Source of the DNA: an uncultured Gammaproteobacteria bacterium
GTDB lineage: Bacteria > Patescibacteriota > Patescibacteriia > Magasanikbacterales > JBBTQS01
Reading direction: 5' to 3'
NCBI GenBank assembly: GCA_965230935.1
Contig: OZ246400.1
Location: forward strand, 173,705 to 237,704
DNA: 64,000 nt
Shown: piece by piece, positions 1 to 64,000 of the stretch
Layout of the letters: the number at the start of each line of letters is the position of its first letter
How positions within the stretch are numbered: position 1 is the stretch's first letter
Program-made: the position numbers and the translations under genes
Notes under the pieces: model-generated
Database searches by the model: none
The model's input: the letters and a program-made list of their open reading frames with translations, nothing else
Told to the model about the DNA's origin: nothing

Positions 1-1
1 A

Positions 2-523
2 GAGACTGATCATCAAAAAGGAAATCCGGATGCTCCGGTTGTTATCGTTGAGTATAGTGATTTTGAGTGTAGTTTTTGTGCATCACATGCGCCAATTATG
101 CAGCAGCTAGTGAATGATCTTGGAGATCAGTTTGTGTTTGTGTATCGTCATTTCCCACTCCGAGGCAATCATCCTAATGCGCAAATATCAGCACAAGCAG
201 CAGAGGCTGCAGCGCTTCAAGGACAATTTTGGCCAATGCACGATCTTTTGTTCGAACAACAAGCAGCGTGGAGTGCAATCGCTGATCCAGCCGAGGTGTT
301 TGTAGGATATGCACAAGAGTTAGGATTAGATCCTGATCAATTCAGATCAGACCTCACAAGCACTTCCACACGCAACCGAGTTAACGATGATTATACTGAT
401 GCGATTCGTCTCGGGTTGCAAAGTACACCAACCTTCTTTATTAATGGAGAAAAATTAGAACGACCACTACAATATGCAGGATTTAAAGCACGTATCGAAG
501 CCGCAGCAGTTCCTCAAGAATAA
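2..523 (+). CDS. DsbA-family thiol:disulfide oxidoreductase (5' end outside window)
   Basis: Frame is open from the window edge (ETDHQKGNPDAPVVIVEYSDFECSFCASHAP...). Thioredoxin-fold CxxC motif CSFC. Stop TAA at 521-523. Confidence 0.8.
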   Translation, partial: ETDHQKGNPDAPVVIVEYSDFECSFCASHAPIMQQLVNDLGDQFVFVYRHFPLRGNHPNAQISAQAAEAAALQGQFWPMHDLLFEQQAAWSAIADPAEVFVGYAQELGLDPDQFRSDLTSTSTRNRVNDDYTDAIRLGLQSTPTFFINGEKLERPLQYAGFKARIEAAAVPQE

Positions 524-542
524 TCAATGGATCATACTCACC

Positions 543-944
543 ATGTTTGTGGTGGCATTGATTGGATTTATTGATGCGGCATACTTGACCATCGAACATT
601 ATCGGGGGAGTGCCGTGCTATGTAGTCTTGTTGAAGGATGCCATGCGGTACTTTCCAGTGCCTACGCTACTATTTTTTGGGGAATACCAACAGCACTCCT
701 TGGGGTATTGTTCTACCTTGGAATGCTTGTAGTTATTTTTTGGACATGGCAAAGCACCATGGCAAAGTGGTTGTTGTTATATTGTTGGGTAACAATTCCC
801 GCGTTGTTGTGGACAGGGTGGATGGTGTATCTTCAGTTATTTGTTTTGGACGCTATTTGTCAGTATTGTATGGTTTCAGCAGCAACCTCGACAATACTCT
901 TTATCTTCGCTATGGTACTGCTGCGAGCTAACCAACGCACATAA
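543..944 (+). CDS. Vitamin K epoxide reductase (VKOR) family membrane protein
   Basis: Multi-TM protein with a loop Cys pair (CSLVEGC) and a CQYC motif. Classic DsbA-VKOR adjacency. The ORF track starts at ATG 474, overlapping dsbA by 50 nt; ATG 543 is more plausible. Confidence 0.75.
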   Translation: MFVVALIGFIDAAYLTIEHYRGSAVLCSLVEGCHAVLSSAYATIFWGIPTALLGVLFYLGMLVVIFWTWQSTMAKWLLLYCWVTIPALLWTGWMVYLQLFVLDAICQYCMVSAATSTILFIFAMVLLRANQRT

Positions 945-946
945 GT

Positions 947-1357
947 ATGGATTTCCCACTTCCTGAAACACAGAAAAACCCAAAAGTATTTTTGCAGCGC
1001 GCAGGCTATCATGAGTTTGTCGATCCTAATACTGGAGATCGCAGCTTTGTGAGGCGGCTTAGCCAAGATTTTTATCCGCGATTTCATATTTATATTGATG
1101 AAGATCAACGCGGCACGATTATCAGTCTTCATATTGATCAAAAACATCATGTCTATGATGGTGTACGCGCACATGCCGGGGAGTATAGTGGTCCGGTTGT
1201 TGAGCAAGAAGCAGCACGCTTGAAAGACGCAGCAGAAAATCCAGATGCACTTGTAAAGCTTGCCAAAGTGGATACTGGGGCAAAGCCCAAGTTCAAACCC
1301 GGTGGAATCATTACTGATCGAACCGCGAAGGATTTGCGTAAAAAACTTGGCATTTAA
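947..1357 (+). CDS. hypothetical protein
   Basis: 136-aa ORF tightly packed between flanking genes. No motif recognised. Confidence 0.6.
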   Translation: MDFPLPETQKNPKVFLQRAGYHEFVDPNTGDRSFVRRLSQDFYPRFHIYIDEDQRGTIISLHIDQKHHVYDGVRAHAGEYSGPVVEQEAARLKDAAENPDALVKLAKVDTGAKPKFKPGGIITDRTAKDLRKKLGI

Positions 1358-1359
1358 CT

Positions 1360-2082
1360 ATGCAATATTTTTTAGCCCCATTTCATGCACTCTCGTTCCT
1401 GAAGAGTCACGGGACGCTATGGCGGTATGTGGCGTGGCCATTTGGCATTACAATTGCGGTTGTGGTCCTTTCGTATAATTTTATTATTGGTTGGGTGCAC
1501 GATATGGTGGGGGGATTGTTTGATCATGGGATGTTGTGGTTTATCCTCGCGGTTGTCGTGACACTGGGTTTTGCAATTGTGTCCTTTTATTTATTTACCT
1601 TTTTCCTTAATTTAATCTCCGGTCCGTTTAATGAGGTGTTGTCTGAAAAGGTTGAGGAGATTGTGCATCCAAGTCATCATCATAAGAGTAACGCGTTTTC
1701 TTGGGCTGCACTGGGGAATACCTATTTACGTACTATCACCGCTGAAGTACAGCGCATGGTCATATTCGGAGCACTGATTGTTTTAATATTTGCCCTGTCT
1801 TTTTTCTTGGCTGGTTCAGTGTTTACCTTACTCAGCGGACTAGTATCAATATTCTTTCTGATGTTTGAATTTATTGATTATCCACTCGCACGACACGAAT
1901 GGAGTTTTTGGCAAAAATTACAATTTGTGAGTAAACATTGGTTACCACTCGTATTATTTGGCCTTGGTCTTTCAGTGTTTTTACTTATTCCGATTCTAAA
2001 TCTCTTGTTTATTCCAGTAGCCGTCATTTCTGGAACACGACTTGTCTTGCAACTTCACCCCAAACATCGTAGGGTGAAGTAG
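1360..2082 (+). CDS. hypothetical integral membrane protein (possibly EI24/CysZ-like)
   Basis: 240-aa ORF with about 4-5 hydrophobic helices. Family assignment is a weak impression only. Confidence 0.6.
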   Translation: MQYFLAPFHALSFLKSHGTLWRYVAWPFGITIAVVVLSYNFIIGWVHDMVGGLFDHGMLWFILAVVVTLGFAIVSFYLFTFFLNLISGPFNEVLSEKVEEIVHPSHHHKSNAFSWAALGNTYLRTITAEVQRMVIFGALIVLIFALSFFLAGSVFTLLSGLVSIFFLMFEFIDYPLARHEWSFWQKLQFVSKHWLPLVLFGLGLSVFLLIPILNLLFIPVAVISGTRLVLQLHPKHRRVK

Positions 2083-2083
2083 T

Positions 2084-3862
2084 ATGAATGATATTGCGCA
2101 AATTAAGGACCGCCTTGATGTGGTGGAGTTGTTAAGTGAGTATTTGCAACTCAAGCAAGCAGGGGCTAATTGGAAGGGGTTATGTCCATTTCACAATGAA
2201 AAAACTCCTTCGTTTATGGTGTCGCGCGAAAAGCAAATTTGGCATTGTTTTGGTTGTGGAAAGGGCGGAGATATTTTTGAGTTTATTCAAGAGATTGAGG
2301 GCATGGAGTTCGTCGAGGCGCTTACTGTTTTGGCACAACGGGCAGGGGTCACACTCCAGCGTGACGGATCATATTCAAAAGAGGCAACCGACAAACGAAA
2401 TCGTCTGCGAGAAGTCCTGTCGCTCGCTGCGCAGTTTTATCACACGGTTTTGCGTGACTCAGATGCTGCACAAGAGGCGCGAGCATATCTTGAGCGCCGG
2501 GGGGTGAATCAAAACATGATCGAGCAGTTTCAGATTGGTTTTATTCCTGAACCAAAAGATTCTTGGACAGTACTCACTGATTTTTTAACCAAAAAGAAAG
2601 GGTATGGAGTAGAGGAGTGTATTGCCGCTGGGATCAGTAAGCGCAATGACCGTGGGCGTGTGTATGACACGTTTCGTGCTCGGGTGATGTTTCCACTATG
2701 CGATGTTCATGGTTCAGTAGTTGGGTTTACCGGACGTCTGTTGCAAGACCAGGATGGCGTTGGTAAGTATGTGAATACGCCACAGACCGAGTTGTTTGAT
2801 AAAAGTCAAGTGTTGTATGGATTGCATTTTGCAAAGCAGTCGGCTAAACAGGCAGGATATTTTGTGTTAGTTGAAGGGCAGTTGGATGTGATTGCCGCAC
2901 ATCAGATTGGTATGAGTAATGTCGTGGCCGCATCAGGCACTGCGCTTACTGATCGACATGTGCAGATATTAAAACGATATGTTCCACAAATTCGAGTAGC
3001 ATTTGATAATGATAGTGCTGGAGAACGTGCTGCTAAGCATGGAATTGATTTGGCACTTGAAGTAGGACTTGATGTGCGTGTTATTCAAATTCCTGAGGAC
3101 GCAGGTGAAGATCCAGACGCTTGTATTCAGCGCGACCCTGATGTGTGGAAACAAGTAGTACAGCAAGCAAAACCAGTTTTTGAATACTATATTGATCGGT
3201 ATGTTACTCCAGAGGTTCGTTCTGACCCGCAACAGTTGCGACAGGTGAGTGATATGCTTGCACAAGAATTAGCCCGCATTAGCGATCCGGTTTTGGTTGA
3301 TTTTTGGGCGCAGAAAATTAGCATTGCATTGGGTGCAAGTATTGAAAGTGTCAAACAAAAGGCGCAGCTGTCTGCTAAAAAAAAGCAGCGGTATACCACG
3401 AATACCACTCCTGTCAAAACACCATCAACACCACCGGCTAAGAAGACGCGAGGAGAAAAACTTGGTCAGTATCTTTTGATGATTTTAGTCAAAGCTCCTG
3501 AGCTTATTGCGCAAGAACAACTCGATCCAATGGTGTTTGTTTCAGCGAAGGATCAACAGCTTTACAGATATCTTCAGGCACAGTATACTAGTAACCAACA
3601 TCATGAATCTGATACTACAGATCGCAATGTATCTGAGATCAAGAATCATCTAGCGGCTATCGAGCTTCTCGCGCAGGAGAAGCTATTTACCTTTTCGCAA
3701 GAGCAGCTCCTTAATGAATTTACAACTGCTCGCCAAGAGCTTACCAAGCTCTGGCAGCAATATCAGCGTGATTTGCTCACGCAAGAGATTCGTGCAGCTG
3801 AAGATCGAGGAGATCATGAGCGCGCGGAAGAACTTATTCAGGCGTACCAAGCTATTTCATAA
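2084..3862 (+). CDS. dnaG: DNA primase
   Basis: CHC2 zinc finger ([11 protein letters not shown]...[10 protein letters not shown]) and TOPRIM region ([20 protein letters not shown]). Precedes rpoD as in the classical dnaG-rpoD arrangement. Confidence 0.95.
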
Positions 3863-3864
3863 TT

Positions 3865-5370
3865 ATGCCGAAAAAAGCAACGTCAAAGACTAAGAAGAAG
3901 ACCAGAAAGACCACGGCGAAGACTCCAAAGAAGAAAGTCGCTTCCACACGTAAGAGTGCAAAAAAGAAGCCTGCTAAAAAGACAGCTGCAAAGCGCGTAG
4001 TGAAGACCACAAAGAAAAAAGCAGTTAAGAAAACCACCAAGAAAACGGTGGTTAAGAAGGTTGTAAAGAAAAAGACTGCTGTCAAAAAACGCGTTACTAA
4101 AAAGCCAATAAAAAAGACACGTAAGGTTTCAGGTACTCGTGCGAAAAAGGCACCTAAGAAGGCCATTAAGAAAACCACTCGTACAACAGCTCGCAAAAAG
4201 GCAGCGACCAAAAAAACGTCACGAACCACCCGTAAAGCTGTTGTAAAAGCACCAACGCGCAGAGTCAAGGCAAAACCACCAACACGCGATACCATTGATC
4301 GGTTGATGCGCAAAGCATTCCAGCGCGGTTTTGTCACAGAAAATGAAATTTTATATTCCTTTGTTGCAGTAGAGGATTATGTGGATTTTTACGAAGGGCT
4401 GCTTGATGAGTTAGAGAATCGAGGGCTCAAGGTTGTTGAAATGAAAGAGGGTCTTTTGGGTCGCCAAAAAGATCAAGAAGATTTTCGTGATGAGTTTCAT
4501 GTTGAAGCAATCATTGATAAGGCAAAGAAGATTAATTTTACCGATATCACGGCAGATTCGATTCAAATGTATTTGCGCGAAATCGGAAAAATTCCACTGT
4601 TGAATGCCGAGCAAGAGGTTGCACTTTCAAAGCGCAAAGAAAAAAATGAACGTGCTGCAGAGTTAGCATTGATTGTTGCTAACCTTCGTTTGGTGGTTTC
4701 GATTGCCAAAAAGTTTGTCGGAAAGAATTTGACCTTGTTGGATTTGATTCAGGAAGGAAACATTGGTTTGTTTCGAGCGGTGAAAAAGTTTGAGTATCGA
4801 AAAGGGTATAAGTTTTCGACCTATGCAACGTGGTGGATTCGACAAGCAATCACTCGTGCACTTGCGGATCAATCACGTACGATTCGTATTCCTGTACACA
4901 TGGTCGAGACCATCAACAAGTTTTCTCAGATTCAGCGACGATTGTTGCAGGATTTGGGGCGTGATCCTACTCCTGAGGAAATCGCGGCTGAGATGGGACA
5001 AGATGTGAAAAAAGTTAAACACATTATTAAGATTTCTCAAGACACGGTTTCACTTGAAGTTTCAGTTGGAGAGGACGACGACGATTCAAGTTTGCAGGAC
5101 TTCATCGAAGATGTGAAAAACATCTCTCCTGACCGTGCTGCCGCTCTTGAGCTGCTCAGCGATTATGTGTACGAAGCTATTGTGGATCTCGCACCTCGTG
5201 AGCAAAAGATTTTGGAAATGCGATTTGGTTTAAAAGACGGTATTTCGCACACGCTTGAGGAGGTAGGACGTGAGTTTGATGTAACACGTGAGCGTATTCG
5301 ACAGATCGAAGCCAAGGCGCTTGAGAAGATTCAGGCAATGCCGATTATTGAGAAGTTGCGAGACTACTAA
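3865..5370 (+). CDS. rpoD: RNA polymerase sigma-70 factor with ~140-aa lysine-rich N-terminal tail
   Basis: Sigma-70 regions 1.2, 2, 3 and 4 ([36 protein letters not shown]; C-terminal [20 protein letters not shown]). N-terminus is a K/T/A-rich low-complexity tail instead of the acidic region 1.1. Confidence 0.93.
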
Positions 5371-5384
5371 TTTAATACACCGTT

Positions 5385-6245
5385 TTGCTCTTTATGAAGT
5401 ACATTACTGCAATGAAGGGAGCTGGGTTAGCCCTAATCTTTTTTGCGATTGTTGGATATGTCGTAAAAGATTCCCCTCGCTTAAGTGAAGGGGCAGAAAT
5501 AATTCTAACGGTCTCTACATTTTTGTTTGCTATTTTTGCTGGGTTTTATATTTCTCGATTAAATGATCGTTATGGAAAGATGACCGACTTGATTGCCTCA
5601 GAAGATGCGAAGTGGCTTTCGTTTTATGAGCTTTCACATTTTTACCCAAAAACATTTGTAAAGAAAGTAGAAGAGACGTTAGACAAATATTATATTGTTG
5701 CGTACGATTTTGAACTTGGAAGCTGTTATAAATACAACGCAAAGTATTTTCATGAATTTTTTGCCTTACTGCGTGAAGTAAAGATACCAAAAAATTCAAA
5801 GAGCGAAGATGTATTCGATGACATGTTGGGTATCCTTGGTGATATTGAAGATATGAGAAATAAAAGCGCTGTTATTGCAAACGAGCGATTGAATCCTGGG
5901 CAATGGACCATGATTATTGTATTGTCTTTGATTATCATTTTCAGTATTTTTCAACTGAATATTCCAAGTGCATACTATTGGCTCACCACAGTACTGTTCT
6001 CAACCGTTATTGTGACAATAGTGCTCACCATGCGTGACCTACAGAACTTCCGATTGAATGAGATCGAATTACTCGGTGAATCAGGACAAGAGGTGCTCGA
6101 AGCAATCGGCAGACCTCGTTATTACAATAAGCGCTATATTGAAAAAGATATGCATAGCATACCAAAACATATTAAGGAGTATCGCTTAGGTCGACACAAG
6201 CCAGGTTCGAAGACTTTTGATATAATCGTTGTACAACATAAATAA
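5385..6245 (+). CDS. hypothetical membrane protein
   Basis: 286-aa ORF with N-terminal and C-terminal TM helix pairs. No motif recognised. Confidence 0.6.
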   Translation: MLFMKYITAMKGAGLALIFFAIVGYVVKDSPRLSEGAEIILTVSTFLFAIFAGFYISRLNDRYGKMTDLIASEDAKWLSFYELSHFYPKTFVKKVEETLDKYYIVAYDFELGSCYKYNAKYFHEFFALLREVKIPKNSKSEDVFDDMLGILGDIEDMRNKSAVIANERLNPGQWTMIIVLSLIIIFSIFQLNIPSAYYWLTTVLFSTVIVTIVLTMRDLQNFRLNEIELLGESGQEVLEAIGRPRYYNKRYIEKDMHSIPKHIKEYRLGRHKPGSKTFDIIVVQHK

Positions 6246-6268
6246 GCCTAAACACTAACGGTAGTCAT

Positions 6269-8224
6269 ATGGAAGAACAACATAATCCATCTGCAGGTGC
6301 CACCCCACCTCCAGCACCCACACCTGAATCAACACCTCCGCCCCCGCTAGCGGCTGAACCACCAAAGCCGCCCACCCCAGAACCAGCTGCTGCTGGGTAT
6401 CAGCCGTCATATAGCAGCACCCCAACAAGCTATGATTCCGGTGGGGCAAAAGAGCAGCATGCAAGTAAGACATGGATTTTCGTGCTGCTTGGGATAATTG
6501 TGGTAGCGGCGCTTGTTTTCGCCGGGTGGTGGTTTTTAAAGGATGGTTTTGGCAAAGCCAAGACTCCGGATGAGTTGTTTTTGGGTGCAATAACGACACT
6601 GATGAGCGCAGATGATACCAGCATGCAAATTGATATACCATTTGATACGTTGTTGGCAGTATCAGGGGACTATAGTGAGACTGCTGAAGACTCACTCGAT
6701 GAATATGGACTTAAGTTTGATGGTGCCAAGGTTATGTTACAGGCACAGACAGCGTATACTGAGACATTGCGTGCTAATGCAAACACATCAATATCAATTG
6801 TTGTCCCGGAAACTGACACTGCAGTTGGGTTTGGTGTTCGGGTAGTAGATGGCGATATCTTTGTTCAGTTGTCAGAATTTAAGGTTGAAGAGTTTCCTTT
6901 TTCTCTTGATGCATTGACCGGCACCTGGATTGAGTTCAATATTGCTGAGATTATGGAACAGTTTGCTGCCGGTGCAGGGGATGATTCATCTTCAGTCGAG
7001 GTTGCAAGCGAACTTCAGGCAGGAGAATATCTTACACTTGATCGTGGGGTTGCGCTTGATCTGTTTCAGGAACAATATACTAAGCATAAACCATTTGTGA
7101 TTACTGCTGATGCGCAGGCAAGTACCGACGATATTGCAGCGTTGCGGGTTCAGGTAAGTGGTCAGTTTAGTCCATTCGTGTACGAGTTGCTTGATAAGAC
7201 TGTTACCTGGCAGCTCAATGAGATTGATGTGGCGATTGGTGAATATCAGAAAGATGGTGAGCAGGTTGCGGTTGGTGTTCTAGAAGGCTATCGTATGTCG
7301 CTGGTTGAGTCTTCAGGAGAACATGGTGAGCTTTTGGCAGAGCAGATTGTTGATTTTGTGGGACAAATTATGCCAGCAGCAGAAGGCGACGCTAGTTCTT
7401 CGTCCGGATTTAGTTTCGACACACCAGAGAGCGCTGATTTGGCTATTGAAGAGGCGATCTTGACCCTATTTGTCGATACTGATAGTGGAGAACCAACACA
7501 AGCAACATTGGATTTCGTCTATGTTGATGCAAGCACTCATGATCCAATTACACTGCAATGGGATGGCATCAATACTGGGTTAAAGATTACGAAGCCAGAG
7601 AATAGTAAGACTATTGAGGAAATGTTGCCAGTGGTGATGGGGATTGTCTTTGGGGGGTTAGGTGGTGAGTTTGGTGCGACGTTTGGTTCGGAAGATGGTG
7701 ATCAGGAGGGTACGCTTATTGAAGGCGAGTTGTTTGAAAGTCAAACCCCAAACACTCTTGATTCTGATGGAGATGGGATAAGTAATCGTGATGAGCTTGG
7801 TATTTGGGGTACAAATAAAGATTTAGTTGACTCTGATTTTGATGGCTACGATGACAAAACTGAGTTGGAAAACGGATTTAACCCATTAGGTCAAGGCAAA
7901 CTTGAGGTAAGCCCATTATTTTTTGGTGAGTGGCGTGGTGGTGCAACTTTCGGAATCAGCGATACTACCGCGGTGTTAGTGATTTCGTCTGATGGTACGT
8001 TTACAACGTATGAAGAAAAAGACGATGGAACAGAAGAGGTGGGATCGCGAGAAAATGGAGTATGGACTCAAGATGGTATGCGATTAAAGTTGGTAGTAGA
8101 AGATGGTCCCGAGTCGCTCTTTGGGTATCTTGAGAATACAACCAAGCTCGAGTTGGTGTTCTTTATGGATGGTAATGAATTTGATCCAGACGGGTTTGAG
8201 CTAGCACGCTTCGCAAAAGAGTAA
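6269..8224 (+). CDS. hypothetical type-II membrane protein with Pro-rich N-terminus and Ca-binding-like Asp-rich motif
   Basis: N-terminal PPAPTPESTPPPP region, one TM helix (WIFVLLGIIVVAALVFAGWWF), and a large extracytoplasmic domain. Thrombospondin-type-3-like DxDxDG run (DSDGDGISNRDELGIW...DSDFDGYDDKTELENGFNP). Confidence 0.7.
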   Translation: MEEQHNPSAGATPPPAPTPESTPPPPLAAEPPKPPTPEPAAAGYQPSYSSTPTSYDSGGAKEQHASKTWIFVLLGIIVVAALVFAGWWFLKDGFGKAKTPDELFLGAITTLMSADDTSMQIDIPFDTLLAVSGDYSETAEDSLDEYGLKFDGAKVMLQAQTAYTETLRANANTSISIVVPETDTAVGFGVRVVDGDIFVQLSEFKVEEFPFSLDALTGTWIEFNIAEIMEQFAAGAGDDSSSVEVASELQAGEYLTLDRGVALDLFQEQYTKHKPFVITADAQASTDDIAALRVQVSGQFSPFVYELLDKTVTWQLNEIDVAIGEYQKDGEQVAVGVLEGYRMSLVESSGEHGELLAEQIVDFVGQIMPAAEGDASSSSGFSFDTPESADLAIEEAILTLFVDTDSGEPTQATLDFVYVDASTHDPITLQWDGINTGLKITKPENSKTIEEMLPVVMGIVFGGLGGEFGATFGSEDGDQEGTLIEGELFESQTPNTLDSDGDGISNRDELGIWGTNKDLVDSDFDGYDDKTELENGFNPLGQGKLEVSPLFFGEWRGGATFGISDTTAVLVISSDGTFTTYEEKDDGTEEVGSRENGVWTQDGMRLKLVVEDGPESLFGYLENTTKLELVFFMDGNEFDPDGFELARFAKE

Positions 8225-8246
8225 CATTGTTGTTTGACAAATTTGT

Positions 8247-8285
8247 AAAAGAGCGTACAATTGTGGTGCGCTCTTTTGGTTTTTG
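8247..8285 (+). terminator. rho-independent terminator after 6269-8224 gene
   Basis: Stem aaaagagcg / cgctctttt followed by a T-tract. Confidence 0.7.
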
Positions 8286-8372
8286 CACCAAGAGAAATAA
8301 GCGTTCCGGGGTAGCAACTTCGTAGCTACCCCTCCATTCGCAAACTAAAATACAAGCATTTTAGTTGCTCAT

Positions 8373-8447
8373 TCCGGGGTAGCTCAGTGGTAGAGCAGTT
8401 GGCTGTTAACCAATTGGCCGCGGGTTCGAGTCCCGCCCCCGGAGCCA
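8373..8447 (+). tRNA. tRNA-Asn (anticodon GTT)
   Basis: Cloverleaf readable by hand: acceptor tccgggg/ccccgga, D-arm tagctcagtggtagagca, anticodon loop ctGTTaa, T-arm gcgggttcgagtcccgc, encoded CCA. Confidence 0.9.
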
Positions 8448-8450
8448 ATA

Positions 8451-8487
8451 CAAAAGACACTCAATTAGGGTGTCTTTTGTGTTTTTT
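8451..8487 (+). terminator. rho-independent terminator after tRNA-Asn
   Basis: caaaagacac / gtgtcttttg stem followed by a T-run. Confidence 0.75.
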
Positions 8488-8568
8488 CTTCGGAGATAAG
8501 GCACGCTGAAATGTGATTCTGTGATGTTTCTGTGGTAAGATATTTGTATTAAAATATAATTCTCTCTT

Positions 8569-9360
8569 ATGAAAAGATTATACATACTAGGCATGTCTTG
8601 TTTAGTTTTATTTGGTGCGGGTTGTGTAGATGTGCTTAATTACGCAAAAGAGGATTCTGAATTAAATCCAGTACAAGTAGGTTTGGCAAATTTTGATCTT
8701 ACTGGTGTTCAGCCGTTTAATGATCGTAATTCCATGAAAGGTCCTCATACTTTACAATTCACAGGGGAAGGCATGGTTATCTGGGAGGAGCACACTAAAA
8801 AGGCGCCGCCGTATAAAAGAAATGAGTGGCGTTGGTTCGGTTTTGAATTTAATACTACGGAAAAAACAGTTGAAGTTAAAGATTTTGGCATACAAACAAC
8901 TTCCAAAAAGTACCAAGGAAAAACTCGTATGAATACCTGTAGAGAACTTGAAGAACCGTTTGTCAGACACTACAGGTTTATTGATTGTAGTAAAGGCAAA
9001 TCAGCGTTGATATATATGAAAGATGATGATTTTACAAAAAATGAATGGTTTATGCAGGTAAGAGAATCATCTAGTGGGAAAGTTTTGTATGAAAAGGAGA
9101 TTGATGAAGAAGGGTTTAACACCTGGAACCAGGCAAGGGGCAAATTTTTAGATGATGTGCTGTATTATCAATCAGCAAAAGGTAAGGTGGTAGAATTACG
9201 CATGATAGATGGAGCTTCACGAGTACTATTGGATGTAGAGCGGACAGTGGCAGATTGGGATGTTAATGGAGAGCTGCTGATATATTCACAGTCGACAATA
9301 GAAGCTGAGCAAGATTATTCTGTCTATGATAGCTATCTATATGTTGTGGAGTACAATTAA
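8569..9360 (+). CDS. hypothetical lipoprotein
   Basis: Signal peptide with lipobox (MKRLYILGMSCLVLFGAGC). Confidence 0.7.
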   Translation: MKRLYILGMSCLVLFGAGCVDVLNYAKEDSELNPVQVGLANFDLTGVQPFNDRNSMKGPHTLQFTGEGMVIWEEHTKKAPPYKRNEWRWFGFEFNTTEKTVEVKDFGIQTTSKKYQGKTRMNTCRELEEPFVRHYRFIDCSKGKSALIYMKDDDFTKNEWFMQVRESSSGKVLYEKEIDEEGFNTWNQARGKFLDDVLYYQSAKGKVVELRMIDGASRVLLDVERTVADWDVNGELLIYSQSTIEAEQDYSVYDSYLYVVEYN

Positions 9361-9646
9361 TTTTGTAAAACAAGATTGTTAAGGCTTGTTTGCTTTGGTC
9401 ATTCCAAACACGCTGGATATTCTGAGACAAGTAAGACGATCAGCAGGATTTCCTTCAGGCATAGTAAATTGGTTAGTTACTTATTATGTAAGTAGTGATA
9501 AGTGTGTATTCTTAAGTAAACTCTTCACTTATCACTTTCTTGTTAGAATAATTTGAGGTTTGGATCTGTGTGACGGGTTTCAAATATACTCTTGCGAAAT
9601 GTGATTTTGTATCCTATGCTAGGTGTGTTAATCAAAATTTTATTCT

Positions 9647-9868
9647 ATGAGCAAAACATTCACATGCCACGAACTTGGTGGGACCTGTGAACAAACATTT
9701 ACCGGTAACACTTTGATGGAAATTGCCCAGCAAGCTATGGGACATATGCAAGCGGATGCTGGGCATATGGAGCGCATTAAGAATCTAGAGAAAGAAACAG
9801 GCGAGACTAAAGAACAGTGGTTCGCGCGCATGCAAAAAGAATTTGATAAGAGAGAGGAGAATAAGTAG
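9647..9868 (+). CDS. DUF1059-family small metal-binding protein
   Basis: 73 aa with FTCHELGGTCEQ...MGHMQADAGH pattern typical of DUF1059. Confidence 0.65.
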   Translation: MSKTFTCHELGGTCEQTFTGNTLMEIAQQAMGHMQADAGHMERIKNLEKETGETKEQWFARMQKEFDKREENK

Positions 9869-9881
9869 TGCAGTCTCATAT

Positions 9882-11006
9882 ATGAGTAACCCAAAACAAA
9901 TAGCAAAAGAGTTACTTGCCCAAGCCGATATACAAATAAATGGTAGTCGGCCGTGGGATTTACAGGTTCATAACGAAGATGTTTTTGCGCGTACCATGCG
10001 TGAAGGTTCTCTCGGTTTTGGAGAGAGTTACATGGATGGTTGGTGGGATGTTGAGCAATTGGACGAATTTTTCTCGCGTATTTTAGGCGCGCGTCTTGAG
10101 CAGAAAGTTCAGCCAAGTTTCAAAATGCTCATGACCTATTTGGGGGTCAAATTGTTTAACCCCCAAACTAAATCTCGCGCAAAACAAGTAGGAGAGCAAC
10201 ACTATGATGTTGGTGATGATTTATATGAGCGCATGCTGGATAAACGCATGACGTATACGTGTGGCTACTGGAAGGATGCAGATAACCTTGATGATGCGCA
10301 AGAGGCCAAACTAGATTTAGTATGTCGCAAGATCGGTTTAAAAGAGGGTGACAAAGTCCTTGATATTGGTTGCGGTTGGGGAAGTTTTGCGATTTATGCT
10401 GCACAAAAATATGGTGCACATGTTGTGGGAGTAACAATTTCAAAAAATCAAGTAGAAACTGGAATGGAACGAGCACAAGGATTGCCGGTTGAGTTACGCT
10501 TTCAAGATTATCGCGATGTCACCGAGAAATTTGATCATGTGGTAAGTCTTGGGATGTTTGAGCATGTTGGTGAGCGCAATTACCGTGAATATTTTGAAGT
10601 CGTAAATCGCGTACTAAAAAATAATGGTTCGTTTTTGCTCCACACTATTGGTGGTCTTAAATCAGTTTCAACAACTGACCCATGGATTGCTAAGTATATT
10701 TTTCCAAACTCAATGTTGCCAAGTGCAGCGCAGATTACCAAAGCGGTTGAAGGTCTTTTTGCAATTGAGGATTGGCATAACTTTGGTGCAGATTATGATC
10801 ATACGCTTATGGCGTGGATGACAAATGTTGATGAGGCGTGGAAAGAGCTTGTTGCGCAAAATCCAAACTACACGGATCGGTTTTATCGTATGTGGAAGTT
10901 TTATCTGATGAGCTGCGCCGGTTCGTTTCGGTGTCGTAAAAATCAGTTGTGGCAAATTGTATTGCATAAAACCGGTGTGCCCGGCGGATATACCTCTGTC
11001 CGCTAG
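9882..11006 (+). CDS. cfa: cyclopropane-fatty-acyl-phospholipid synthase family SAM-dependent methyltransferase
   Basis: VLDIGCGWGSFAIYAA (SAM motif I), FDHVVSLGMFEHVG, and the CFA-synthase C-terminal region. ATG 9882 has an AGGAGA SD upstream; the ORF track starts at TTG 9843. Confidence 0.85.
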   Translation: MSNPKQIAKELLAQADIQINGSRPWDLQVHNEDVFARTMREGSLGFGESYMDGWWDVEQLDEFFSRILGARLEQKVQPSFKMLMTYLGVKLFNPQTKSRAKQVGEQHYDVGDDLYERMLDKRMTYTCGYWKDADNLDDAQEAKLDLVCRKIGLKEGDKVLDIGCGWGSFAIYAAQKYGAHVVGVTISKNQVETGMERAQGLPVELRFQDYRDVTEKFDHVVSLGMFEHVGERNYREYFEVVNRVLKNNGSFLLHTIGGLKSVSTTDPWIAKYIFPNSMLPSAAQITKAVEGLFAIEDWHNFGADYDHTLMAWMTNVDEAWKELVAQNPNYTDRFYRMWKFYLMSCAGSFRCRKNQLWQIVLHKTGVPGGYTSVR

Positions 11007-11170
11007 TACATGCGTTGGAACTGAACATGGTATACTGCATTGCATATGCAACGGGTCATTCTTTACCGATCCGAATGTGCTACTTTCGACGGTATTGGTG
11101 ATTTTCCCATGGTCACTACTTGTCTCGCCGTATAAGGCATTTATGAAAAAACGGGTGTAGTCCTCACTAA

Positions 11171-11467
11171 TCAAAGTGCCCCTTCAGCGCGCAATAATGC
11201 GCGTTTTTGTTTCGAGCCGCCACGATTATATTCACCAACAGTGCCATCAGAGCGAATAACACGATGGCAAGGGATTGAGGGATTATAGTTATGCTTCATG
11301 ATTGTCCCTACAGCGCGAGCAGCACCAGGACTGCCTGCTTGTGCAGCCACTTGTGCATACGTCATAGTTTGTCCTTTGGGGATTTTGGCTACAATGGCGA
11401 GCACTCGTTGGGTAAATGAAGGGCTTGTTTGCATATGCATGAGTATATCAGGTACAATCAAGTTCAA
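11171..11467 (-). CDS. methylated-DNA-protein-cysteine methyltransferase (MGMT) DNA-binding/active-site domain protein
   Basis: PCHRVI active-site motif and a helix-turn-helix (TYAQVAAQAGSPGAARAVG). Standalone C-terminal domain. The true start is probably an internal Met (11440 or 11434). Confidence 0.8.
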   Translation of the reverse strand: MNLIVPDILMHMQTSPSFTQRVLAIVAKIPKGQTMTYAQVAAQAGSPGAARAVGTIMKHNYNPSIPCHRVIRSDGTVGEYNRGGSKQKRALLRAEGAL

Positions 11468-11472
11468 CTACT

Positions 11473-12648
11473 ATGAACTTTCAAGAACAATCAATTCAAA
11501 AACATAAGGAGGTCCAAGGAAAACTGGAGACGGTTTCAAAAATGAAGATTAAGAACACTGATGACTTGTCTGTGGCGTACTCACCTGGAATTGCCGGACC
11601 GAGTAAGGTGATTGCGCAGGACGCGTCAGCTGCATATGACCTTACCATCAAGGCCAATACTGTGGCAGTGGTGAGTGATGGTAGCGCAGTACTTGGTTTG
11701 GGTAATATCGGGCCAGAAGCGGCGCTTCCAGTGATGGAAGGGAAGGCAGTGTTATTTAAAGAGTTTGGCGGAGTAAATGCATTTCCAATTTGTTTGGCAA
11801 CGCAAGACACAGAGGAGATTATTAAAACAGTAAGGCTGATTGCCCCAGGTTTCGGTGGAATTAATCTCGAAGACATCTCAGCACCACGGTGTTTTGAAAT
11901 TGAAGAGCGTTTGCAAGATTTAGGCATTCCGGTGTTTCATGATGATCAGCATGGAACCGCAATTGTGATGCTAGCAGGACTTATGAATGCGTCTCGTGTA
12001 GTGGGGAAGAGTATGCAATCCATGCGCGTGGTGATTAGTGGTGCTGGAGCCGCAGGAACTGCAATTGCAAAATTACTCTGTTGTATGTGGAAAGAGGATA
12101 ATGTGTGTGTCGGAGTAAAGGATGTTATTGTGTGTGATTCGCGGGGTATGTTGAGCACTGATCGTGATGATTTAAATGATGCGAAGTTAGCACTCGCAAA
12201 GATGAGCAATCGAGAAGGAAGATCGGGAAGTTTGGCTGATGCTGTGGTCGGTGCTGATTTATTTATCGGTGTTTCCATTGGTGGTCTACTTACGGCTGAG
12301 ATGGTACAAACCATGGCTAAAGATCCTATTGTATTTGCTATGGCAAACCCTGTCCCTGAGATTATGCCAGATGTAGCAAAACAGGCCGGTGTGTCGGTTA
12401 TGGCAACTGGACGAAGTGATTTTCCCAATCAGGTGAACAATGTGCTGGTATTCCCGGGAATCTTTAAGGGGGCGCTTTCGGTTCGGGCAACACGAGTTAC
12501 TGAGAAGATGAAGTTGGTCGCTGCACAAACCTTAGCTGGTTTGGTCGATGAGCCAACTGCTGAAAAAATTATTCCAGCACCGCTTACTCCTGGTGTAGCG
12601 GATGCCATTGCACAATCAGTAGCGCAAGCATGGGAGTCTGCAAAATAA
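11473..12648 (+). CDS. NAD(P)-dependent malic enzyme (short form)
   Basis: DLSVAYSPGIAGP, GxGxxG NAD-binding region (VVISGAGAAGTAIAKLL), and NPVPEI motif. Confidence 0.9.
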   Translation: MNFQEQSIQKHKEVQGKLETVSKMKIKNTDDLSVAYSPGIAGPSKVIAQDASAAYDLTIKANTVAVVSDGSAVLGLGNIGPEAALPVMEGKAVLFKEFGGVNAFPICLATQDTEEIIKTVRLIAPGFGGINLEDISAPRCFEIEERLQDLGIPVFHDDQHGTAIVMLAGLMNASRVVGKSMQSMRVVISGAGAAGTAIAKLLCCMWKEDNVCVGVKDVIVCDSRGMLSTDRDDLNDAKLALAKMSNREGRSGSLADAVVGADLFIGVSIGGLLTAEMVQTMAKDPIVFAMANPVPEIMPDVAKQAGVSVMATGRSDFPNQVNNVLVFPGIFKGALSVRATRVTEKMKLVAAQTLAGLVDEPTAEKIIPAPLTPGVADAIAQSVAQAWESAK

Positions 12649-12655
12649 ATACCAT

Positions 12656-13219
12656 ATGAACAAAACAAAGATTGCACTTTCCGGAATTGCTGGTTCGTTT
12701 TCAGAAGAAGCTGCTCGCATTTATGCAAGCAGAGCTGGTTTTGAACCTGAGTGCGTTTTTGCCGTTGATATGGAAGGGGTTTTGCAATCTATTGATCAAG
12801 ATAAAGTTGAACTTGGTATTTTCCCAGTAGTAAACTCTCGAGGAGGGTTGGTACAAAGTGCATTCCATGCCATGGGAAAGCACACCTTTACTGTTCACGA
12901 TGAATTGTGGATGGAGGTGTACCAATGTTTATTGGTACAAAAGGGGACGACGACGGAGCAGATTACCAAGATCGCAAGTCATCCTCAAGCAATTGCCCAG
13001 TGTGAGCGGCATATTCGCCAGCATCATCCTGATGCTGAGCTTATCTACTGGGATGACACAGCAAAAGCTGCTCAGGATTTGGCACAGGGCGAATTTGACG
13101 CAACCACTGCAGTGATTGCACCATCACGTTCAGCACAGATTTATGATTTAGAAATTTTGGAAAAAGGAATTCAGGATAACCACCCCAATCTTACTACATT
13201 TATTGTGGTAAAAGCATAA
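12656..13219 (+). CDS. prephenate dehydratase (PDT domain only, no ACT domain)
   Basis: PDT-domain pattern (IALSGIAGSFSEEAA...PVVNSRGG...SHPQAIAQC). The ORF stops before any ACT domain. Confidence 0.7.
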   Translation: MNKTKIALSGIAGSFSEEAARIYASRAGFEPECVFAVDMEGVLQSIDQDKVELGIFPVVNSRGGLVQSAFHAMGKHTFTVHDELWMEVYQCLLVQKGTTTEQITKIASHPQAIAQCERHIRQHHPDAELIYWDDTAKAAQDLAQGEFDATTAVIAPSRSAQIYDLEILEKGIQDNHPNLTTFIVVKA

Positions 13220-13253
13220 TCAAAAAAACACCACGAGTGATGTTCTTTTGAAT

Positions 13254-13272
13254 GCCGACGTAATGCGTCGGC
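13254..13272. terminator. bidirectional hairpin between convergent genes 12656-13219 and 13305-14228
   Basis: gccgacg-taatg-cgtcggc perfect 7-bp stem. On the minus strand it is followed by a U-rich run. Confidence 0.6.
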
Positions 13273-13304
13273 TCGTTGTGTTGTTGGTGTGTGTCCTCAG
13301 ACGA

Positions 13305-14228
13305 TCAGGCGAACACCGAGGCGCCGCGGAACTGACGCATGACCCCACCTTTGAGGAAGGACAGATCACGCGACAAACGCAGTAGGTGCGCCAACTGCCG
13401 CTCAGTCTTGGTGCTCATCTTCTTGTGGTGTCGCTCCCAGAGCTCGGGCTGGGTGGCCGGATCAGGCACCTGGTAGCGCTGATCCTCGTGAGCCGGCAAC
13501 ACCGGAGCGATGCATTCGCCAAAGTGTTCGACCAAGGCCGCCAAAGGGAACACCTCCTCCACGCCCATGAGGTGGTAGTGAACCTCCTCGTCCTTGACCG
13601 GCGAGTAGCCGATCACCGCGGTATGCGCACGTTTGTACTCGTCCTTGGGCATGCCGGCCAGGTGCGGGGGGAACCCGCCCATGTCCAGCAGCGTCGGGTT
13701 GTGCCAGATGGCCATGGTGTTGGCAATGCGCCCCTCGAGAATCGACTCGGTGAGCTCGTTGATCGCCAGACCGGTAACCATGGCACCCTGCTCGAGCGCT
13801 GCCCACATGGCGTCGAAGTTCTCCTGCGTCAGGTACGGTTGAGCTTCTGTAGACGCGATCATGGAGAACTCACACCCATGCTGCAGCTGGATCCGCACTC
13901 CCTGATTGAGGATCGCGCAGTACAGGTCACCATAGGTGACGATGTGAACGGCCACATCAGCGACTCCGCTTTGCTTCATGGCATCGCACAGCGCCGCGTG
14001 TGTCTCGCCGCAGTCACTCTTGGCGTACCCATGTGCAGCCCAGACCAGCACGTCGACTCGCTTAAGGCGACTCAGCTGGTTGGCAAGGGTAAGCTGGTTG
14101 GCAGCACGGATCATCTCTACGACCTGTGCACACCGCTTCGGGACATCTTCTGCCTTCGTGGCAAAAGTGCGTAGGACAAGTCCTACATTGCGCACGCGCA
14201 TATTGCGCGGCTTGACCGAATTGGTCAT
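13305..14228 (-). CDS. hypothetical protein, high-GC cassette gene D
   Basis: 307-aa ORF with GGAGG SD 9 nt before ATG 14228. Body is strongly GC-rich with GC-rich codons. No domain recognised. Confidence 0.75.
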   Translation of the reverse strand: MTNSVKPRNMRVRNVGLVLRTFATKAEDVPKRCAQVVEMIRAANQLTLANQLSRLKRVDVLVWAAHGYAKSDCGETHAALCDAMKQSGVADVAVHIVTYGDLYCAILNQGVRIQLQHGCEFSMIASTEAQPYLTQENFDAMWAALEQGAMVTGLAINELTESILEGRIANTMAIWHNPTLLDMGGFPPHLAGMPKDEYKRAHTAVIGYSPVKDEEVHYHLMGVEEVFPLAALVEHFGECIAPVLPAHEDQRYQVPDPATQPELWERHHKKMSTKTERQLAHLLRLSRDLSFLKGGVMRQFRGASVFA

Positions 14229-14381
14229 TGGTTTCCTCCATAGTACTTCCCCAACGCATCAGGGAAATACGCAGTTGGCTTCTCACCGTACGACACTAGT
14301 CAGTTATCTGTCTTCTCCCTAACGCATCAGGAAAAATCAAGAACTGAGGGAACCGCGCCCCTACCGCTTGGCAAGACAAAA

Positions 14382-14409
14382 AGTATAGCAAAATTACTCC
14401 TTTTGTCAA
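14382..14409 (-). promoter_or_regulatory. sigma70-like promoter for gene D (minus strand: TTGACA-16-TATACT)
   Basis: Minus-strand reading ctaTTGACAaaaggagtaattttgcTATACTttt. About 145-nt leader to ATG 14228. Confidence 0.6.
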
Positions 14410-14487
14410 TAGTTTTCACAAGAAAGTTCTTTGTATTTCAGAAAATATGGTAGACTGCAGACAGTAATTTCAGCCAAATATTAGGAT

Positions 14488-16146
14488 ATGCCAATTAAAC
14501 ACAGCACGTCAGCGCTTACTAAAGAGCAGCACGAAACGCAAGATGCTCGGTATGCCCAAAATCATCAGTACGACTACATCATTGTTGGGACAGGAAATAC
14601 ATCATTGACTGTTGGGGCCTTGCTTGCCCGATCTGGTGCACGGGTATGTATGCTTGAGGCACACGATATACCTGGAGGTTATGCCCAAACCTTTACGATG
14701 GGTAAGTATAAATTTTGCGCACAAATTCATTACACTTGGGGATGTGCACCAGGAGGAAAGATTTACAAATTTTTGAAAAAACTTGGATTGGAAAAAGACG
14801 TCTCATGGGAGCTATATGATCGCGAGGGATATGATCATATGGTGATGCCTGATGGTACACAGGTTAAAATTCCGTATGGATGGGATCGACTCGTCGAAAA
14901 TGTAGCAACAGCCTATCCGCATGAGCGAGAGGGGATGGAAAAGTTTGTGGGTATTGCTCGAATGATTCGAGGACAGATGGCACATTTTCCATCGCGTGGC
15001 GAGCCGTGGTATCGATACGTTACAAAGGGATGGAGATTGACTGGATTGGCACGTTATCGTAACAAAACTCTTCAAGATGTATTTGATGAGTGTGGGCTTG
15101 GCAAAGAAGCACGCGCAGTGCTTAGTGCCAATGCCGGAGATTTGATGTCACCTCCAAAGGAGCTAAGCTTTTTACTCTACATCGCATTATTTGGTGGATA
15201 TAACACTGGCGCGTATTATCCAACTCATGATTTTAAACACTATATTGATCGAGTTGCTTCTGTTATTACAGATAGTCCAGGATGTCACATTTATTATGAA
15301 ACTGAGGCGGTAAAAATTGATGTACAGGGAAATCAAGCTACTGCAGTACACACACGCAATGGCAAAACATTTACGGCACCGACTATTATTTGTGGTATGG
15401 ATCCACAAGCTGCTGCACACGAACTGATCGGGTGGGATAAGGTTCCACAAGGGTATCAGAAGAAATTATCATATTCATATTGTCCGTCCGGTATGACAAT
15501 GTATGTAGGATTCAAACCTGGATTTGACTTGCGTGAGTATGGTTTTGGGAAGTTTAATATTTGGCACTTAGAGCAATGGGATATGAATGCTTCTTGGAAG
15601 CAACAGCTTTCCGGTGATTTTAGTGCCCCGTGGATGTTTATGTCCACACCTACGCTGCATAGTGATAAAAGCGGGAATGCACCACAAGATTCTCAGATTT
15701 TAGAGATTGCATCACTTACTGATTTTGATTCGTTCAAAAAAGCGCAGGATGCAAGTTATGGTGAGTATTCAAAAAAGAAAATGGCGCTCATGGAACGATT
15801 AATTGATTTGGTACAGGAAAAATATATTCCAAACATGCGAGATCATATCGCGCTTAAGTTTGCTGGCACGCCGGTAACAAATTTTGATTTTGTAAAAGCA
15901 CCATACGGCACAGCATATGGTGCCGCAATGATTCCATCCCAAACAGGGCTAAACCGTTTGCAAGCATCGACCCCGTGGAAAAATTTGTATTGGAGTAATC
16001 AATCAGCTGGATATCCCGGGATGTATGGTACGGTCAGTACCGGTATGTCTTTGTATACGACGCTAACCGGCGATCATTTTTTGGATGAGATGGAACAAAA
16101 GAGTGATGATGAGATGATTGCTGCAATTATGACAGAGATTCGATAA
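14488..16146 (+). CDS. FAD-dependent oxidoreductase, phytoene desaturase/CrtI-like family
   Basis: N-terminal dinucleotide-binding fold (YDYIIVGTGNTSLTVGALLARSGARVCMLEAHDIPGG). Length and C-terminal pattern match the CrtI/amine-oxidase family. Confidence 0.8.
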   Translation: MPIKHSTSALTKEQHETQDARYAQNHQYDYIIVGTGNTSLTVGALLARSGARVCMLEAHDIPGGYAQTFTMGKYKFCAQIHYTWGCAPGGKIYKFLKKLGLEKDVSWELYDREGYDHMVMPDGTQVKIPYGWDRLVENVATAYPHEREGMEKFVGIARMIRGQMAHFPSRGEPWYRYVTKGWRLTGLARYRNKTLQDVFDECGLGKEARAVLSANAGDLMSPPKELSFLLYIALFGGYNTGAYYPTHDFKHYIDRVASVITDSPGCHIYYETEAVKIDVQGNQATAVHTRNGKTFTAPTIICGMDPQAAAHELIGWDKVPQGYQKKLSYSYCPSGMTMYVGFKPGFDLREYGFGKFNIWHLEQWDMNASWKQQLSGDFSAPWMFMSTPTLHSDKSGNAPQDSQILEIASLTDFDSFKKAQDASYGEYSKKKMALMERLIDLVQEKYIPNMRDHIALKFAGTPVTNFDFVKAPYGTAYGAAMIPSQTGLNRLQASTPWKNLYWSNQSAGYPGMYGTVSTGMSLYTTLTGDHFLDEMEQKSDDEMIAAIMTEIR

Positions 16147-17410
16147 TGCCGGTGGCTACTCGTTTGCCATTCCAGAGTGCTCCTTCAGTCCACGGACTAT
16201 TGAGATAATCCCCACAGAGCCAAACATTGCGTTGTCCTTGCTCGTGAGTCAAAAATTCATGTGCATTGGTCAGCAATTCTTGGTTAAATTTTGGCATGGC
16301 ATGTGTCCAGCGCTGTAGATCATGTGGAGTGAGATCATCTTTACTTACCCAAGGGCACACTTTTGGAAATTCTTCTAGTACCGCTTTCCAAATTTCATCA
16401 TCAGATTTGGTGAGCATCTCTTGAGCATACCCATCATGGAGCCACGTGCATAACAGTTGTTTGCCGTTGCTACGTAAGTCATCACCTTTCATCACCTCAT
16501 TAGAGATACCGGAGAATTTTGTATTTTGAACGTATGGAATCCACGTAATTGAGGTTTTGGGCAAACTATCTGCTGCGACCTGAAACGCAACACTTACTGA
16601 GCTTGCATATTCAGTTTGCTCAAGTAGTTGTTGCTGGATTGGTGTTTTCTTTTTAAGGATTTGATTGCTTATCGGAGCAGTGGTGGCGAGTACCACAGTA
16701 TCGTATTGCTCTGCATCACGCTCAGTCTGAACAGTCCACATATCACCTTGTAAGGTGATTGAATGTACTGGCGTATTGGTTCGCACATCAAGATGTTTAG
16801 CAAGTGCTTCTGGTAAAACACTCATTCCTCCAGCGATACGATGGAGGTCCCACGCTGTCTTGTCTTTTTTAACTGATTGCATCACTGCGACAAAAGCTGC
16901 GGCACTTGCTTCAGTTGCCCGATGGAATTGATATGCAGCAGTAAATGGATCAACTATATAATCTGCTATTTCCTGATTCAGATGCGTGATCGCATAGTCG
17001 TACGCATTATCAGTATTGTACTCCATTGCCGTTTCAAGATCTCGAAAATCAGCATCTTCACTCATTTTGCGATAGGTATTTGCTAAAACAAGGTTTGATT
17101 TAAGAGAAAGTGTTTTGTGTACTGGTTTGATAGAACCATTTTTAAAAATTCCATAGGAGCAAAAATCCATTGGCATCCAGTCCAGATTAAGTTCATCAAC
17201 ATACTCCAACATATTGGTGTAATTGGGAATCAGGTGGGTAGCACCAATATCAAAAATAAGCCCATCTTTTTCGCGCGAACGCATGCGTCCGCCAACTGTG
17301 GAATCAGCTTCAAACACTGTGACGTCTTGGCCGGCCTTTTTAAGTTCATATGCGCAAACGAGTCCGGCAATACCTGCGCCTATAATTGCAATGCGAGGAG
17401 TTATTTTCAT
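16127..17410 (-). CDS. FAD-dependent amine oxidase / protoporphyrinogen-oxidase-like protein
   Basis: RIAIIGAGIAGLVCAYELKKAGQDVTVFEADSTVGGR Rossmann motif. Convergent with, and overlapping, the previous gene by 20 nt. Confidence 0.8.
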   Translation of the reverse strand: MKITPRIAIIGAGIAGLVCAYELKKAGQDVTVFEADSTVGGRMRSREKDGLIFDIGATHLIPNYTNMLEYVDELNLDWMPMDFCSYGIFKNGSIKPVHKTLSLKSNLVLANTYRKMSEDADFRDLETAMEYNTDNAYDYAITHLNQEIADYIVDPFTAAYQFHRATEASAAAFVAVMQSVKKDKTAWDLHRIAGGMSVLPEALAKHLDVRTNTPVHSITLQGDMWTVQTERDAEQYDTVVLATTAPISNQILKKKTPIQQQLLEQTEYASSVSVAFQVAADSLPKTSITWIPYVQNTKFSGISNEVMKGDDLRSNGKQLLCTWLHDGYAQEMLTKSDDEIWKAVLEEFPKVCPWVSKDDLTPHDLQRWTHAMPKFNQELLTNAHEFLTHEQGQRNVWLCGDYLNSPWTEGALWNGKRVATGIIESLS

Positions 17411-17450
17411 ACGTAATTGGTTGTGCAGATCATACCACGCTCACCATCTC

Positions 17451-17479
17451 TTGACGAGGTTATGTAAGTTTTATACACT
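17451..17479 (+). promoter_or_regulatory. sigma70-like promoter for gene A (TTGACG-17-TACACT)
   Basis: cTTGACGaggttatgtaagttttaTACACTg, followed by a leader hairpin and SD. Confidence 0.6.
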
Positions 17480-17508
17480 GCAATCTCCCACTCATCAACA
17501 ATGGGAGA

Positions 17509-18576
17509 TTGGAGGTCGCTTTGAGCACACCTGAGCCTGCGGGCAAACCTGCGGTCCGGATTGTCCAGGCCGTGGACCAACCGAACATCAGCAAAGCGAT
17601 CCACGCATTGCTGTTGTTCTTCGAGGAGCGTAACTGGGTCGACAACGACGCCATGATCCTGGAGCTCGGTCGTGCGCTGCACGAGGGTCATCAGTGTTGG
17701 GCACCGGTGTACGATCGGGACGCGGTCGGGACGCGGCTCATCTACGTACTGCCGTTCGACGGAGCGCAAGGACAGCGTCGCAGCGCCACGCGCTGCGTCT
17801 GGGTGTCCACCGCACGAGCGGATCTGATGGTCGAGCACATGATCGAACTTACCACCGGGCCATACGGTCGTGGTCGTAAGGCGCCGTCGGAGGGCATGTT
17901 CATCCAGGACACCGCAGCAACCGATCACCTCAACGAGTGTATCGGTCGCAAGATCGGTCGTCCGTGGGAGGTCGCTGACATTGCGTATACCGCGTCGCAG
18001 ACTTTGGCCGCGTGGTGGGCGGAGCAGCACCCGGTTCCGGCGACGCGCCGACCGGGACGCCGCGAGCGACTCAGTGAAGAGTTGTTGGGACACGTCAGGG
18101 AAGCACTGCGTTCGTCACAGCAGTTCGCCGTGGCCCCACCGCGTGGGTCGAGTGGCATGGGTTTTTACGTCCTGCCGATCGACCAGTGGACGCTCCAGCG
18201 CTGCATCGGGATAACGCTCAACGGCCACGCTGCCGAGGATTTGTCCCGGGATCTCGCCGGTCGGATTCGTTTGCACCTTGGCGACCGTTGGGAGCTGGGT
18301 GGCGACGAGGGTCCGGTGGAGGCCGAGTCCGATGTCATGAGCGTGAGTTCGGACGAGATCGAGTTCGAGCTCGAGTTCGACGACGATGCGGATGACGACG
18401 CGGACGACGAGAACGTCGCAGAGGCCGTGGTAGTTTCGCAGGTTGTCTCCGGTGACGAGCCGACGCAGGAGGCCACGCCGAGTGCCGGCACTGCTCCCAC
18501 TGACGAGCAGATGTCCACCCCAGCTGAGGACGGCAAAGGGCGCTCCGAGGGCAACCCTCCGGTTGGCCCGGCGTAA
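17509..18576 (+). CDS. hypothetical protein with acidic C-terminal tail, high-GC cassette gene A
   Basis: 355-aa ORF. Likely real start is TTG 17521, 5 nt after GGAGG (17511-17515). GC-rich codons. C-terminal EFELEFDDDADDDADDE low-complexity region. No domain recognised. Confidence 0.75.
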   Translation: MEVALSTPEPAGKPAVRIVQAVDQPNISKAIHALLLFFEERNWVDNDAMILELGRALHEGHQCWAPVYDRDAVGTRLIYVLPFDGAQGQRRSATRCVWVSTARADLMVEHMIELTTGPYGRGRKAPSEGMFIQDTAATDHLNECIGRKIGRPWEVADIAYTASQTLAAWWAEQHPVPATRRPGRRERLSEELLGHVREALRSSQQFAVAPPRGSSGMGFYVLPIDQWTLQRCIGITLNGHAAEDLSRDLAGRIRLHLGDRWELGGDEGPVEAESDVMSVSSDEIEFELEFDDDADDDADDENVAEAVVVSQVVSGDEPTQEATPSAGTAPTDEQMSTPAEDGKGRSEGNPPVGPA

Positions 18577-18608
18577 CTTTAGCCATCACACAACACACAC
18601 AACATGAA

Positions 18609-18637
18609 GAACGCGCAAACAAGCGCGCTCTTTGTAT
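18609..18637 (+). terminator. hairpin terminator after gene A
   Basis: gaacgcgc-aaacaa-gcgcgctc stem followed by tttgtattct. Confidence 0.65.
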
Positions 18638-18710
18638 TCTGGACAAAAGTAATTTGTTATAGTATGTATAAGATACCTGCATAAGAGATAGTGCAGGAAG
18701 AGGAGATCAG

Positions 18711-19478
18711 ATGTCACATGACGAATCGGCAGCGCCCCCGCAAGTGCCGATTGAGGAGGCCATTGTTGGGTTTTGCGCCCACATTGGATTGGTCGCCCGG
18801 AGTTCGTTTGGCGAGGAGTTGGTTGCTGCGGTGTGCCGAAAGGCCGTCTGCGCGATCGACATACAACCAGACTGGGATCAACGGGCAGTCTTTCGCGTAC
18901 CAGCAAAGCACGACCGTGTCTCGGGCGTGTTCGCAGTGATCTTGCTCGACGACGCGCTGAGCGAGTCGCTGACCAATGACTTCAATGAGCTTCTGCTGGG
19001 CTATGGCGGCTCAGGAGAAGGAGATGTTGATCACTGGAGTCAGACGACCAAGCTCACCCGCGCGGTTCGTGGGCTCAAGAGCTGGTTCAAGGACAGAGGC
19101 ATCCGTCTGGAGGTTGGGGATATCAACAGCTTTGTCACCGCCTGGGAAACTGGTGAGGTGAGAGAGTGGTCGTTTGATCAAGGTCGTGGAGCACCGGTGA
19201 TTGCGTTCGTCGTGCGTCCGTACGATGCCCCCAGAGACGAACGACGAAACAGTGAAGTTTGCGTCGAGGTGCACTGGGGTGACAGGCTCAACCACGAGTT
19301 GACTGCTGGTCTGAACCAGATGATCGACGATGCGTTGGGCCCCGATCTTCACTGGGACGTTCGGCGAACCACGGATGAGGACGCGTCTACGTCTGCCCAT
19401 TTTGCTGCACAGGAGGTGGCAGCCATCGGGGGGCAACAGCGGGAGCAACCGCGCCGTCGCAGCGCTGTGGGCGAGTAA
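18711..19478 (+). CDS. hypothetical protein, high-GC cassette gene B
   Basis: 255-aa ORF. ATG preceded by GGAAGAGGAG SD. GC-rich codons. No domain recognised. Confidence 0.75.
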   Translation: MSHDESAAPPQVPIEEAIVGFCAHIGLVARSSFGEELVAAVCRKAVCAIDIQPDWDQRAVFRVPAKHDRVSGVFAVILLDDALSESLTNDFNELLLGYGGSGEGDVDHWSQTTKLTRAVRGLKSWFKDRGIRLEVGDINSFVTAWETGEVREWSFDQGRGAPVIAFVVRPYDAPRDERRNSEVCVEVHWGDRLNHELTAGLNQMIDDALGPDLHWDVRRTTDEDASTSAHFAAQEVAAIGGQQREQPRRRSAVGE

Positions 19479-19502
19479 CTCAACACAACACACAACACAG
19501 GG

Positions 19503-19529
19503 CCTCCGCTACAACTTAGTGGAGGTTTT
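19503..19529 (+). terminator. hairpin terminator after gene B
   Basis: cctccgcta-caact-tagtggagg 9-bp stem followed by TTTT. Confidence 0.7.
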
Positions 19530-19537
19530 GTAATATC

Positions 19538-19566
19538 TTGACAGGAAAGCTGTCGCATAGTATAGT
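19538..19566 (+). promoter_or_regulatory. consensus sigma70 promoter for gene C (TTGACA-17-TATAGT)
   Basis: cTTGACAggaaagctgtcgcatagTATAGTc. Confidence 0.7.
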
Positions 19567-19590
19567 CTCTTCTCTCCTCATTGCATTGCT

Positions 19591-20238
19591 TTGATTAACT
19601 ACCGGGGAGGGAAGGGGGCTAACACCTTGAGTGAAGATTGGCGCGGCTTTGTCGCGGCACGTGAGGAAGATCGCGTTGCTGCGCTTGGTGCCGCAATGTC
19701 TCATCTGATGCAGCGAGTGGGGTTCATTGACCCCAAATCGCCTGGGGACAAGAAGTCTCGGAAGGCGCTTGCACAGATGGGGTCGGCATTGGCTGCCATG
19801 ATCAGTGCCGCCCGTTCCGGTGACGTGTACATCACGGTGCTGCAGGGCGAGCAGACAGGTTCCGACGTGCTGATCCAGGTGTTGCCATTCGCCCCGACTA
19901 TGATCGGCGATGGCGACGATGCCGCGTTGGATCTGAGCATGCCGCGTCGCACTCGCGAGCGGCTGGTCATGGTCTACACTCTCTCGCCGAACGGCACTGA
20001 CCGTGGCTTCGAGTTCTCTCTGGATCTCACCACCAGCTTCAACACAGGTGTGCAGCAGGTCATCGACGTGCAGCACACATCACTCCTGCAACGAGGTTTG
20101 AGGCCCAGGGAGCGATCCGAGTCCCCCCCGGCACCAAATGGCTGGTTGACCTGGGAGGACTGGCTCGAGGAGTCGGCACGACGCGCCGAGCAGTCGGGGA
20201 CTGGAGGCGAGGAGGTCGAGGAGTCCTCAGGCTCCTGA
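19591..20238 (+). CDS. hypothetical protein, high-GC cassette gene C
   Basis: ORF from TTG 19591. More likely start is TTG 19627, 8 nt after the GGGGAGGGAAGGGGG SD-like run. GC-rich codons. No domain recognised. Confidence 0.7.
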   Translation: MINYRGGKGANTLSEDWRGFVAAREEDRVAALGAAMSHLMQRVGFIDPKSPGDKKSRKALAQMGSALAAMISAARSGDVYITVLQGEQTGSDVLIQVLPFAPTMIGDGDDAALDLSMPRRTRERLVMVYTLSPNGTDRGFEFSLDLTTSFNTGVQQVIDVQHTSLLQRGLRPRERSESPPAPNGWLTWEDWLEESARRAEQSGTGGEEVEESSGS

Positions 20239-20272
20239 TCACTCACAACAACAACCACACCACAACGGCAGG

Positions 20273-20297
20273 CCCGGCGTATACGCGACGGGTTTTC
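20273..20297 (+). terminator. hairpin terminator after gene C
   Basis: cccggcgtatacgcgacggg (contains the 10-nt palindrome gcgtatacgc) followed by TTTT. Confidence 0.6.
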
Positions 20298-20331
20298 CAA
20301 TTCTAAAGAGAAAATATGCTATGATGCCATT

Positions 20332-21087
20332 ATGTTAACAACAGCAGAAAGAAAATCAATTATTCAGCTTCATCAGAAAAAGTTTCGTGATCAGCGGGGC
20401 GAATTTATTGTTGAAGGTGAAAAAGGAGTATTAGAGGTACTACAATCCTCGTATAAAATTCTTGATCTGATAATCGAGGAGTCCCACAAAGGAAAGTTTG
20501 AATCTATTGAAGCATTAGCAATCGAACAGAAGATTAGTCCAACATGGTGTGGGAAAAAAGACGCTGCTTTGATTAAGACCACTGATACATTTCCTGGTGT
20601 GTTGGCGGTAGTGGCAAAGTCGACTTCCCACAAAAAACAGGACGATAGAGTCATCCTTATGCTCGATGCCATTGCTGATCCTGGAAATCTTGGCACTATT
20701 ATCCGCAGTGCGCATTGGTTTGGGATTACAACTATTATCCTAAGTGATCATTGTGTAGATCCATATAATCCCAAAGTGGTTCGTGCGAGTATGGGTTCGC
20801 TCTTTCATGTTGATTTGGTTCAACCTGATTTTCCTGAAGAGTTTATCAAATCGTATCAGGATGCTGGGTATCATATTGTGGTACTTGATGCTAATGGAAA
20901 GACACCAAGCAAAATGAGCGCAAATAAAAAATCTTTATATATTTTGGGAAGTGAATCACACGGGGTTCGAGATTCTTTTGCAACACTTGCCGATGAGTCT
21001 GTTGCTATTGCTGGAGATGGGTCAGCTGAATCTTTGAATGTTGCAGTTGCCGCTGGTATTTTACTGTATCATGTTGCGAGTCGGTAG
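20332..21087 (+). CDS. TrmH/SpoU-family RNA 2'-O-methyltransferase (RlmB-like)
   Basis: SpoU methylase motifs (LDAIADPGNLGTIIRSAHWFG; SESHGV; AIAGDGSAESLNVAVAAGILLY) plus an N-terminal substrate-binding region. Confidence 0.85.
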   Translation: MLTTAERKSIIQLHQKKFRDQRGEFIVEGEKGVLEVLQSSYKILDLIIEESHKGKFESIEALAIEQKISPTWCGKKDAALIKTTDTFPGVLAVVAKSTSHKKQDDRVILMLDAIADPGNLGTIIRSAHWFGITTIILSDHCVDPYNPKVVRASMGSLFHVDLVQPDFPEEFIKSYQDAGYHIVVLDANGKTPSKMSANKKSLYILGSESHGVRDSFATLADESVAIAGDGSAESLNVAVAAGILLYHVASR

Positions 21088-21104
21088 TGATGCGCTGATG
21101 CTGG

Positions 21105-21821
21105 TTATGTTTTCTTCAAAAGTTTGAGTTCTTTTTTGGTAAGTTCCCGTGAATGACCAACTGGAAGTCGGTCAAGAAGTAGTTTCCCGATTCGGATTCG
21201 TTTAAGGGAATCAATACCAAGATGTACCGCAGCACACATACGTCGAATTTGTCGTTTCTTTCCTTGGGTAATAATAATACGCATGGTGTGTGCATCGACT
21301 TTAGTAGCTTGCTTTGCTGTTACCACGCCATCACCATCAGCAATGTCAACCCCTGCTTTAAGTTGGTGTATATGTTCCGGAGTAATCTCATTTTTTGTAA
21401 CAATCTCATATTCTTTTTCATGTTCAAACTTCGGATGACTGAGTTGCTGAGTAAGTTCACCATCAGTGGTGAGTATCATTAATCCCGAGCTGTTCTTGTC
21501 TAATCTTCCAATGGAAAATAATCGAACATCGCTTTTGACTAAACTATAGATATTTTTCTCACCAGAAAACCGCGCATGCGTACTGACATATCCAACGGGT
21601 TTATGGAGCATGAGATAGATATGAACGGTCATTTGATCAACACGATTGCCATCAACTGTTACAATATCTTCCGGATGAACGCGACTGGTAACCGTCGCCA
21701 CCTTGCGATTGATACGGACACGTTTTTCACGGATTAGTTTTTCTGCTCGTCGACGGGAACAGATTCCGGCATTGGCAATATATTTTTGAAGATTCTCCGG
21801 TTTTGATTGTTGTTTTGACAT
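21105..21821 (-). CDS. pseudouridine synthase, RsuA/RluB family
   Basis: N-terminal S4 domain (ANAGICSRRRAEKLI) and catalytic GRLDKNSSGLMILT motif. Confidence 0.88.
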   Translation of the reverse strand: MSKQQSKPENLQKYIANAGICSRRRAEKLIREKRVRINRKVATVTSRVHPEDIVTVDGNRVDQMTVHIYLMLHKPVGYVSTHARFSGEKNIYSLVKSDVRLFSIGRLDKNSSGLMILTTDGELTQQLSHPKFEHEKEYEIVTKNEITPEHIHQLKAGVDIADGDGVVTAKQATKVDAHTMRIIITQGKKRQIRRMCAAVHLGIDSLKRIRIGKLLLDRLPVGHSRELTKKELKLLKKT

Positions 21822-21912
21822 ATACCCTTATCATACGCGTAAGTGTTCAGCTTGAAAAGCGCGTATGCAAACACGCCATCGGTTGGGATGGGTGTTGCGT
21901 TGTGGGTGTTGG

Positions 21913-22239
21913 TTAAAAATATGCGGCCAGATGGTCGAGGAGTTCTGGGTTTGCACGCAGGTGTGCCAAGGTTTGGTCACGACGAGCCGTTGTGGTGTAC
22001 CACGTCAAAAAAGACTTTACCGCCATGGTGTACGGGCTGGTTTCGGGTCGTGAAACATGCGCGTCAAGGCACGCTTGAATCCAATCACCAAGCAAATCCA
22101 TTTGTGTTGCCGTAAGTCTACGAACAACAAATCGCGTGCTATATGGGTACAAGTCGAGAACGCGATGCCAGTGCAACTTTGGTGTACTCTTTACCAGCAC
22201 TGTGATAAGGGGTTGGTGCACGGGTTGGAGTCGTCGCAT
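21913..22239 (-). CDS. hypothetical small protein (uncertain)
   Basis: 108-aa ORF directly downstream of the Cys-rich lipoprotein, overlapping it in another frame. The C-terminal 60 aa read protein-like. The start may be an internal Met. Confidence 0.3.
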   Translation of the reverse strand: MRRLQPVHQPLITVLVKSTPKLHWHRVLDLYPYSTRFVVRRLTATQMDLLGDWIQACLDAHVSRPETSPYTMAVKSFLTWYTTTARRDQTLAHLRANPELLDHLAAYF

Positions 22240-22496
22240 GGTACATCAGCGATTTGGTCACTGATCACACTGACACATGACTGGCTCAGTGGATCCCACC
22301 AGGTGTCGATGCATGGGGTCGGGCTCACACAGATCGTTTCAGCCGGCGAGGGTTCACTTGTCGGCGCAATAGCCTGCCTGTGCGTGCATGGTTCTGATTC
22401 AATAGTAGTATGTTCATCTGACCCGACTTCACATCCCAACAATAAGATACTTAAGATGATTTGTGGTTTCATATGCTCCTTGTCCAACATCAGCAA
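22191..22496 (-). CDS. small secreted Cys-rich lipoprotein sharing the DDxNPCT motif
   Basis: Probable start at Met 22472 (MKPQIILSILLLGC lipobox; AAGGAG upstream). Mature part has 8 Cys and ends ...VPCDDSNPCTNPLSQCW. Signal-peptide codons are AT-rich; the Cys-rich part is GC-rich. Confidence 0.6.
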   Translation of the reverse strand: MLMLDKEHMKPQIILSILLLGCEVGSDEHTTIESEPCTHRQAIAPTSEPSPAETICVSPTPCIDTWWDPLSQSCVSVISDQIADVPCDDSNPCTNPLSQCW

Positions 22497-22560
22497 TTAG
22501 AGTACTATACAAGCACATTGCGAGCAGATCAAGATCTATTCTGCGTATAACCTGTTTATT

Positions 22561-23451
22561 ATGAGTGAAAAAATCGCCATCCTTGGTGCCGGGGCATTTG
22601 GTCAAGCACTGGGGCATCTGTTGATTAAACCCGGACATACTGTTACCTTTTGGGATGTTGACACCAAAAAGCTCAATCATGGAAAGACATGTGATCAAGT
22701 GGTTCAAGAAGCAGATATTATTTTTTTTGCAGTGCCGTCATGGTGTTTACGAGAAAGTATTGGCATGGTATTGCCGTGTGTGAAACCAGAAGCCGTCTTT
22801 GTGTCAGTTTCAAAAGGGATTGAGAAAAAAACATGTGCAACCACTGATCAGATTTTTTCTGAAGAAATCAATGGAGATCGCGCAGTAGCCTATCTTTCCG
22901 GACCAATGCTTGCAGCGGAGATTGTGCAGGACAAACCCACTGGTGCACTGATTGCTTCAAAAGACATTGCTATTGCTAAGCGGATTGGTGGACTGTTTAC
23001 GAATACTGGTTTGCGTACCGTCACCAGCACTGATGTGCGAGGTGTTGCACTCTGTGGTGTGTTGAAGAATATTTACACTATTGGTATGGGAATGGCGCAT
23101 GCATTGCGACTCGGGGATAATGCAAAGGGATTTATTTTGTCTCAAGCGATTCATGAGATGGTTGCTATTGCGGTCAAGCTTGGTGGTACAAAAGAAACCA
23201 TGTTTGGTGCAGCAGGATTGGGTGATCTGATCACTACCTCTGCTGGAATGTATTCACGAAATTTTACCTTTGGATACACATTTGTGCGTAGTAGTGATGG
23301 ACAGGTTACTGCAGAGGGTGCGAAGTCATTTTTGCAACTGCAGCAGATGATTGGAGATACTACTCCGTATCCATTGCTTGATCAACTTATTGAGGTACTT
23401 GAGCGCAAGATCACTCCACAGCAATTCTTTACTCGTTACTTTGCGTCTTAA
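22561..23451 (+). CDS. gpsA: NAD(P)H-dependent glycerol-3-phosphate dehydrogenase
   Basis: IAILGAGAFGQALG Rossmann motif and GpsA-length C-terminal domain (GLGDLITT). Confidence 0.88.
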   Translation: MSEKIAILGAGAFGQALGHLLIKPGHTVTFWDVDTKKLNHGKTCDQVVQEADIIFFAVPSWCLRESIGMVLPCVKPEAVFVSVSKGIEKKTCATTDQIFSEEINGDRAVAYLSGPMLAAEIVQDKPTGALIASKDIAIAKRIGGLFTNTGLRTVTSTDVRGVALCGVLKNIYTIGMGMAHALRLGDNAKGFILSQAIHEMVAIAVKLGGTKETMFGAAGLGDLITTSAGMYSRNFTFGYTFVRSSDGQVTAEGAKSFLQLQQMIGDTTPYPLLDQLIEVLERKITPQQFFTRYFAS

Positions 23452-23513
23452 TTGGGCTGTGGTACAGTAAAGATTAAGCATATGCTTAACTATTAATTTC
23501 ATTATATATTTCT

Positions 23514-23747
23514 ATGAAAGTAACAGTTTACTCAACACCTACTTGCCCATATTGTAAAATGGCAAAAGAATACTTTGATTCAAAAAAGGTAGAATACACT
23601 GATATTGACGTCTCCGCAGATAGCAAAGCTGCGCAGGAGATGGTGCAAAAGTCCGGACAAATGGGTGTTCCAGTTATTGTAATGGGGGACGAGGTGTTGG
23701 TTGGCTTTGACCAAGCTAAAATTGATGAAGTACTTACTAACGCATAA
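23514..23747 (+). CDS. glutaredoxin-like protein
   Basis: 77 aa with a CPYC active site (VYSTPTCPYCKMAKEY). Confidence 0.85.
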   Translation: MKVTVYSTPTCPYCKMAKEYFDSKKVEYTDIDVSADSKAAQEMVQKSGQMGVPVIVMGDEVLVGFDQAKIDEVLTNA

Positions 23748-23749
23748 TT

Positions 23750-24364
23750 ATGGCATTTGAACCAAAGTCGTTTTCACCAAAACAAAAACCTAAAGGACTT
23801 TCGGAAGATGCGATCAGTATTCATCATGATACGCTGTATGCTGGGTATGTAAAAAAAGCAAATGCAATTGGAGACGCCCTTGCTGAATTTGTTTCCGGAG
23901 TTCGATCACTTGATGGCTCAAACCCAACCTATAGTGACTTGCGTGGCATTAAGGAGAGTGAAACGTTTGCGCGCAACGGTATGTATCTGCACGAGTGGTA
24001 TTTTGATGTGCTGGGTGGGAGTGGTGAGCCGATTGGTGAGCTTGCAGATGCGCTGGCACAACAATATGGCTCGCTTGAGACATTTCTTGCATATTTTAAA
24101 GCCAATGGAATGGTTGCACGTGGATGGGCGGTTCTGTGCTGGGACACCAAAGCAGCTAAGTTACAGGTGTATACCGGCGATGCGCATAATCAAGGCGGAG
24201 TGTGGGGCGCGATCCCGATTATCGTGTTGGACGTTTATGAGCATGCGTACTTTATGGATTATGGAAGCAAACGTGGTGAGTACATTGATGATTTTCTCGC
24301 GAGTGTAGATTGGGAGCGCGCAACAGAGCTTTATACTCACGCTAAACAAATAACTATTTCATAA
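23750..24364 (+). CDS. Fe/Mn superoxide dismutase
   Basis: HHDTLYAGYV N-terminal motif and DVYEHAYFMDYG C-terminal signature (SOD DVWEHAYY box). Confidence 0.88.
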   Translation: MAFEPKSFSPKQKPKGLSEDAISIHHDTLYAGYVKKANAIGDALAEFVSGVRSLDGSNPTYSDLRGIKESETFARNGMYLHEWYFDVLGGSGEPIGELADALAQQYGSLETFLAYFKANGMVARGWAVLCWDTKAAKLQVYTGDAHNQGGVWGAIPIIVLDVYEHAYFMDYGSKRGEYIDDFLASVDWERATELYTHAKQITIS

Positions 24365-24365
24365 T

Positions 24366-24914
24366 ATGAGCTGTTGTCAAGAAGGATTTATCCCAACGTT
24401 TCAGGTTGGCCACCCAGCACCAAACTTTGAAGAAATGGCCTATGTTGCCGGAGAGTTTAAAACAGTCACGTTGTCAGATTACCGGGGCAAATGGGTAGTG
24501 TTATTTTTCTACCCACTTGATTTTACCTTTGTGTGTCCAACGGAGATTAAAGGATTTGCACAGTCTGCGGAGGAATTTGAAAGTCGCAATGCAGTCGTGC
24601 TTGGTGCGTCGACTGACAGTGAACATTCACATAAAGCATGGTTTGAAAAAGACATGCCCGAAGTGAAATTTCCAGTGATTGCTGATACTGCGCATCGGGT
24701 AAGCGATGCATATGGTGTTTTGGTTGAAGAAAAGGGTATTGCACTGCGCGGAACCTTTATTATTGATCCCGAGGGTGTGTTGCGCTATCAGCTCGTATCT
24801 GATTTGGATGTTGGGCGTTCTATTGAAGAGACGCTGCGAGTGCTTGATGCGTTGCAAAATGGTGGACTGTGTCCAATCGGTTGGAAAAAAGGCGACCCTA
24901 CACTTAATGCCTAA
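24366..24914 (+). CDS. 2-Cys peroxiredoxin (AhpC/TSA family)
   Basis: FYPLDFTFVCPTEI peroxidatic-Cys motif and a C-terminal resolving Cys (GGLCP). Confidence 0.88.
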   Translation: MSCCQEGFIPTFQVGHPAPNFEEMAYVAGEFKTVTLSDYRGKWVVLFFYPLDFTFVCPTEIKGFAQSAEEFESRNAVVLGASTDSEHSHKAWFEKDMPEVKFPVIADTAHRVSDAYGVLVEEKGIALRGTFIIDPEGVLRYQLVSDLDVGRSIEETLRVLDALQNGGLCPIGWKKGDPTLNA

Positions 24915-24919
24915 TTTTC

Positions 24920-25507
24920 ATGAGCAAAGAAATCGTGATTGATATTGAAACCCAGACCGGCTTTGGTGAAGTAGAGGGTGGCATAAAGGGGTTGCGAGTC
25001 TCTATTGTGGTTATTTATCAGTACGAAACCAATCAGTTTCGTGCATTTCGTGAGGAAGAATTATCCGGACTCTGGCCAATCTTAGAAAACGCAGATCGAA
25101 TCATTGGGTATAATTCGATCCATTTTGATGTTCCAGTACTTAATAATTACTATGCCGGGAACCTTCTTGATTTTCCGCAACTCGATATGTTGCGCGTGGT
25201 AAAAGACAGTCTTGGTACTCGACTTAAGTTAGATGATATTGCAAAGGCTACACTGAAGATTGCGAAAAGCGGCCATGGGCTTGATGCTGTGAAGTGGTTT
25301 CAAGAAGGGAATTGGGACGATCTTATCAAATATTGTAAAGATGATGTGGAAATTACTCGCGATGTGTACGAGTTTGGTAAAAAGAACAAGCAATTGTTTT
25401 ACAATGACATTATGAGTGGGCAACTCCGTCCGTTTCCTGTGAATTTTGATCCACCAGAAGTGGCAGCGCAAACACCAAAAAATGTGAATTTGTCTTTGCC
25501 GTTGTAA
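24920..25507 (+). CDS. DEDD-family 3'-5' exonuclease (PolB-exonuclease-like, predicted)
   Basis: IDIETQTG (Exo I), YNSIHFDVPVL (Exo II) and YCKDDVEITRDVYEF (Exo III)-like motifs. Confidence 0.6.
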   Translation: MSKEIVIDIETQTGFGEVEGGIKGLRVSIVVIYQYETNQFRAFREEELSGLWPILENADRIIGYNSIHFDVPVLNNYYAGNLLDFPQLDMLRVVKDSLGTRLKLDDIAKATLKIAKSGHGLDAVKWFQEGNWDDLIKYCKDDVEITRDVYEFGKKNKQLFYNDIMSGQLRPFPVNFDPPEVAAQTPKNVNLSLPL

Positions 25508-25508
25508 T

Positions 25509-26108
25509 ATGCGACTTATTCTTGTCCGACATGGGCAAACCAACCAAAATTTTAAAGGTATTTTGCAAGGGCAAAGTGTGCAAAGTCGTTTGAGTAATTT
25601 TGGTAAGGAGCAGTGCGAAAAATTAGCCAAACGCCTACAAAATGAAGCGATTACCGTTGCAATGAGCAGCGATCTTGATCGTGCGGTTGAAAGTGCGCAG
25701 ATTCTGTTGCAGTATCATCCAGATGTATCATTGCAAAAAACAATGCAATTGCGTTCGCAAAATCATGGGAAATACGAAGGTGGCTTAATGCAAGCCATGA
25801 AAGACGATCGAAATGCTGCACCATCTCCATACAATTTTGCAGCACAAGATGGAGAGTCCATACGTGATGTATACACACGCGTGCAGCAGTGGTTTACGTC
25901 ACTTTATCAACAGTATCCCGAGCAAGTACTATTAGCGGTGACTCATCGGCCAGTACTCGTGATACTTAATCTTATTTTGCATCACGCAGAACTGGAGCAA
26001 TACGAAGAATTTAATACTATCCAAAATGCAAGCGTAACTGTGGTGAGTCAAGATGCACCTGATCATTGGGAGATTGAGCTCACCAATGATACATCACATT
26101 TACACTAA
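25509..26108 (+). CDS. histidine phosphatase (phosphoglycerate mutase family)
   Basis: LVRHGQT catalytic motif. Confidence 0.8.
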   Translation: MRLILVRHGQTNQNFKGILQGQSVQSRLSNFGKEQCEKLAKRLQNEAITVAMSSDLDRAVESAQILLQYHPDVSLQKTMQLRSQNHGKYEGGLMQAMKDDRNAAPSPYNFAAQDGESIRDVYTRVQQWFTSLYQQYPEQVLLAVTHRPVLVILNLILHHAELEQYEEFNTIQNASVTVVSQDAPDHWEIELTNDTSHLH

Positions 26109-26800
26109 GAGAAGATTTCAAAAAAGATATTCTTTGCAAGTACCCCTTGTTCGAGTAATCTTTTTCGCATATCAATTACCATCTTTGGGCTTCCACATAA
26201 GTAAAAGTGCGAGTCAGGATTTTGGGCAATTTTATCGCAATGTTCCGTTACCCGCCCATGCGTTCCTTGCCAAGTTTCTTGTGCATCTGACAAGCAGATC
26301 GTGTAATCAAACCAGGAGTTTTTTTCCTTAAACGCTTCAAGTTTTTCTTTCCAAAAAATATCATCTTCATGGCGCAAGCCAAACCATATGTGGACAGCAG
26401 GGGCATCGGTGATGGTGTGCACCATTGCCATGATTGGTGCAATGCCAGTTCCGGTGACAATATATTGGATAGGCTTGGTACTCTCACGAAGAACAAAATG
26501 ACCTTGTGGCCCATCAAACGTAATGACATCGCCAACGCTCATTTGTTTGAAATAGTTACTTGCAGCTCCTCCGGGGAGGTATTTGTATGTTAGCAATAGG
26601 GTTTGCGGCTCAGTAGGGGATGATGCAATAGAATACGAGCGAGTCACAACTTTGTCTTTTTGGGGCACATGCACATTGATAAATTGACCAGCGGTAAAAG
26701 AAAAAGCAGGTTCAGATGCTACTGAAAGCACGAGTTCGTGTACGTGATCGGTAAGCTGGTTTTTCGCGACAACGGTGGCAGTATGTTTTGGTTTATCCAT
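26105..26800 (-). CDS. FAD/NAD(P)-binding ferredoxin-NADP-reductase-like oxidoreductase
   Basis: RSYSIAS FAD-binding motif and a GTGIAP NAD-binding motif. Confidence 0.8.
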   Translation of the reverse strand: MDKPKHTATVVAKNQLTDHVHELVLSVASEPAFSFTAGQFINVHVPQKDKVVTRSYSIASSPTEPQTLLLTYKYLPGGAASNYFKQMSVGDVITFDGPQGHFVLRESTKPIQYIVTGTGIAPIMAMVHTITDAPAVHIWFGLRHEDDIFWKEKLEAFKEKNSWFDYTICLSDAQETWQGTHGRVTEHCDKIAQNPDSHFYLCGSPKMVIDMRKRLLEQGVLAKNIFFEIFS

Positions 26801-26811
26801 ATGGTTGCGTC

Positions 26812-26839
26812 TTGACAGGAAAAGGAGGATGGTTTAGAG
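26812..26839 (+). promoter_or_regulatory. candidate promoter for Rrf2-nifS-nifU operon (TTGACA-16-TAGAGT)
   Basis: cTTGACAggaaaaggaggatggttTAGAGTg. An inverted repeat (ataccaaaaaggtat) follows it. Confidence 0.45.
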
Positions 26840-26881
26840 TGCTGATATCATACCAAAAAGGTATGAATTTATCAAGTATTC

Positions 26882-27277
26882 ATGCTTGCATTAACCAAAC
26901 AAGTAGATTACGCAATTCAGCTTATTGGCGGTTTAAAGGGTCTCAAAGAAAATGAGACTGTATCTTTGCGCACGTTTGCTTATGAGTCTAGCATTTCCTT
27001 CCCATTTCTTCAACGGATCGCTCGTCAATTAAAGCAAGCAGGAATTATTGTATCCCAAAAAGGCAAAGATGGGGGATATCGTTTGGCACGTGAGCCACGA
27101 TCAATCACGGTGCAAGATTTAGTTGACGCAATTGAAGGTAAGACCGGTATCGCCGCGTGTATTAGTAATCCAGGATCGTGTGGATTTGAAGATATGTGTA
27201 GTAGTAAAGATGTTATTGAAGTACTTAATTTTGAAATTTCAGAGTTATTGCGCAGCGTAACTGCGGCCGACTTTTAA
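26882..27277 (+). CDS. Rrf2-family transcriptional regulator (IscR-like)
   Basis: N-terminal wHTH (TKQVDYAIQLIG..., VSLRTFAYESSISFPFLQRIARQLKQAGIIVSQKGKDGGYRLAR) and a C-terminal Cys cluster (CISNPGSCGFEDMC). Confidence 0.88.
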   Translation: MLALTKQVDYAIQLIGGLKGLKENETVSLRTFAYESSISFPFLQRIARQLKQAGIIVSQKGKDGGYRLAREPRSITVQDLVDAIEGKTGIAACISNPGSCGFEDMCSSKDVIEVLNFEISELLRSVTAADF

Positions 27278-27280
27278 TCT

Positions 27281-28591
27281 ATGTTAGGAACTATAATCCC
27301 AAAAGAGCAGCGCAAGGAGGTGTACCTTGATCATGCTGCAGCCACACCAATGGCTGAGGAAGTTATCGACGCAATGCAGCCGTACTTTACTCAACACTAT
27401 GGCAATCCCGGAGGGTTATATCGTAAAGGTCGTGAGGCTATGCAAGCGATTTCTGCCGCACGTGCGAAAGTGGCAAAACTATTTTGTACACAACCAGAGC
27501 AAATTTTGTTTGTAGGAAGTGGTACGGAAAGTGATAACTTGGCAATCTTTGGTATTGCGCGAGCGTATTCAGCACAGGGGAAACATATTGTGTCGAGTGC
27601 AATTGAGCATCATGCCGTACTGCATCCACTTAAGCAACTTAAAAAAGAGGGGTATGAAATAAATAACGCGGTTGTCGGTGTTGACGGGCAGATAACCCCT
27701 GAGGCAGTAATTGAGCAATTACGCGAAGATACCATTCTTGTCTCTGTTATGTACGCCAATAATGAGATCGGTACTATCAATCCCATTGCTGGTATTGGCC
27801 GTGCGATCTTGAAATGGAAAAAAGAACATGGACGCAAACCTACTGATGCTCCTTTTTTTCACACCGATGCATGTCAGGCATCAGGAGCATTGGAACTTTC
27901 TGTCGAAAAACTCCATGTTGATTTGATGACCATCAACGGTTCAAAGATCTATGGGCCAAAGGGGGTGGGAGTATTATATGCACGACGAGGGGTTCGATTG
28001 CAAAAAATGATCTACGGAGGTACTCAGGAGTTTCGCAAGCGTGCCGGGACGGAGAATGTAGCGAGTATTGTTGGTTTGGCGACTGCGCTTGAGTTCATGC
28101 AGCAGCACAAAACGTCAGAAAACACACGGTTGATTGGACTGCGGGATTGGTTTACTACCGAGGTGCTCAAGCGTATTCCCAAAACAGTCCTTAATGGACA
28201 CGCGATTGATCGTTTGCCAAATAACATTAATATTTCTTTCCTTGATATTGAAGGAGAGGCATTGATTTTGTATCTGGACGAGTACGGCATTAGTGTATCT
28301 ACTGGTAGTGCTTGCACGTCCGAGACACTTGATCCCTCTCATGTCATTGTCGGGATTGGGAAACCATATGAATATGCCCATAGCAGTATGCGCTTTACGC
28401 TTGGCAAAGACACCACACAAGAGGATCTTGAATATGTGCTTACTGTCCTTGAGCCAACAGTCAAATTTTTGCGTACGATCTCGCCAGTGAATGTATCCAT
28501 GGAAGCAGATAGTAAAGACGTCACACTCCAGTCTGCATTTGTGGACGATGGCGTGCCACATTTTGTTAAAAAACAACAACGTAATACATAG
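27281..28591 (+). CDS. cysteine desulfurase (NifS/IscS family)
   Basis: Class-V aminotransferase; PLP-Lys region (TINGSKIYGPKGVG) and SGSACTS active-site Cys loop. Confidence 0.92.
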   Translation: MLGTIIPKEQRKEVYLDHAAATPMAEEVIDAMQPYFTQHYGNPGGLYRKGREAMQAISAARAKVAKLFCTQPEQILFVGSGTESDNLAIFGIARAYSAQGKHIVSSAIEHHAVLHPLKQLKKEGYEINNAVVGVDGQITPEAVIEQLREDTILVSVMYANNEIGTINPIAGIGRAILKWKKEHGRKPTDAPFFHTDACQASGALELSVEKLHVDLMTINGSKIYGPKGVGVLYARRGVRLQKMIYGGTQEFRKRAGTENVASIVGLATALEFMQQHKTSENTRLIGLRDWFTTEVLKRIPKTVLNGHAIDRLPNNINISFLDIEGEALILYLDEYGISVSTGSACTSETLDPSHVIVGIGKPYEYAHSSMRFTLGKDTTQEDLEYVLTVLEPTVKFLRTISPVNVSMEADSKDVTLQSAFVDDGVPHFVKKQQRNT

Positions 28592-28592
28592 T

Positions 28593-29276
28593 ATGAATAG
28601 CAAACCAAAACCAATGCAGCCAACAGCAAAGGCCGGTGCTGATGTGGTAAACGAACATACCGGTCAGCAATGGGTGTACTCACCGATTGTAAAAGATCAC
28701 TTTTTCAATCCACGAAATCTTTTGCTGGATGAGCCAGATGATGCCAATTTTGATGCTCGCGGGACTGTGGGATCACCTGCCTGTGGGGATGTAATGGACA
28801 TTTGGTTAACCGTCGATCCGAAAACTGATTGCATTGCAGATCTAAAGTGGAAAACATTTGGGTGCGGCTCTGCTATTGCAGCAACCTCGATGTTCTCAGT
28901 AATGCTCACTGAAAATGGCGGTATGAAACTTGATGACGCACTCAATGTTCGACCACAAGATATTATGGTGCGCTTGGGTGGGTTGCCGAATCGCAAAATC
29001 CATTGTTCAGTTTTAGCTGATAAAGCATTTCATAAGGCAGTAAACAACTATTTTCGAAATTCAGGACAGACAGATCGTATTGTGGTGGAAGGAAAGCGAG
29101 TTATTGATCCAGCAACGAACACTACGGACAAGGATATTGAAGAGGCGGTTCTTGAAGGTGCACAAAATCTTGAAGAGGTTCAAGAAAAACTTAAAGTGGC
29201 AATTGGTGCTGATCTCGGAGTTCGCGAGGATGTTGAAAAGTTAATCAGATTTTACTCAGAGAAATATTATGGCTAA
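28593..29276 (+). CDS. NifU/IscU-like Fe-S cluster scaffold protein
   Basis: Three conserved Cys (GSPACGD; FGCGSAIA; HCSVLA). ATG 28593 is immediately after the nifS stop; the track ORF starts earlier (28491) inside nifS. Confidence 0.88.
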   Translation: MNSKPKPMQPTAKAGADVVNEHTGQQWVYSPIVKDHFFNPRNLLLDEPDDANFDARGTVGSPACGDVMDIWLTVDPKTDCIADLKWKTFGCGSAIAATSMFSVMLTENGGMKLDDALNVRPQDIMVRLGGLPNRKIHCSVLADKAFHKAVNNYFRNSGQTDRIVVEGKRVIDPATNTTDKDIEEAVLEGAQNLEEVQEKLKVAIGADLGVREDVEKLIRFYSEKYYG

Positions 29277-29336
29277 TGTTGATTTTTCCTCTGGTTACCA
29301 GTATGCTGGTGGTGCAGATTTCTTAATATAAATAAT

Positions 29337-29639
29337 ATGGATACTCCTGAGACACCTTCAGCAAAATCACAAGATGAGTTTGAGTTTACTGCAGATGTGA
29401 AACCACGCAAAACCGGGAAGATACGGAAGATTGTTGTTGATCAAGACGGCTGCATTGGCGCGGGAAGTTGTGTTGCCGTAACTCCGGGCGTATTTCAATT
29501 GGATGATGAAGATAAAGCATATATCGTTGATCCAGAATCAGCAGATGACGACATGTTGCTGATGTCTGCACAAAGTTGTCCAGTATTGGCGATCCATTTA
29601 TACGATGAAGAGGGGAATAAAATTTTCCCAGAAGCCTAA
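29337..29639 (+). CDS. ferredoxin (single-cluster, CxxGxC...CP type)
   Basis: DQDGCIGAGSCVAVTP ... SCPVLAI pattern of mono-cluster ferredoxins. Confidence 0.7.
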   Translation: MDTPETPSAKSQDEFEFTADVKPRKTGKIRKIVVDQDGCIGAGSCVAVTPGVFQLDDEDKAYIVDPESADDDMLLMSAQSCPVLAIHLYDEEGNKIFPEA

Positions 29640-29641
29640 AT

Positions 29642-30313
29642 ATGCTTGGCACGCTTTTTGTTGTTGGCACACCGATTGGAAATTTATCAGATTGTAGTGC
29701 TCGCACGCTTGAAACACTCAAGCGTGTTTCATATATTTTGGCCGAAGATACGCGAGTAGCGAAAAAACTACTCACCCATTTTGCTATCTCCACACCAGCG
29801 AAGCGTCTTGATATGCACAGTAGTGCAAAAACATTTTCGCTAACACTTGCTGATTTGCAATCTGGTAAAGATGTTGCATTGATTAGTGACGCCGGCACGC
29901 CGACAATTGCTGATCCTGGGGCGCAATGTATTGCCTATGTGCTGCAACATGAACCCACACTTGTGGTGAGTCCAATTCCCGGACCAAGCGCACTCACTGC
30001 AGCACTCTCTGTTGCTGGTTTTCCAAGTAGTTCATTTACCTTCTATGGGTTTGCTCCGGCGAAAAAAGGTAGGCACAATTTTTTTAAACGAATCGCTAAT
30101 CGCGCTGAAGTTGTGGTTTTGTTTGAGTCGGTGCATCGCATTACCAAAACACTCCAAGAGCTTAAAGAGCACATCGGTGATCGCCCGGTAATAGTTGCGC
30201 GTGAATTGACGAAACAATTTGAAACAGTATATCGTGGAAGTATTGCAACGATTCTCGAAAATGGAATTGTTGAAAAAGGCGAGTTTGTCATTGTGGTTTC
30301 CCCGAAAAAATGA
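29642..30313 (+). CDS. rsmI: 16S rRNA (cytidine1402-2'-O)-methyltransferase
   Basis: Tetrapyrrole-methylase fold with the characteristic N-terminus (LFVVGTPIGNLSDCSARTLETLKRVSYILAEDTR). Confidence 0.85.
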   Translation: MLGTLFVVGTPIGNLSDCSARTLETLKRVSYILAEDTRVAKKLLTHFAISTPAKRLDMHSSAKTFSLTLADLQSGKDVALISDAGTPTIADPGAQCIAYVLQHEPTLVVSPIPGPSALTAALSVAGFPSSSFTFYGFAPAKKGRHNFFKRIANRAEVVVLFESVHRITKTLQELKEHIGDRPVIVARELTKQFETVYRGSIATILENGIVEKGEFVIVVSPKK

Positions 30314-30602
30314 CATCATTAGTTCTGATGGTTCTGAGAAAATAAAAACGAGGCTCCCCAAACGTAGTGCGTTCGCAGCGTACGCTGTAGAGGAGCCCCG
30401 CAACAGGTGCAGCCGACTTGGTCCCGCGGCCAAGCCAACGGTTTGCCTGAGCAGTCTCAGAAGCAGTGTCTTACAACACGGCCAGAGAACCGTCTGGTTC
30501 CGTCTGGTCCCATTCAGTTCCGAGGAGATATGTGGCCGGAGCGCACGCGCTCACTCCTCAAAAACTGCCCAAGTGGTGCAAGTATATTACTAAACCGTAT
30601 AT
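30314..30602. other. 290-bp GC-rich non-coding island (candidate structured RNA or decayed high-GC remnant)
   Basis: No credible ORF. Visibly GC-rich against AT-rich flanks. Tandem CCGTCTGGT x2 at 30492-30511 and several short palindromes (cgtacg, gcgcgc). Confidence 0.4.
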
Positions 30603-32135
30603 ATGTCAAGCAGAAAATCAAATTCTCGATTCTATATCACCACACCGATCTACTATATTAATGACCGTCCCCATATTGGGCATGCCTATACCACGATCAT
30701 TGCTGATGTGCTTGCACGTTATCACCGCATGTGCGGTAAAGAGGTGGTATTTGTAACCGGTACTGATGAGAACTCTCAAAAAAGTGTTGAAGCAGCGAAG
30801 AAGAGTGGTGTTGAAGCAGTGGGCACGTATATTGATGAAATGGCAGCTATTTGGGAGCAGACCTGGGATTCAATTGGTATTACCAACACAGATTTTATTC
30901 GCACCACACAACCACGACATATTGAAGGGGTTCGTGTGTTTTATGAGCACGTATTTGCCGCAGGGGATATTTACAAGGGTGAATACGTCGGTCTGTATTG
31001 TGTCGGGTGCGAAGCTTTTTATAAAGAAAGTGATCTAGACGAGCAAGGGCATTGTCCAGATCACAAGACTCCACCACAAAAACTTACTGAGGAAAATTGG
31101 TTTTTCAAACTTTCTGCATATCGCGAAAAATTACTGGCATACATCGAAGCAAACCCAGATTTTGTGCAGCCAGTTTCTCGTCGAAATGAGGTGGTCAACT
31201 ACATTACCCATCACATGGAGGACATCAGCATCTCTCGTCAGTCGCAAGAGTGGGGGATTCCGGTTCCAAATGACGAAACACAAGTACTGTATGTGTGGTT
31301 TGATGCATTGCTTAATTATATAACTGCACTTGGATATGGTGCTGATGATCGTGGTGCATTCGAAAATTTTTGGCCGGCTGATATCCAGTTGGTTGGGAAG
31401 GATATTTTGAAATTTCACTGTGCCTTGTGGCCGGCAATGCTTATGAGCGCAGGTGTTGCTCCACCAAAACAAGTATTTGCCCATGGATTTTTTACGATCA
31501 ATGGGCAAAAAATGAGCAAGACGCTTGGCAATGTGATTGATCCGGTTGAAATTGGTAACCAATATGGTTTGGATGCCTTGCGGTACTTCTTTATGCGTGA
31601 GATTAAATTTGGTGAGGATGGGGATTTTTCAACGGAGAAGTTGGCTAAGCGGTATCAAAAAGATCTTGGAGATGAGCTGGGCAATTTAGTTTCGCGTGTG
31701 GTGACCATGATGCACAAGTTCGCCGAAGGTGCTATTCCTAAAACTGATGACTCCAAACTATTTGACAGCGCGGCTCCTTGGAAAACTTATCAGCATACTA
31801 TTGAGAAGTTTGACTTTTTTAAAACCATAGAAGTTATTTGGGGGATTGTAGGTGAGGCAAATCGTTTGATTACTGATGAAAAACCGTGGGAGCTCGCCAA
31901 AACAAACAATCCTAAGCTCGGTGGTGTGTTATACTATCTCGCAGATGCGCTGTATCATATAGCATGGATGTTAACTCCGATCATGCCTGAGACTGCAGAT
32001 AAGATGTTGGCACAATTGGGTTGTGATGTTGCGCAAGAGCGTGCACGCGCATTGGCGGATGTGCAAACGTCCCATATTAGTACTGGACAGTCAGTTGGTG
32101 CGTCTGAAATTTTATTTCCTAAACATGAAACATAA
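30603..32135 (+). CDS. metG: methionyl-tRNA synthetase
   Basis: HIGH motif (PHIGHAYT), CxxC zinc knuckle (CVGCEAFY...HCPDH), KMSKT motif. Confidence 0.95.
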   Translation: MSSRKSNSRFYITTPIYYINDRPHIGHAYTTIIADVLARYHRMCGKEVVFVTGTDENSQKSVEAAKKSGVEAVGTYIDEMAAIWEQTWDSIGITNTDFIRTTQPRHIEGVRVFYEHVFAAGDIYKGEYVGLYCVGCEAFYKESDLDEQGHCPDHKTPPQKLTEENWFFKLSAYREKLLAYIEANPDFVQPVSRRNEVVNYITHHMEDISISRQSQEWGIPVPNDETQVLYVWFDALLNYITALGYGADDRGAFENFWPADIQLVGKDILKFHCALWPAMLMSAGVAPPKQVFAHGFFTINGQKMSKTLGNVIDPVEIGNQYGLDALRYFFMREIKFGEDGDFSTEKLAKRYQKDLGDELGNLVSRVVTMMHKFAEGAIPKTDDSKLFDSAAPWKTYQHTIEKFDFFKTIEVIWGIVGEANRLITDEKPWELAKTNNPKLGGVLYYLADALYHIAWMLTPIMPETADKMLAQLGCDVAQERARALADVQTSHISTGQSVGASEILFPKHET

Positions 32136-32142
32136 TTAACGT

Positions 32143-32676
32143 ATGTGGAAAGAAATTTTTAACCCCGATGTATTTTTGTTTGTAGTGCTTTTTGGGTTCA
32201 CCATGTTTGGTTGGTGGGTTGGAGTTATTCATGCGATTGGATCAGTGGTAGGAACGGTTGCCGGTGCATTTGTCGCAACGCACTACAATAATCAAATCAC
32301 TGATTGGGTGTTGTCGAAAATGGATTTTCCAGAAAGTACGGCACATGTGTTGGTATTCTTTATTACGTTTTTTATTGTGAACCGGTTGGTTGGGCTGGTG
32401 TTTTGGATGATCGATCGGTCAGTAAAATTTGCCCGGTTTATTCCGTTTCTTAAATCCATTAATCGCATGTTAGGTGCGATGTTTGGGTTTGTTGAAGGAG
32501 TATTGGTACTTGGTCTGGGGATTGCATACCTTTCCGCATTTCCATTTGGTGCAGGGCTGACTCAGTTTTTCGAGCATTCAACAGCAGCACCTTGGCTGGT
32601 CGATACGGCTGGTGTATTGTTCCCACTGCTGCCAGAGGCATGGGAAAAAGTGGAACACCTTTTTAAGGAGGTATAA
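32143..32676 (+). CDS. CvpA-family membrane protein
   Basis: 4-TM small protein with CvpA-like organisation. Confidence 0.65.
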   Translation: MWKEIFNPDVFLFVVLFGFTMFGWWVGVIHAIGSVVGTVAGAFVATHYNNQITDWVLSKMDFPESTAHVLVFFITFFIVNRLVGLVFWMIDRSVKFARFIPFLKSINRMLGAMFGFVEGVLVLGLGIAYLSAFPFGAGLTQFFEHSTAAPWLVDTAGVLFPLLPEAWEKVEHLFKEV

Positions 32677-32678
32677 CT

Positions 32679-33533
32679 ATGGAATTATTTGATACGCACT
32701 GTCATGTACATTTCAATGCCTATAAGGACGACATGCACGATGTCGTTTCTCGTTCTTTGGCCAAAGGAGTACAGATGGTGACAATTGGGACACAAAAAGA
32801 TACCAGCCGAGCTGGCGTAGAACTTGCCCGGCAGTATGATGGACTGTGGGCTGCAGTCGCGCTTCATCCTAACCACTTGTTTCCTGTGCACATTGATGAA
32901 GATGAGGTTCCGTTTATCACGCGTGAAGAAGATTTTGATTATACGTATTATAAAGAACTTGCCCAAGACCCAAATGTTGTAGCAATTGGGGAGTGTGGTC
33001 TTGATTGGTATCGGATTCCTGATGATCGGGATATCGAAGAAGTAAAAGCAAGGCAATTTCAAGTATTTGCTCAACATCTTGATTTGGCTACAGATGTGCG
33101 TTTGCCAGTAATTATTCATTGTCGTGATGCGCATGCTGAGTGTGCTGAAGTTTTGGAAAAATACATTGCTGAGGGCAAGCTAGATCGCAGAGGAATCATT
33201 CATTGTTTTACCGGAACACTTGATGAAGCGATGCGTTATATTGATCTTGGATTTGTGATTTCTATTCCGGGGATTATTACCTTTCCTCCTAAAAAAGGAG
33301 ATGGACTCACGCCACTACAAGAAGTGGTAAAACAAATTCCACTTGAGCATATGGTTATTGAAACCGATGCTCCATACCTCACACCAGTACCATATCGTGG
33401 TAAGCGCAATGAACCGTGGTATGTGCAGTTTGTTGCACAAACCATTGCTGAGTTAAAAGGCATTTCTACTGAAGAGGTCGCCCGTACCACGACACAAACA
33501 GCAAAAAAATTATTTGACCTTATCAAGATATGA
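32679..33533 (+). CDS. TatD-family metal-dependent DNase/hydrolase
   Basis: LFDTHCHV N-terminal motif, GECGLD, HCR/HCF motifs. Confidence 0.9.
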   Translation: MELFDTHCHVHFNAYKDDMHDVVSRSLAKGVQMVTIGTQKDTSRAGVELARQYDGLWAAVALHPNHLFPVHIDEDEVPFITREEDFDYTYYKELAQDPNVVAIGECGLDWYRIPDDRDIEEVKARQFQVFAQHLDLATDVRLPVIIHCRDAHAECAEVLEKYIAEGKLDRRGIIHCFTGTLDEAMRYIDLGFVISIPGIITFPPKKGDGLTPLQEVVKQIPLEHMVIETDAPYLTPVPYRGKRNEPWYVQFVAQTIAELKGISTEEVARTTTQTAKKLFDLIKI

Positions 33534-34315
33534 ACATCATGGAACAAAAGATTCAGGACATTGCCCGTGAAGCCGGAAAGATCACCATGCAATATTTTCG
33601 AAAAGCTGATTTGCAGCAAAAGGGAAAAACAAGTAAGTCAGATATTGTTACCGAAGCGGATTTAGCGGCTGATGCATATGTGAAGCAGGAAATTCAAAAG
33701 TATTTTCCTGAGCATGGCATTATCTCCGAAGAGCTTGATGACTATCAAACTGATGCTGAATATGTATGGACCATTGATCCGGTTGATGGTACGCGAAATT
33801 TTGCAAGTGGGTTTCCGTTGTTTGCAGTAATGCTTGCTACTGTGCGCAACGGCGAAGTAATACTCAGTGCTGTGTACCAACCTTTTTTTGACGTGATGTA
33901 CTTTGCGAAAAAAGGGGAGGGGGCGTTTAAAAACGGAAAGAATATCACTTGTTCGACAACTGATGAGCATTCTTTTGCCTACGGATGTCTTGGCACCAAC
34001 CTCAATCAACCGGAGATTGCATCCGCATGGAAAAAATTGATCAACCAAGACGACCGCGATGGTCTATGGGTAAATGCTCTTGGGTGTGCTGGGTTTGTTC
34101 AACCGATGACTGCTGATGGCACTCGTGATTGGGTATATCAGGTTGCAGGCGGTATTTGGGATGTGGCTCCCGGCTATTTACTCCTAAAAGAGGCAGGCTG
34201 TACTGTCACCCATGTTGATGGCACACCATGGAAGTTTGCCCAAGGAGTAAAAGACATTTTGGCTGCCAATCCAAAGCTTCATCCACAGATTGTTCACATT
34301 TTGGCTAAATCTTAA
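33530..34315 (+). CDS. inositol monophosphatase family protein
   Basis: WTIDPVDGT metal-binding motif and C-terminal WDVAPG motif. Confidence 0.88.
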   Translation: MNIMEQKIQDIAREAGKITMQYFRKADLQQKGKTSKSDIVTEADLAADAYVKQEIQKYFPEHGIISEELDDYQTDAEYVWTIDPVDGTRNFASGFPLFAVMLATVRNGEVILSAVYQPFFDVMYFAKKGEGAFKNGKNITCSTTDEHSFAYGCLGTNLNQPEIASAWKKLINQDDRDGLWVNALGCAGFVQPMTADGTRDWVYQVAGGIWDVAPGYLLLKEAGCTVTHVDGTPWKFAQGVKDILAANPKLHPQIVHILAKS

Positions 34316-34359
34316 GGATTTGTGATGCTTGGGATTTGTTGTTCAAAATCAAAACTTTC

Positions 34360-34388
34360 TTGACAAAAAAGTAGAATTTGGCTACAAT
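34360..34388 (+). promoter_or_regulatory. consensus sigma70 promoter of the atp operon (TTGACA-17-TACAAT)
   Basis: tcTTGACAaaaaagtagaatttggcTACAATac. Confidence 0.75.
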
Positions 34389-34689
34389 ACAGCCGTTCTA
34401 TTTTCTTTTTTTAAAGCCTGTGGATAACGAATTACCTAAAACTGGTAAAAAATCTTCAGGAATCGGTGCTAACTATACCAGGTTTGCTCTACGAATTGTT
34501 GCAGATTTTGGAGCTACTATTGCTGTCCCAGTTGTGCTTTTTGCCTGGATCGGTAAGCGTCTAGACACCAAATATGATACTGCACCTTGGTTGTTGATCA
34601 CTGGTTTTGTGCTTGCAGCAGTTATCTCGGTATTGAGTATCAGAAAAAAAGCAAAAAAACTCGGTAAAGAATTTGAGAAGATGAATTAA
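34378..34689 (+). CDS. AtpZ/AtpI-like small membrane protein (ATP synthase protein I family)
   Basis: Two TM helices (RFALRIVADFGATIAVPVVLFAWIGKRLD...PWLLITGFVLAAVISVL) immediately upstream of atpB. The track ORF begins at a TTG inside the -10 box; the real start is probably a downstream non-ATG codon (e.g. GTG 34420). Confidence 0.6.
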   Translation: MATIQPFYFLFLKPVDNELPKTGKKSSGIGANYTRFALRIVADFGATIAVPVVLFAWIGKRLDTKYDTAPWLLITGFVLAAVISVLSIRKKAKKLGKEFEKMN

Positions 34690-34696
34690 GTTACGT

Positions 34697-35494
34697 ATGG
34701 AAATACCACTTGCTGCAGAAGCAATTTTCCACATTGGCTCATGGCCAGTGACCAACTCCATGATTAATGCATGGATCGCAGTGGTGTTTTTTGTACTTAT
34801 TGGTCTGGCGGTTCGCAACAAAAAAGCAGCGGTCCCGCGAGGAATCCAAAACGTGATGGAAGCAATAGTCGAGTTTATGACTGACTTTATTGTAAAACTC
34901 GTAGGAGATCGAAAGCGTGCTGAACAATTTTTGCCAATTGTAGGCACGTTGTTTTTATTTATCCTCATAAGTAACTGGATGGGGCTTATTCCTGGCACCG
35001 GAACCATCGGCATTTGGGAAATGCATCATGGTAAGATCGTATTGGTTCCATTTTTGCGTCCTGCTGGATCAGATCTCAACATGACGCTTGCTATGGCACT
35101 GTTGGCAGTGACGGTCTCTCATTTTGCCGGGATTGTTGCTATTGGATTTTTCAAACACCTCAACAAATTTGTACAGCTTGGTTCAGTATTTAAAAGCATT
35201 ACCAAAGGACCATTGGCAATCTTTGTAGCGCTCATCGAATTTGTGGTTGGACTTATTGAGATCGTCAGTGAAGTTGCTAAAGTGGTTTCACTCTCTTTGC
35301 GTTTGTTTGGAAACATCTTCGCCGGAGAAGTGCTGCTTACCGTGATGATTGGCTTGATTGCCTATGGTGTTCCAATTCCGTTTATGTTTATGGAGTTGAT
35401 TGTGGGATTTGTACAAGCGTTGGTGTTTGCTGGTTTAGTCTTGGTGTATTTAATGGTCGCGGTTTCAGAACCGCACGAACAAGAAGCCCATTAG
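34697..35494 (+). CDS. atpB: F0F1 ATP synthase subunit a
   Basis: Conserved subunit-a essential Arg region (SLSLRLFGNIFAGE). Confidence 0.95.
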   Translation: MEIPLAAEAIFHIGSWPVTNSMINAWIAVVFFVLIGLAVRNKKAAVPRGIQNVMEAIVEFMTDFIVKLVGDRKRAEQFLPIVGTLFLFILISNWMGLIPGTGTIGIWEMHHGKIVLVPFLRPAGSDLNMTLAMALLAVTVSHFAGIVAIGFFKHLNKFVQLGSVFKSITKGPLAIFVALIEFVVGLIEIVSEVAKVVSLSLRLFGNIFAGEVLLTVMIGLIAYGVPIPFMFMELIVGFVQALVFAGLVLVYLMVAVSEPHEQEAH

Positions 35495-35607
35495 TGAGTT
35501 GTGGTTGGTCTTGGCCTAAGGGAGCAAGACCAACCGTAATTCATTAAGCGTAGTATTCGGAGGTTAAAAATCCAAGTTCCCCTCCAGAAGAACCGCAGGA
35601 GAATTTT

Positions 35608-35826
35608 ATGGACGCAGAAATGATGCGTTTGCTCAGCAAGGCACTGGTAATGGCCATCGGTGGTTTTGCACCAGCACTTGCGATCGGTAAGCTTGTTGCA
35701 AAAGCCATGGAGGCTATTGGTCGCAACCCAGAGGCCGCAGGTAAAGTGTTTGTTCCCATGCTTTTGGGCGCAGCGTTTGCTGAAGCGATCGCGATTTACG
35801 CACTGGTTATTGCATTTACCCTGTAA
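35608..35826 (+). CDS. atpE: F0F1 ATP synthase subunit c
   Basis: 72-aa hairpin proteolipid with conserved carboxylate ([15 protein letters not shown]). Confidence 0.93.
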
Positions 35827-35876
35827 TTAAACCGTTCTTGTGGTGCGCGTGCGCACCACAGATAACCGTTTGAATT

Positions 35877-36440
35877 ATGATTGATATTGTCCATGCCGCA
35901 GAGATTGCCAAAGACGCTGCACATGCAGTGGAGGCAACCGCAAGTGCAAACCCGATTGGAACATTTGGGTTAAATCTTAAGTTGTTTATTGCCCAGTTGG
36001 TCAACTTTGCAATTGTGTTGTTGGTGTTGTGGAAATGGGTATACAAACCATTGCTTAAGATTTTACGAGAGCGAACTGATACCATTGAAAAATCACTTGC
36101 CGATGCAAAACAAATTGAACAAGATCGTCTTGCAGCAGATGAAACAACGGCGGCACAGATTAAACAAGCTAAAGAAGAGGCGCGTGCAATCATTGCGCAA
36201 TCTGCAGAAAAAGCAGAGGCACTTGCGCTTGCAGGTAAGGAAAAAGCAACACAAGAAGTGGAGCAATTGGTGGCACAAGCGAAAGCGCAAATCGCAAGTG
36301 AGCGCACAGCAATGAAAGAAGAGTTAAAAGCTGAGACGATGACGCTGGCGGTAGCGGTAGCGCAAAAGATTTTGCAGGAGAAGATTGACACTAAGGCAGA
36401 CGCGACGCTAATTGCTAAAGCAGTTGATTCAGTGAAATAA
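35877..36440 (+). CDS. atpF: F0F1 ATP synthase subunit b
   Basis: N-terminal TM helix followed by a long charged coiled coil. Position between atpE and atpH. Confidence 0.85.
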   Translation: MIDIVHAAEIAKDAAHAVEATASANPIGTFGLNLKLFIAQLVNFAIVLLVLWKWVYKPLLKILRERTDTIEKSLADAKQIEQDRLAADETTAAQIKQAKEEARAIIAQSAEKAEALALAGKEKATQEVEQLVAQAKAQIASERTAMKEELKAETMTLAVAVAQKILQEKIDTKADATLIAKAVDSVK

Positions 36441-36441
36441 T

Positions 36442-36825
36442 ATGCGCATGACACCGCAACAACTAGGACAGGGATTGTACGAGTTGCTCGCTGATTTGCC
36501 GCGCAACAAGCAGGAGGGAATAATTACTGCGTTTGCAGCGTGGTTGAAGAAACAAGGAAAACTCCATTGGGGAAAATCAATCGCCCGAGCTGTGCAGCAG
36601 TATGGAGATGTTCAAGAGACCAAACAGCGTGTTGAAGCAACGGTGGCGCGTGAGATGCCTGAGCGAGAAGCGGCAGAATTAAAAGTTGCGCTTGAGAAAG
36701 CACTTAGTGCAAAAGAAGTTCGTCTGCATGTTGATGAGCAACTCATCGGCGGAGCAGTTATTCAAAAAGGATTCACCATAATCGATGCAAGTGTAAAAGG
36801 ACAATTGAATCGCCTGCATTCATAA
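36442..36825 (+). CDS. atpH: F0F1 ATP synthase subunit delta (OSCP)
   Basis: Short (127 aa) delta subunit with the C-terminal [12 protein letters not shown] pattern. Position between atpF and atpA. Confidence 0.8.
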
Positions 36826-36836
36826 TCTATACGTAT

Positions 36837-38330
36837 ATGTCAACAAAACAGATTGTAGAATCATTACAAAAACACATTGAGCAGTTTGATACCAATGTTG
36901 AAGTCGCCCAAGTCGGCACTGTTATTGAGGTAGGTGATGGAATTGCGCGCATGAGCGGACTTACCGAGTGTGGGGCAATGGAGATGCTCGAGTTTACTGA
37001 TGGTACGACCGGTGTAGCGCTGAACCTTGAGGAGGAAACTGTTGGGGCGATTATCCTAGGTGAGTACACCGGTATTACCGAAGGTTCGACCGTGAAACGA
37101 ACCGGTAAGATTTTGTCCGTGCCAGTCGGTGAACAAATGCTTGGTCGCGTGGTGAGTCCGTTAGGTGAGGCCAAAGATGGTAAGGGAGAGATTAAAAGCA
37201 AGCAACAATATCCAATTGAGAAGATTGCTCCTGGCGTGATGAAGCGTGAGCCGGTTGATACTCCGGTGCAAACTGGTATTAAGGCAATTGACTCCATGAT
37301 TCCAATTGGTCGTGGGCAACGTGAGTTGATTATTGGAGATCGTCAAACTGGTAAAACCGCTATCGCAGTCGACACGATTATTAACCAAGCCAAGGGAGAC
37401 ATGATCTGTATTTACGTAGCGATTGGTCAGAAAGAATCAAAAGTTGCTCGTATTGTAAATAAACTTGAAGAAGCAGGCGCCATGGATAACACTATCGTAG
37501 TGGTAGCTGGTGCATCAGATCCTGCAGCACTTTCCTTTATTGCACCATACTCCGGGTGTGCCATGGGAGAGTATTTTATGGATCAAGGAAAAGATGTTTT
37601 GGTTGTATATGATGATTTGACCAAACAAGCTTGGGCATATCGTGAGGTTTCACTATTGCTCCGTCGTCCGCCAGGGCGTGAGGCATATCCTGGTGATGTA
37701 TTTTATTTGCACTCTCGTTTGCTTGAGCGCGCCGCGAAGATGAGTAAAGAGCATGGTGGAGGATCACTCACCGCACTACCGATCATCGAAACCCAAGGTG
37801 GTGATGTGTCAGCATATATTCCAACAAACGTGATCTCAATTACTGATGGGCAAATTTACCTCGAGTCCGATCTGTTTTATCGTGGTATTCGCCCAGCACT
37901 TAATGTAGGATTATCTGTGTCTCGTGTTGGTTCAGCAGCACAGATTAAGGCGATGAAAAAAGTCGCCGGACCGCTTCGACTTAACTTGGCGCAGTTTCGA
38001 GAGCTTGAAGCGTTTGCCCAGTTTGCTACTGACTTGGATGACGCTACTCGTCAGCAGATTGAACGAGGAAAGCGTATGGTAGAGATGCTCAAACAGCCAC
38101 AATACGAACCAATGGACGTAGCAAACCAGGTTGCCATTATCTATGCGATTACCAATGGATTTTTGGATGAGGTTGACGTTGATAAAGTTGCGGAGTGGGA
38201 ATCAGCACTTCACGCATACTTTGCTCAGCAAGAAGCTGATTTACTTGCTGAAATTGTAACTGGGGATTGGAAAGAAGTTGAACCAAAATTGAAGAGCGCG
38301 ATTGAAGAGTTTGTGCAATCACAGCAATAA
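36837..38330 (+). CDS. atpA: F0F1 ATP synthase subunit alpha
   Basis: Walker A ([11 protein letters not shown]) and alpha-subunit signature regions. Confidence 0.97.
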
Positions 38331-38344
38331 GCCTTGTACTCACT

Positions 38345-40694
<2,350 letters not shown>

Positions 40695-40696
40695 TT

Positions 40697-41125
40697 ATGG
40701 AAAAATCTCGACTGCAATTTACTATTGTCACTCCTGAGTCAACAATCTTTGACGGATCTGTTGGTCAAGTTTCAATTATGACTGCAGCCGGAGAAATTAC
40801 CGTGTTGCCACATCACATTCCATTGCTTGGAATTTTGACTCCGGGTGAGCTTAAGATTCAAGATGATAGTGGTGAGGAATTACACATCGCAGTAGCAGGT
40901 GGTTTTGTAGAAGTGGCAGCTGATAATCATGTGACGGTTTTGGCTGATGCGGCAGAGCGCGCTGATGAGATTGACTTGGAGCGTGCGCAACAAGCACAAG
41001 AGCGTGCTCGTATTGCGCTTGAGAAAAAACAATTTGCTAATGATATCGAATTTGCCGCGCTGCAAGCCGCACTTGAGAGATCGCTTAGTCGGATTAAAGT
41101 TGCACGGAAACGCCGAAGGAAATAG
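40697..41125 (+). CDS. atpC: F0F1 ATP synthase subunit epsilon
   Basis: N-terminal beta-sandwich and C-terminal helical hairpin. Position after atpD. Confidence 0.9.
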   Translation: MEKSRLQFTIVTPESTIFDGSVGQVSIMTAAGEITVLPHHIPLLGILTPGELKIQDDSGEELHIAVAGGFVEVAADNHVTVLADAAERADEIDLERAQQAQERARIALEKKQFANDIEFAALQAALERSLSRIKVARKRRRK

Positions 41126-41164
41126 GACAACGTAGTGATGCAAAAATTACTTTAGAATAAGAGA

Positions 41165-41205
41165 AAAAAAGACGAATCTGTGTTATAGATTCGTCTTTAA
41201 TTTTA
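41165..41205 (+). terminator. rho-independent terminator of atp operon
   Basis: aaagacgaatc-tgtgttata-gattcgtcttt perfect 11-bp stem followed by a T-run. Confidence 0.8.
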
Positions 41206-41213
41206 GCTAAATA

Positions 41214-41242
41214 TTGACAAATATTCAATTTTAATGTATTGT
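41214..41242 (+). promoter_or_regulatory. sigma70-like promoter for Cys-rich lipoprotein gene (TTGACA-17-TATTGT)
   Basis: aTTGACAaatattcaattttaatgTATTGTg. Followed by a GC-rich structured leader (ggccacagtggcc palindrome; gccatg...catggc stem). Confidence 0.55.
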
Positions 41243-41337
41243 GCTACCTTATAGGAGGGCCACAGTGGCCAGCCATGCGGCGATGATTCCATGGCATGAA
41301 GCTGTGGGTTCTTTGACAATTAGAGGGGGTTCGAAAG

Positions 41338-43989
41338 ATGAATCGAATAGCTATTACCCTTGCCTTTGCCGCCCTGATCGCAGGGTGTGCAGACGCATCG
41401 GTAGATCCAGGAACGGTCGAGTGTTTCGGCGAGGCCTGTGCCAAGCCGGACGCCGATACGACCGGTGGTGGGGAGGTAGTCCCTCCGGATACCACACCGG
41501 ATGTCGGCGACACCGGTGATGACAGTGATGATCCGGATGTGCTCGAGACCGACGACGGTGCTGAGGTGGACGACATCAATGACGCCGATACGGCCGTCGA
41601 GGATGTGGACATCGACGTTCCGGACGAGGGTGATGATGGCGACACGCCGGATGTGCCCGAGACCAACGACGGTGCTGAGGTGGACGACACCGAGGACACC
41701 GACGAGACGACGGACACGGACGAGACCGATACGCCTGTTGATCCCTGCGATGGGGTCGACTGCACGGACGACAACCCGTGCACCATCGACGAGACGTGCG
41801 TGGATGGCGAGTGTGTCAGCTCGCCGGTCGTCTGCAACGATGACAATCCGTGTACGGACGATGCGTGCGTCGTGATTGAAGGTGGGTGCGTGTATACCCC
41901 GAACGCAGTGCTGTGTGAGGATGGCGACCCGTGTACGCTGGAGGACGCCTGTGTGGACGGTTCCTGTGCGCCTGGCGCACCGAAGATCTGCCAGGATGCC
42001 AACTTCTGCACCGTGGATGCGTGCGACCCGGTTTCCGGGGAGTGTGCCTTCGTGGTCGTGCCCGAGCCCTGCGATGATGGGAACGAGTGTACGCAGGAGG
42101 AGGTGTGTCAGCAGGACGCCACGTGTGGCAACGGGGCGGAAGTGGAGTGCGCAGACGAAGATCCGTGCACGAACGACAGCTGCAATCCGGACTCGGGTTG
42201 TGTGTTTGCTCAGAAGGAGTGCGACGACGAAGATCCGTGCACCGTTGACTTGTGCGAGACCGAGTCTGGCGAGTGTACCTTCGTGATCGTGCCGGAGTGC
42301 AAATGCGCTCCTGAGCAGTGTACGGACGACAACCCGTGCACGTCGGACGTGTGCAACCCGCTCGACGGGTCCTGCTCCTTCCCGTTCAACACGGAGCCGT
42401 GTGACGATGGCGACCCGTGTACGTTGGAGGACGCCTGTGCGGACGGTTCCTGTGCGCCTGGCGCGCCCAAGTCGTGTATCAGTGAGAACATCTGCCTGAG
42501 CGCGAGCTGCAATCCGGAGACGGGGAGCTGTGAGCTGAGTGAGAACACCGCGCCGTGTGACGATGGCGATGCGTGCACCCAGGAAGATGTGTGTAACGAA
42601 GGTTCGTGCGCTGGCGTGCTGATGGTGTGTACGGACGACAACCCGTGCACCGAAGGCGACACGTGCAATGGCGGCACTTGCGCCGCCGGGGAAGCCAAGG
42701 TCTGCGAAGACGGTAACCCCTGCACGGTTGGTGCGTGCGACCCGGATTCCGGGGAGTGCGCGTTTTCCCCGGACAACGGGGGAAGCTGCACGGACGACAA
42801 CCCGTGCACCAACGACGTCTGCCAGGACGGGGAGTGTGTGAGCGAGGCCAACAGCGCCTGCTGCACTGAAGACGCGCAGTGCGCTGACGAGCTGGCCTGT
42901 ACGCAGGACCAGTGCGTGGAGCAGTTGTGTAAGAACTTCGTCATTCCGGGCACCGGGCATTGCCTTATCGAGGAGGTGTGTATTCCGGAAGGGGTGGTCA
43001 ATTCGGCCAACGACTGTGAGGCTTGCACCTCGATGGTCAACCCCAACGGGTGGAGCCCGCTTGTGGATGGGAGCGATTGCGAAGATGGACAGGCGTGCAC
43101 CGAAGGCGACACGTGCAATGGCGGCACTTGCGCCGCCGGGGAAGCCAAGGTCTGCGAAGACGGTAACCCCTGCACGGTTGGTGCGTGCGACCCGGATTCC
43201 GGGGAGTGCGCGTTTTCCCCGGACAACGGGGGAAGCTGCACGGACGACAACCCGTGCACCAACGACGTCTGCCAGGACGGGGAGTGTGTGAGTACCACAG
43301 TCGCGTGCGACGACGGTCTCCCATGCACTCTGGATTCGTGTGACGAGGCGGGCGAGTGTCAGTACGAGCCCAAGACGTGTGACGACTCCAATCCGTGCAC
43401 CATCGATTCGTGCGAGCAGAGCACCGGCGATTGCGTAGGTGAGCTTGCTACGGTGAAGTTCCAGGACATCACCGCGGCCAAGTGCCTCACGCTTCCGCCG
43501 TTCATGCCATGGTTCGCGTTTGATGACTTCGATGACTCGGAGTCGCCCAATTCGAACATCTGGCACTGCGGTCACGACTGCCTGAACATCGACGCGGCCT
43601 GCCAGTCGCAAGTCGGTACGATCCGTCCCGGGTTTACGCACAACGGGGACCAGCACACCTTTACCATCGACCCGCAAGCAGCGTTTCCGGAACTTGACGG
43701 CATGACCATCTCGGCCGCCTTCACGTTCCGCAGGCAAGGGGTAACGCCCAACGACCTGACGCCGCCTGAGGTTGTGGTGAAGCAGACCATCGACGGAATC
43801 GAAACGGTGCTTGCCTCGCAGTTCCTGGGCAAATCACCGAACAACAATTTCGATTTCCTGGTCGAGTTCCTGGTTGGTGATGGTTTGGTCACGGTGTACT
43901 ACACGCCCAACGACTTCATCCCCGACTCGGAACGCACGCTGCACATCATGCTCGACTCGAACATCGAGCTGCAGCCTGTGTGTCCCTGA
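41338..43989 (+). CDS. large Cys-rich tandem-repeat lipoprotein (CxDDNPCTxDxC repeats, slime-mold/Dicty-CTDC-like)
   Basis: Lipoprotein signal (MNRIAITLAFAALIAGC), acidic D/E/T-rich linker, then roughly 20-25 repeats of about 22-25 aa with 4 Cys each (e.g. CTDDNPCTIDETCVDGECV). C-terminal roughly 170-aa Cys-poor domain. GC-rich codons. High-GC cassette gene E. Confidence 0.85.
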   Translation: MNRIAITLAFAALIAGCADASVDPGTVECFGEACAKPDADTTGGGEVVPPDTTPDVGDTGDDSDDPDVLETDDGAEVDDINDADTAVEDVDIDVPDEGDDGDTPDVPETNDGAEVDDTEDTDETTDTDETDTPVDPCDGVDCTDDNPCTIDETCVDGECVSSPVVCNDDNPCTDDACVVIEGGCVYTPNAVLCEDGDPCTLEDACVDGSCAPGAPKICQDANFCTVDACDPVSGECAFVVVPEPCDDGNECTQEEVCQQDATCGNGAEVECADEDPCTNDSCNPDSGCVFAQKECDDEDPCTVDLCETESGECTFVIVPECKCAPEQCTDDNPCTSDVCNPLDGSCSFPFNTEPCDDGDPCTLEDACADGSCAPGAPKSCISENICLSASCNPETGSCELSENTAPCDDGDACTQEDVCNEGSCAGVLMVCTDDNPCTEGDTCNGGTCAAGEAKVCEDGNPCTVGACDPDSGECAFSPDNGGSCTDDNPCTNDVCQDGECVSEANSACCTEDAQCADELACTQDQCVEQLCKNFVIPGTGHCLIEEVCIPEGVVNSANDCEACTSMVNPNGWSPLVDGSDCEDGQACTEGDTCNGGTCAAGEAKVCEDGNPCTVGACDPDSGECAFSPDNGGSCTDDNPCTNDVCQDGECVSTTVACDDGLPCTLDSCDEAGECQYEPKTCDDSNPCTIDSCEQSTGDCVGELATVKFQDITAAKCLTLPPFMPWFAFDDFDDSESPNSNIWHCGHDCLNIDAACQSQVGTIRPGFTHNGDQHTFTIDPQAAFPELDGMTISAAFTFRRQGVTPNDLTPPEVVVKQTIDGIETVLASQFLGKSPNNNFDFLVEFLVGDGLVTVYYTPNDFIPDSERTLHIMLDSNIELQPVCP
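42644..42842 (+). repeat. 199-bp perfect direct repeat, copy 1 (inside Cys-rich lipoprotein gene)
   Basis: Identical base-for-base to 43094-43292. Encodes CTEGDTCNGGTCAAGEAKVCEDGNPCTVGACDPDSGECAFSPDNGGSCTDDNPCTNDVCQDGECVS. Confidence 0.95.
43094..43292 (+). repeat. 199-bp perfect direct repeat, copy 2
   Basis: Identical to 42644-42842. The 450-nt offset is exactly 150 codons, so recombination between copies would be in-frame. Confidence 0.95.
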
Positions 43990-44020
43990 CCCTCAAGACA
44001 ACAACAAACCTACAACAGTA

Positions 44021-44055
44021 AGAGCTCTCCTTTCCAGGAGGGCTCTTTCTATTTA
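44021..44055 (+). terminator. hairpin terminator after Cys-rich lipoprotein gene
   Basis: agagctctcc-tttcca-ggagggctct 10-bp stem followed by ttctatttatt. Confidence 0.7.
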
Positions 44056-44084
44056 TTGCGTTTTAACGCGTTTTCCTTCACAAT

Positions 44085-47039
44085 ATGGCCATGGATATTT
44101 TGGGATCACTTAATGCTCAACAAAAAGAAGCGGTACTCCATCGTGGAAGCCCGCTGATGATTGTTGCTGGCGCCGGAACCGGAAAAACAACGGTATTAAC
44201 ACGCCGTATTGCACATATTATTACGCACGATACCGTACCGCCGAAGAATATTATGGCAGTTACGTTTACCCAAAAAGCTGCGGCTGAATTAGTAACTCGC
44301 ATTGGAGAGTTTATTCCTGAGGCACCCTACGAAATGGTCGCTGGGACATTTCATGGTGTATGCGAGGGGATTTTGCGCGAGTACGGTCATGATATTGGAT
44401 TGCCAGTTGGGTTTACGGTACTTACTGAACACCAAGCGTGGATGTTGGTAAAACAACATCTGAGTGAATTTGATTTGCAGTATTATCGCCCGCGGGGGAA
44501 TCCAACACAATTTGTACAATCACTCCTTACACACTTTTCAAGATGTAAAGATGAACTTGTAACGTGGCAAGCATACATAGATTATGTCGAAGAACTTAGG
44601 CTCAATACCGATACTGCCACTGAACAATTCACTCAAGAGTATCAACGGTTATCAGAACTTGCTCATGCATATAAAACGTACGAAGAATTATTGTTGAAGA
44701 ATTCATATCTTGATTTTGGTTCGTTGTTACTCTATACCGTCGAGTTAATCCAAAATCGACCAAACATTCTTGAAAAACTTCAAGAAAAATTTGCTCATAT
44801 CATTGTTGATGAGTTTCAAGATACCAACTATGCACAGTATTCACTGTTACAAACCCTTTGTGATTCTTCAAAAAATAATCCACCAGAGATTACTGTGGTA
44901 GGGGATGACAATCAAAGTATTTATCGTTTTCGCGGAGCAACGATTGGGAACATTTTGCGGTTTACCGATGATTTCCCGAAAACAAAGCAGGTGGTACTTA
45001 TCCAAAATTACCGTTCTACTCAAGGAATTTTGGATCTTGCATACCAACTCATTAGCCATAACAATCCGCATACACTTGAATCCAGATTGAAAATTGACAA
45101 ACAACTTGTTGCACAACGTACCGGGACATCAGCGGTACAATACATCACGAGTACTGATGCCTACAGTGAGTGCATACGTATTGCACAGCACATTAATGTG
45201 GTGCATGACTCTGGAGCACCATGGAATAGCATCGGTATTCTTATCCGAGCGCATCATCATGCAGAAGAGTTTAAAAGCGTATTACCAAAGCAAGGAATCC
45301 CGATTGCTGTTCATGGTCCAGGAGGATTTTTTGAACACCCAATCGTGCTGTATTGTTTGGCTGTTCTAACCATTATTACCAACGCGCATGAATCCCAGGC
45401 GTTGTTTTCTGTTCTGGATTATCCACCATTTCGACTCCATCATGAAGACCGGATGGCATTGATACAGTTTGCAAAACGTAAAGGGATTTCGCTATATCAG
45501 GCATGTCAAAATCACCAGCAAGTCACTCTTTCAGATCAAGGTCACGCACAAATAGAAAAGCTGGCGAGTGATTTGCGGTTTGTCGCAGATCTACGAAGTC
45601 GAGTCGGGATATCTGAATGTATCATCCAATGGTTGGAACGGAGCGGCGCTATGCAATATTTTGCAAAGGCGCAAGAAGATGGTTCTATCGAGGAGCCTTT
45701 TGTCGCACTAGAGTCATTTTGTATTTACAGTAAAGAGTTCGAGCGACTTCACACTATTAAAAGTGTAGAAGCATTTCTGGCTTGGCACGATGATGTGTTG
45801 GCTTCAGGAGGATACGATCAACAGCAAGAAGTACAGCGACAGACTGATGCGGTTCAAATTATGACTGTTCATGGAGCCAAGGGGTTGGAATTTGATCATG
45901 TCATCTTGCCGCAATTGGTCCATTTACGTTTTCCGACACGTGCCCGACGCGAAAAAATTCCGATCCCTGAAGCAATCCGAATGCATAAAGAAAATGCAGC
46001 AAGTGAACATATTCTTGAAGAGCGTCGATTAGCATATGTGGCGATTACCAGAGCACGTGATTCACTTTTGCTTTCTCATGCAAGCAACTATGGTGGGAAG
46101 ACAACGCGCAAGCCATCGCAATTTATTACCGAGATGGGATTGGATGAACTCCCAGATACACAGACAATCTCAATAGTCTCATCTGAAGCTCCAACACCAC
46201 CTGCAGCTCGCAAACCAAAGGCTCATATCGTTGGACAACAGCGCACCCCAAAACGAATGTCATTCTCTCAATTGCAAACATATGTGCGTTGTCCGTTGCA
46301 GTACAAATATCGATATGTGCTGCGCGTTCCAACTGAAGGAAATCATGCCTTAAGTTTTGGTTCAACTATTCACAATACATTGCAGGCATGGATGGAGAAA
46401 CTCAAGATACTGCGAAGTGCGCAACAGCAAGGACTATTTGATACTCCGCAAAATACGAGTAGCGATGATGGCAGTGTGCCTGATGTGCAAGAGTTATTGA
46501 ATATCTATCATGAAAAATGGATTGATGATTGGTATCAAAATGAACAACAAAAAAAGGAGTATCAAGATCATGGTGTACAAATATTGAAAACATTTTACGA
46601 ACACCACCAACCTTTTCCACAACTTCCACAAGCGATTGAACAATCGTTTACCATTCCGATTGGAAATTGTACTTTTACCGGAAGAATTGATAGAATAGAT
46701 AAAAATGAGCAAGGGGTCACGATCATTGATTACAAGACCGGTGAGCCAAAAACAACATTACAAAAAATTGATAAGCAGCAATTGCACTTGTATCATCTTG
46801 CGCTTAAGCGTGACCCACGACTTGCATATCTTGGTCCGGTGAACTCACTTGAGTACTGGTATCTGAAAGATCATAGTATAGCAACCATCCCTGCTGACAC
46901 AGAGCTACTACTTGAATTTGAACAAGAGGTAATCACCGTTACTGACCAGATAGCTGCTCAAGAATTTGATCCCAAGCCAAACCCATTTACATGTCGCAGT
47001 TGCGACTTTAAAACCATTTGTCCGTATCGTAAATTGTAA
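44085..47039 (+). CDS. UvrD/PcrA-family helicase fused to a C-terminal PD-(D/E)XK (RecB/Cas4-like, 4-Cys) nuclease domain
   Basis: Helicase motif I (AGAGTGKTTVLTRRIA) and further UvrD-like motifs. C-terminus has a Cys cluster (FTCRSCDFKTICPYR) typical of Cas4/AddB-type nucleases. Confidence 0.85.
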   Translation: MAMDILGSLNAQQKEAVLHRGSPLMIVAGAGTGKTTVLTRRIAHIITHDTVPPKNIMAVTFTQKAAAELVTRIGEFIPEAPYEMVAGTFHGVCEGILREYGHDIGLPVGFTVLTEHQAWMLVKQHLSEFDLQYYRPRGNPTQFVQSLLTHFSRCKDELVTWQAYIDYVEELRLNTDTATEQFTQEYQRLSELAHAYKTYEELLLKNSYLDFGSLLLYTVELIQNRPNILEKLQEKFAHIIVDEFQDTNYAQYSLLQTLCDSSKNNPPEITVVGDDNQSIYRFRGATIGNILRFTDDFPKTKQVVLIQNYRSTQGILDLAYQLISHNNPHTLESRLKIDKQLVAQRTGTSAVQYITSTDAYSECIRIAQHINVVHDSGAPWNSIGILIRAHHHAEEFKSVLPKQGIPIAVHGPGGFFEHPIVLYCLAVLTIITNAHESQALFSVLDYPPFRLHHEDRMALIQFAKRKGISLYQACQNHQQVTLSDQGHAQIEKLASDLRFVADLRSRVGISECIIQWLERSGAMQYFAKAQEDGSIEEPFVALESFCIYSKEFERLHTIKSVEAFLAWHDDVLASGGYDQQQEVQRQTDAVQIMTVHGAKGLEFDHVILPQLVHLRFPTRARREKIPIPEAIRMHKENAASEHILEERRLAYVAITRARDSLLLSHASNYGGKTTRKPSQFITEMGLDELPDTQTISIVSSEAPTPPAARKPKAHIVGQQRTPKRMSFSQLQTYVRCPLQYKYRYVLRVPTEGNHALSFGSTIHNTLQAWMEKLKILRSAQQQGLFDTPQNTSSDDGSVPDVQELLNIYHEKWIDDWYQNEQQKKEYQDHGVQILKTFYEHHQPFPQLPQAIEQSFTIPIGNCTFTGRIDRIDKNEQGVTIIDYKTGEPKTTLQKIDKQQLHLYHLALKRDPRLAYLGPVNSLEYWYLKDHSIATIPADTELLLEFEQEVITVTDQIAAQEFDPKPNPFTCRSCDFKTICPYRKL

Positions 47040-47041
47040 TT

Positions 47042-47332
47042 ATGCAATCTCTTTCCGATGACCTGCACAAACGAGTTGCCAAAGCCGGCATCACCAAACA
47101 AGTTGAGGCTTCAGCTATTATTGAACAGGCAACCGAAGCGCTCAAGAAGGTGATGAAAGAACATGCATCCCATATTCGTCCACAATATGTTAAAAATGGC
47201 ACCCTTACCGTTACGTGCGATTCAGCGGCTATTGCACATCAACTTAAACTTCAGGAGCCTCAAATTTTAGCGGAAATTCACAACAATAGCGGTTCAACAA
47301 CCACAGTTGAGCGTATTCGCTATCTATTGTAG
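47042..47332 (+). CDS. DUF721 (DciA-like) protein
   Basis: NGTLTVTCDSAAIAHQLKLQEPQILAEIHN matches the DUF721 core (G.L.V...S.AWA.EL..L.P.IL..LN). Confidence 0.7.
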   Translation: MQSLSDDLHKRVAKAGITKQVEASAIIEQATEALKKVMKEHASHIRPQYVKNGTLTVTCDSAAIAHQLKLQEPQILAEIHNNSGSTTTVERIRYLL

Positions 47333-47388
47333 AGGATCTTGCGCAAAACCAACATCTGCAGTATCCTGCCAAGTAGGCAGGTGTTTGT

Positions 47389-47793
47389 TTGCCAATATTG
47401 GCATCTATGACTTTACGACAATATTTGCTTGTGATGAGCTTTGCTACATTGCTATGCTTGATAGCATTGGGGTTTGTGATTTTTATGATTGACCCCTTTG
47501 AATCAAATCTCCTCGGCGTGGTGCTCTTTTATGCAAGCTTCTTTCTCTCAGTGCTGGGTGTCTTTTCATTGGTAGGGTTTGGTATTGAGAGCCTAGTGTT
47601 TAAACGAGAAACCATTATTTTTCGGAAGGTCAAAAAAAGTTTTCGCCAAGGGGTGTTGTTTGCCACATTACTTTGTGTTGTGTTGGCGTTAGCACACGCC
47701 CAAATGTTGTTTTGGTGGACGATTTTACTCTTGGCTATCGGCTTGAGCTGCATTGAATTTGTGTGGTCTCGAGAAAAACGTATTCGATCGTAA
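47389..47793 (+). CDS. hypothetical membrane protein
   Basis: 134 aa with four hydrophobic helices. Confidence 0.55.
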   Translation: MPILASMTLRQYLLVMSFATLLCLIALGFVIFMIDPFESNLLGVVLFYASFFLSVLGVFSLVGFGIESLVFKRETIIFRKVKKSFRQGVLFATLLCVVLALAHAQMLFWWTILLLAIGLSCIEFVWSREKRIRS

Positions 47794-47795
47794 CT

Positions 47796-49031
47796 ATGAT
47801 ATTCAAACAATCAAAACTCTTTACCAAGACAAGTAAAGAAAATCCAAAAGACGAAGTAAGTATTAATGCACAGCTCCTTTCTCGAGCGGGATACATTGAT
47901 AAGGTCATGGCCGGAGTGTACTCATATCTCCCGCTTGGTTTGCGCGTACTTACTAAGATCGCAAAAATTGTGCGATCTGAAATGGATGGCATTGGCGCGC
48001 AAGAGCTGTTGTTGCCAGCGCTTCATCCAAAAGAATATTATCTCGCAACCAAGCGCTGGGAAGCGATTGATGTATTGTTTAAACTCGAAGGCGCAGGGAG
48101 TAAAGAACTTGCGCTTGGATCAACGCACGAAGAGATTGTCACACCACTGTTGCAAAAATTCGTACATTCGTATAAGGATCTACCAACAGCGGTATATCAA
48201 ATTCAAACAAAGTTCCGAAATGAACCACGGGCAAAATCAGGGCTACTTCGTGGTCGCGAATTTTTGATGAAAGATTTGTACAGTTTTCATAGAGATCAAG
48301 CTGATTTTGAACAGTATTATACAACAGTAACTGAAGCGTATCACCGTGTATTTGCCCAGTGTGGACTTGATGCAAAGTACACAGCTGCAGACGGAGGGGT
48401 GTTTAGTAAGTTCTCTCATGAATTTCAAGTGTTTACTCCCCATGGTGAGGATATGGTGTTTAGCTGTGGCGCGTGTGATGTGCATACCAACAAAGAATTA
48501 GTGAGTGACAATACATGTGAGCAGTGTGGGGGAGAGCGTGAGGAAAATAAAGCAATTGAGGTGGGAAATATTTTCCCATTGAAGACAAAGTTTTCTACTG
48601 CATTTGATTTTACCTATCCTGATGAGAAAAATACCCAACAAGAGATTCTTATGGGGTGCTATGGCATCGGAGTTAGTCGACTGATGGGAGCTATTGTTGA
48701 GGTGCATCATGACGACGCTGGTATTATTTGGCCGAAGGAAGTGGCGCCATATGATGTGCATGTGATTGCCCTGGGTCAGGACGAGGCGGTCATGAAAAAA
48801 GCGCAAGAGATAGCGATTACCCTTTCAGAACATGGAAAAGATGTGCTACTTGATGATCGTGATGTGCGTGCAGGAGTGAAGTTTGCTGATAGTGATTTGA
48901 TTGGCCTACCAGTCCGTGTTGTGGTAAGTTCGGGATTGCTTGAGAACAATCAAGTTGAAGTCAAAGAGCGAATCGCTGTTGAGGCTACCACCTTGGATGA
49001 AGCACAACTGTATAGCCAGTGGGGCTTTTAA
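47796..49031 (+). CDS. proS: prolyl-tRNA synthetase (short form, no insertion editing domain)
   Basis: Class-II motifs (FRNE, GRE...DLYSF, GCYGIGVSRL) and a C-terminal anticodon-binding domain. ATG 47796 follows the upstream stop. Confidence 0.92.
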   Translation: MIFKQSKLFTKTSKENPKDEVSINAQLLSRAGYIDKVMAGVYSYLPLGLRVLTKIAKIVRSEMDGIGAQELLLPALHPKEYYLATKRWEAIDVLFKLEGAGSKELALGSTHEEIVTPLLQKFVHSYKDLPTAVYQIQTKFRNEPRAKSGLLRGREFLMKDLYSFHRDQADFEQYYTTVTEAYHRVFAQCGLDAKYTAADGGVFSKFSHEFQVFTPHGEDMVFSCGACDVHTNKELVSDNTCEQCGGEREENKAIEVGNIFPLKTKFSTAFDFTYPDEKNTQQEILMGCYGIGVSRLMGAIVEVHHDDAGIIWPKEVAPYDVHVIALGQDEAVMKKAQEIAITLSEHGKDVLLDDRDVRAGVKFADSDLIGLPVRVVVSSGLLENNQVEVKERIAVEATTLDEAQLYSQWGF

Positions 49032-49052
49032 AACACAACAAATACAAAAACA

Positions 49053-50108
49053 ATGATTAAGAATTTTTTTGGAAAATTCAGCAAGGATCTTGCTATTGAT
49101 CTTGGTACATCAAATACATTGGTGTATGTAAAGGACAAGGGGATTGTGGTTCAAGAACCTTCTGTCGTGGCGGTGAATGTCCGTACTGAGCAGATTTTGG
49201 CAGTGGGAAACGAAGCAAAAAATATGTTGGGGAAAACCCCGAAGCATATTGTGACCACGCGGCCGTTGATTAATGGGGTGATTTCTGATTTTGAAGTCAC
49301 TGAGCGCATGCTCAAATATTTTATTGACAAAGTACATGAGGACGAATTTACATTTGTCCCCCGACCACGAATTGTGATTTCAGTACCGCTGGGTATTACT
49401 GAAGTAGAACGTAAAGCAGTGGAGGATGCGGTTATTGCCGCCGGAGCGCGTGAAGTATTTACTGTAGAAGAGCCTATGGTAGCGGCAATCGGCGCGCGCA
49501 TGTCAGTTGAAGATCCGATTGGAAGTATGATTGTCCAAATTGGAGGAGGAAATACGCAAATTGCTATTATCTCACTTGAGGGAATCGTCAGTTGGCGAAC
49601 CAGCCTTATTGCCGGGGATGAAATGACGAAAAATATCGTACAGTATACTCGTGAAGTATTTGGATTATATCTGGGCACCGCGCATGCAGAGAACATTAAA
49701 ATCGCCATTGGTTCGGCGCAACAAGCAGAAGAAGTCACTGAATATCCGGTTCGTGGTCGAGATGTGTTAAGTGGATTGCCACGTGAAGTTATGATTGATA
49801 GTACGCATGTCTTTCGAGCAATTTCGCGCAGTATCGAAAAAATCATTGAAGAGATTAAAGCCACGCTTGAGGTAACGCCTCCTGAAGTGGTCGCTGATAT
49901 TCATGAGCGAGGGATTGTGCTCTCTGGTGGTGGTGCGATGTTACGTGATTTGGATAGTGTGATCTCACAAGCGATCGGTATTCCGGTGCGGGTGGTAGAT
50001 GACCCGATTACGTGTGTGGTTCGTGGGAACGGTATTTTGCTTGAAGATGAGCGTCTGCGCAAAGAAGTTGCACTTCCTTCGGCAAAAGAAGAATCAATTA
50101 CTGTGTAG
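49053..50108 (+). CDS. mreB: rod-shape-determining protein MreB
   Basis: Actin-fold motifs (DLGTSNTLVYV, GGGTQIAI...). Confidence 0.95.
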   Translation: MIKNFFGKFSKDLAIDLGTSNTLVYVKDKGIVVQEPSVVAVNVRTEQILAVGNEAKNMLGKTPKHIVTTRPLINGVISDFEVTERMLKYFIDKVHEDEFTFVPRPRIVISVPLGITEVERKAVEDAVIAAGAREVFTVEEPMVAAIGARMSVEDPIGSMIVQIGGGNTQIAIISLEGIVSWRTSLIAGDEMTKNIVQYTREVFGLYLGTAHAENIKIAIGSAQQAEEVTEYPVRGRDVLSGLPREVMIDSTHVFRAISRSIEKIIEEIKATLEVTPPEVVADIHERGIVLSGGGAMLRDLDSVISQAIGIPVRVVDDPITCVVRGNGILLEDERLRKEVALPSAKEESITV

Positions 50109-50114
50109 TCGTAT

Positions 50115-50918
50115 ATGCGAACACGTCGTCAAATCAGATGGTGGTATCTGATTGGGATCTTAGCTATTGTGATCGGCTTGGGAGCTCTTGGTGCACTCCG
50201 TCCATTGCGCAGCGCAATTATTCAGAGTGTTACGCCACTGCAGCGCTTTTTTTATCAACGTGGCATTGCAGACACGCCAGCAAGTTTGACTGAGCTAAGT
50301 CGTCAAGAATTGATTACAAAAGTAACTGAGCTAGAGAATCAAATTGTACGCATGCAGCAAGAATATGTGACAGAGGCACTGCAACAAGAGGAATATCAGA
50401 CGCTTCAGCAAATAACACAATTCACCTCACGCCTTGATAATTACCGCAGTGTCTCTGCCAACGTCATCGGCCTGGGGGCGAACCAAGATCCATCAGTGAT
50501 TATTATTGATAAAGGAGCGCAGAACAGTGATGTTGTGCTTGGTGCTCCGCTCGTGTCTCCAGAAGGTGCATTTATTGGAACTGTTGCCGAGTTGTATGAC
50601 AGAGTCTCGCATGTTCGATTACTGACTAATCCTCGAGCAGCAGTCAGTGTCTCTGCGATTGACAGCACAGAACCGGTCGGCATGGTACAGGGACGTTTTG
50701 GATTATCTGCTGGACTCTCGCTTGTACCCAAAACCGTATCTATTGCTCCAGGAGATTTAGTGTATACCTCAGGGTTAGATAGTCGTATTCCACCTGGAAT
50801 TCTTGTCGCAGAAGTGGAAACGATTGAAGAAGAACCTAACACTCAATTTTTTCATGGTCTGGTTAATTTACGGTTTTTACCACAAACACTTCATGTGGTA
50901 AGTGTGCTGCTTGAGTAA
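50115..50918 (+). CDS. mreC: rod-shape-determining protein MreC
   Basis: N-terminal TM and coiled coil followed by beta-rich domains. Position after mreB. Confidence 0.85.
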   Translation: MRTRRQIRWWYLIGILAIVIGLGALGALRPLRSAIIQSVTPLQRFFYQRGIADTPASLTELSRQELITKVTELENQIVRMQQEYVTEALQQEEYQTLQQITQFTSRLDNYRSVSANVIGLGANQDPSVIIIDKGAQNSDVVLGAPLVSPEGAFIGTVAELYDRVSHVRLLTNPRAAVSVSAIDSTEPVGMVQGRFGLSAGLSLVPKTVSIAPGDLVYTSGLDSRIPPGILVAEVETIEEEPNTQFFHGLVNLRFLPQTLHVVSVLLE

Positions 50919-50923
50919 CTACT

Positions 50924-51427
50924 ATGCGTAAACTTATTCTCGCCAGTTTACTTTTTATCAGTATTATCGTGCTGCAGTTTGGTGTACTCAATGCATTTGC
51001 ACATCCGATCTCAGCAATTAATATTCCTGTAGCGCTAGCACTGACTATGATTTATTTTGAAACAGCACGCGACAGTTGGGCATGGCCACTGTTATTTGGT
51101 GTGGTGTGGGATGCACTGAGTCCAAATGGATTTGGAGTATTTATTATGACATTTATTCTTTCCTGGTTGATTATTCGTACCGTGTTTTTGCGTGTGGTAA
51201 CCAATATGACATGGTACTCCTACATTGCATTTTCTGCGTTTGGTGTGGTGGTATGGTATACCATATATAGTATTGTGGTATTGGTGTGGAATCAAGCACT
51301 TGCGATTCCGCTCAGTCATCTTTGGGAAATTGTAGTTCCTGCCGCAATTGCCACTTGGGTGCTCGCATTATTTTTGTATAGCATATTTCGTATTGCTATG
51401 CGTTCGCTAATGCCGACACATATTTAA
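50924..51427 (+). CDS. mreD: rod-shape-determining protein MreD
   Basis: Small polytopic membrane protein. Position between mreC and pbp2. Confidence 0.75.
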   Translation: MRKLILASLLFISIIVLQFGVLNAFAHPISAINIPVALALTMIYFETARDSWAWPLLFGVVWDALSPNGFGVFIMTFILSWLIIRTVFLRVVTNMTWYSYIAFSAFGVVVWYTIYSIVVLVWNQALAIPLSHLWEIVVPAAIATWVLALFLYSIFRIAMRSLMPTHI

Positions 51428-51429
51428 CT

Positions 51430-53430
51430 ATGCCATGGTTTTTTCGTAAAAAAAATCGTAAAGGCGCTGATGATTTGTTTTTTAGTGGCTCACCTGAAAA
51501 ACGATATTTTTCTGTCGAGGGGAAATATCGCTATAATTGGGTACAAGCATTCTTTTCAAAAAATGAACCACTTGATGAAGCGGTTGGCTCGCGGGAGCGG
51601 TTTCTTGGTAATTCACTGACCAAAAAGAAAATCATGATTATTGGTGGAGTTTTTTGGATGTTGCTTTTTGCATTGATGTGGCGAGTGGGGGACTTGCAGC
51701 TATTCCGGGGGAGGGATTTGTTACTTGCTGCTGAAGATAATCGGTTTCGATTTTATGCCCAACCGGCGCAACGTGGCATTATTTATGATCGCAATGGTAT
51801 ACCACTTGTCAAAAATTTGCCCACATTTGCTTTAGCTATTTCTCCTCGAGACATCCTGCCATATCCTGAACGTCGCCAAACCATTAATGAACTTTTAGAA
51901 TTGTCTGATGAACAAGCAATTGCAATTTTTGATATTCCAAATGCACTGCAGCAAGAGTCACTTATTGTAAAAGAGAATATGAGTTTTGAGGAGGCATTGC
52001 AGATTAAAGTTGCTGGAGCGGCAATTCCCGGGATATATTTATTTGACACGTCATATCGAGAATACCTTCTTGACTCGAGCAAGAGTTTGGCGCATGTACT
52101 TGGCTATGTTGGAAAGATGAGCGCTGCAGAATGGGATGAAGTTCGTCAAGATGAAGCACGACTACAAGATCTTTCATATGAACCTACCGATACCATTGGA
52201 AAACAAGGGATTGAAAAGACGTATGAGCAGATTTTGCGCGGTGTGTTTGGTAAGGTTCAGGTTGAAGTAGATGCCCAAGGAAGACAAGGCCGGCAGATCA
52301 ACAGTGTGCGCGCAATTCCTGGCGAGTCGGTTATTTTGAGTTTGGACGCCAATATTCAGTCAGAATTGGAGTCAATCATGGAGCGCTGGATGCAGACGAT
52401 GGGGAAGGCGCGCGGTTCAGCAGTAGCTATTAATCCACAAAATGGAGAGGTGCTCGCACTGGTTTCATTACCAACTTATGATAGCAATGCGTTTGTACAA
52501 GGATTAGATGCTGATGAATTCGCTCAGATTCTTGAGGATGAAGATCGACCGTTATTTGCTCGAGCAATTGGTGGGCAATATCCATCCGGATCAGTGGTAA
52601 AACCATTTGTGGCTGCTGCAGCACTCCAAGAGGGGATTATCACGTCGAACTCCACGTTTGCAAGTACCGGTGGTTTGCAAGTCGCTCGATGGTTTTTTAA
52701 AGATTGGAAAGCAGGTGGACATGGCTTGGTAAATGTTCGCAAAGCAATTGCTGATTCGGTAAACACATTCTTTTATATTGTTGGTGGTGGGTATAACACT
52801 GTTTCCGGGCTAGGAGTTGAACGCATCAACGCATACTTACAACAGTTTGGTTTTGGACAAACAACCGGGATTGATTTACCAGGAGAGATTGATGGGTTTA
52901 TTCCTACGCCAGATTGGAAAGAATCGACCAAAGAGGAGATTTGGTATATCGGCGACACGTACAATTTGTCAATTGGTCAGGGTGATTTTCTTACCTCACC
53001 ACTTCAGATGACGGTGGCCACTGCCGCAATTGCCAATGGTGGAACGTTGTATAAACCGCGGTTGGTTCAGGGGATTGCTCGATCAGGAAATATCATCTCA
53101 AATGCATTTGAGCCAGAGATTACCAACGCCAAGATGATTGCTCCAGAACACATTCAAACAATCAGGGAGGGCATGCGCCAAACCGTGACTCGAGGAACTG
53201 CAATCGGACTTTCTGGATTGCCGGTTGCTGTTGCAGCAAAAACCGGGACAGCCCAGTGGAGCAGTCTTGCTGATCCTCATGCGTGGTTTACCAGTTTTGC
53301 TCCTTATCAAAGGCCGGAAATCGCATTGACGGTTATGATTGAGGAAGGAGAAAGTGGTGGAGTCATCTCAGCTCGAATTGCCCGAGAGTTCTATAGCTGG
53401 TGGGCGCAATATCGTACCACCTCGCCTTGA
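51430..53430 (+). CDS. mrdA: penicillin-binding protein 2 (elongasome transpeptidase)
   Basis: PBP dimerisation domain plus transpeptidase motifs (SGSVVKP, SxN, KTGTA). Downstream of mreBCD. Confidence 0.9.
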   Translation: MPWFFRKKNRKGADDLFFSGSPEKRYFSVEGKYRYNWVQAFFSKNEPLDEAVGSRERFLGNSLTKKKIMIIGGVFWMLLFALMWRVGDLQLFRGRDLLLAAEDNRFRFYAQPAQRGIIYDRNGIPLVKNLPTFALAISPRDILPYPERRQTINELLELSDEQAIAIFDIPNALQQESLIVKENMSFEEALQIKVAGAAIPGIYLFDTSYREYLLDSSKSLAHVLGYVGKMSAAEWDEVRQDEARLQDLSYEPTDTIGKQGIEKTYEQILRGVFGKVQVEVDAQGRQGRQINSVRAIPGESVILSLDANIQSELESIMERWMQTMGKARGSAVAINPQNGEVLALVSLPTYDSNAFVQGLDADEFAQILEDEDRPLFARAIGGQYPSGSVVKPFVAAAALQEGIITSNSTFASTGGLQVARWFFKDWKAGGHGLVNVRKAIADSVNTFFYIVGGGYNTVSGLGVERINAYLQQFGFGQTTGIDLPGEIDGFIPTPDWKESTKEEIWYIGDTYNLSIGQGDFLTSPLQMTVATAAIANGGTLYKPRLVQGIARSGNIISNAFEPEITNAKMIAPEHIQTIREGMRQTVTRGTAIGLSGLPVAVAAKTGTAQWSSLADPHAWFTSFAPYQRPEIALTVMIEEGESGGVISARIAREFYSWWAQYRTTSP

Positions 53431-53475
53431 CAGGAGTGGTAATAGCCGGTATACTTCTTTTATTGTTTATACGCT

Positions 53476-53937
53476 ATGAATACGGTTGTACACATTTCAA
53501 AAGAGGGATTGGCCAAACTTAAAGAGGAATTTGAGGTTTTAAAAATGAAAACCATTCCTGATATTGCGCAAAAAATTGATGAGGCAAAGCAAAATGGTGA
53601 TTTATCAGAAAATGCTGAGTATCAAGAAGCAAAAGAGCGTATGGCATTTGCCCAAGGCAAGTTGCTTGAGCTTGAGCAAAAGATCACTAATGCCCAAATT
53701 ATTACCTATACGGCAAGCGATACGGTTGAAGTTGGTTCTACCGTACAACTCAAAACTGAAGATGGGAGTGAAAAAACCTACCAAATCGTCGGTTCTACTG
53801 AAGCCGACCCGGTTGCTGGTAAGATCTCTAATGAGTCCCCAATTGGTAAAGCATTTATGGGGCACAAAGTCGGGGATGAGGTTGCTGTTGAAAAGCCTTC
53901 GGGGACAACCCGCTATACCATACTTTCCGTTCAATAA
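53476..53937 (+). CDS. greA: transcription elongation factor GreA
   Basis: N-terminal coiled coil with DLSENAEY acidic tip. C-terminal FKBP-like domain. Confidence 0.92.
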   Translation: MNTVVHISKEGLAKLKEEFEVLKMKTIPDIAQKIDEAKQNGDLSENAEYQEAKERMAFAQGKLLELEQKITNAQIITYTASDTVEVGSTVQLKTEDGSEKTYQIVGSTEADPVAGKISNESPIGKAFMGHKVGDEVAVEKPSGTTRYTILSVQ

Positions 53938-54039
53938 GTGGCATCGGGGCGCCAAGGGGCGCTCTTTTGCTTTTTACACATAGTTTTTTGACGAAAACCC
54001 AAGATCGCGATACAATTGAAGGGATTTTTAGCAAAAATT

Positions 54040-55527
54040 ATGAAGAAAAGTGAACAGGAAGTTCGCCAGGAAAAGGCAGAACAACTCCGTGCAAAAGGGA
54101 TTAATCCCTATCCGGCAACTGCAAAACGCACCCATATGGTGTCTGATTTTATCTTGGCACACGAAAAGCTGACTGGTAGCGCAAATGTTGTGTCACTTGC
54201 CGGGCGAATCATGAGTATCCGTGGTCAAGGCGGAGTAAATTTCGTGCACCTTCGTGATGAGAGTGGGGAAGTACAATTGTTTTTTAAAAAGGATGAGCTT
54301 GGCGAAGAGTTGTTTAACCAATTTACTGAATTACTTGATCGAGGAGATTTTATTGATGCTTCTGGTGTTGCGTTTACCACAAAACGTGGAGAAAAAAGTT
54401 TGCTGGTTCAAGAATATACCATTCTTACCAAGACCATTTTGCCACTTCCTGAAAAATGGCATGGGCTACAAGACGTTGAGCAGCGATATCGTAAGCGATA
54501 TCTTGATTTGATCGCAGGTGATGGAGTGATGGAGCGCTTTAAGATCCGCAGCGCTGTGCTTTTTCACATGCGTCAGTTTTTGCACAACGAAGGATATACT
54601 GAAGTGGAAACACCAGTACTGCAGCCGCTATACGGTGGAACATCTGCTCGTCCATTTACTACTCATCACAACTCACTTGATATCAACTTGTACTTACGGA
54701 TTGCATCGGAGTTGTATTTGAAACGACTCACTATTGGTGGAATGGAAAAGGTGTACGAAATTTCACGCGTATTTCGAAACGAGGGCTTAAGCCCGCGACA
54801 CAATCCGGAGTTCACTTTGTTTGAAACTATGGCGGCATATGAAGATTATACCTATAATATGTCGCTGATCGAACGTCTGTATGAACATTGTGCAAAACAA
54901 ATTTTTGGCAAAACACAGATCAAACATGGAGAACACATTCTTGAGATGAAAGCGCCATGGAAGCGAGTTACCATGGTTGATGCCGTTAAAGAAGTGGTTG
55001 GGTGGGATTATCTGTCGTATGACGACGATGCAATTGAACAGGCTAAAGTTGATGCTGCAAAAATGGGGTGTGCTGATGTAGATGGGTTTGCTGATACGCA
55101 ATCACTCGGTGAGTTATTAACCGTACTATTTGAAGAAAAAGTCGAACAAACACTCATTCAGCCCACGATTGTATACCGGTATCCAGTGGAAAGTTCGCCA
55201 CTTGCCAAGGCATGTGAAGATGACCAGCGTTTTGTTGAGCGGTTTGAGCAATACATTCTTGGGCAAGAGCAAGGAAATAATTACTCAGAACTGAATGACC
55301 CTGAAGAGCTTCGTCGTCGTTTTGAAAGCGAAGAAGCAAAAACAAAACGCGGCAAAGCAGTTGATGATGTGCACAGCACTGATTATGATTTTCTTGAAGC
55401 GATTGCACATGGTATGCCACCAACCTCAGGAGCCGGAATCGGCGTTGATCGCATGGTAATGGTGTTTGCCGGTGCAACAACTATTAAAGAAGTGGTTTTA
55501 TTCCCAACAATGAAACCAAAAGAATAG
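54040..55527 (+). CDS. lysS: lysyl-tRNA synthetase (class II)
   Basis: OB-fold N-domain and class-II motifs (FRNEG; GxGxGxDR-like GAGIGVDR). ATG 54040; the track ORF starts at TTG 54016. Confidence 0.93.
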   Translation: MKKSEQEVRQEKAEQLRAKGINPYPATAKRTHMVSDFILAHEKLTGSANVVSLAGRIMSIRGQGGVNFVHLRDESGEVQLFFKKDELGEELFNQFTELLDRGDFIDASGVAFTTKRGEKSLLVQEYTILTKTILPLPEKWHGLQDVEQRYRKRYLDLIAGDGVMERFKIRSAVLFHMRQFLHNEGYTEVETPVLQPLYGGTSARPFTTHHNSLDINLYLRIASELYLKRLTIGGMEKVYEISRVFRNEGLSPRHNPEFTLFETMAAYEDYTYNMSLIERLYEHCAKQIFGKTQIKHGEHILEMKAPWKRVTMVDAVKEVVGWDYLSYDDDAIEQAKVDAAKMGCADVDGFADTQSLGELLTVLFEEKVEQTLIQPTIVYRYPVESSPLAKACEDDQRFVERFEQYILGQEQGNNYSELNDPEELRRRFESEEAKTKRGKAVDDVHSTDYDFLEAIAHGMPPTSGAGIGVDRMVMVFAGATTIKEVVLFPTMKPKE

Positions 55528-55534
55528 GGGGGGT

Positions 55535-56356
55535 ATGGCAAAAACCATTGTGACGCACAAAAATCCTCATGTTGATGATGTGGCAGCCATCTGGATTTTT
55601 TTGCGTTTTATTCCAGCATGGGCAAATGCCAAAATGGTGTTTGTACATGCCGATAGTAAGCAGCGCATGCGTGACACACGAGATAAAATTCATATTGGGG
55701 TTGGTCATGGCGCATTTGATGAACATAAAGGAAACACCAAAGATAGTGCAACAACATTAGTGTGGAAATGGGGCAAGAAAAATCGTAAGTACGCTCTTTC
55801 TACCATTGAGACACGGGCGCTTAAGGAATTAGTGCACTATATCAATGACGAGGACCACGGCTTGCTGTTTGCGCAACAAGCGCGCGAGTTTATGATTGGT
55901 TCGGTGTTTACCTATCTTCCATCAGTTACTAAACAAGGTTCTCGGGGATCTTTACAATTTGGGCTTAAATATCTTGATGCGGTATTTTCAGGTCTCAAAG
56001 AAAAGCACGCGCTGCTCGCTGATTGGCGCAAACGAAAAGAATTTACTACCAAGTGGGGGAGGGGGGTTGCGATTACCACCAAGGTTAGCTCAAAGGTAGT
56101 GGCGCGAGTAGCGTACGCTAAAGGGTTTACTTTATTTGTATATCGAAATCCTGTCTCAAAATACACATCGATTAAGGCGCAAAATAATTCTCGGGTAAAC
56201 TTAACGCGTGCGTATAATGCCGTGAAAAAATTAGAACCCAAAAGCGAATGGTATTTGCACCACAGTAAAAAAATGTTGATTTGCGGTTCTGATGTAGCAG
56301 CAAATCTGTACTTGTCCTCAGCACCTCTGAGTACATTGATTTCTTATCTGCGCTAG
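55535..56356 (+). CDS. hypothetical metal-dependent hydrolase (MYG1/UPF0160-like)
   Basis: THKNPHVDDVAAIWIF...IGVGHGAFDEHK resembles the MYG1 N-terminal metal-binding pattern (THxxxxHxDE...VDVGG.YD..HH). Confidence 0.5.
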   Translation: MAKTIVTHKNPHVDDVAAIWIFLRFIPAWANAKMVFVHADSKQRMRDTRDKIHIGVGHGAFDEHKGNTKDSATTLVWKWGKKNRKYALSTIETRALKELVHYINDEDHGLLFAQQAREFMIGSVFTYLPSVTKQGSRGSLQFGLKYLDAVFSGLKEKHALLADWRKRKEFTTKWGRGVAITTKVSSKVVARVAYAKGFTLFVYRNPVSKYTSIKAQNNSRVNLTRAYNAVKKLEPKSEWYLHHSKKMLICGSDVAANLYLSSAPLSTLISYLR

Positions 56357-56357
56357 T

Positions 56358-57194
56358 ATGAAAAAGGTTTTAGTATTTGGCACATTTGACTTTTTACACC
56401 CAGGACATATTCGATTTTTTACTCAAGCAAAAGCGCTTGGTGATCACCTTACGGTTGTCATTGCTCGTGACAGTACAGCTGCCAAAGTCAAAAAACGAAA
56501 ACCAACCCTTTCCGAACAGGCTCGGCTTGATTTAGTTCGCTCAGTTGCAGCGGTGGACCACGCCATACTTGGGGATAAGGACGATGTGTATAGTTGCCTT
56601 AAAAAGGTTCGACCAAATGTGATCGCTCTTGGGTACGATCAGCACAGATTTACCGGCTCATTACCACAAAAACTAAAATCACTAGGACTTAAAACCCGAA
56701 TTAAACGACTTAAATCACTTAAGCCAGAAAAGTTTAAAAGCAGCAAAGTCAAAAAAATCACTGAAAAGAACGATGCTAAAGTGTTTTTAGTGCCTCTTGC
56801 TATTATCATTAAGGATGGTAAGGTGTTTTTACAACAACGTAATGATCCTGGGACAATAAATCATAAAAAATGGGAATTTCCAGGAGGATCAGTAGAGTGG
56901 GGGGAGACACCGGAGCAGTGCTTGGTTCGCGAGGTAAAAGAAGAGACCGGGTACGATGTTGTTGCGGAAAAACTACTTCCAAAGATCTTTACGAACTATC
57001 GAACCTATCAATGGGGGAGAGTGCAGATCGTGCTAATGCCGTATATTTGTCGGCTCACTTCCTCTGTGCTGAAAATTAGTGATCGGGAAGTTTTGCGGAC
57101 AGGATGGTTCACTATTGCGCAAGCAATTCGAAAGCCGCTGTTACCAAAAAATAAACAAATGTTGCGTATTACCAAACGCATTCAAAATCTATGA
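56358..57194 (+). CDS. nucleotidyltransferase (HxGH cytidylyltransferase-like) fused to NUDIX hydrolase
   Basis: N-terminus VFGTFDFLHPGHIRFF (HxGH). C-terminus has a Nudix box (GGSVEWGETPEQCLVREVKEETGY). Confidence 0.75.
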   Translation: MKKVLVFGTFDFLHPGHIRFFTQAKALGDHLTVVIARDSTAAKVKKRKPTLSEQARLDLVRSVAAVDHAILGDKDDVYSCLKKVRPNVIALGYDQHRFTGSLPQKLKSLGLKTRIKRLKSLKPEKFKSSKVKKITEKNDAKVFLVPLAIIIKDGKVFLQQRNDPGTINHKKWEFPGGSVEWGETPEQCLVREVKEETGYDVVAEKLLPKIFTNYRTYQWGRVQIVLMPYICRLTSSVLKISDREVLRTGWFTIAQAIRKPLLPKNKQMLRITKRIQNL

Positions 57195-58429
57195 TTGATA
57201 TTACATTTATTCGAGAGCATCCGGAGCGAGTAGTAACGTCTCTTAAAAAACGGGGTATTGATACTGACATTGTTGCTCAAGCACAGCATCTTGATGTTGA
57301 TATTCGTAAATTAGAAACGCAGATTAATGAATTGCGCGCACATCGTAAAAAAGGTTCAACGCAAAAACCATCGGAAGATGAAATCACACAAATGCAAAAG
57401 CTCCGGAAACAAATAGGGGAGTTAGAGGAGCAAAAATCTACACTTGATGAACAGTTGTTTGCTGTGATGGCTGCAATTCCAAACCTACTTCACGACGCAG
57501 TTCCTCAAGGCAAAACTGACGAAGACAACGTACTGATTGAAAAAGTGGGGGAGCCTCGTGAGTTTTCTTTTGCTCCTGTCTCACATGAGTCAATCCCAAA
57601 TGTATCTCGTGGAATTGATATCGAGCGAGGAGCAAAAGTGTCGGGAACTCGATTTTACTATCTGAAAGGAAAGGTGGCACTACTTGAACGTGCACTCATG
57701 AATTATGCCATTGACTTTATCACGCAAAAATCTTATGAGCTTGTGTTGCCACCAATTATGGTTAAAGAACCTGCGCTCTATGGAACTGGATACTTTCCTA
57801 ATGGACGCAATGAGGTGTATGCCGTAAATCCTGGGGAGGATGATCTGTACCTTATTGGAACCTCTGAGCAATCACTTATGGCTATGCATACTGATGAAGT
57901 TCTGGATGCCAAGCAACTGCCTATGCGATACGCTGGGTTTAGTCCCTGCTTTCGTCGAGAATCCGGAACGTATGGAAAAGACACCAAGGGGATTATTCGT
58001 GTTCATCAGTTTAATAAGGTGGAAATGGTGGTATTGTGTGCCGCAGCTGACGCCGAGCACATTCATCAAGAAATGGTAGCGATTTCCAAAGAGTTCTACG
58101 CTTCACTTGGCTTGCCGATTCAAATTATGCAGTTATGCTCAGGGGATACTGGAGCACAGGCAGCTCGCACGATTGACGTCGAAGCGTGGTTTCCTTCACA
58201 GCAAAAATATCGAGAGCTTGGGAGCGCAAGCACGACAACTGACTACCAGTCACGGAGGCTTAAAATTCGCCACAAAGATGGGAAGGCAAATGTCTTTGTG
58301 CACACCTTAAATAACACGGTTGCTACTGACCGTGCGATGTTAGCAGTGCTTGAGAATAATCAGCAAGAAGACGGTTCGGTTACTATCCCAGAAGTGTTAG
58401 TACCGTACTGTGGGTTTAGCACTCTCTAA
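57191..58429 (+). CDS. serS: seryl-tRNA synthetase
   Basis: N-terminal coiled-coil arm and class-II core (FRRE, GSAST...). Confidence 0.93.
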   Translation: MIDITFIREHPERVVTSLKKRGIDTDIVAQAQHLDVDIRKLETQINELRAHRKKGSTQKPSEDEITQMQKLRKQIGELEEQKSTLDEQLFAVMAAIPNLLHDAVPQGKTDEDNVLIEKVGEPREFSFAPVSHESIPNVSRGIDIERGAKVSGTRFYYLKGKVALLERALMNYAIDFITQKSYELVLPPIMVKEPALYGTGYFPNGRNEVYAVNPGEDDLYLIGTSEQSLMAMHTDEVLDAKQLPMRYAGFSPCFRRESGTYGKDTKGIIRVHQFNKVEMVVLCAAADAEHIHQEMVAISKEFYASLGLPIQIMQLCSGDTGAQAARTIDVEAWFPSQQKYRELGSASTTTDYQSRRLKIRHKDGKANVFVHTLNNTVATDRAMLAVLENNQQEDGSVTIPEVLVPYCGFSTL

Positions 58430-58444
58430 TACATAAGCGATGCT

Positions 58445-59401
58445 ATGACAGAGTATCGCAGGCGAACATCATTTCAGCGTAGCTGGAAGCAGCGCTCCGG
58501 CCCTCGATCACATCGAGAAGGAAAACACTCAACAAGCGTGCTGCGCTCACCAAAAGTACAGGCAGTGATTTTGGTTGTCCTTATTGTGACATGGATTAGC
58601 ATTTTGTCTTACTATAGCTTTTTTCAAATCCAACATATTGTTATTTCGCGCCCTGATCAGGGAGAAGTGGTGCAGTATCAGCAATTTGTGGAGGAACAAC
58701 TAAGTAAGACACATTTATTGAGTCTGCGATCAAACTTTTTTCTGTTCTCCAAAGAGAATCTCGCAACAAAACTCCACAAGCGTTTTCCTGTTGCCACACT
58801 TGAGATTAATACGGTTTTTCCAAAGACATTGCATATTACCTTGACCGAGGAAAAAGATGAAATTTTAGTGTATGCGCAACAGTCACTATGGCACTATTTT
58901 ACTAATGGTGAGCGACGGTTGGTTCCAGATGACAAAACACCGTATGTCCAAGAAGTCGTCCCTGCGGCTGAACCCCCAGAAGGGGCCGAGGAAGGTGAGG
59001 TAGGGGAGGCAACAACGCAGTTTAGCTCATCAGGAACGTATTTGATCTTACGACGAAATTTTCCAGATCTCCCTGTGGTCTTTTCACCCGATGCACCGGA
59101 AGATTACGTTAGTGAGTTTGCTCAGGAAATTCTACATTTTACGACACAAGTTACTCTCCTCTTTTCTGAAGAGGGGGTAGTGGGTAATGATCAGTGGTTT
59201 TTTGAAAAAGATCCTCACGATATATATCAGCTCAAGGTCACTAGTATAGATGGATGGAAAATTTTTTTTGACACGCGATTTGATCTTGCATCTCAGCTCG
59301 AGAAGCTTAAAAGAGTATTACGTACCGATCCAATTACCACTTTCTCTGAAATAGATGTGCGTTTTGAGGAAACTGTGTTTCTTAAGAGAAAAGATACGTA
59401 A
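58445..59401 (+). CDS. FtsQ/DivIB-like cell-division protein (tentative)
   Basis: Basic cytoplasmic N-terminus, one TM helix, then a POTRA-like segment (IQHIVISRPDQGEVV...FPVATLEINTVFPKTLHITLTEE). Confidence 0.5.
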   Translation: MTEYRRRTSFQRSWKQRSGPRSHREGKHSTSVLRSPKVQAVILVVLIVTWISILSYYSFFQIQHIVISRPDQGEVVQYQQFVEEQLSKTHLLSLRSNFFLFSKENLATKLHKRFPVATLEINTVFPKTLHITLTEEKDEILVYAQQSLWHYFTNGERRLVPDDKTPYVQEVVPAAEPPEGAEEGEVGEATTQFSSSGTYLILRRNFPDLPVVFSPDAPEDYVSEFAQEILHFTTQVTLLFSEEGVVGNDQWFFEKDPHDIYQLKVTSIDGWKIFFDTRFDLASQLEKLKRVLRTDPITTFSEIDVRFEETVFLKRKDT

Positions 59402-59518
59402 ACAAGTCATATCCTAAGACCTATGCTTTTTGAAGTTAGGTTTATATGTGTCGTATAAGATATATTGTGCGACACATTATTACTCCTCCCCTTTAAGCTC
59501 AAATGTAGAGACAATCAC

Positions 59519-60310
59519 CTACCGCTGATATGCAAAAATTAAAAATACCTGTTCCCTTCTCTTAAACGGAAGGCGGTTTGTTGCACTAAACACAGCATCA
59601 AACCCAGCGTCCTCTAGCATCTTTAGCACACTGGACAATGGATAGGGACATTGTCCTTGGTGAAACTCAAATACAATGTTCTTTACCTTGCCAATCACCC
59701 CTGAGCTGCATAAATCATCAATTACCTCCCCCTCTCCCCCTTCGATATCTATTTTGAGTAGATCAACTTGATCCACCTGCTCAACATATGATGAAAGCTT
59801 TTTTGAGGGAACATCAATTGTTTTTTGATCTTGCTCCTCATCACTATTTGATCGTGCCACATGAGAGCGCTCTGGGTGCTCATCTACTACAAATTTGACT
59901 GTACCCTCCCCTGCTTTGGTTAAGGCTACTGCATGAACAGGAATTTCTAGATTTTTTTGTGCGATTTGCGCGTACTCAGGATGCGCTTCAAATGCAACAA
60001 TGTTTGGCTCATGATATTTTTGCTGAAAATACAATGAGCTCAATCCAATATTAGCACCAACATCAAAAATAGTCCGTTTTGAAAAATCAGTAGCGACCCC
60101 GTAAATTTGATCAACAAAAATCTGTTCAAACAGAATCAAAAATGACTTGTAATTATTGATAGTTTGAAACTTCTTTCCAAATAATCGTACTGATTTTGGT
60201 TGAAATGGATACCATAAATACATGCGGAGATGATTAGGCAAAACCCACCATAACCGCTGTCCTAGAATTCGATGAAGATACAATAAAAATCGCTGCATAG
60301 CGTATTGCAA
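59519..60310 (-). CDS. FkbM-family SAM-dependent methyltransferase
   Basis: FDVGANIGLSSLYF motif. Confidence 0.75.
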   Translation of the reverse strand: MQYAMQRFLLYLHRILGQRLWWVLPNHLRMYLWYPFQPKSVRLFGKKFQTINNYKSFLILFEQIFVDQIYGVATDFSKRTIFDVGANIGLSSLYFQQKYHEPNIVAFEAHPEYAQIAQKNLEIPVHAVALTKAGEGTVKFVVDEHPERSHVARSNSDEEQDQKTIDVPSKKLSSYVEQVDQVDLLKIDIEGGEGEVIDDLCSSGVIGKVKNIVFEFHQGQCPYPLSSVLKMLEDAGFDAVFSATNRLPFKRREQVFLIFAYQR

Positions 60311-60388
60311 GTGTACCCCTCCCTTGCAATTTGGTCAATTTGAGCTTGGATTAATTTTTGTGTATACTAGTACTGCTAATTAACTATC

Positions 60389-61696
60389 ATGCACTCTATG
60401 CTGTGCATACAATTAAGAGCTTTCCTCACCTATTTGGTGGCTATTCTAGTTACCAGCATTTTTTTGAGCTCAAGTGTATTTGCTGCTGATTTTTCTGCTG
60501 GAGAGTTAGTAAAAACACCTGGCAACGATGCAGTATACGAAGTCGCAGATGATGGTAGCTCACGATTGGTATTTCAGATGCAAACGGTCTTTGAATCCTG
60601 GTATGGTACCGATTTTTCAACAGTTAAAACCATTTCGCAAGAACAGCTTGCTGATTTGAGTTTGGCCGGCGTAAAATCATTTAAACCCGGTAGCTTGGTG
60701 AAATCTCCGTCACTTGAGGATGTATATCGTGTTAGTGAGCCACTCAAGCTGGAGCTCATCCCTGACGAAGAATCCTTCTTTGCTTATGGGTTTTCATTTG
60801 CAGATGTAAAAGACATTCCTGATGGGTTTTTTACTAGTTACCGTATTGTTGGTACATACAGCCCAGAAAGTGAACAAACTCCTCCGGACAGCGAACCGCA
60901 AGATCCGCAAATCACCCCTGACACTGAGCCCGAGACACCACCAGTATTTGAGGTGCTTTCCCGTGCATTTACTGCAGATTCAACAACTACAGGTGTTGTA
61001 GATGTAGAGACATCACTTAACTCAACGGTAGTACTCACATACACACCCCAGGGAACCACCCTTACACCAAAGACCCAAGAAAGTTTCGATGCAAAAACAT
61101 CTCACTCATTTGCCTTGAGTGATCTTACTCCAGCAACAAAATACGACTATACCCTCACCTACACCAACACCGCTGATAGTGTAATCATTGAAGAATCCGG
61201 AACTTTTGTAAGTCATTATGACTTATTTGTAAGTAGTCATGGGACAGCACCAACTTCAGGTACGTTACGGACTCAAAATGTTGAAGTAGGAAAATTCTTT
61301 ATGTACAACAATACCACTGACGTTCGTATTGTAAACGAACTTTGGTTTAAGTTCGGAACATTGAACAACGCAACGGATAAAGTCTCCAAAACGATTAAGA
61401 TTGTTGATCAGTCCCCTTCTTCGGCAACATTTGGTGAGACCCTTGCATTTAAAACCATTGGAAATGGTACCAGCATCCGCAATAGCTTGAATCTTCAGAA
61501 GTTTAAGTTCCTTAACCTGACCATTGATCCAGGTGCGCAAGGTACCTATAGTATAATCATCTCTAACCTAGAAGGAATTAATGCTGATTTACTTGATGGT
61601 GAGTCATTTATAACATCCATTGAGTATGTTAATACTCTTGGTGATACACAGCTATACATTGGGGATAGTATAATCGGTACAAAATATCACGAATAA
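60389..61696 (+). CDS. hypothetical secreted protein
   Basis: Signal peptide (…ILVTSIFLSSSVFAADF). Pro/Glu/Thr-rich linker. No motif recognised. Confidence 0.65.
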   Translation: MHSMLCIQLRAFLTYLVAILVTSIFLSSSVFAADFSAGELVKTPGNDAVYEVADDGSSRLVFQMQTVFESWYGTDFSTVKTISQEQLADLSLAGVKSFKPGSLVKSPSLEDVYRVSEPLKLELIPDEESFFAYGFSFADVKDIPDGFFTSYRIVGTYSPESEQTPPDSEPQDPQITPDTEPETPPVFEVLSRAFTADSTTTGVVDVETSLNSTVVLTYTPQGTTLTPKTQESFDAKTSHSFALSDLTPATKYDYTLTYTNTADSVIIEESGTFVSHYDLFVSSHGTAPTSGTLRTQNVEVGKFFMYNNTTDVRIVNELWFKFGTLNNATDKVSKTIKIVDQSPSSATFGETLAFKTIGNGTSIRNSLNLQKFKFLNLTIDPGAQGTYSIIISNLEGINADLLDGESFITSIEYVNTLGDTQLYIGDSIIGTKYHE

Positions 61697-61868
61697 AATT
61701 TAACTAAGACAAAAGCAGACTGTACCCTCGATTCACACGGACGGGATAGATTAATCCACCACAGTCAGTGCTCGCAAAACAATACTCGCAAGCCACAACA
61801 TAAAGGCAAAGAGCACAAACAAAAAAATGTGCATGCCAACAAGTTCTGGTTTCTTACTTCCCATAGGA

Positions 61869-63086
61869 TTATTGCAAATAGTTAAGTGGATTCACTGGAA
61901 TACCATTGACCCGTGTTTCAAAATGTAAATGTGGTCCGGTGACAAATGGACCAGCACCAACAGTCCCCGGAGTTCCTCCAGATAGTCCAATGATATCTCC
62001 TCGTGCAACAAAATCTCCTTCATTGACGTCAATTCGTGACATGTGTCCATACAAGGTTGAAACTTGATCTCGATGGACAATCAACGTATACCCAAAACAA
62101 AGATGTGAGCTGCACTTTTTAGCTCGCGCCACAAATCCTGGACCTGCAGCACGAATTGCAGTTCCTTGTGGTGCACGCATATCAAGGCCTGAATGCTCAA
62201 AAACATGACGATATGGATAATCAGGATCATGGAAGTAGGCAGTGATGTAGCGACTTGGCACTGGCCAATCCAAAATCAGCTCTCCAGTGCCGGCAAATGA
62301 ATCACTCTCCTCCAGTTTTTGACGAATTTGTCGCTCGATGGAAACAATATCTGATTCGATTGCTTCATACTGCTGACGCAAATTAGTTACCAGTGAGGTA
62401 AATTTTTGCTCTGAGGACGCTACCTGTTCAATGAGATCTTCTTTTAAGAATTTTTGTGAATCCAAATCAACACGTTTGGCATCAAGTGATTCTGCCAGCT
62501 GTTGTAATGTTTCTTTCTTGAGTTCTTGTTGTTCTTTTTCTGATTCAAGCTCTGCTTTTGCAAGTTTAAGTCGCTGTGTCGTATCAGCAAGTCCGTTATG
62601 GAGTGTCTTAGTGTACTGCACATCAGCAAAAAAATCCGACAACGTTGTGTATCCTGCTAAAATTTCGACGTTACTTTTCTGATCATTACTGTGAATTAAC
62701 TTGATAAAGTCAGTAATGGTACCACGTTGCTGTGCAATCTGTTTGGCACGCTCTTCAACAGCAAATTCAATAGTTTGAATTTCAAGACCGGTCTGCTCAA
62801 GTTGGATATCAGTTGATTCAATGTCAAGCGCGGCTTTTTCAATGCGATTTTCAATTAAAGAAACCTGGTTGTTCAAACTCACGCGTTCAAGTCGTTTTTG
62901 ATTGATGGTTTTTTTATAACGCTCAATCTTTTCTTGGATCACCTGAACCTCTTTGTTCTTTTGTTCTATTTCTTCTCGCAAACCAGCTAATTCGTCTTTT
63001 GAGACCCCAAAACTTTGCGTGCTCAATAATAAAAGCACGACAAGTGAGACACTCATTCCAATTGCTCCCCTCCTAAAGTAAATCAT
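61869..63086 (-). CDS. M23-family metallopeptidase with N-terminal coiled coil (EnvC-like)
   Basis: HxxxD (HSGLDMRA) and HxH (HLHFE) M23 motifs after a long coiled-coil region. Signal/TM at the N-terminus. Confidence 0.88.
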   Translation of the reverse strand: MIYFRRGAIGMSVSLVVLLLLSTQSFGVSKDELAGLREEIEQKNKEVQVIQEKIERYKKTINQKRLERVSLNNQVSLIENRIEKAALDIESTDIQLEQTGLEIQTIEFAVEERAKQIAQQRGTITDFIKLIHSNDQKSNVEILAGYTTLSDFFADVQYTKTLHNGLADTTQRLKLAKAELESEKEQQELKKETLQQLAESLDAKRVDLDSQKFLKEDLIEQVASSEQKFTSLVTNLRQQYEAIESDIVSIERQIRQKLEESDSFAGTGELILDWPVPSRYITAYFHDPDYPYRHVFEHSGLDMRAPQGTAIRAAGPGFVARAKKCSSHLCFGYTLIVHRDQVSTLYGHMSRIDVNEGDFVARGDIIGLSGGTPGTVGAGPFVTGPHLHFETRVNGIPVNPLNYLQ

Positions 63087-64000
63087 GTGCTTGTGTGATT
63101 AACGAAAGTGTATGAGCTTTTCCGTGAATGTCAGCCAATGTAAACGGATCTGGAGAATGCGAAAGTCCGGATAACGCCACACGCATCGGCCAAAGCACCT
63201 CACCATTAGTGTATTCATGCTGCTCAATCCACTGCTTGATAGTCTTCTCAAGAGAGTCAGCAGACCAATTGGCCTCAGTGATTGTCTTTACCAACTCAGC
63301 AAGTTTTTGCAAAACACGCTTAGTATCCGCTGCTGTTGATTTTTTCCAAATGAGCTGCTCTGAGCTAGGAACAATCGGCGCAAACAAAAATCCGGTTTCC
63401 TCCCCCACTTGCGATAACATACTAACTCGTTCTTTTTCCAATTGTACCACCTTTTTGAACCATTGTGCATCAGCGTGTTGAGGTGTGATGAGCCCTTTTT
63501 TTGCAAAGTAGGGCTTCATCAACGACATAAGCTCGTCATCTGTCTTTGTCTGCAAATAGTGACGGTTTAACCAGTCAAGCTTCTCTGTGGAGAAAACTGC
63601 ACCCGCTTTGTTCACTTTGGCAATATCAAACTCAGTAATCAACTCATCCATTGAGTAAATCTCTTGATCTCCTCGAGGATTCCAACCAAGCAGTGCAATA
63701 AAGTTAATCAGTGCTTCAGGTAAGTACCCTTTATTGAGAAAATCAATTGCAGCAACATCACCTTGGCGCTTGCTTAACTTTGTTTTATCTGGATTAAGTA
63801 AAAGTGGAATATGACCAAATTGTGGCGGTTTCCAGCCAAACGCATTGTACAGTGCTACATGTTTTGGGGTTGAACTAATCCACTCTGGCCCGCGTAACAC
63901 ATGCGTGATACCCATAAGATGATCATCGACCACATTAGCAAAGTGGTACGTTGGGTATCCATCCGATTTTATACACACAAAGTCATCCACTGTTGCGTAA
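63073..64000 (-). CDS. gltX: glutamyl-tRNA synthetase (N-terminus outside window)
   Basis: THVLRGPEWISSTPKH and KLSKRQG (KMSKS-type) motifs. Frame is open to the window edge. Confidence 0.9.
   Translation of the reverse strand, partial: YATVDDFVCIKSDGYPTYHFANVVDDHLMGITHVLRGPEWISSTPKHVALYNAFGWKPPQFGHIPLLLNPDKTKLSKRQGDVAAIDFLNKGYLPEALINFIALLGWNPRGDQEIYSMDELITEFDIAKVNKAGAVFSTEKLDWLNRHYLQTKTDDELMSLMKPYFAKKGLITPQHADAQWFKKVVQLEKERVSMLSQVGEETGFLFAPIVPSSEQLIWKKSTAADTKRVLQKLAELVKTITEANWSADSLEKTIKQWIEQHEYTNGEVLWPMRVALSGLSHSPDPFTLADIHGKAHTLSLITQAHDLL

Follow-up and report, generated by a model that had tools for sequence, protein, structure and literature searches.

The bacterium studied here, a member of the Patescibacteria/CPR near Magasanikbacteria, encodes directly behind its atp operon a large cysteine-rich protein that is probably a stalk, anchored by a lipid and stapled by disulfides, that displays a variable head and was gained in an ancestor of its CPR clade; among the explanations weighed below, we consider this the best. 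Much of the diversity of bacteria belongs to the CPR/Patescibacteria, and most of these are believed to spend their lives attached to other cells, but outside a few cultured Saccharibacteria we know of hardly any molecules by which they choose their partners. The gene lies in a 64-kb stretch of DNA (the window), which is part of a contig of 931,061 bp (~0.93 Mb) and whose named AtpA matches, at ~71–76% identity, are Patescibacteria or Magasanikbacteria. It occupies the slot after atpC (40697-41125) and before the gene of a UvrD/PD-(D/E)XK helicase (44085-47039). The intact reading frame (41338..43989, + strand) encodes 883 aa; the initial annotation had placed the frame exactly and its length, given as 880 aa, fell slightly short. 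The features used in this analysis are:

1..523, + strand: DsbA-like thioredoxin-fold protein with a CSFC motif, running off the left end of the window (Pfam Thioredoxin_4, DSBA)
474..944, + strand: VKOR-family membrane protein with a CQYC motif (Pfam VKOR, 88 bits)
41168..41198, + strand: intrinsic-terminator-like hairpin at the end of the atp operon, behind atpC (14-bp stem, T-rich tail)
41214..41242, + strand: sigma-70-like promoter, TTGACA-17-TATTGT, located in AT-rich spacer DNA (10/12 consensus positions; a consensus match only)
41243..41337, + strand: putative 5' leader (~95 nt); ribosome-binding site GAGGGGG located 8 nt upstream of the start codon ATG (from sequence)
41338..41388, + strand: signal peptide with lipobox, Cys17 predicted to be lipidated (MNRIAITLAFAALIAGC)
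41389..41745, + strand: acidic D/E/T/P-rich linker, aa 18-136, with Cys29 and Cys34, predicted to be disordered (composition; pLDDT 34-44)
41746..42858, + strand: CTDC repeat array I, aa 137-507, 14 four-Cys units of alternating subtypes A and B (Pfam PF00526, unit parse, AlphaFold)
42644..42842, + strand: copy 1 of a perfect 199-nt intragenic repeat (DNA repeat comparison)
42859..43077, + strand: Cys-rich insert of 73 aa, aa 508-580, CC...CxxC...NPxGW, with a degenerate unit at aa 515 (unit parse)
43078..43437, + strand: CTDC repeat array II, aa 581-700, 5 units (Pfam PF00526, unit parse; pLDDT 79-91)
43094..43292, + strand: copy 2 of the 199-nt repeat, in frame, 450 nt (150 codons) downstream of copy 1 (DNA repeat comparison)
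43438..43989, + strand: C-terminal Cys-poor domain, aa 701-883, predicted to be beta-rich, and stop codon (5 Cys in 183 aa)
44020..44047, + strand: intrinsic-terminator-like hairpin before the helicase gene (12-bp stem with 6 GC pairs, T-rich tail)

The N-terminus carries the canonical lipobox LIAGC, with IAG-C at positions -3 to +1, which agrees with the pattern [LVI][ASTVI][GAS]C of Sec/SPII lipoproteins and bears out the lipobox signal noted initially. Lgt and LspA were not found among the annotated genes of the window, which represents part of the ~0.93-Mb genome. The protein contains 97 Cys (11% of all residues), close to the approximately 100 that had been claimed, and is strongly acidic, with 128 Asp and 71 Glu (199 together) vs 13 Lys and 5 Arg (18 together). 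The long acidic linker and the Cys-poor C-terminal domain, initially sized at roughly 170 aa, were both recovered. The linker contains a 114-nt internal duplication (41515-41588 / 41629-41702, 82% identity), and besides the perfect 199-nt pair, which suggests a recent duplication or gene conversion, there is one 84-nt pair with 89% identity.

The central part of the protein consists of 20 four-Cys units of 23–33 aa each, of which 19 are canonical and only the one at aa 515, which runs into an insert of 66 aa, is degenerate. They start at aa 142, 166, 193, 218, 245, 271, 295, 328, 355, 380, 407, 431, 456, 484, 515, 581, 606, 634, 657, and 681, and follow the pattern C-x5-C-x4/5-C-x3-6-C. The initial estimate had been roughly 20–25 repeats of about 22–25 aa with four Cys each. 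Two unit subtypes alternate and give rise to a super-period of ~52 aa; the autocorrelation of Cys positions accordingly peaks at lags 6 (z 5.8) and 52 (z 5.3) against 1000 shuffles, so that the internal periodicity on which the initial annotation depended was recovered by two routes. The same A/B alternation is present in the family consensus derived from 39 homologues, in which the Cys columns are invariant, and an Asp is conserved in every CTDC unit. Pfam PF00526 (Dicty_CTDC) matches with 121.5 bits, far above the gathering cut-off of 27 (E 1.1e-35, 13 stretches), and the array has the tandem ~24-aa units with four spaced Cys that define this family. Judged by sequence, the CTDC repeat is far beyond chance, and the proposed resemblance to the Dictyostelium repeat is substantiated; the slime-mold name of the family is historical. 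At the DNA level, the units are old and have diverged so far that TRF does not recognize a tandem array there. For TIGR02232, the second family suggested initially, there was no NCBIfam match at E<=10; the same was true of five homologues, of which four come from Myxococcota-type MAGs and one bears the label Azambacteria, so that this comparison has no positive control.

The gene appears to be its own transcription unit, as suggested by the promoter-like site and the terminators on either side. Its 5' leader was also considered as a structured RNA, a notion that was dismissed since the predicted fold is no better than that of shuffled sequences (z -0.41) and Rfam contains no match. Independent ENA/Logan contigs from several PRJEB17505 runs match positions 29327-42032, 42756-48743, and 43317-57332 at 99.99–100% identity and cover both gene junctions as well as the layout of copy 1, insert, and copy 2, leaving only 42033-42755 without independent cover. 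One of them (L090) confirms that the last 87 nt of copy 1 of the 199-nt repeat are joined to the insert, and copy 2 is fully covered. An assembly chimera or artifact is ruled out by these contigs across both junctions.

With a GC content of 0.62 vs 0.42–0.47 in the neighboring genes, the gene is as GC-rich as initially stated. The difference is even larger at third codon positions (GC3 0.76 vs 0.33–0.40), and the synonymous preferences for D, C, N, E, P, T, and A are reversed relative to the host. GC3 and synonymous codon choice rule out amino-acid composition as the cause, and the codon signature looks foreign. No marks of mobility were found in the form of an integrase, inverted repeats, or flanking duplications, and the only tRNA of the window is located at 8373. 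The gene has no PHROG match and no relative in viral contigs; an origin from a phage or mobile element is therefore unsupported by the repeat, tRNA, PHROG, and viral-contig searches. Other GC-rich islands of orphan genes are present in the window. A second CTDC copy was not detected in the 64 kb by a six-frame motif scan.

A colinear CTDC lipoprotein is encoded directly after atpC in five related CPR genomes (L085, ERZ23496502; L086 and L087, both GCA_964627525.1; L088, GCA_964480225.1; L095, SRR22387749). In two of them (L085 and L095), the genes of the helicase and DciA come next, as in the window, and the contigs of L086 to L088 end before the helicase position. Lipobox, acidic linker, CTDC array, insert, second CTDC array, and beta-rich C-terminus occur in the same order, and position and domain order together define an atpC-adjacent orthologue group. 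Its members differ in Cys content (79–113), length (780–924 aa), and number of units, and two of them (L087 and L095) possess extra CxxC-type modules. The lipobox reads LAGC in L088 and L085, LASC in L087, and LGC in L095, and the insert is kept in L088 and L085, with weak similarity to it also at two loci of Myxococcota (L076 and L080). The best BLASTP match is the L088 orthologue, which aligns end to end. Identities among the CTDC orthologues amount to 29–48%, and to 29–41% between the protein of the window and the others, vs 78–83% for AtpA, 86–89% for AtpD, and 48–51% for the helicase, which indicates that the protein evolves fast. Each orthologue has a GC3 raised relative to its own genome, and this excess exists in all six genomes, whose own GC3 ranges from ~0.15 to 0.47. 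A more distant relative (L098, AtpA 73%) has the same gene backbone but lacks the CTDC gene.

As colinear orthologues occupy the same locus in five related genomes, the CTDC gene is not a recent one-off acquisition. That it represents such an acquisition, a contaminant, or a chimera without a lasting role might be proposed from the contrast in GC3 (0.76 vs ~0.37 for the host), from a short-read contig (L001) that ends inside the repeats, and from the absence of the exact protein sequence from the protein collection searched. This reading is scarcely credible, however, because both junctions recur at 99.99–100% identity in independent assemblies of different runs, the site is occupied in the five relatives and empty in the more distant one, the frame is intact and equipped with its own promoter-like site and terminator, and neither an integrase nor a tRNA or flanking repeat accompanies the gene. 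The initial annotation had also called a protein of this type unusual for a small low-GC bacterium. This view has to be softened in light of the five CPR genomes with the same locus and of another putative CPR contig that carries four CTDC genes.

AlphaFold models array I with pLDDT values of 63–94, mostly >80, as paired short strands, i.e. beta-hairpins, so that the structure prediction called for initially yields the repeats as confident beta-hairpin modules; the insert is of low confidence and the linker disordered. The only significant PDB matches found by Foldseek are to the arm of the Entamoeba Gal/GalNAc lectin subunit HgL (E 3e-7 to 2e-4). The DsbA-like protein encoded in the window might be the oxidant of the exported Cys-rich protein, and the VKOR protein could re-oxidize DsbA. 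A different use of the thiols, in a metal-binding or redox-buffering protein similar to metallothionein, might be considered with regard to the Cys content of 11% and to the empty site of L098, which holds a 47-aa Cys-rich peptide resembling metallothionein. We regard it as very unlikely, since the lipobox export signal places the protein outside the cytoplasm, DsbA and VKOR genes are present in the window, and the cysteines come in strict fours of fixed spacing that AlphaFold packs confidently into hairpin modules, with CxC/CC clusters absent except for one CC and one CxC.

The protein has 5919 homologues. The top matches are PF00526 proteins of 1100–1500 aa, and the named ones among them derive from Deltaproteobacteria/Myxococcales MAGs. 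Among 351 genome loci, the majority of the best 80 likewise bear the label Myxococcales/Myxococcota, with many paralogues per MAG, which corroborates the suspected link to myxobacterial Cys-rich proteins. A crude lipobox pattern was found in 58 of the top 120 homologues; the median number of units is 38, and 158 aa is the median length of the non-repeat sequence on the C-terminal side of the array. On account of these figures, the layout of anchor, array, and head is typical of the family. In many homologues the array is accompanied by lectin, NHL, LamG, or LTD domains, and those in Myxococcota are annotated as "hypothetical protein," "cysteine-rich repeat protein," or "slime mold repeat-containing protein." By its closest matches, the protein thus belongs to a very large, uncharacterized family of CTDC-array lipoproteins centered on GC-rich Myxococcota. 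In Myxococcota-type loci the CTDC gene is within 0.02 of the GC of its locus in six of seven cases and within 0.03 in the seventh. Neither the N-terminal linker nor the C-terminal domain was found in any of the top 120 proteins or the best 80 of the 351 loci.

This distribution also bears on a eukaryotic origin, i.e. a transfer between domains from a dictyostelid or another amoeba. Such a scenario could draw on the definition of the Pfam family on Dictyostelium proteins and on an amoebozoan protein being the best match among solved folds. It is extremely unlikely, though, as all named closest homologues are bacterial, very numerous, and mostly from Myxococcota, the lipobox, promoter, and terminator are of bacterial type, and in sequence the protein is not similar to the lectin of Entamoeba.

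The C-terminal domain yielded no homologue in a word search or by phmmer against 1.84 billion representatives, and no match in Pfam, PHROGs, or the PDB (sequence and profile). With the C-termini of the orthologues it can be aligned by position, at 17–21% identity with 4 invariant columns, and BLAST detects nothing between them. Beta strands are predicted with low confidence in both AlphaFold models (single-sequence pLDDT 37.6). As far as such comparisons reach, the domain is an orphan specific to a small CPR clade and the fastest-evolving part of the protein.

A conserved stalk with a hypervariable C-terminal domain resembles polymorphic toxins, and CTDC repeats are found as N-terminal display modules in teneurin-like toxins of Myxococcota (bioRxiv 10.1101/2025.11.11.687626). 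The protein might hence be a toxin-like, contact-dependent effector whose repeat stalk delivers a toxic C-terminal domain. We consider this quite improbable: Pfam, PHROGs, and the PDB returned no toxin family, no small immunity-like gene lies downstream, where a terminator and then the conserved helicase follow, and YD/Rhs shell, PT-xx, and cleavage motifs were not seen. Moreover, the C-terminal domains of the orthologues can be aligned by position as a single beta-rich domain and are not swapped cassettes.

An alternative of greater weight, possible although clearly a minor one, is a passive component of the envelope or matrix that does not recognize a partner, for instance a spacer in the wall, a coat of the S-layer kind, or an acidic fiber that binds calcium. 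It would parallel the Dictyostelium CTDC components of the extracellular matrix and spore coat, after which the Pfam family is named, and it would suit the 199 acidic vs 18 basic residues, the Asp conserved in every unit, and the lack of a recognizable binding domain in Pfam. However, a purely structural protein would not be expected to outpace its neighbors by far, with a distal domain changed beyond recognition; related family members join heads of the lectin, NHL, or LamG type to the CTDC array; and the single copy in the window contrasts with the abundance of paralogues expected of a coat.

The preferred reading of a lipid-anchored stalk with a variable head would work as follows. After export by the Sec/SPII route, lipidation of Cys17 would keep the protein attached to the cell membrane from outside, from where the disordered acidic linker of ~120 residues would span the wall zone. 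Twenty CTDC beta-hairpin modules, oxidized by the DsbA–VKOR pair, would form a stiff disulfide-stapled rod, and the distal 183-residue beta-rich domain would be the likely ligand-binding head, so that the stalk could show a variable recognition domain to a partner cell, a host cell, or a matrix. The gene would have been inserted between atpC and the helicase gene in the ancestor of the CPR clade and kept ever since, under rapid divergence and reshuffling of its repeats. The analysis shows the sequence anatomy, the family membership, the reality of the locus, its synteny, the foreign codon signature, the predicted fold of the modules, and the existence of the DsbA and VKOR genes, and from these we infer lipidation, disulfide bonds, a surface location, and a role in binding or adhesion; host attachment as an adhesin is plausible. 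The stalk or adhesin already proposed in the initial annotation is now better supported owing to the structure model, the DsbA and VKOR genes, and the fast-evolving distal domain.

A more far-reaching combination of ideas, speculative and rather unlikely as a whole, would make the CTDC lipoprotein the determinant of host range in this CPR clade. It would have been captured from the repertoire of surface proteins of a partner that was GC-rich and Myxococcota-like and may have been the host, and its GC3 excess and island pool would be actively refreshed. As parts of this joint scenario, the protein might act by homotypic binding or by imitating surface proteins of the host; the excess in GC3 might be kept up by ongoing recombination with DNA derived from the donor or by GC-biased gene conversion at a repeat locus prone to recombination, and not reflect slow amelioration; and the GC-rich orphan-gene islands of the window might belong to the same refreshed accessory pool.

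The protein is a concrete candidate for partner choice in a Magasanikbacteria-like lineage, with a conserved locus, fast evolution, a predicted stiff stalk, a clade-specific tip, and genes for oxidative folding not far away, and it links CPR genomes to a huge, unstudied expansion of CTDC lipoproteins in Myxococcota. The persistence of a foreign-looking codon signature in a vertically retained gene bears on horizontal transfer, amelioration, and gene conversion in reduced genomes. The CTDC family has neither a solved structure nor a known function in bacteria, and its repeat is listed among the families without known structure (PMC8078820).

With the CTDC proteins of slime molds the CPR protein shares tandem four-Cys units of ~24 aa, secretion, and a richness in Cys; the spore-coat proteins among them contain 7–13% Cys and are thought to be cross-linked by disulfides (PMC3068167). 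It differs from them as a bacterial lipoprotein that has an acidic linker, strict A/B alternation, an insert rich in Cys, and a C-terminal domain of its own without known relatives, and in having no mucin-like or proline repeats. In Entamoeba, the arm of HgL is a series of small domains that disulfides between the domains make rigid, and it joins the membrane anchor to a distal core (PMC12948311). Both proteins would have a chain of small Cys-rich beta-hairpin domains, stiffened by disulfides within and between domains, that leads from an anchor to a distal adhesin core. There is, however, no sequence homology, and a global TM of only 0.07–0.10 does not indicate a common overall fold; the anchor polarity is opposite, with a C-terminal transmembrane segment in HgL and an N-terminal lipid anchor in the CPR protein, and sugar binding resides in a separate light chain of the lectin. 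The resemblance is best viewed as an analogy of mechanism and not as family membership.

According to the cited passages of PMC8080830, CPR genomes invest in complex surfaces, including large proteins with a presumed part in attaching to hosts, and gain genes by horizontal transfer. Vampirococcus lugosii, described there, likewise combines a reduced genome with large exported proteins thought to serve host recognition or attachment, but the domains found in these are WD40, PKD, integrin, fibronectin, or DUF11, and those passages do not name CTDC repeats among them. Our literature search on the BioProject and on CTDC or Cys-rich surface proteins in CPR returned nothing specific. The closest sequence relatives are the CTDC-array lipoproteins of Myxococcota (E down to 4.5e-165, 30–43% identity over the repeats), which share the N-terminal lipobox, the array, and a non-repeat C-terminal part, but are longer (median 38 vs 20 units), form many paralogues, and match their genomes in GC. 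The protein is, then, an informative member of a known repeat family rather than a new kind of system.

The Cys-rich lipoprotein that the initial annotation placed at 41338-43989 is encoded by an ORF with exactly these boundaries, and its repeats match Dicty_CTDC in Pfam (121.5 bits against a cut-off of 27, E 1.1e-35, 13 stretches). The protein contains 97 Cys (11%), and 128 Asp and 71 Glu stand against 13 Lys and 5 Arg. Its N-terminus, MNRIAITLAFAALIAGC, has a canonical lipobox (Cys17) at its end and is followed by a linker (aa 18-136) that is rich in D/E/T/P and holds a 114-nt duplication. The array (aa 137-700) consists of 20 four-Cys units, is interrupted by a Cys-rich insert of 73 aa (aa 508-580), and alternates between two unit subtypes with a super-period of ~52 aa, an A/B-type alternation also seen in the consensus of 39 homologues. 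Internal periodicity is evident from the Cys autocorrelation, which peaks at lag 6 (z 5.8) and lag 52 (z 5.3) against 1000 shuffles. The C-terminal 183 aa, here called the head (aa 701-883), contain only 5 Cys. The description as a Cys-rich repeat lipoprotein with a Cys-poor C-terminus is thereby confirmed, and the evidence also supports the proposed family assignment and the general interpretation.

At the DNA level, TRF found no tandem repeat in the array, whose units are too diverged. The gene does contain a perfect 199-nt duplicate (42644-42842 = 43094-43292, 150 codons apart) and an 84-nt pair that is 89% identical, both of which point to probable recent intragenic duplication or conversion. 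Two antisense ORFs lie inside the gene (41320-43737 (-), 805 aa, and 42210-43328 (-), 372 aa); with their Arg/Val/Ala-rich translations, they look like by-products of the GC-rich codon bias and not like genes. In public contigs, gene callers chose wrong-frame or antisense ORFs at CTDC genes (6415-6993 and 7395-8714 in the related locus L085, where the gene was split into wrong-frame ORFs, and contig-end ORFs in L089 and L090).

The flanking signals suggest that the CTDC gene is a transcription unit of its own:

41168-41198: terminator of atpC
41214-41242: promoter-like site, TTGACA-17-TATTGT
5' of the CTDC gene: ribosome-binding site, GAGGGGG
41338..43989 (+): CTDC gene, 883 aa
44020-44047: terminator of the CTDC gene

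The 5' leader showed no significant structure and matched no Rfam family. AtpD, AtpA and other window proteins are on record in an NCBI contig of 931,061 bp and in ENA/Logan assemblies of PRJEB17505. Independent contigs match the window at 29327-42032, 42756-48743 and 43317-57332 with 99.99-100% identity, jointly spanning both junctions of the gene, the insert and the second copy of the 199-nt repeat, and leave only 42033-42755 without such cover. These independent assemblies, together with the synteny described below, contradict the explanation that the gene is an assembly artefact or a one-off transfer.

A search of 5.8 billion proteins returned 5919 matches to the window protein. The best homologues are PF00526 proteins of 1100-1500 aa with 30-43% identity in the repeat part only, and those with a named source stem from 'Deltaproteobacteria' or 'Myxococcales' MAGs, which bears out the suggested link to myxobacterial Cys-rich proteins. 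A genome scan yielded 351 loci; the best 80 of these 351 are mostly labelled Myxococcales or Myxococcota and include many from freshwater sites, with up to ~10 paralogues per MAG. For a eukaryotic origin of the gene we found no support, and viral contigs scanned with patterns from the window protein contained no relative. Among the top 120 homologues, 58 carry a crude lipobox pattern, the arrays have a median of 38 units, and the non-repeat stretches C-terminal to them have a median length of 158 aa; many homologues bear lectin, NHL, LamG-like or LTD domains. Therefore, an anchor-array-head layout is the norm of the CTDC-array family, of which the window protein is a shorter version than its Myxococcota-type relatives. 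The window linker and head were found in none of the top 120 proteins or the best 80 of 351 genome loci. The insert module has weak matches in Myxococcota MAGs (L076 4121-5089, four in tandem, and L080 13738-13962) and thus probably belongs to the Myxococcota repertoire as its second type of module, rather than being a CPR invention.

The host, with its ~0.93 Mb genome of ~43% GC, is a CPR bacterium. Named AtpA relatives (~71-76% identity) are assigned to 'Patescibacteria group' or 'Candidatus Magasanikbacteria', and the closest AtpA matches (78-84%) are syntenic relatives carrying the CTDC locus. Housekeeping genes make up the remaining window content (the atp operon, aminoacyl-tRNA synthetases, MreBC, PBP2, SOD, AhpC, a sigma factor and primase). 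Three regions (9843-11006, 14488-17410 and 23750-24914) encode metabolic and stress functions unexpected in a minimal CPR genome, namely a cyclopropane-fatty-acyl-phospholipid synthase-like methyltransferase, two flavin amine-oxidase/desaturase-like genes, an Fe/Mn superoxide dismutase and an AhpC peroxiredoxin; these genes suggest oxygen exposure. ORFs of 651 aa (6269-8224, +) and 263 aa (8569-9360, +) had no Pfam or PHROG match, and the former is a singleton cluster in a collection of 15 billion proteins.

The CTDC gene has a GC3 of 0.76 versus 0.33-0.40 in eight neighbouring genes. Amino-acid composition was ruled out as the source of this GC, since synonymous preferences are reversed between the gene and its neighbours (GAC 0.67/0.24, TGC 0.64/0.16, AAC 0.77/0.29). 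The signature is common to linker, repeats and head. In six of seven Myxococcota-type loci, the GC of the CTDC gene differs from that of the locus by no more than 0.02 (0.03 in the seventh). A cluster of four CTDC genes (1184, 423, 572 and 733 aa) in L097 10001-20398 (GCA_016234725.1, labelled Candidatus Azambacteria) has GC3 values of 0.70-0.85 versus 0.47-0.53 in the adjoining Wzy and GT4 genes, and would, assuming correct binning, be a putative second case of GC-rich CTDC genes on a lower-GC CPR contig. This distribution, rather than a tree, fits Myxococcota-like lineages as reservoir and CPR as recipients. Four other window ORFs are GC-rich (13305-14228 (-), 17509-18576 (+), 18711-19478 (+) and 19591-20238 (+); GC3 0.65-0.76 versus 0.33-0.40 in host genes) and separated by AT-rich spacers. 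They share the foreign-looking signature, are unrelated in sequence to the CTDC gene, and are all orphans in Pfam and PHROG searches.

Related CPR loci carry a CTDC gene at the same site, with the exception of the more distant L098:

CTDC genes directly downstream of atpC in related loci, with AtpA identity to the window and GC3 of the CTDC gene versus own housekeeping genes
L085: AtpA 83%; 843 aa; GC3 0.61 vs 0.38-0.41
L088: AtpA 82%; 924 aa; GC3 0.68 vs 0.42
L086/L087: AtpA 82%; 861/877 aa (a single protein with two called starts); GC3 0.40 vs 0.15-0.21
L095: AtpA 78%; 780 aa; GC3 0.69 vs 0.40-0.47
L098: AtpA 73%; two small ORFs, no CTDC gene

In L085 and L095 the gene is followed by the UvrD/PD-(D/E)XK helicase and DciA, as in the window, and L098 has the complete backbone without it (MetRS, CvpA, TatD, atp operon, helicase, DciA, MreBC). 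Therefore, the CTDC gene probably entered the atpC-helicase slot in the ancestor of the subclade and has since been retained. At the 'empty' site of L098 (14845-15417, GCA_028688375.1) there are a 99-aa ORF and a 13-Cys peptide of 47 aa, MEEEAKPCGCGPECKCEGECSCSPEGCQCGDTCECGCGHNNEADAEE, that has a metallothionein-like look. Extra small ORFs separate the CTDC gene from atpC in L088 (8422-9095; 115 and 109 aa, GC3 0.59-0.67) and L086 (11678-11902; 74 aa) and none do so in the window; the slot may gather additional small GC-rich genes.

With BLASTP, the window protein matches the L088 protein best, in an end-to-end alignment (1-872 vs 1-893), and a MAFFT alignment recovered a common domain order, in which lipobox and acidic linker are followed by the first array, the insert, the second array and a beta-rich C-terminus. 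Pairwise identity of the orthologues is 29-48%, versus 78-83% for AtpA, 86-89% for AtpD and 48-51% for the helicase, so that the CTDC gene is the fastest-evolving in its neighbourhood. Its GC3 excess persists in genomes whose own GC3 spans ~0.15 to 0.47, which is not what ancient transfer followed by amelioration predicts. The excess might stem from biased gene conversion, the locus being a recombining repeat, from repeated re-import or from codon-level selection.

The head (aa 701-883) had no homologue by word search or by phmmer against 1.84 billion representatives, and no match in Pfam, PHROGs or, by sequence and by profile, the PDB. BLAST with the head failed to detect the orthologue C-termini, which in positional alignment are 17-21% identical and share W-x-H/L-C, a second Cys, Q, LP and PG-x-V-x-V. 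Both predicted models contain beta strands here at low confidence. These data suggest a fast-evolving orphan domain.

No solved structure matched the window protein by sequence. An AlphaFold model, built with a 39-sequence alignment, reached a pLDDT of 63-94 (mostly >80) over aa 140-505 and 580-700, with one pair of short strands per unit, and fell below 50 in linker, insert and head. The window also encodes a DsbA-like protein (1-523 (+), CSFC motif, gene truncated at the window edge) and, overlapping it, a VKOR-family protein (474-944 (+), CQYC motif). Such a pair makes extracytoplasmic disulfides in bacteria without DsbB. That a 0.93-Mb genome encodes the pair is consistent with exported Cys-rich proteins that have to be oxidised, and we infer the CTDC protein to be one of them. 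A metallothionein-like role, for which the Cys content might speak, conflicts with export and module geometry.

Following the proposed SPII export and lipidation at Cys17, the acidic disordered linker would serve as a tether, the 20 CTDC modules would form a disulfide-stapled rod, and the variable distal head would bind a partner. We infer a role in recognition or attachment, because divergence is fast at the tip, the repeats are reshuffled and relatives carry lectin-type heads; the general picture of CPR surfaces (PMC8080830) also favours it. The main alternative is that the protein is a passive, acidic component of the matrix or the wall. Toxin delivery would call for a toxin domain and an immunity gene, and neither was found. 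In our literature search we encountered no data on the expression, localisation or binding of a bacterial CTDC protein.

The window protein is a new member of a repeat family that is large, known and uncharacterised. Added by this analysis are its CPR host, an insertion slot conserved in a subclade, a persistent foreign codon signature, an orphan fast-evolving head, and DsbA and VKOR genes within the same window. The gene does not amount to a new kind of system, and it offers a good handle for experiments on the surface biology of CPR. By way of a working analogy, which is no evidence for membership in one family, the array can be compared with the Entamoeba Gal/GalNAc lectin heavy chain (HgL), in which small Cys-rich domains, rigidified via inter-domain disulfides, make up an elongated arm between membrane anchor and distal core (PMC12948311).

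Follow-up and report, generated by a model that had tools for sequence, protein, structure and literature searches.

Probable recent segment copying within the repeat array of a putative surface lipoprotein gene in a Patescibacteria-like genome

Introduction

The Dicty_CTDC repeat (PF00526) is found in extracellular matrix and spore-coat proteins of Dictyostelium and in bacterial proteins annotated as cysteine-rich repeat or slime mold repeat proteins, mostly from Myxococcota-like high-GC metagenome-assembled genomes (MAGs). To our knowledge, no function of the repeat has been tested in a bacterium. The repeat is listed among the families without a solved structure (PMC8078820). The gene described here lies in a window of 64 kb, the whole stretch of DNA that was analyzed, and encodes an 883-amino-acid protein. 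Like the Dicty_CTDC proteins, it is built of Cys-rich units of 24 to 27 amino acids with the pattern C.D...CT.D.C. Unlike them, it comes from a small, low-GC host and carries a module of its own (here called U), an orphan C-terminal domain, and a perfect internal repeat of 66 amino acids.

Large exported Cys-rich proteins have been described in the CPR bacterium Candidatus Peribacter riflensis, in which they are thought to act in attachment; they show weak similarity to Cys-rich repeat proteins of Myxococcus, and differences between strains concentrate in them (PMC4736985). By description, the locus studied here is similar, in that a small CPR genome encodes a large Cys-rich putative exported protein. 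However, the variation reported for Peribacter consists of indels of tens of base pairs, whereas our locus has a perfect copy of 199 nt and could change by a block of 450 nt, and the compositional island that we describe (GC3 of 0.76 against 0.33 to 0.40) has no reported counterpart in Peribacter. In a Gracilibacterium, a hypervariable repeat-bearing surface protein gene fragments the assembly, and its repeat is shared with another, possibly host, lineage; that locus is a microsatellite-like array of 9-nt (PTD) units with synonymous hypervariation, in which length variation is expected but cannot be shown by short reads (PMC6851277). Our locus is likewise a surface protein gene of a CPR genome in whose repeats assemblies break, and its repeat also occurs in proteins from another, possibly host, lineage, but its units are 72 to 81 nt long and it contains a single long perfect pair.

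How such a pair may behave can be seen from Escherichia coli, in which direct repeats of 101 to 787 bp were measured to recombine by RecA-independent template switching or slippage and by RecA-dependent unequal exchange; direct repeats of less than 200 bp within a few kilobases give RecA-independent deletions, along with crossovers and expansions (PMC7145654). A perfect pair of about 200 bp, 251 bp apart, falls in the range of ready deletion and expansion measured in E. coli.

Results

Gene and protein organization

A preliminary description of this DNA had placed a perfect duplication inside a Cys-rich lipoprotein gene, and this location was borne out by the open reading frame (ORF), by Pfam, and by a lipobox of the form [LVI][ASTVI][GAS]C matched by eye on the translation (Table 1), which makes the product a putative bacterial lipoprotein. 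The protein contains 97 cysteines (11%) and belongs to PF00526, which it matched in 11 stretches with 121.5 bits (cutoff, 27; E = 1.1e-35); NCBIfam held no model matching it. Within the array, units of type I (C.DG..CT..D.C..G.C) and of type II (CDD.NPCT.D.C.P..G.C) alternate, as they do in the family consensus that we derived from a 47-sequence alignment. AF2 modeled the CTDC units with a pLDDT of 90 to 96. A Foldseek search of PDB with a model of the two repeat copies and the spacer between them gave no match at E ≤ 0.001, the best matches being Entamoeba Gal/GalNAc lectin heavy chains (E = 2e-3, low TM). Because a terminator-like hairpin directly follows the gene, it appears to be a monocistronic unit; a promoter-like site lies upstream.

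Table 1. Positions of features in and around the lipoprotein gene
Feature	Position in window	Strand	Remark
atpC terminator	41168-41198		Upstream of lipoprotein gene
Promoter-like site, TTGACA-17-TATTGT	41214..41242	+	Consensus match only; between atpC terminator and gene
Putative surface lipoprotein gene with Dicty_CTDC repeats	41338..43989	+	ORF, 883 aa
Signal peptide and lipobox MNRIAITLAFAALIAG/C, Cys17	41338..41388	+	Read from translation
Acidic D/E/T-rich linker, aa 36-135	41443..41742	+	Holds older 74-nt repeat pair
Linker repeat pair, 74 nt, 82%	41515-41588 and 41629-41702	+	Self-comparison
Array of ~22 Cys-rich CTDC units	41743..43419	+	Unit parsing
Older pair, member 1	41902..41985	+	89% over 84 nt with 42388-42471, offset 486
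Older pair, member 2	42388..42471	+	Partner of 41902..41985
Copy 1 of perfect repeat	42644..42842	+	199 nt, aa 437-502; probably derived copy
Spacer U, aa 503-585 (83 aa)	42843..43093	+	Between copies 1 and 2
Copy 2 of perfect repeat	43094..43292	+	199 nt, aa 587-652; probably source copy
C-terminal orphan domain, ~189 aa, beta-rich	43420..43986	+	GC3 0.79
Terminator-like hairpin	44020..44047	+	Directly after lipoprotein gene

Two parts of the protein stand apart from the array. Module U, which has 11 cysteines, consists of one "CC-type" Cys unit, about 44 residues unlike anything in the family, and the beginning (head) of the unit that follows. It matched no Pfam family, its BLAST matches in homologues were weak and driven by cysteines, a regular expression for it hit 0 of 166 homologues, and the AF2 pLDDT was below 50 for amino acids 526 to 569. 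The C-terminal domain also matched no Pfam family and gave 0 matches both in a HMMER scan of 1.84 billion representative proteins and in a word-based search; its single-sequence AF2 model had a pLDDT of 39 and was unusable.

The whole protein had more than 5,000 homologues at E ≤ 1e-10, the best of which were 39 to 43% identical, over the repeat part only. Searches with the whole protein, with amino acids 400 to 700, and with the C-terminal domain yielded no close relative and no fragment from the same population, and metagenome contigs scanned with U, the repeated segment, and the C-terminal domain held repeat-level relatives only (at most 52% identity). Genome contigs of GTDB representatives yielded no close relative for the comparison with related strains that had been proposed earlier: a scan with the neighboring helicase was empty, and the AtpD relatives were distant (at most 77%).

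The composition of the gene sets it apart from its surroundings. Its GC content is 0.62 and its GC3 is 0.76, compared with a GC3 of 0.33 to 0.40 in neighboring genes, and its codon preferences are reversed relative to those neighbors (for example, TGC:TGT of 62:35 versus 3:16). Both junctions between gene and genome are spanned by independent contigs (L001 to L006). Relatives keep the atpC-helicase synteny with other cargo or none in between, and most loci of the CTDC family lie in genomes of 0.56 to 0.75 GC, with no GC contrast. These features point to a foreign high-GC island that was apparently acquired horizontally by a Patescibacteria-like low-GC genome. Separately, we observed that the window carries further orphan islands of high GC. 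The contigs L101, L110, and L137, which represent an unrelated second lineage of low GC, also carry a high-GC CTDC lipoprotein.

Identity and assembly support of the repeat pair

The two stretches had been compared by eye and reported as identical base for base. A repeat finder, a string comparison, and self-BLAST (100% identity, E = 4e-102) all confirmed an exact match of 199 nt, with starts 450 nt (150 codons) apart. The copies differ at no site, synonymous sites included, which upholds the claim of a real and recent duplication. Just beyond the copies the bases no longer agree (C/G at the left edge, C/T at the right), and identity between the flanks (30 to 90 nt) at the same offset is 0.15 to 0.40, which is the random level; the tract is therefore sharp-edged and not due to chance. 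No other repeat of at least 40 nt was found in the 64-kb window outside this ORF.

Both copies are in frame (amino acids 436/437 to 502 and 586/587 to 652) and share 66 identical residues. The layout is A(199)-U(251)-A(199), in which only 199 of the 450 nt are repeated. The 150-amino-acid block had earlier been described as about six repeats, and this was wrong: it is made of 2.75 CTDC units (A) plus the 83-amino-acid module U, which is mostly non-CTDC. Among the 166 homologous proteins, the longest exact internal repeat is 28 amino acids, so that the 66-amino-acid repeat appears as an outlier in a comparison in which short-read assemblies are biased against such repeats.

The possibility that the duplication is an artefact, which the preliminary description had raised, is largely excluded, the exception being the left 112 nt of copy 1. 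The MEGAHIT contig L006 (ERR2281801) matches window positions 42756 to 48743 at 100% and covers 87 nt of the tail of copy 1, followed by U, all of copy 2, and the sequence to its right. It thus contains both U junctions and shows A sequence on both sides of U, which excludes collapse of a single copy. An artefact would mean that the true genome has two similar but nonidentical stretches, or another copy number, and that an assembler, gap filler, or polisher made the stretches identical or mis-set the loop count. In its favor, the public assemblies used a k-mer of 127, shorter than the 199-nt repeat, a de Bruijn graph cannot give the copy number of a loop, and the short-read contigs all break inside the gene (at 41468, 41733, 42032, 42756, and 43317); the stretch from 42033 to 42755, which includes the first 112 nt of copy 1 and the upstream join of that copy, occurs in no independent contig retrieved. 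The 883-amino-acid product is also missing from a collection in which other proteins of this NCBI contig are present. The other array units, however, are just 60 to 89% alike, too diverged for polishing to homogenize them, and the join preserves both frame and unit structure. Weighing these points, we consider an assembly or curation artefact unlikely.

Probable copying within the repeat array

The earlier claim of divergence elsewhere in the array stands: after the perfect pair, the best matches within the gene are pairs of 84 nt (89% identity), 74 nt (82%), and 68 nt (79%). The members of the 84-nt pair differ at 3 synonymous and 5 nonsynonymous codons, and the offsets of all intragenic repeat pairs in the gene are divisible by 3. 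Judged by these identities, the copies in the gene form a graded series, of which the 199-nt pair is the youngest member. Other CTDC genes, from metagenomes, also contain exact in-frame repeats (99, 69, 50, 48, and 47 nt, at offsets of 417 to 768 nt).

The edges of the two copies are unequal. The first unit of copy 1 is a chimera, with a type II head (CTDDNP) on a type I body, while copy 2 has canonical context at both ends: it has a type I head (CEDGQA/CT..) and continues as ECVS/TTVAC, like unit 142. Sequence homologous to the array's first unit (41760 to 41840) extends beyond the right edge of copy 2, as far as 43313, whereas at copy 1 it ends with the edge. The left edge of copy 1 abuts an exact 24-nt motif repeat (42627 to 42650, identical to 42318 to 42341).

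Given these features, we think it probable that very recent, nonreciprocal copying took place inside the repeat array of this surface lipoprotein gene of horizontal origin. The copied stretch would comprise 66 codons (2.75 Cys-rich units) and would have been transferred to a site 450 nt away, most likely from copy 2 (downstream) to copy 1 (upstream), either by gene-conversion-like replacement or by a microhomology-guided template switch, and the chimeric first unit of copy 1 may have been joined within the recurrent CCGTGCAC "P-C-T" motif. The direction and mechanism of copying are what we infer, as is actual length variation of the gene. Classical gene conversion usually depends on homology at the flanks, which here are at the random level, so that replacement and template-switch insertion are both retained as mechanisms. 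A pure insertion of 199 nt would break the frame, which implies that at least 1 nt of the identity is a chance match at an edge.

Possible consequences for protein length

The preliminary description had proposed that recombination between the copies could vary the length or phase of a surface protein. The part on length is tenable: an offset of 450 nt keeps the reading frame, an exchange between the copies would take out or insert exactly 150 amino acids with the ORF kept, and removing one copy and the spacer in silico leaves an intact ORF of 733 amino acids. As a by-product of the probable copying, the gene has 199-bp perfect direct repeats 251 bp apart, between which RecA-dependent unequal exchange or RecA-independent template switching may delete the in-frame 450-nt block, giving a protein of 733 amino acids that would lack the unique module U and 22 cysteines. 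Less often, a 450-nt block may be added, giving 1,033 amino acids. Reversible phase variation, on the other hand, is not given by the A-U-A layout, because a deletion loses U for good and a single copy cannot regenerate it; a change between 883 and 1,033 amino acids would alone be reversible.

We also weighed whether the repeats form a dedicated device for length or phase variation, in which ongoing conversion keeps them perfect and 733-, 883-, and 1,033-amino-acid adhesin forms are continually produced. The predicted surface location (a lipobox and a Cys-rich stalk) would suit such a device, and the block is in frame and holds an even number of cysteines (22). A frame-keeping offset holds for every repeat pair in the gene, however, and is no sign of design, because any surviving coding repeat must have one. 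The length and spacing of the repeats favor frequent deletion and expansion (PMC7145654); repeats of this kind are recombination prone in model bacteria, but this is a single pair and not a tract tuned for slippage, and no recombinase, invertase, or other switch component adjoins the gene. Large Cys-rich proteins vary between CPR strains (PMC4736985). In the other CTDC lipoprotein lineage, L101 and L110 carry different blocks upstream of a block boundary and are 99.2% identical beyond it, although L101 may be a strain chimera. Contigs break inside our gene in three samples, as heterogeneity would cause, but poor coverage of an island with 62% GC inside a genome with 43% GC explains these breaks equally well. 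No variant form was found in the protein collection or the homologue search: the 883-, 733-, and 1,033-amino-acid forms were all absent from a collection of 15 billion proteins by exact look-up (as were the products of three antisense ORFs), and the loss of U on deletion would make a change from ON to OFF irreversible. A dedicated device is thus improbable in our view, and the repeats are best read as passive instability of a modular, stalk-like adhesin and not as a dedicated reversible switch.

A farther-reaching reading is that a small Patescibacteria episymbiont-like genome acquired its Cys-rich adhesin gene from a lineage of high GC, possibly that of its host, and that the repeats serve as a cassette for excision or amplification of U. 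Were this true, cells would shed or multiply a U-bearing block of 150 amino acids (22 cysteines, disulfide balanced) and so alter stalk length and ligand display, and the L101, L110, and L137 contigs, which diverge at the boundary of a 140-amino-acid block, would imply a recurrent strategy. We hold this to be a slim prospect.

Tandem duplication of a 450-nt unit by unequal crossing-over, which the in-frame 450-nt period inside a repeat array might suggest, is refuted: it needs 450 identical positions, whereas just 199 are seen, so that the pair is a segment copy, and the other 251 nt, at random identity, could not have diverged fully while 199 nt stayed perfect. A DGR template/variable repeat pair is hardly conceivable even though DGRs are common in CPR bacteria and a repeat of about 200 nt in a surface protein target of a CPR-like genome fits the general picture, because zero mismatches leave no adenine-specific differences, both copies are internal to one ORF with neither at its 3' end, and no reverse transcriptase was found in the called genes at 30.7 to 57 kb of the window (−10.6 to +13 kb) or in the other ORFs scanned, which took in all but a few at 58 to 64 kb.

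Discussion

Taken alone, the repeat is what concerted evolution ordinarily leaves behind in a modular surface protein. Under the reading that we prefer, recent nonreciprocal copying within the array, the 199-nt event would be the latest of the segment-copying events by which this lipoprotein gene and its relatives continue to be shaped. In practical terms, the repeat breaks short-read assemblies, which is a warning about copy number at this locus. The more useful context is that of a 0.93-Mb Patescibacteria-like genome with a Dicty_CTDC lipoprotein gene of foreign composition, for whose C-terminal domain no relative could be detected. Should adhesin-like genes of this kind be host derived and differ by entire blocks, they would become candidate attachment and specificity factors of CPR episymbionts.

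Results

A repeat search and direct string comparison showed that two 199-nt tracts (A) in the Cys-rich putative surface lipoprotein gene are identical and begin 450 nt apart, and self-BLAST returned them at 100% identity (E 4e-102). The preliminary description of identical copies 450 nt apart was thus confirmed by all three. The bases adjoining A differ between the copies on both sides by string comparison, and the flanks (30 to 90 nt, in register at the 450-nt offset) share an identity of 0.15 to 0.40, the random level for this composition. Because of these differing neighbors and random-level flanks, the tract has sharp edges and chance is excluded. Outside this gene, repeats of at least 40 nt are absent from the 64-kb window.

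The layout is A (199 nt), a spacer U (251 nt), and A again. Only 199 of the 450 nt recur, and tandem duplication of a 150-codon unit was therefore rejected. A encodes 66 residues, or 2.75 units (a type I body, a type II unit, and a CTDDNPCTNDVCQDGECVS unit), and the 22 Cys residues of the 150-aa block are shared between A and U (11 each). This block had been described as about six repeats, which is wrong because, as parsed, it is made of A plus U, the latter comprising a single Cys unit of the CC type, a stretch of about 44 residues without a family counterpart, and six residues that form the head of the unit that follows.

Independent contigs came from the public assemblies, by MEGAHIT (k127) and Logan, of ERR2281800, ERR2281801, and ERR2281805 (PRJEB17505). 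They match the locus at 99.9 to 100% identity, and every one breaks inside the gene. One of them, L006, holds 87 nt of the copy 1 tail, complete U, complete copy 2, and the right flank. Since A sequence therefore lies on both sides of U, the suggested assembly artifact is excluded as far as collapse of a single copy is concerned. Positions 42033 to 42755, including the left 112 nt of copy 1, are covered by no independent contig, and the loop count is as assembled. For ERR2281801, two different assemblers both halt at base 42032, where there is no exact repeat. The contig ends inside the gene may stem from a gap in read coverage across the high-GC island or from heterogeneity of the population.

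Features of the repeat pair, its gene, and the compared contigs (window positions unless aa is given)
Feature	Position	Remarks
Lipoprotein gene	41338-43989 (+)	883 aa
A, copy 1	42644-42842	
A, copy 2	43094-43292	
U	aa 503-585	
Signal peptide with lipobox, MNRIAITLAFAALIAG-C17	aa 1-17	putative, read from translation
Acidic D/E/T-rich linker	aa 36-135	
About 22 Cys-rich units, Dicty_CTDC	aa 136 to ~695	Pfam match and unit parsing
C-terminal domain	aa ~696-883 (43420-43986)	~189 aa
First array unit, homologous DNA	41760-41840	
Exact 24-nt repeat	42627-42650 = 42318-42341	
Older in-frame pair	offset 486	84 nt, 89%
Older in-frame pair	offset 114	74 nt, 82%
Older in-frame pair	offsets 714 and 1164	68 nt, 79%
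atpC terminator	41168-41198	upstream of gene
Promoter-like TTGACA-17-TATTGT	41214-41242	upstream of gene
Terminator	44020-44047	after gene
Antisense open frame	41320-43737 (-)	805 aa
Antisense open frame	42210-43328 (-)	372 aa
atpC-to-helicase interval	41125-44090	
Interval in distant relative L011		0.47 kb, no gene
Interval in distant relative L007		2.8 kb, three unrelated genes
Interval in distant relative L022		4.6 kb, other genes
Independent contigs L001, L003	end 42032	
Independent contig L002	ends 41733	
Independent contig L004	ends 41468	
Independent contig L005	starts 43317	
Independent contig L006	42756-48743	
High-GC island	13305-14228 (-)	
High-GC island	17400-20240	

Both copies of A lie in frame within one ORF, which probably forms its own transcription unit. 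By HMM test, the protein is a member of Dicty_CTDC (PF00526), matching in 11 stretches with 121.5 bits against a cutoff of 27, and it contains 97 Cys residues, one in the lipobox and 96 others. The C-terminal domain matched no Pfam family, had no word-level homologue among 5.8 billion proteins, and gave no HMMER hits among 1.84 billion representative proteins; single-sequence AF2 predicted it to be beta-rich at a pLDDT of 39. U had no Pfam match and weak Cys-driven hits alone to homologues, and its pattern matched none of 166 homologues. In an AlphaFold2 model of aa 400 to 700 computed from a 47-sequence alignment, the mean pLDDT was 80, with both A copies at 90 to 96 and U aa 526 to 569 below 50. 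There is no solved structure for the Dicty_CTDC repeat (PMC8078820). Against the PDB, Foldseek returned as sole neighbors of the model Cys-rich heavy chains from the Entamoeba histolytica Gal/GalNAc lectin (E 2e-3, low TM), suggesting at most a weak resemblance of the CTDC array to this adhesin that falls short of usual significance.

A 15-billion-protein collection lacks the 883-aa product, although it includes the window's other proteins, which are on a 931,061-bp NCBI contig. Two long antisense frames are open within the gene; none of their products is in that collection, and a gene caller chose the antisense strand on the contig fragments L005 and L006. Such calls are a likely source of spurious database "proteins."

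The older in-frame pairs in the gene differ at both synonymous and nonsynonymous sites. In 57 metagenomic CTDC loci, the longest exact direct repeats were 99 (at a contig end), 69, 58, 50, 48, and 47 nt, short-read assemblies being unable to carry longer perfect ones; their offsets were 417 to 768 nt, in frame, except for the 58-nt repeat (21 nt). Exact internal protein repeats in the 166 homologues were at most 28 aa. Given the older copies in this gene and the shorter exact repeats elsewhere, the 199-nt pair appears to be the extreme of a continuum, with the short-read bias of the compared loci noted.

The family alignment gives a consensus in which type I units (C.DG..CT..D.C..G.C.G) alternate with type II units (CDD.NPCT.D.C.P..GC). 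Copy 2 is preceded by a canonical type I head (CEDGQA/CTEGDTC...) and continues as ...ECVS/TTVAC, resembling the array's first unit (...ECVSSPVVC); DNA homology to that unit runs past copy 2 on its right side, as far as 43313, but ends at the edge of copy 1. Copy 1 follows a type II head (CTDDNP/CTEGDTC...), with which it forms a head/body chimera, and its left edge sits in a recurrent CCGTGCAC motif and abuts the exact 24-nt repeat. Because of the canonical context of copy 2, the chimeric head of copy 1, and the homology past the right edge, copy 2 is inferred, at moderate confidence, to have served as the source for copy 1.

Discussion

The explanation that we favor, and consider reasonably probable, is a recent non-reciprocal segment copy within a modular, adhesin-like gene for a lipoprotein, itself gained by horizontal transfer; the copying would have left passive recombinational instability behind. 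That the duplication is recent, as first proposed, was borne out. The copied segment would have taken the place of an older unit by gene conversion or have been inserted by two template switches. Classical gene conversion is disfavored because the present flanks of A lack homology; a pure 199-nt insertion breaks the frame, and therefore at least one edge base would match by chance.

Deletion is well established between perfect direct repeats of roughly 200 bp that are no more than a few hundred bp apart; it can proceed independently of RecA, by template switching or slippage that also yields expansions, or by RecA-dependent exchange (PMC7145654). By string analysis, deletion between the A copies is predicted to leave an intact 733-aa ORF without U, so that in-frame loss or gain of the block by recombination, as had been suggested, is possible; expansion would yield 1033 aa. 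The further reading of the locus as a population length- or phase-variation device is unproven. U is unique, a deletion would therefore lose it for good, and the architecture thus gives no reversible phase variation. The weight placed on the in-frame offset was also misplaced, since the offset of each repeat pair in this gene is a multiple of three. The databases searched yielded no variant protein and no fragment of the product. A DGR-like pair was ruled out by the zero mismatches, and the called genes and ORFs examined near the gene include no reverse transcriptase or recombinase.

Among CPR bacteria, Peribacteria have large extracellular Cys-rich proteins that differ between strains (PMC4736985), and in a Gracilibacterium a repeat-bearing surface gene breaks assemblies, the repeat being common to a co-occurring bacterium (PMC6851277). 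A second, unrelated low-GC lineage (metagenome contigs L110, 4800-6770; L101, 1-1600; L137, 1398-2630; and L136) carries a high-GC Dicty_CTDC lipoprotein gene with an acidic linker. This gene has a GC of 0.57 and a GC3 of 0.70 (flanks, 0.38 to 0.42 and 0.30 to 0.36), and its neighbors are O-antigen-ligase/TPR and glycosyltransferase genes. Downstream of a block boundary, L101 and L110 share 99.2% identity; upstream, L101 has a different block, 97% identical to L137, and this reflects either variation in the number of 140-aa blocks or a strain chimera.

In the window, the lipoprotein gene forms a compositional island (GC 0.62, GC3 0.76) among ATP synthase, helicase, mreB, and PBP2 genes with GC3 values of 0.33 to 0.40, and its codon preferences are reversed relative to theirs. 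Independent contigs cross both gene/genome junctions and thus exclude a chimeric join. The host is Patescibacteria-like, and its AtpD is at most 77% identical to those of Magasanikbacteria and other CPR MAGs. In distant relatives, atpC is followed by a UvrD/PD-(D/E)XK helicase gene with nothing or other genes between, and the CTDC gene is absent from this interval in those examined; there, the interval is a variable slot. Most CTDC loci lie in genomes of 0.56 to 0.75 GC, without GC contrast, and the top homologues of the protein are labeled Deltaproteobacteria or Myxococcales MAGs. Horizontal acquisition from a high-GC lineage is well supported by the composition, the intact junctions, the CTDC-less slots of relatives, the high-GC CTDC genomes, and the Myxococcales-type homologues, and the compositional island points to a recent event. 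Homologue searches identified no donor, the best identity being 39 to 43%. Two more high-GC islands lie among housekeeping genes (GC 0.59 to 0.64, GC3 0.65 to 0.76). Their ORFs match no Pfam family, two of their products are recorded on the same 931-kb NCBI contig as the window's proteins, and they resemble further orphan genes of foreign origin. The repeat itself is less notable than the gene's foreign context and its orphan domain.
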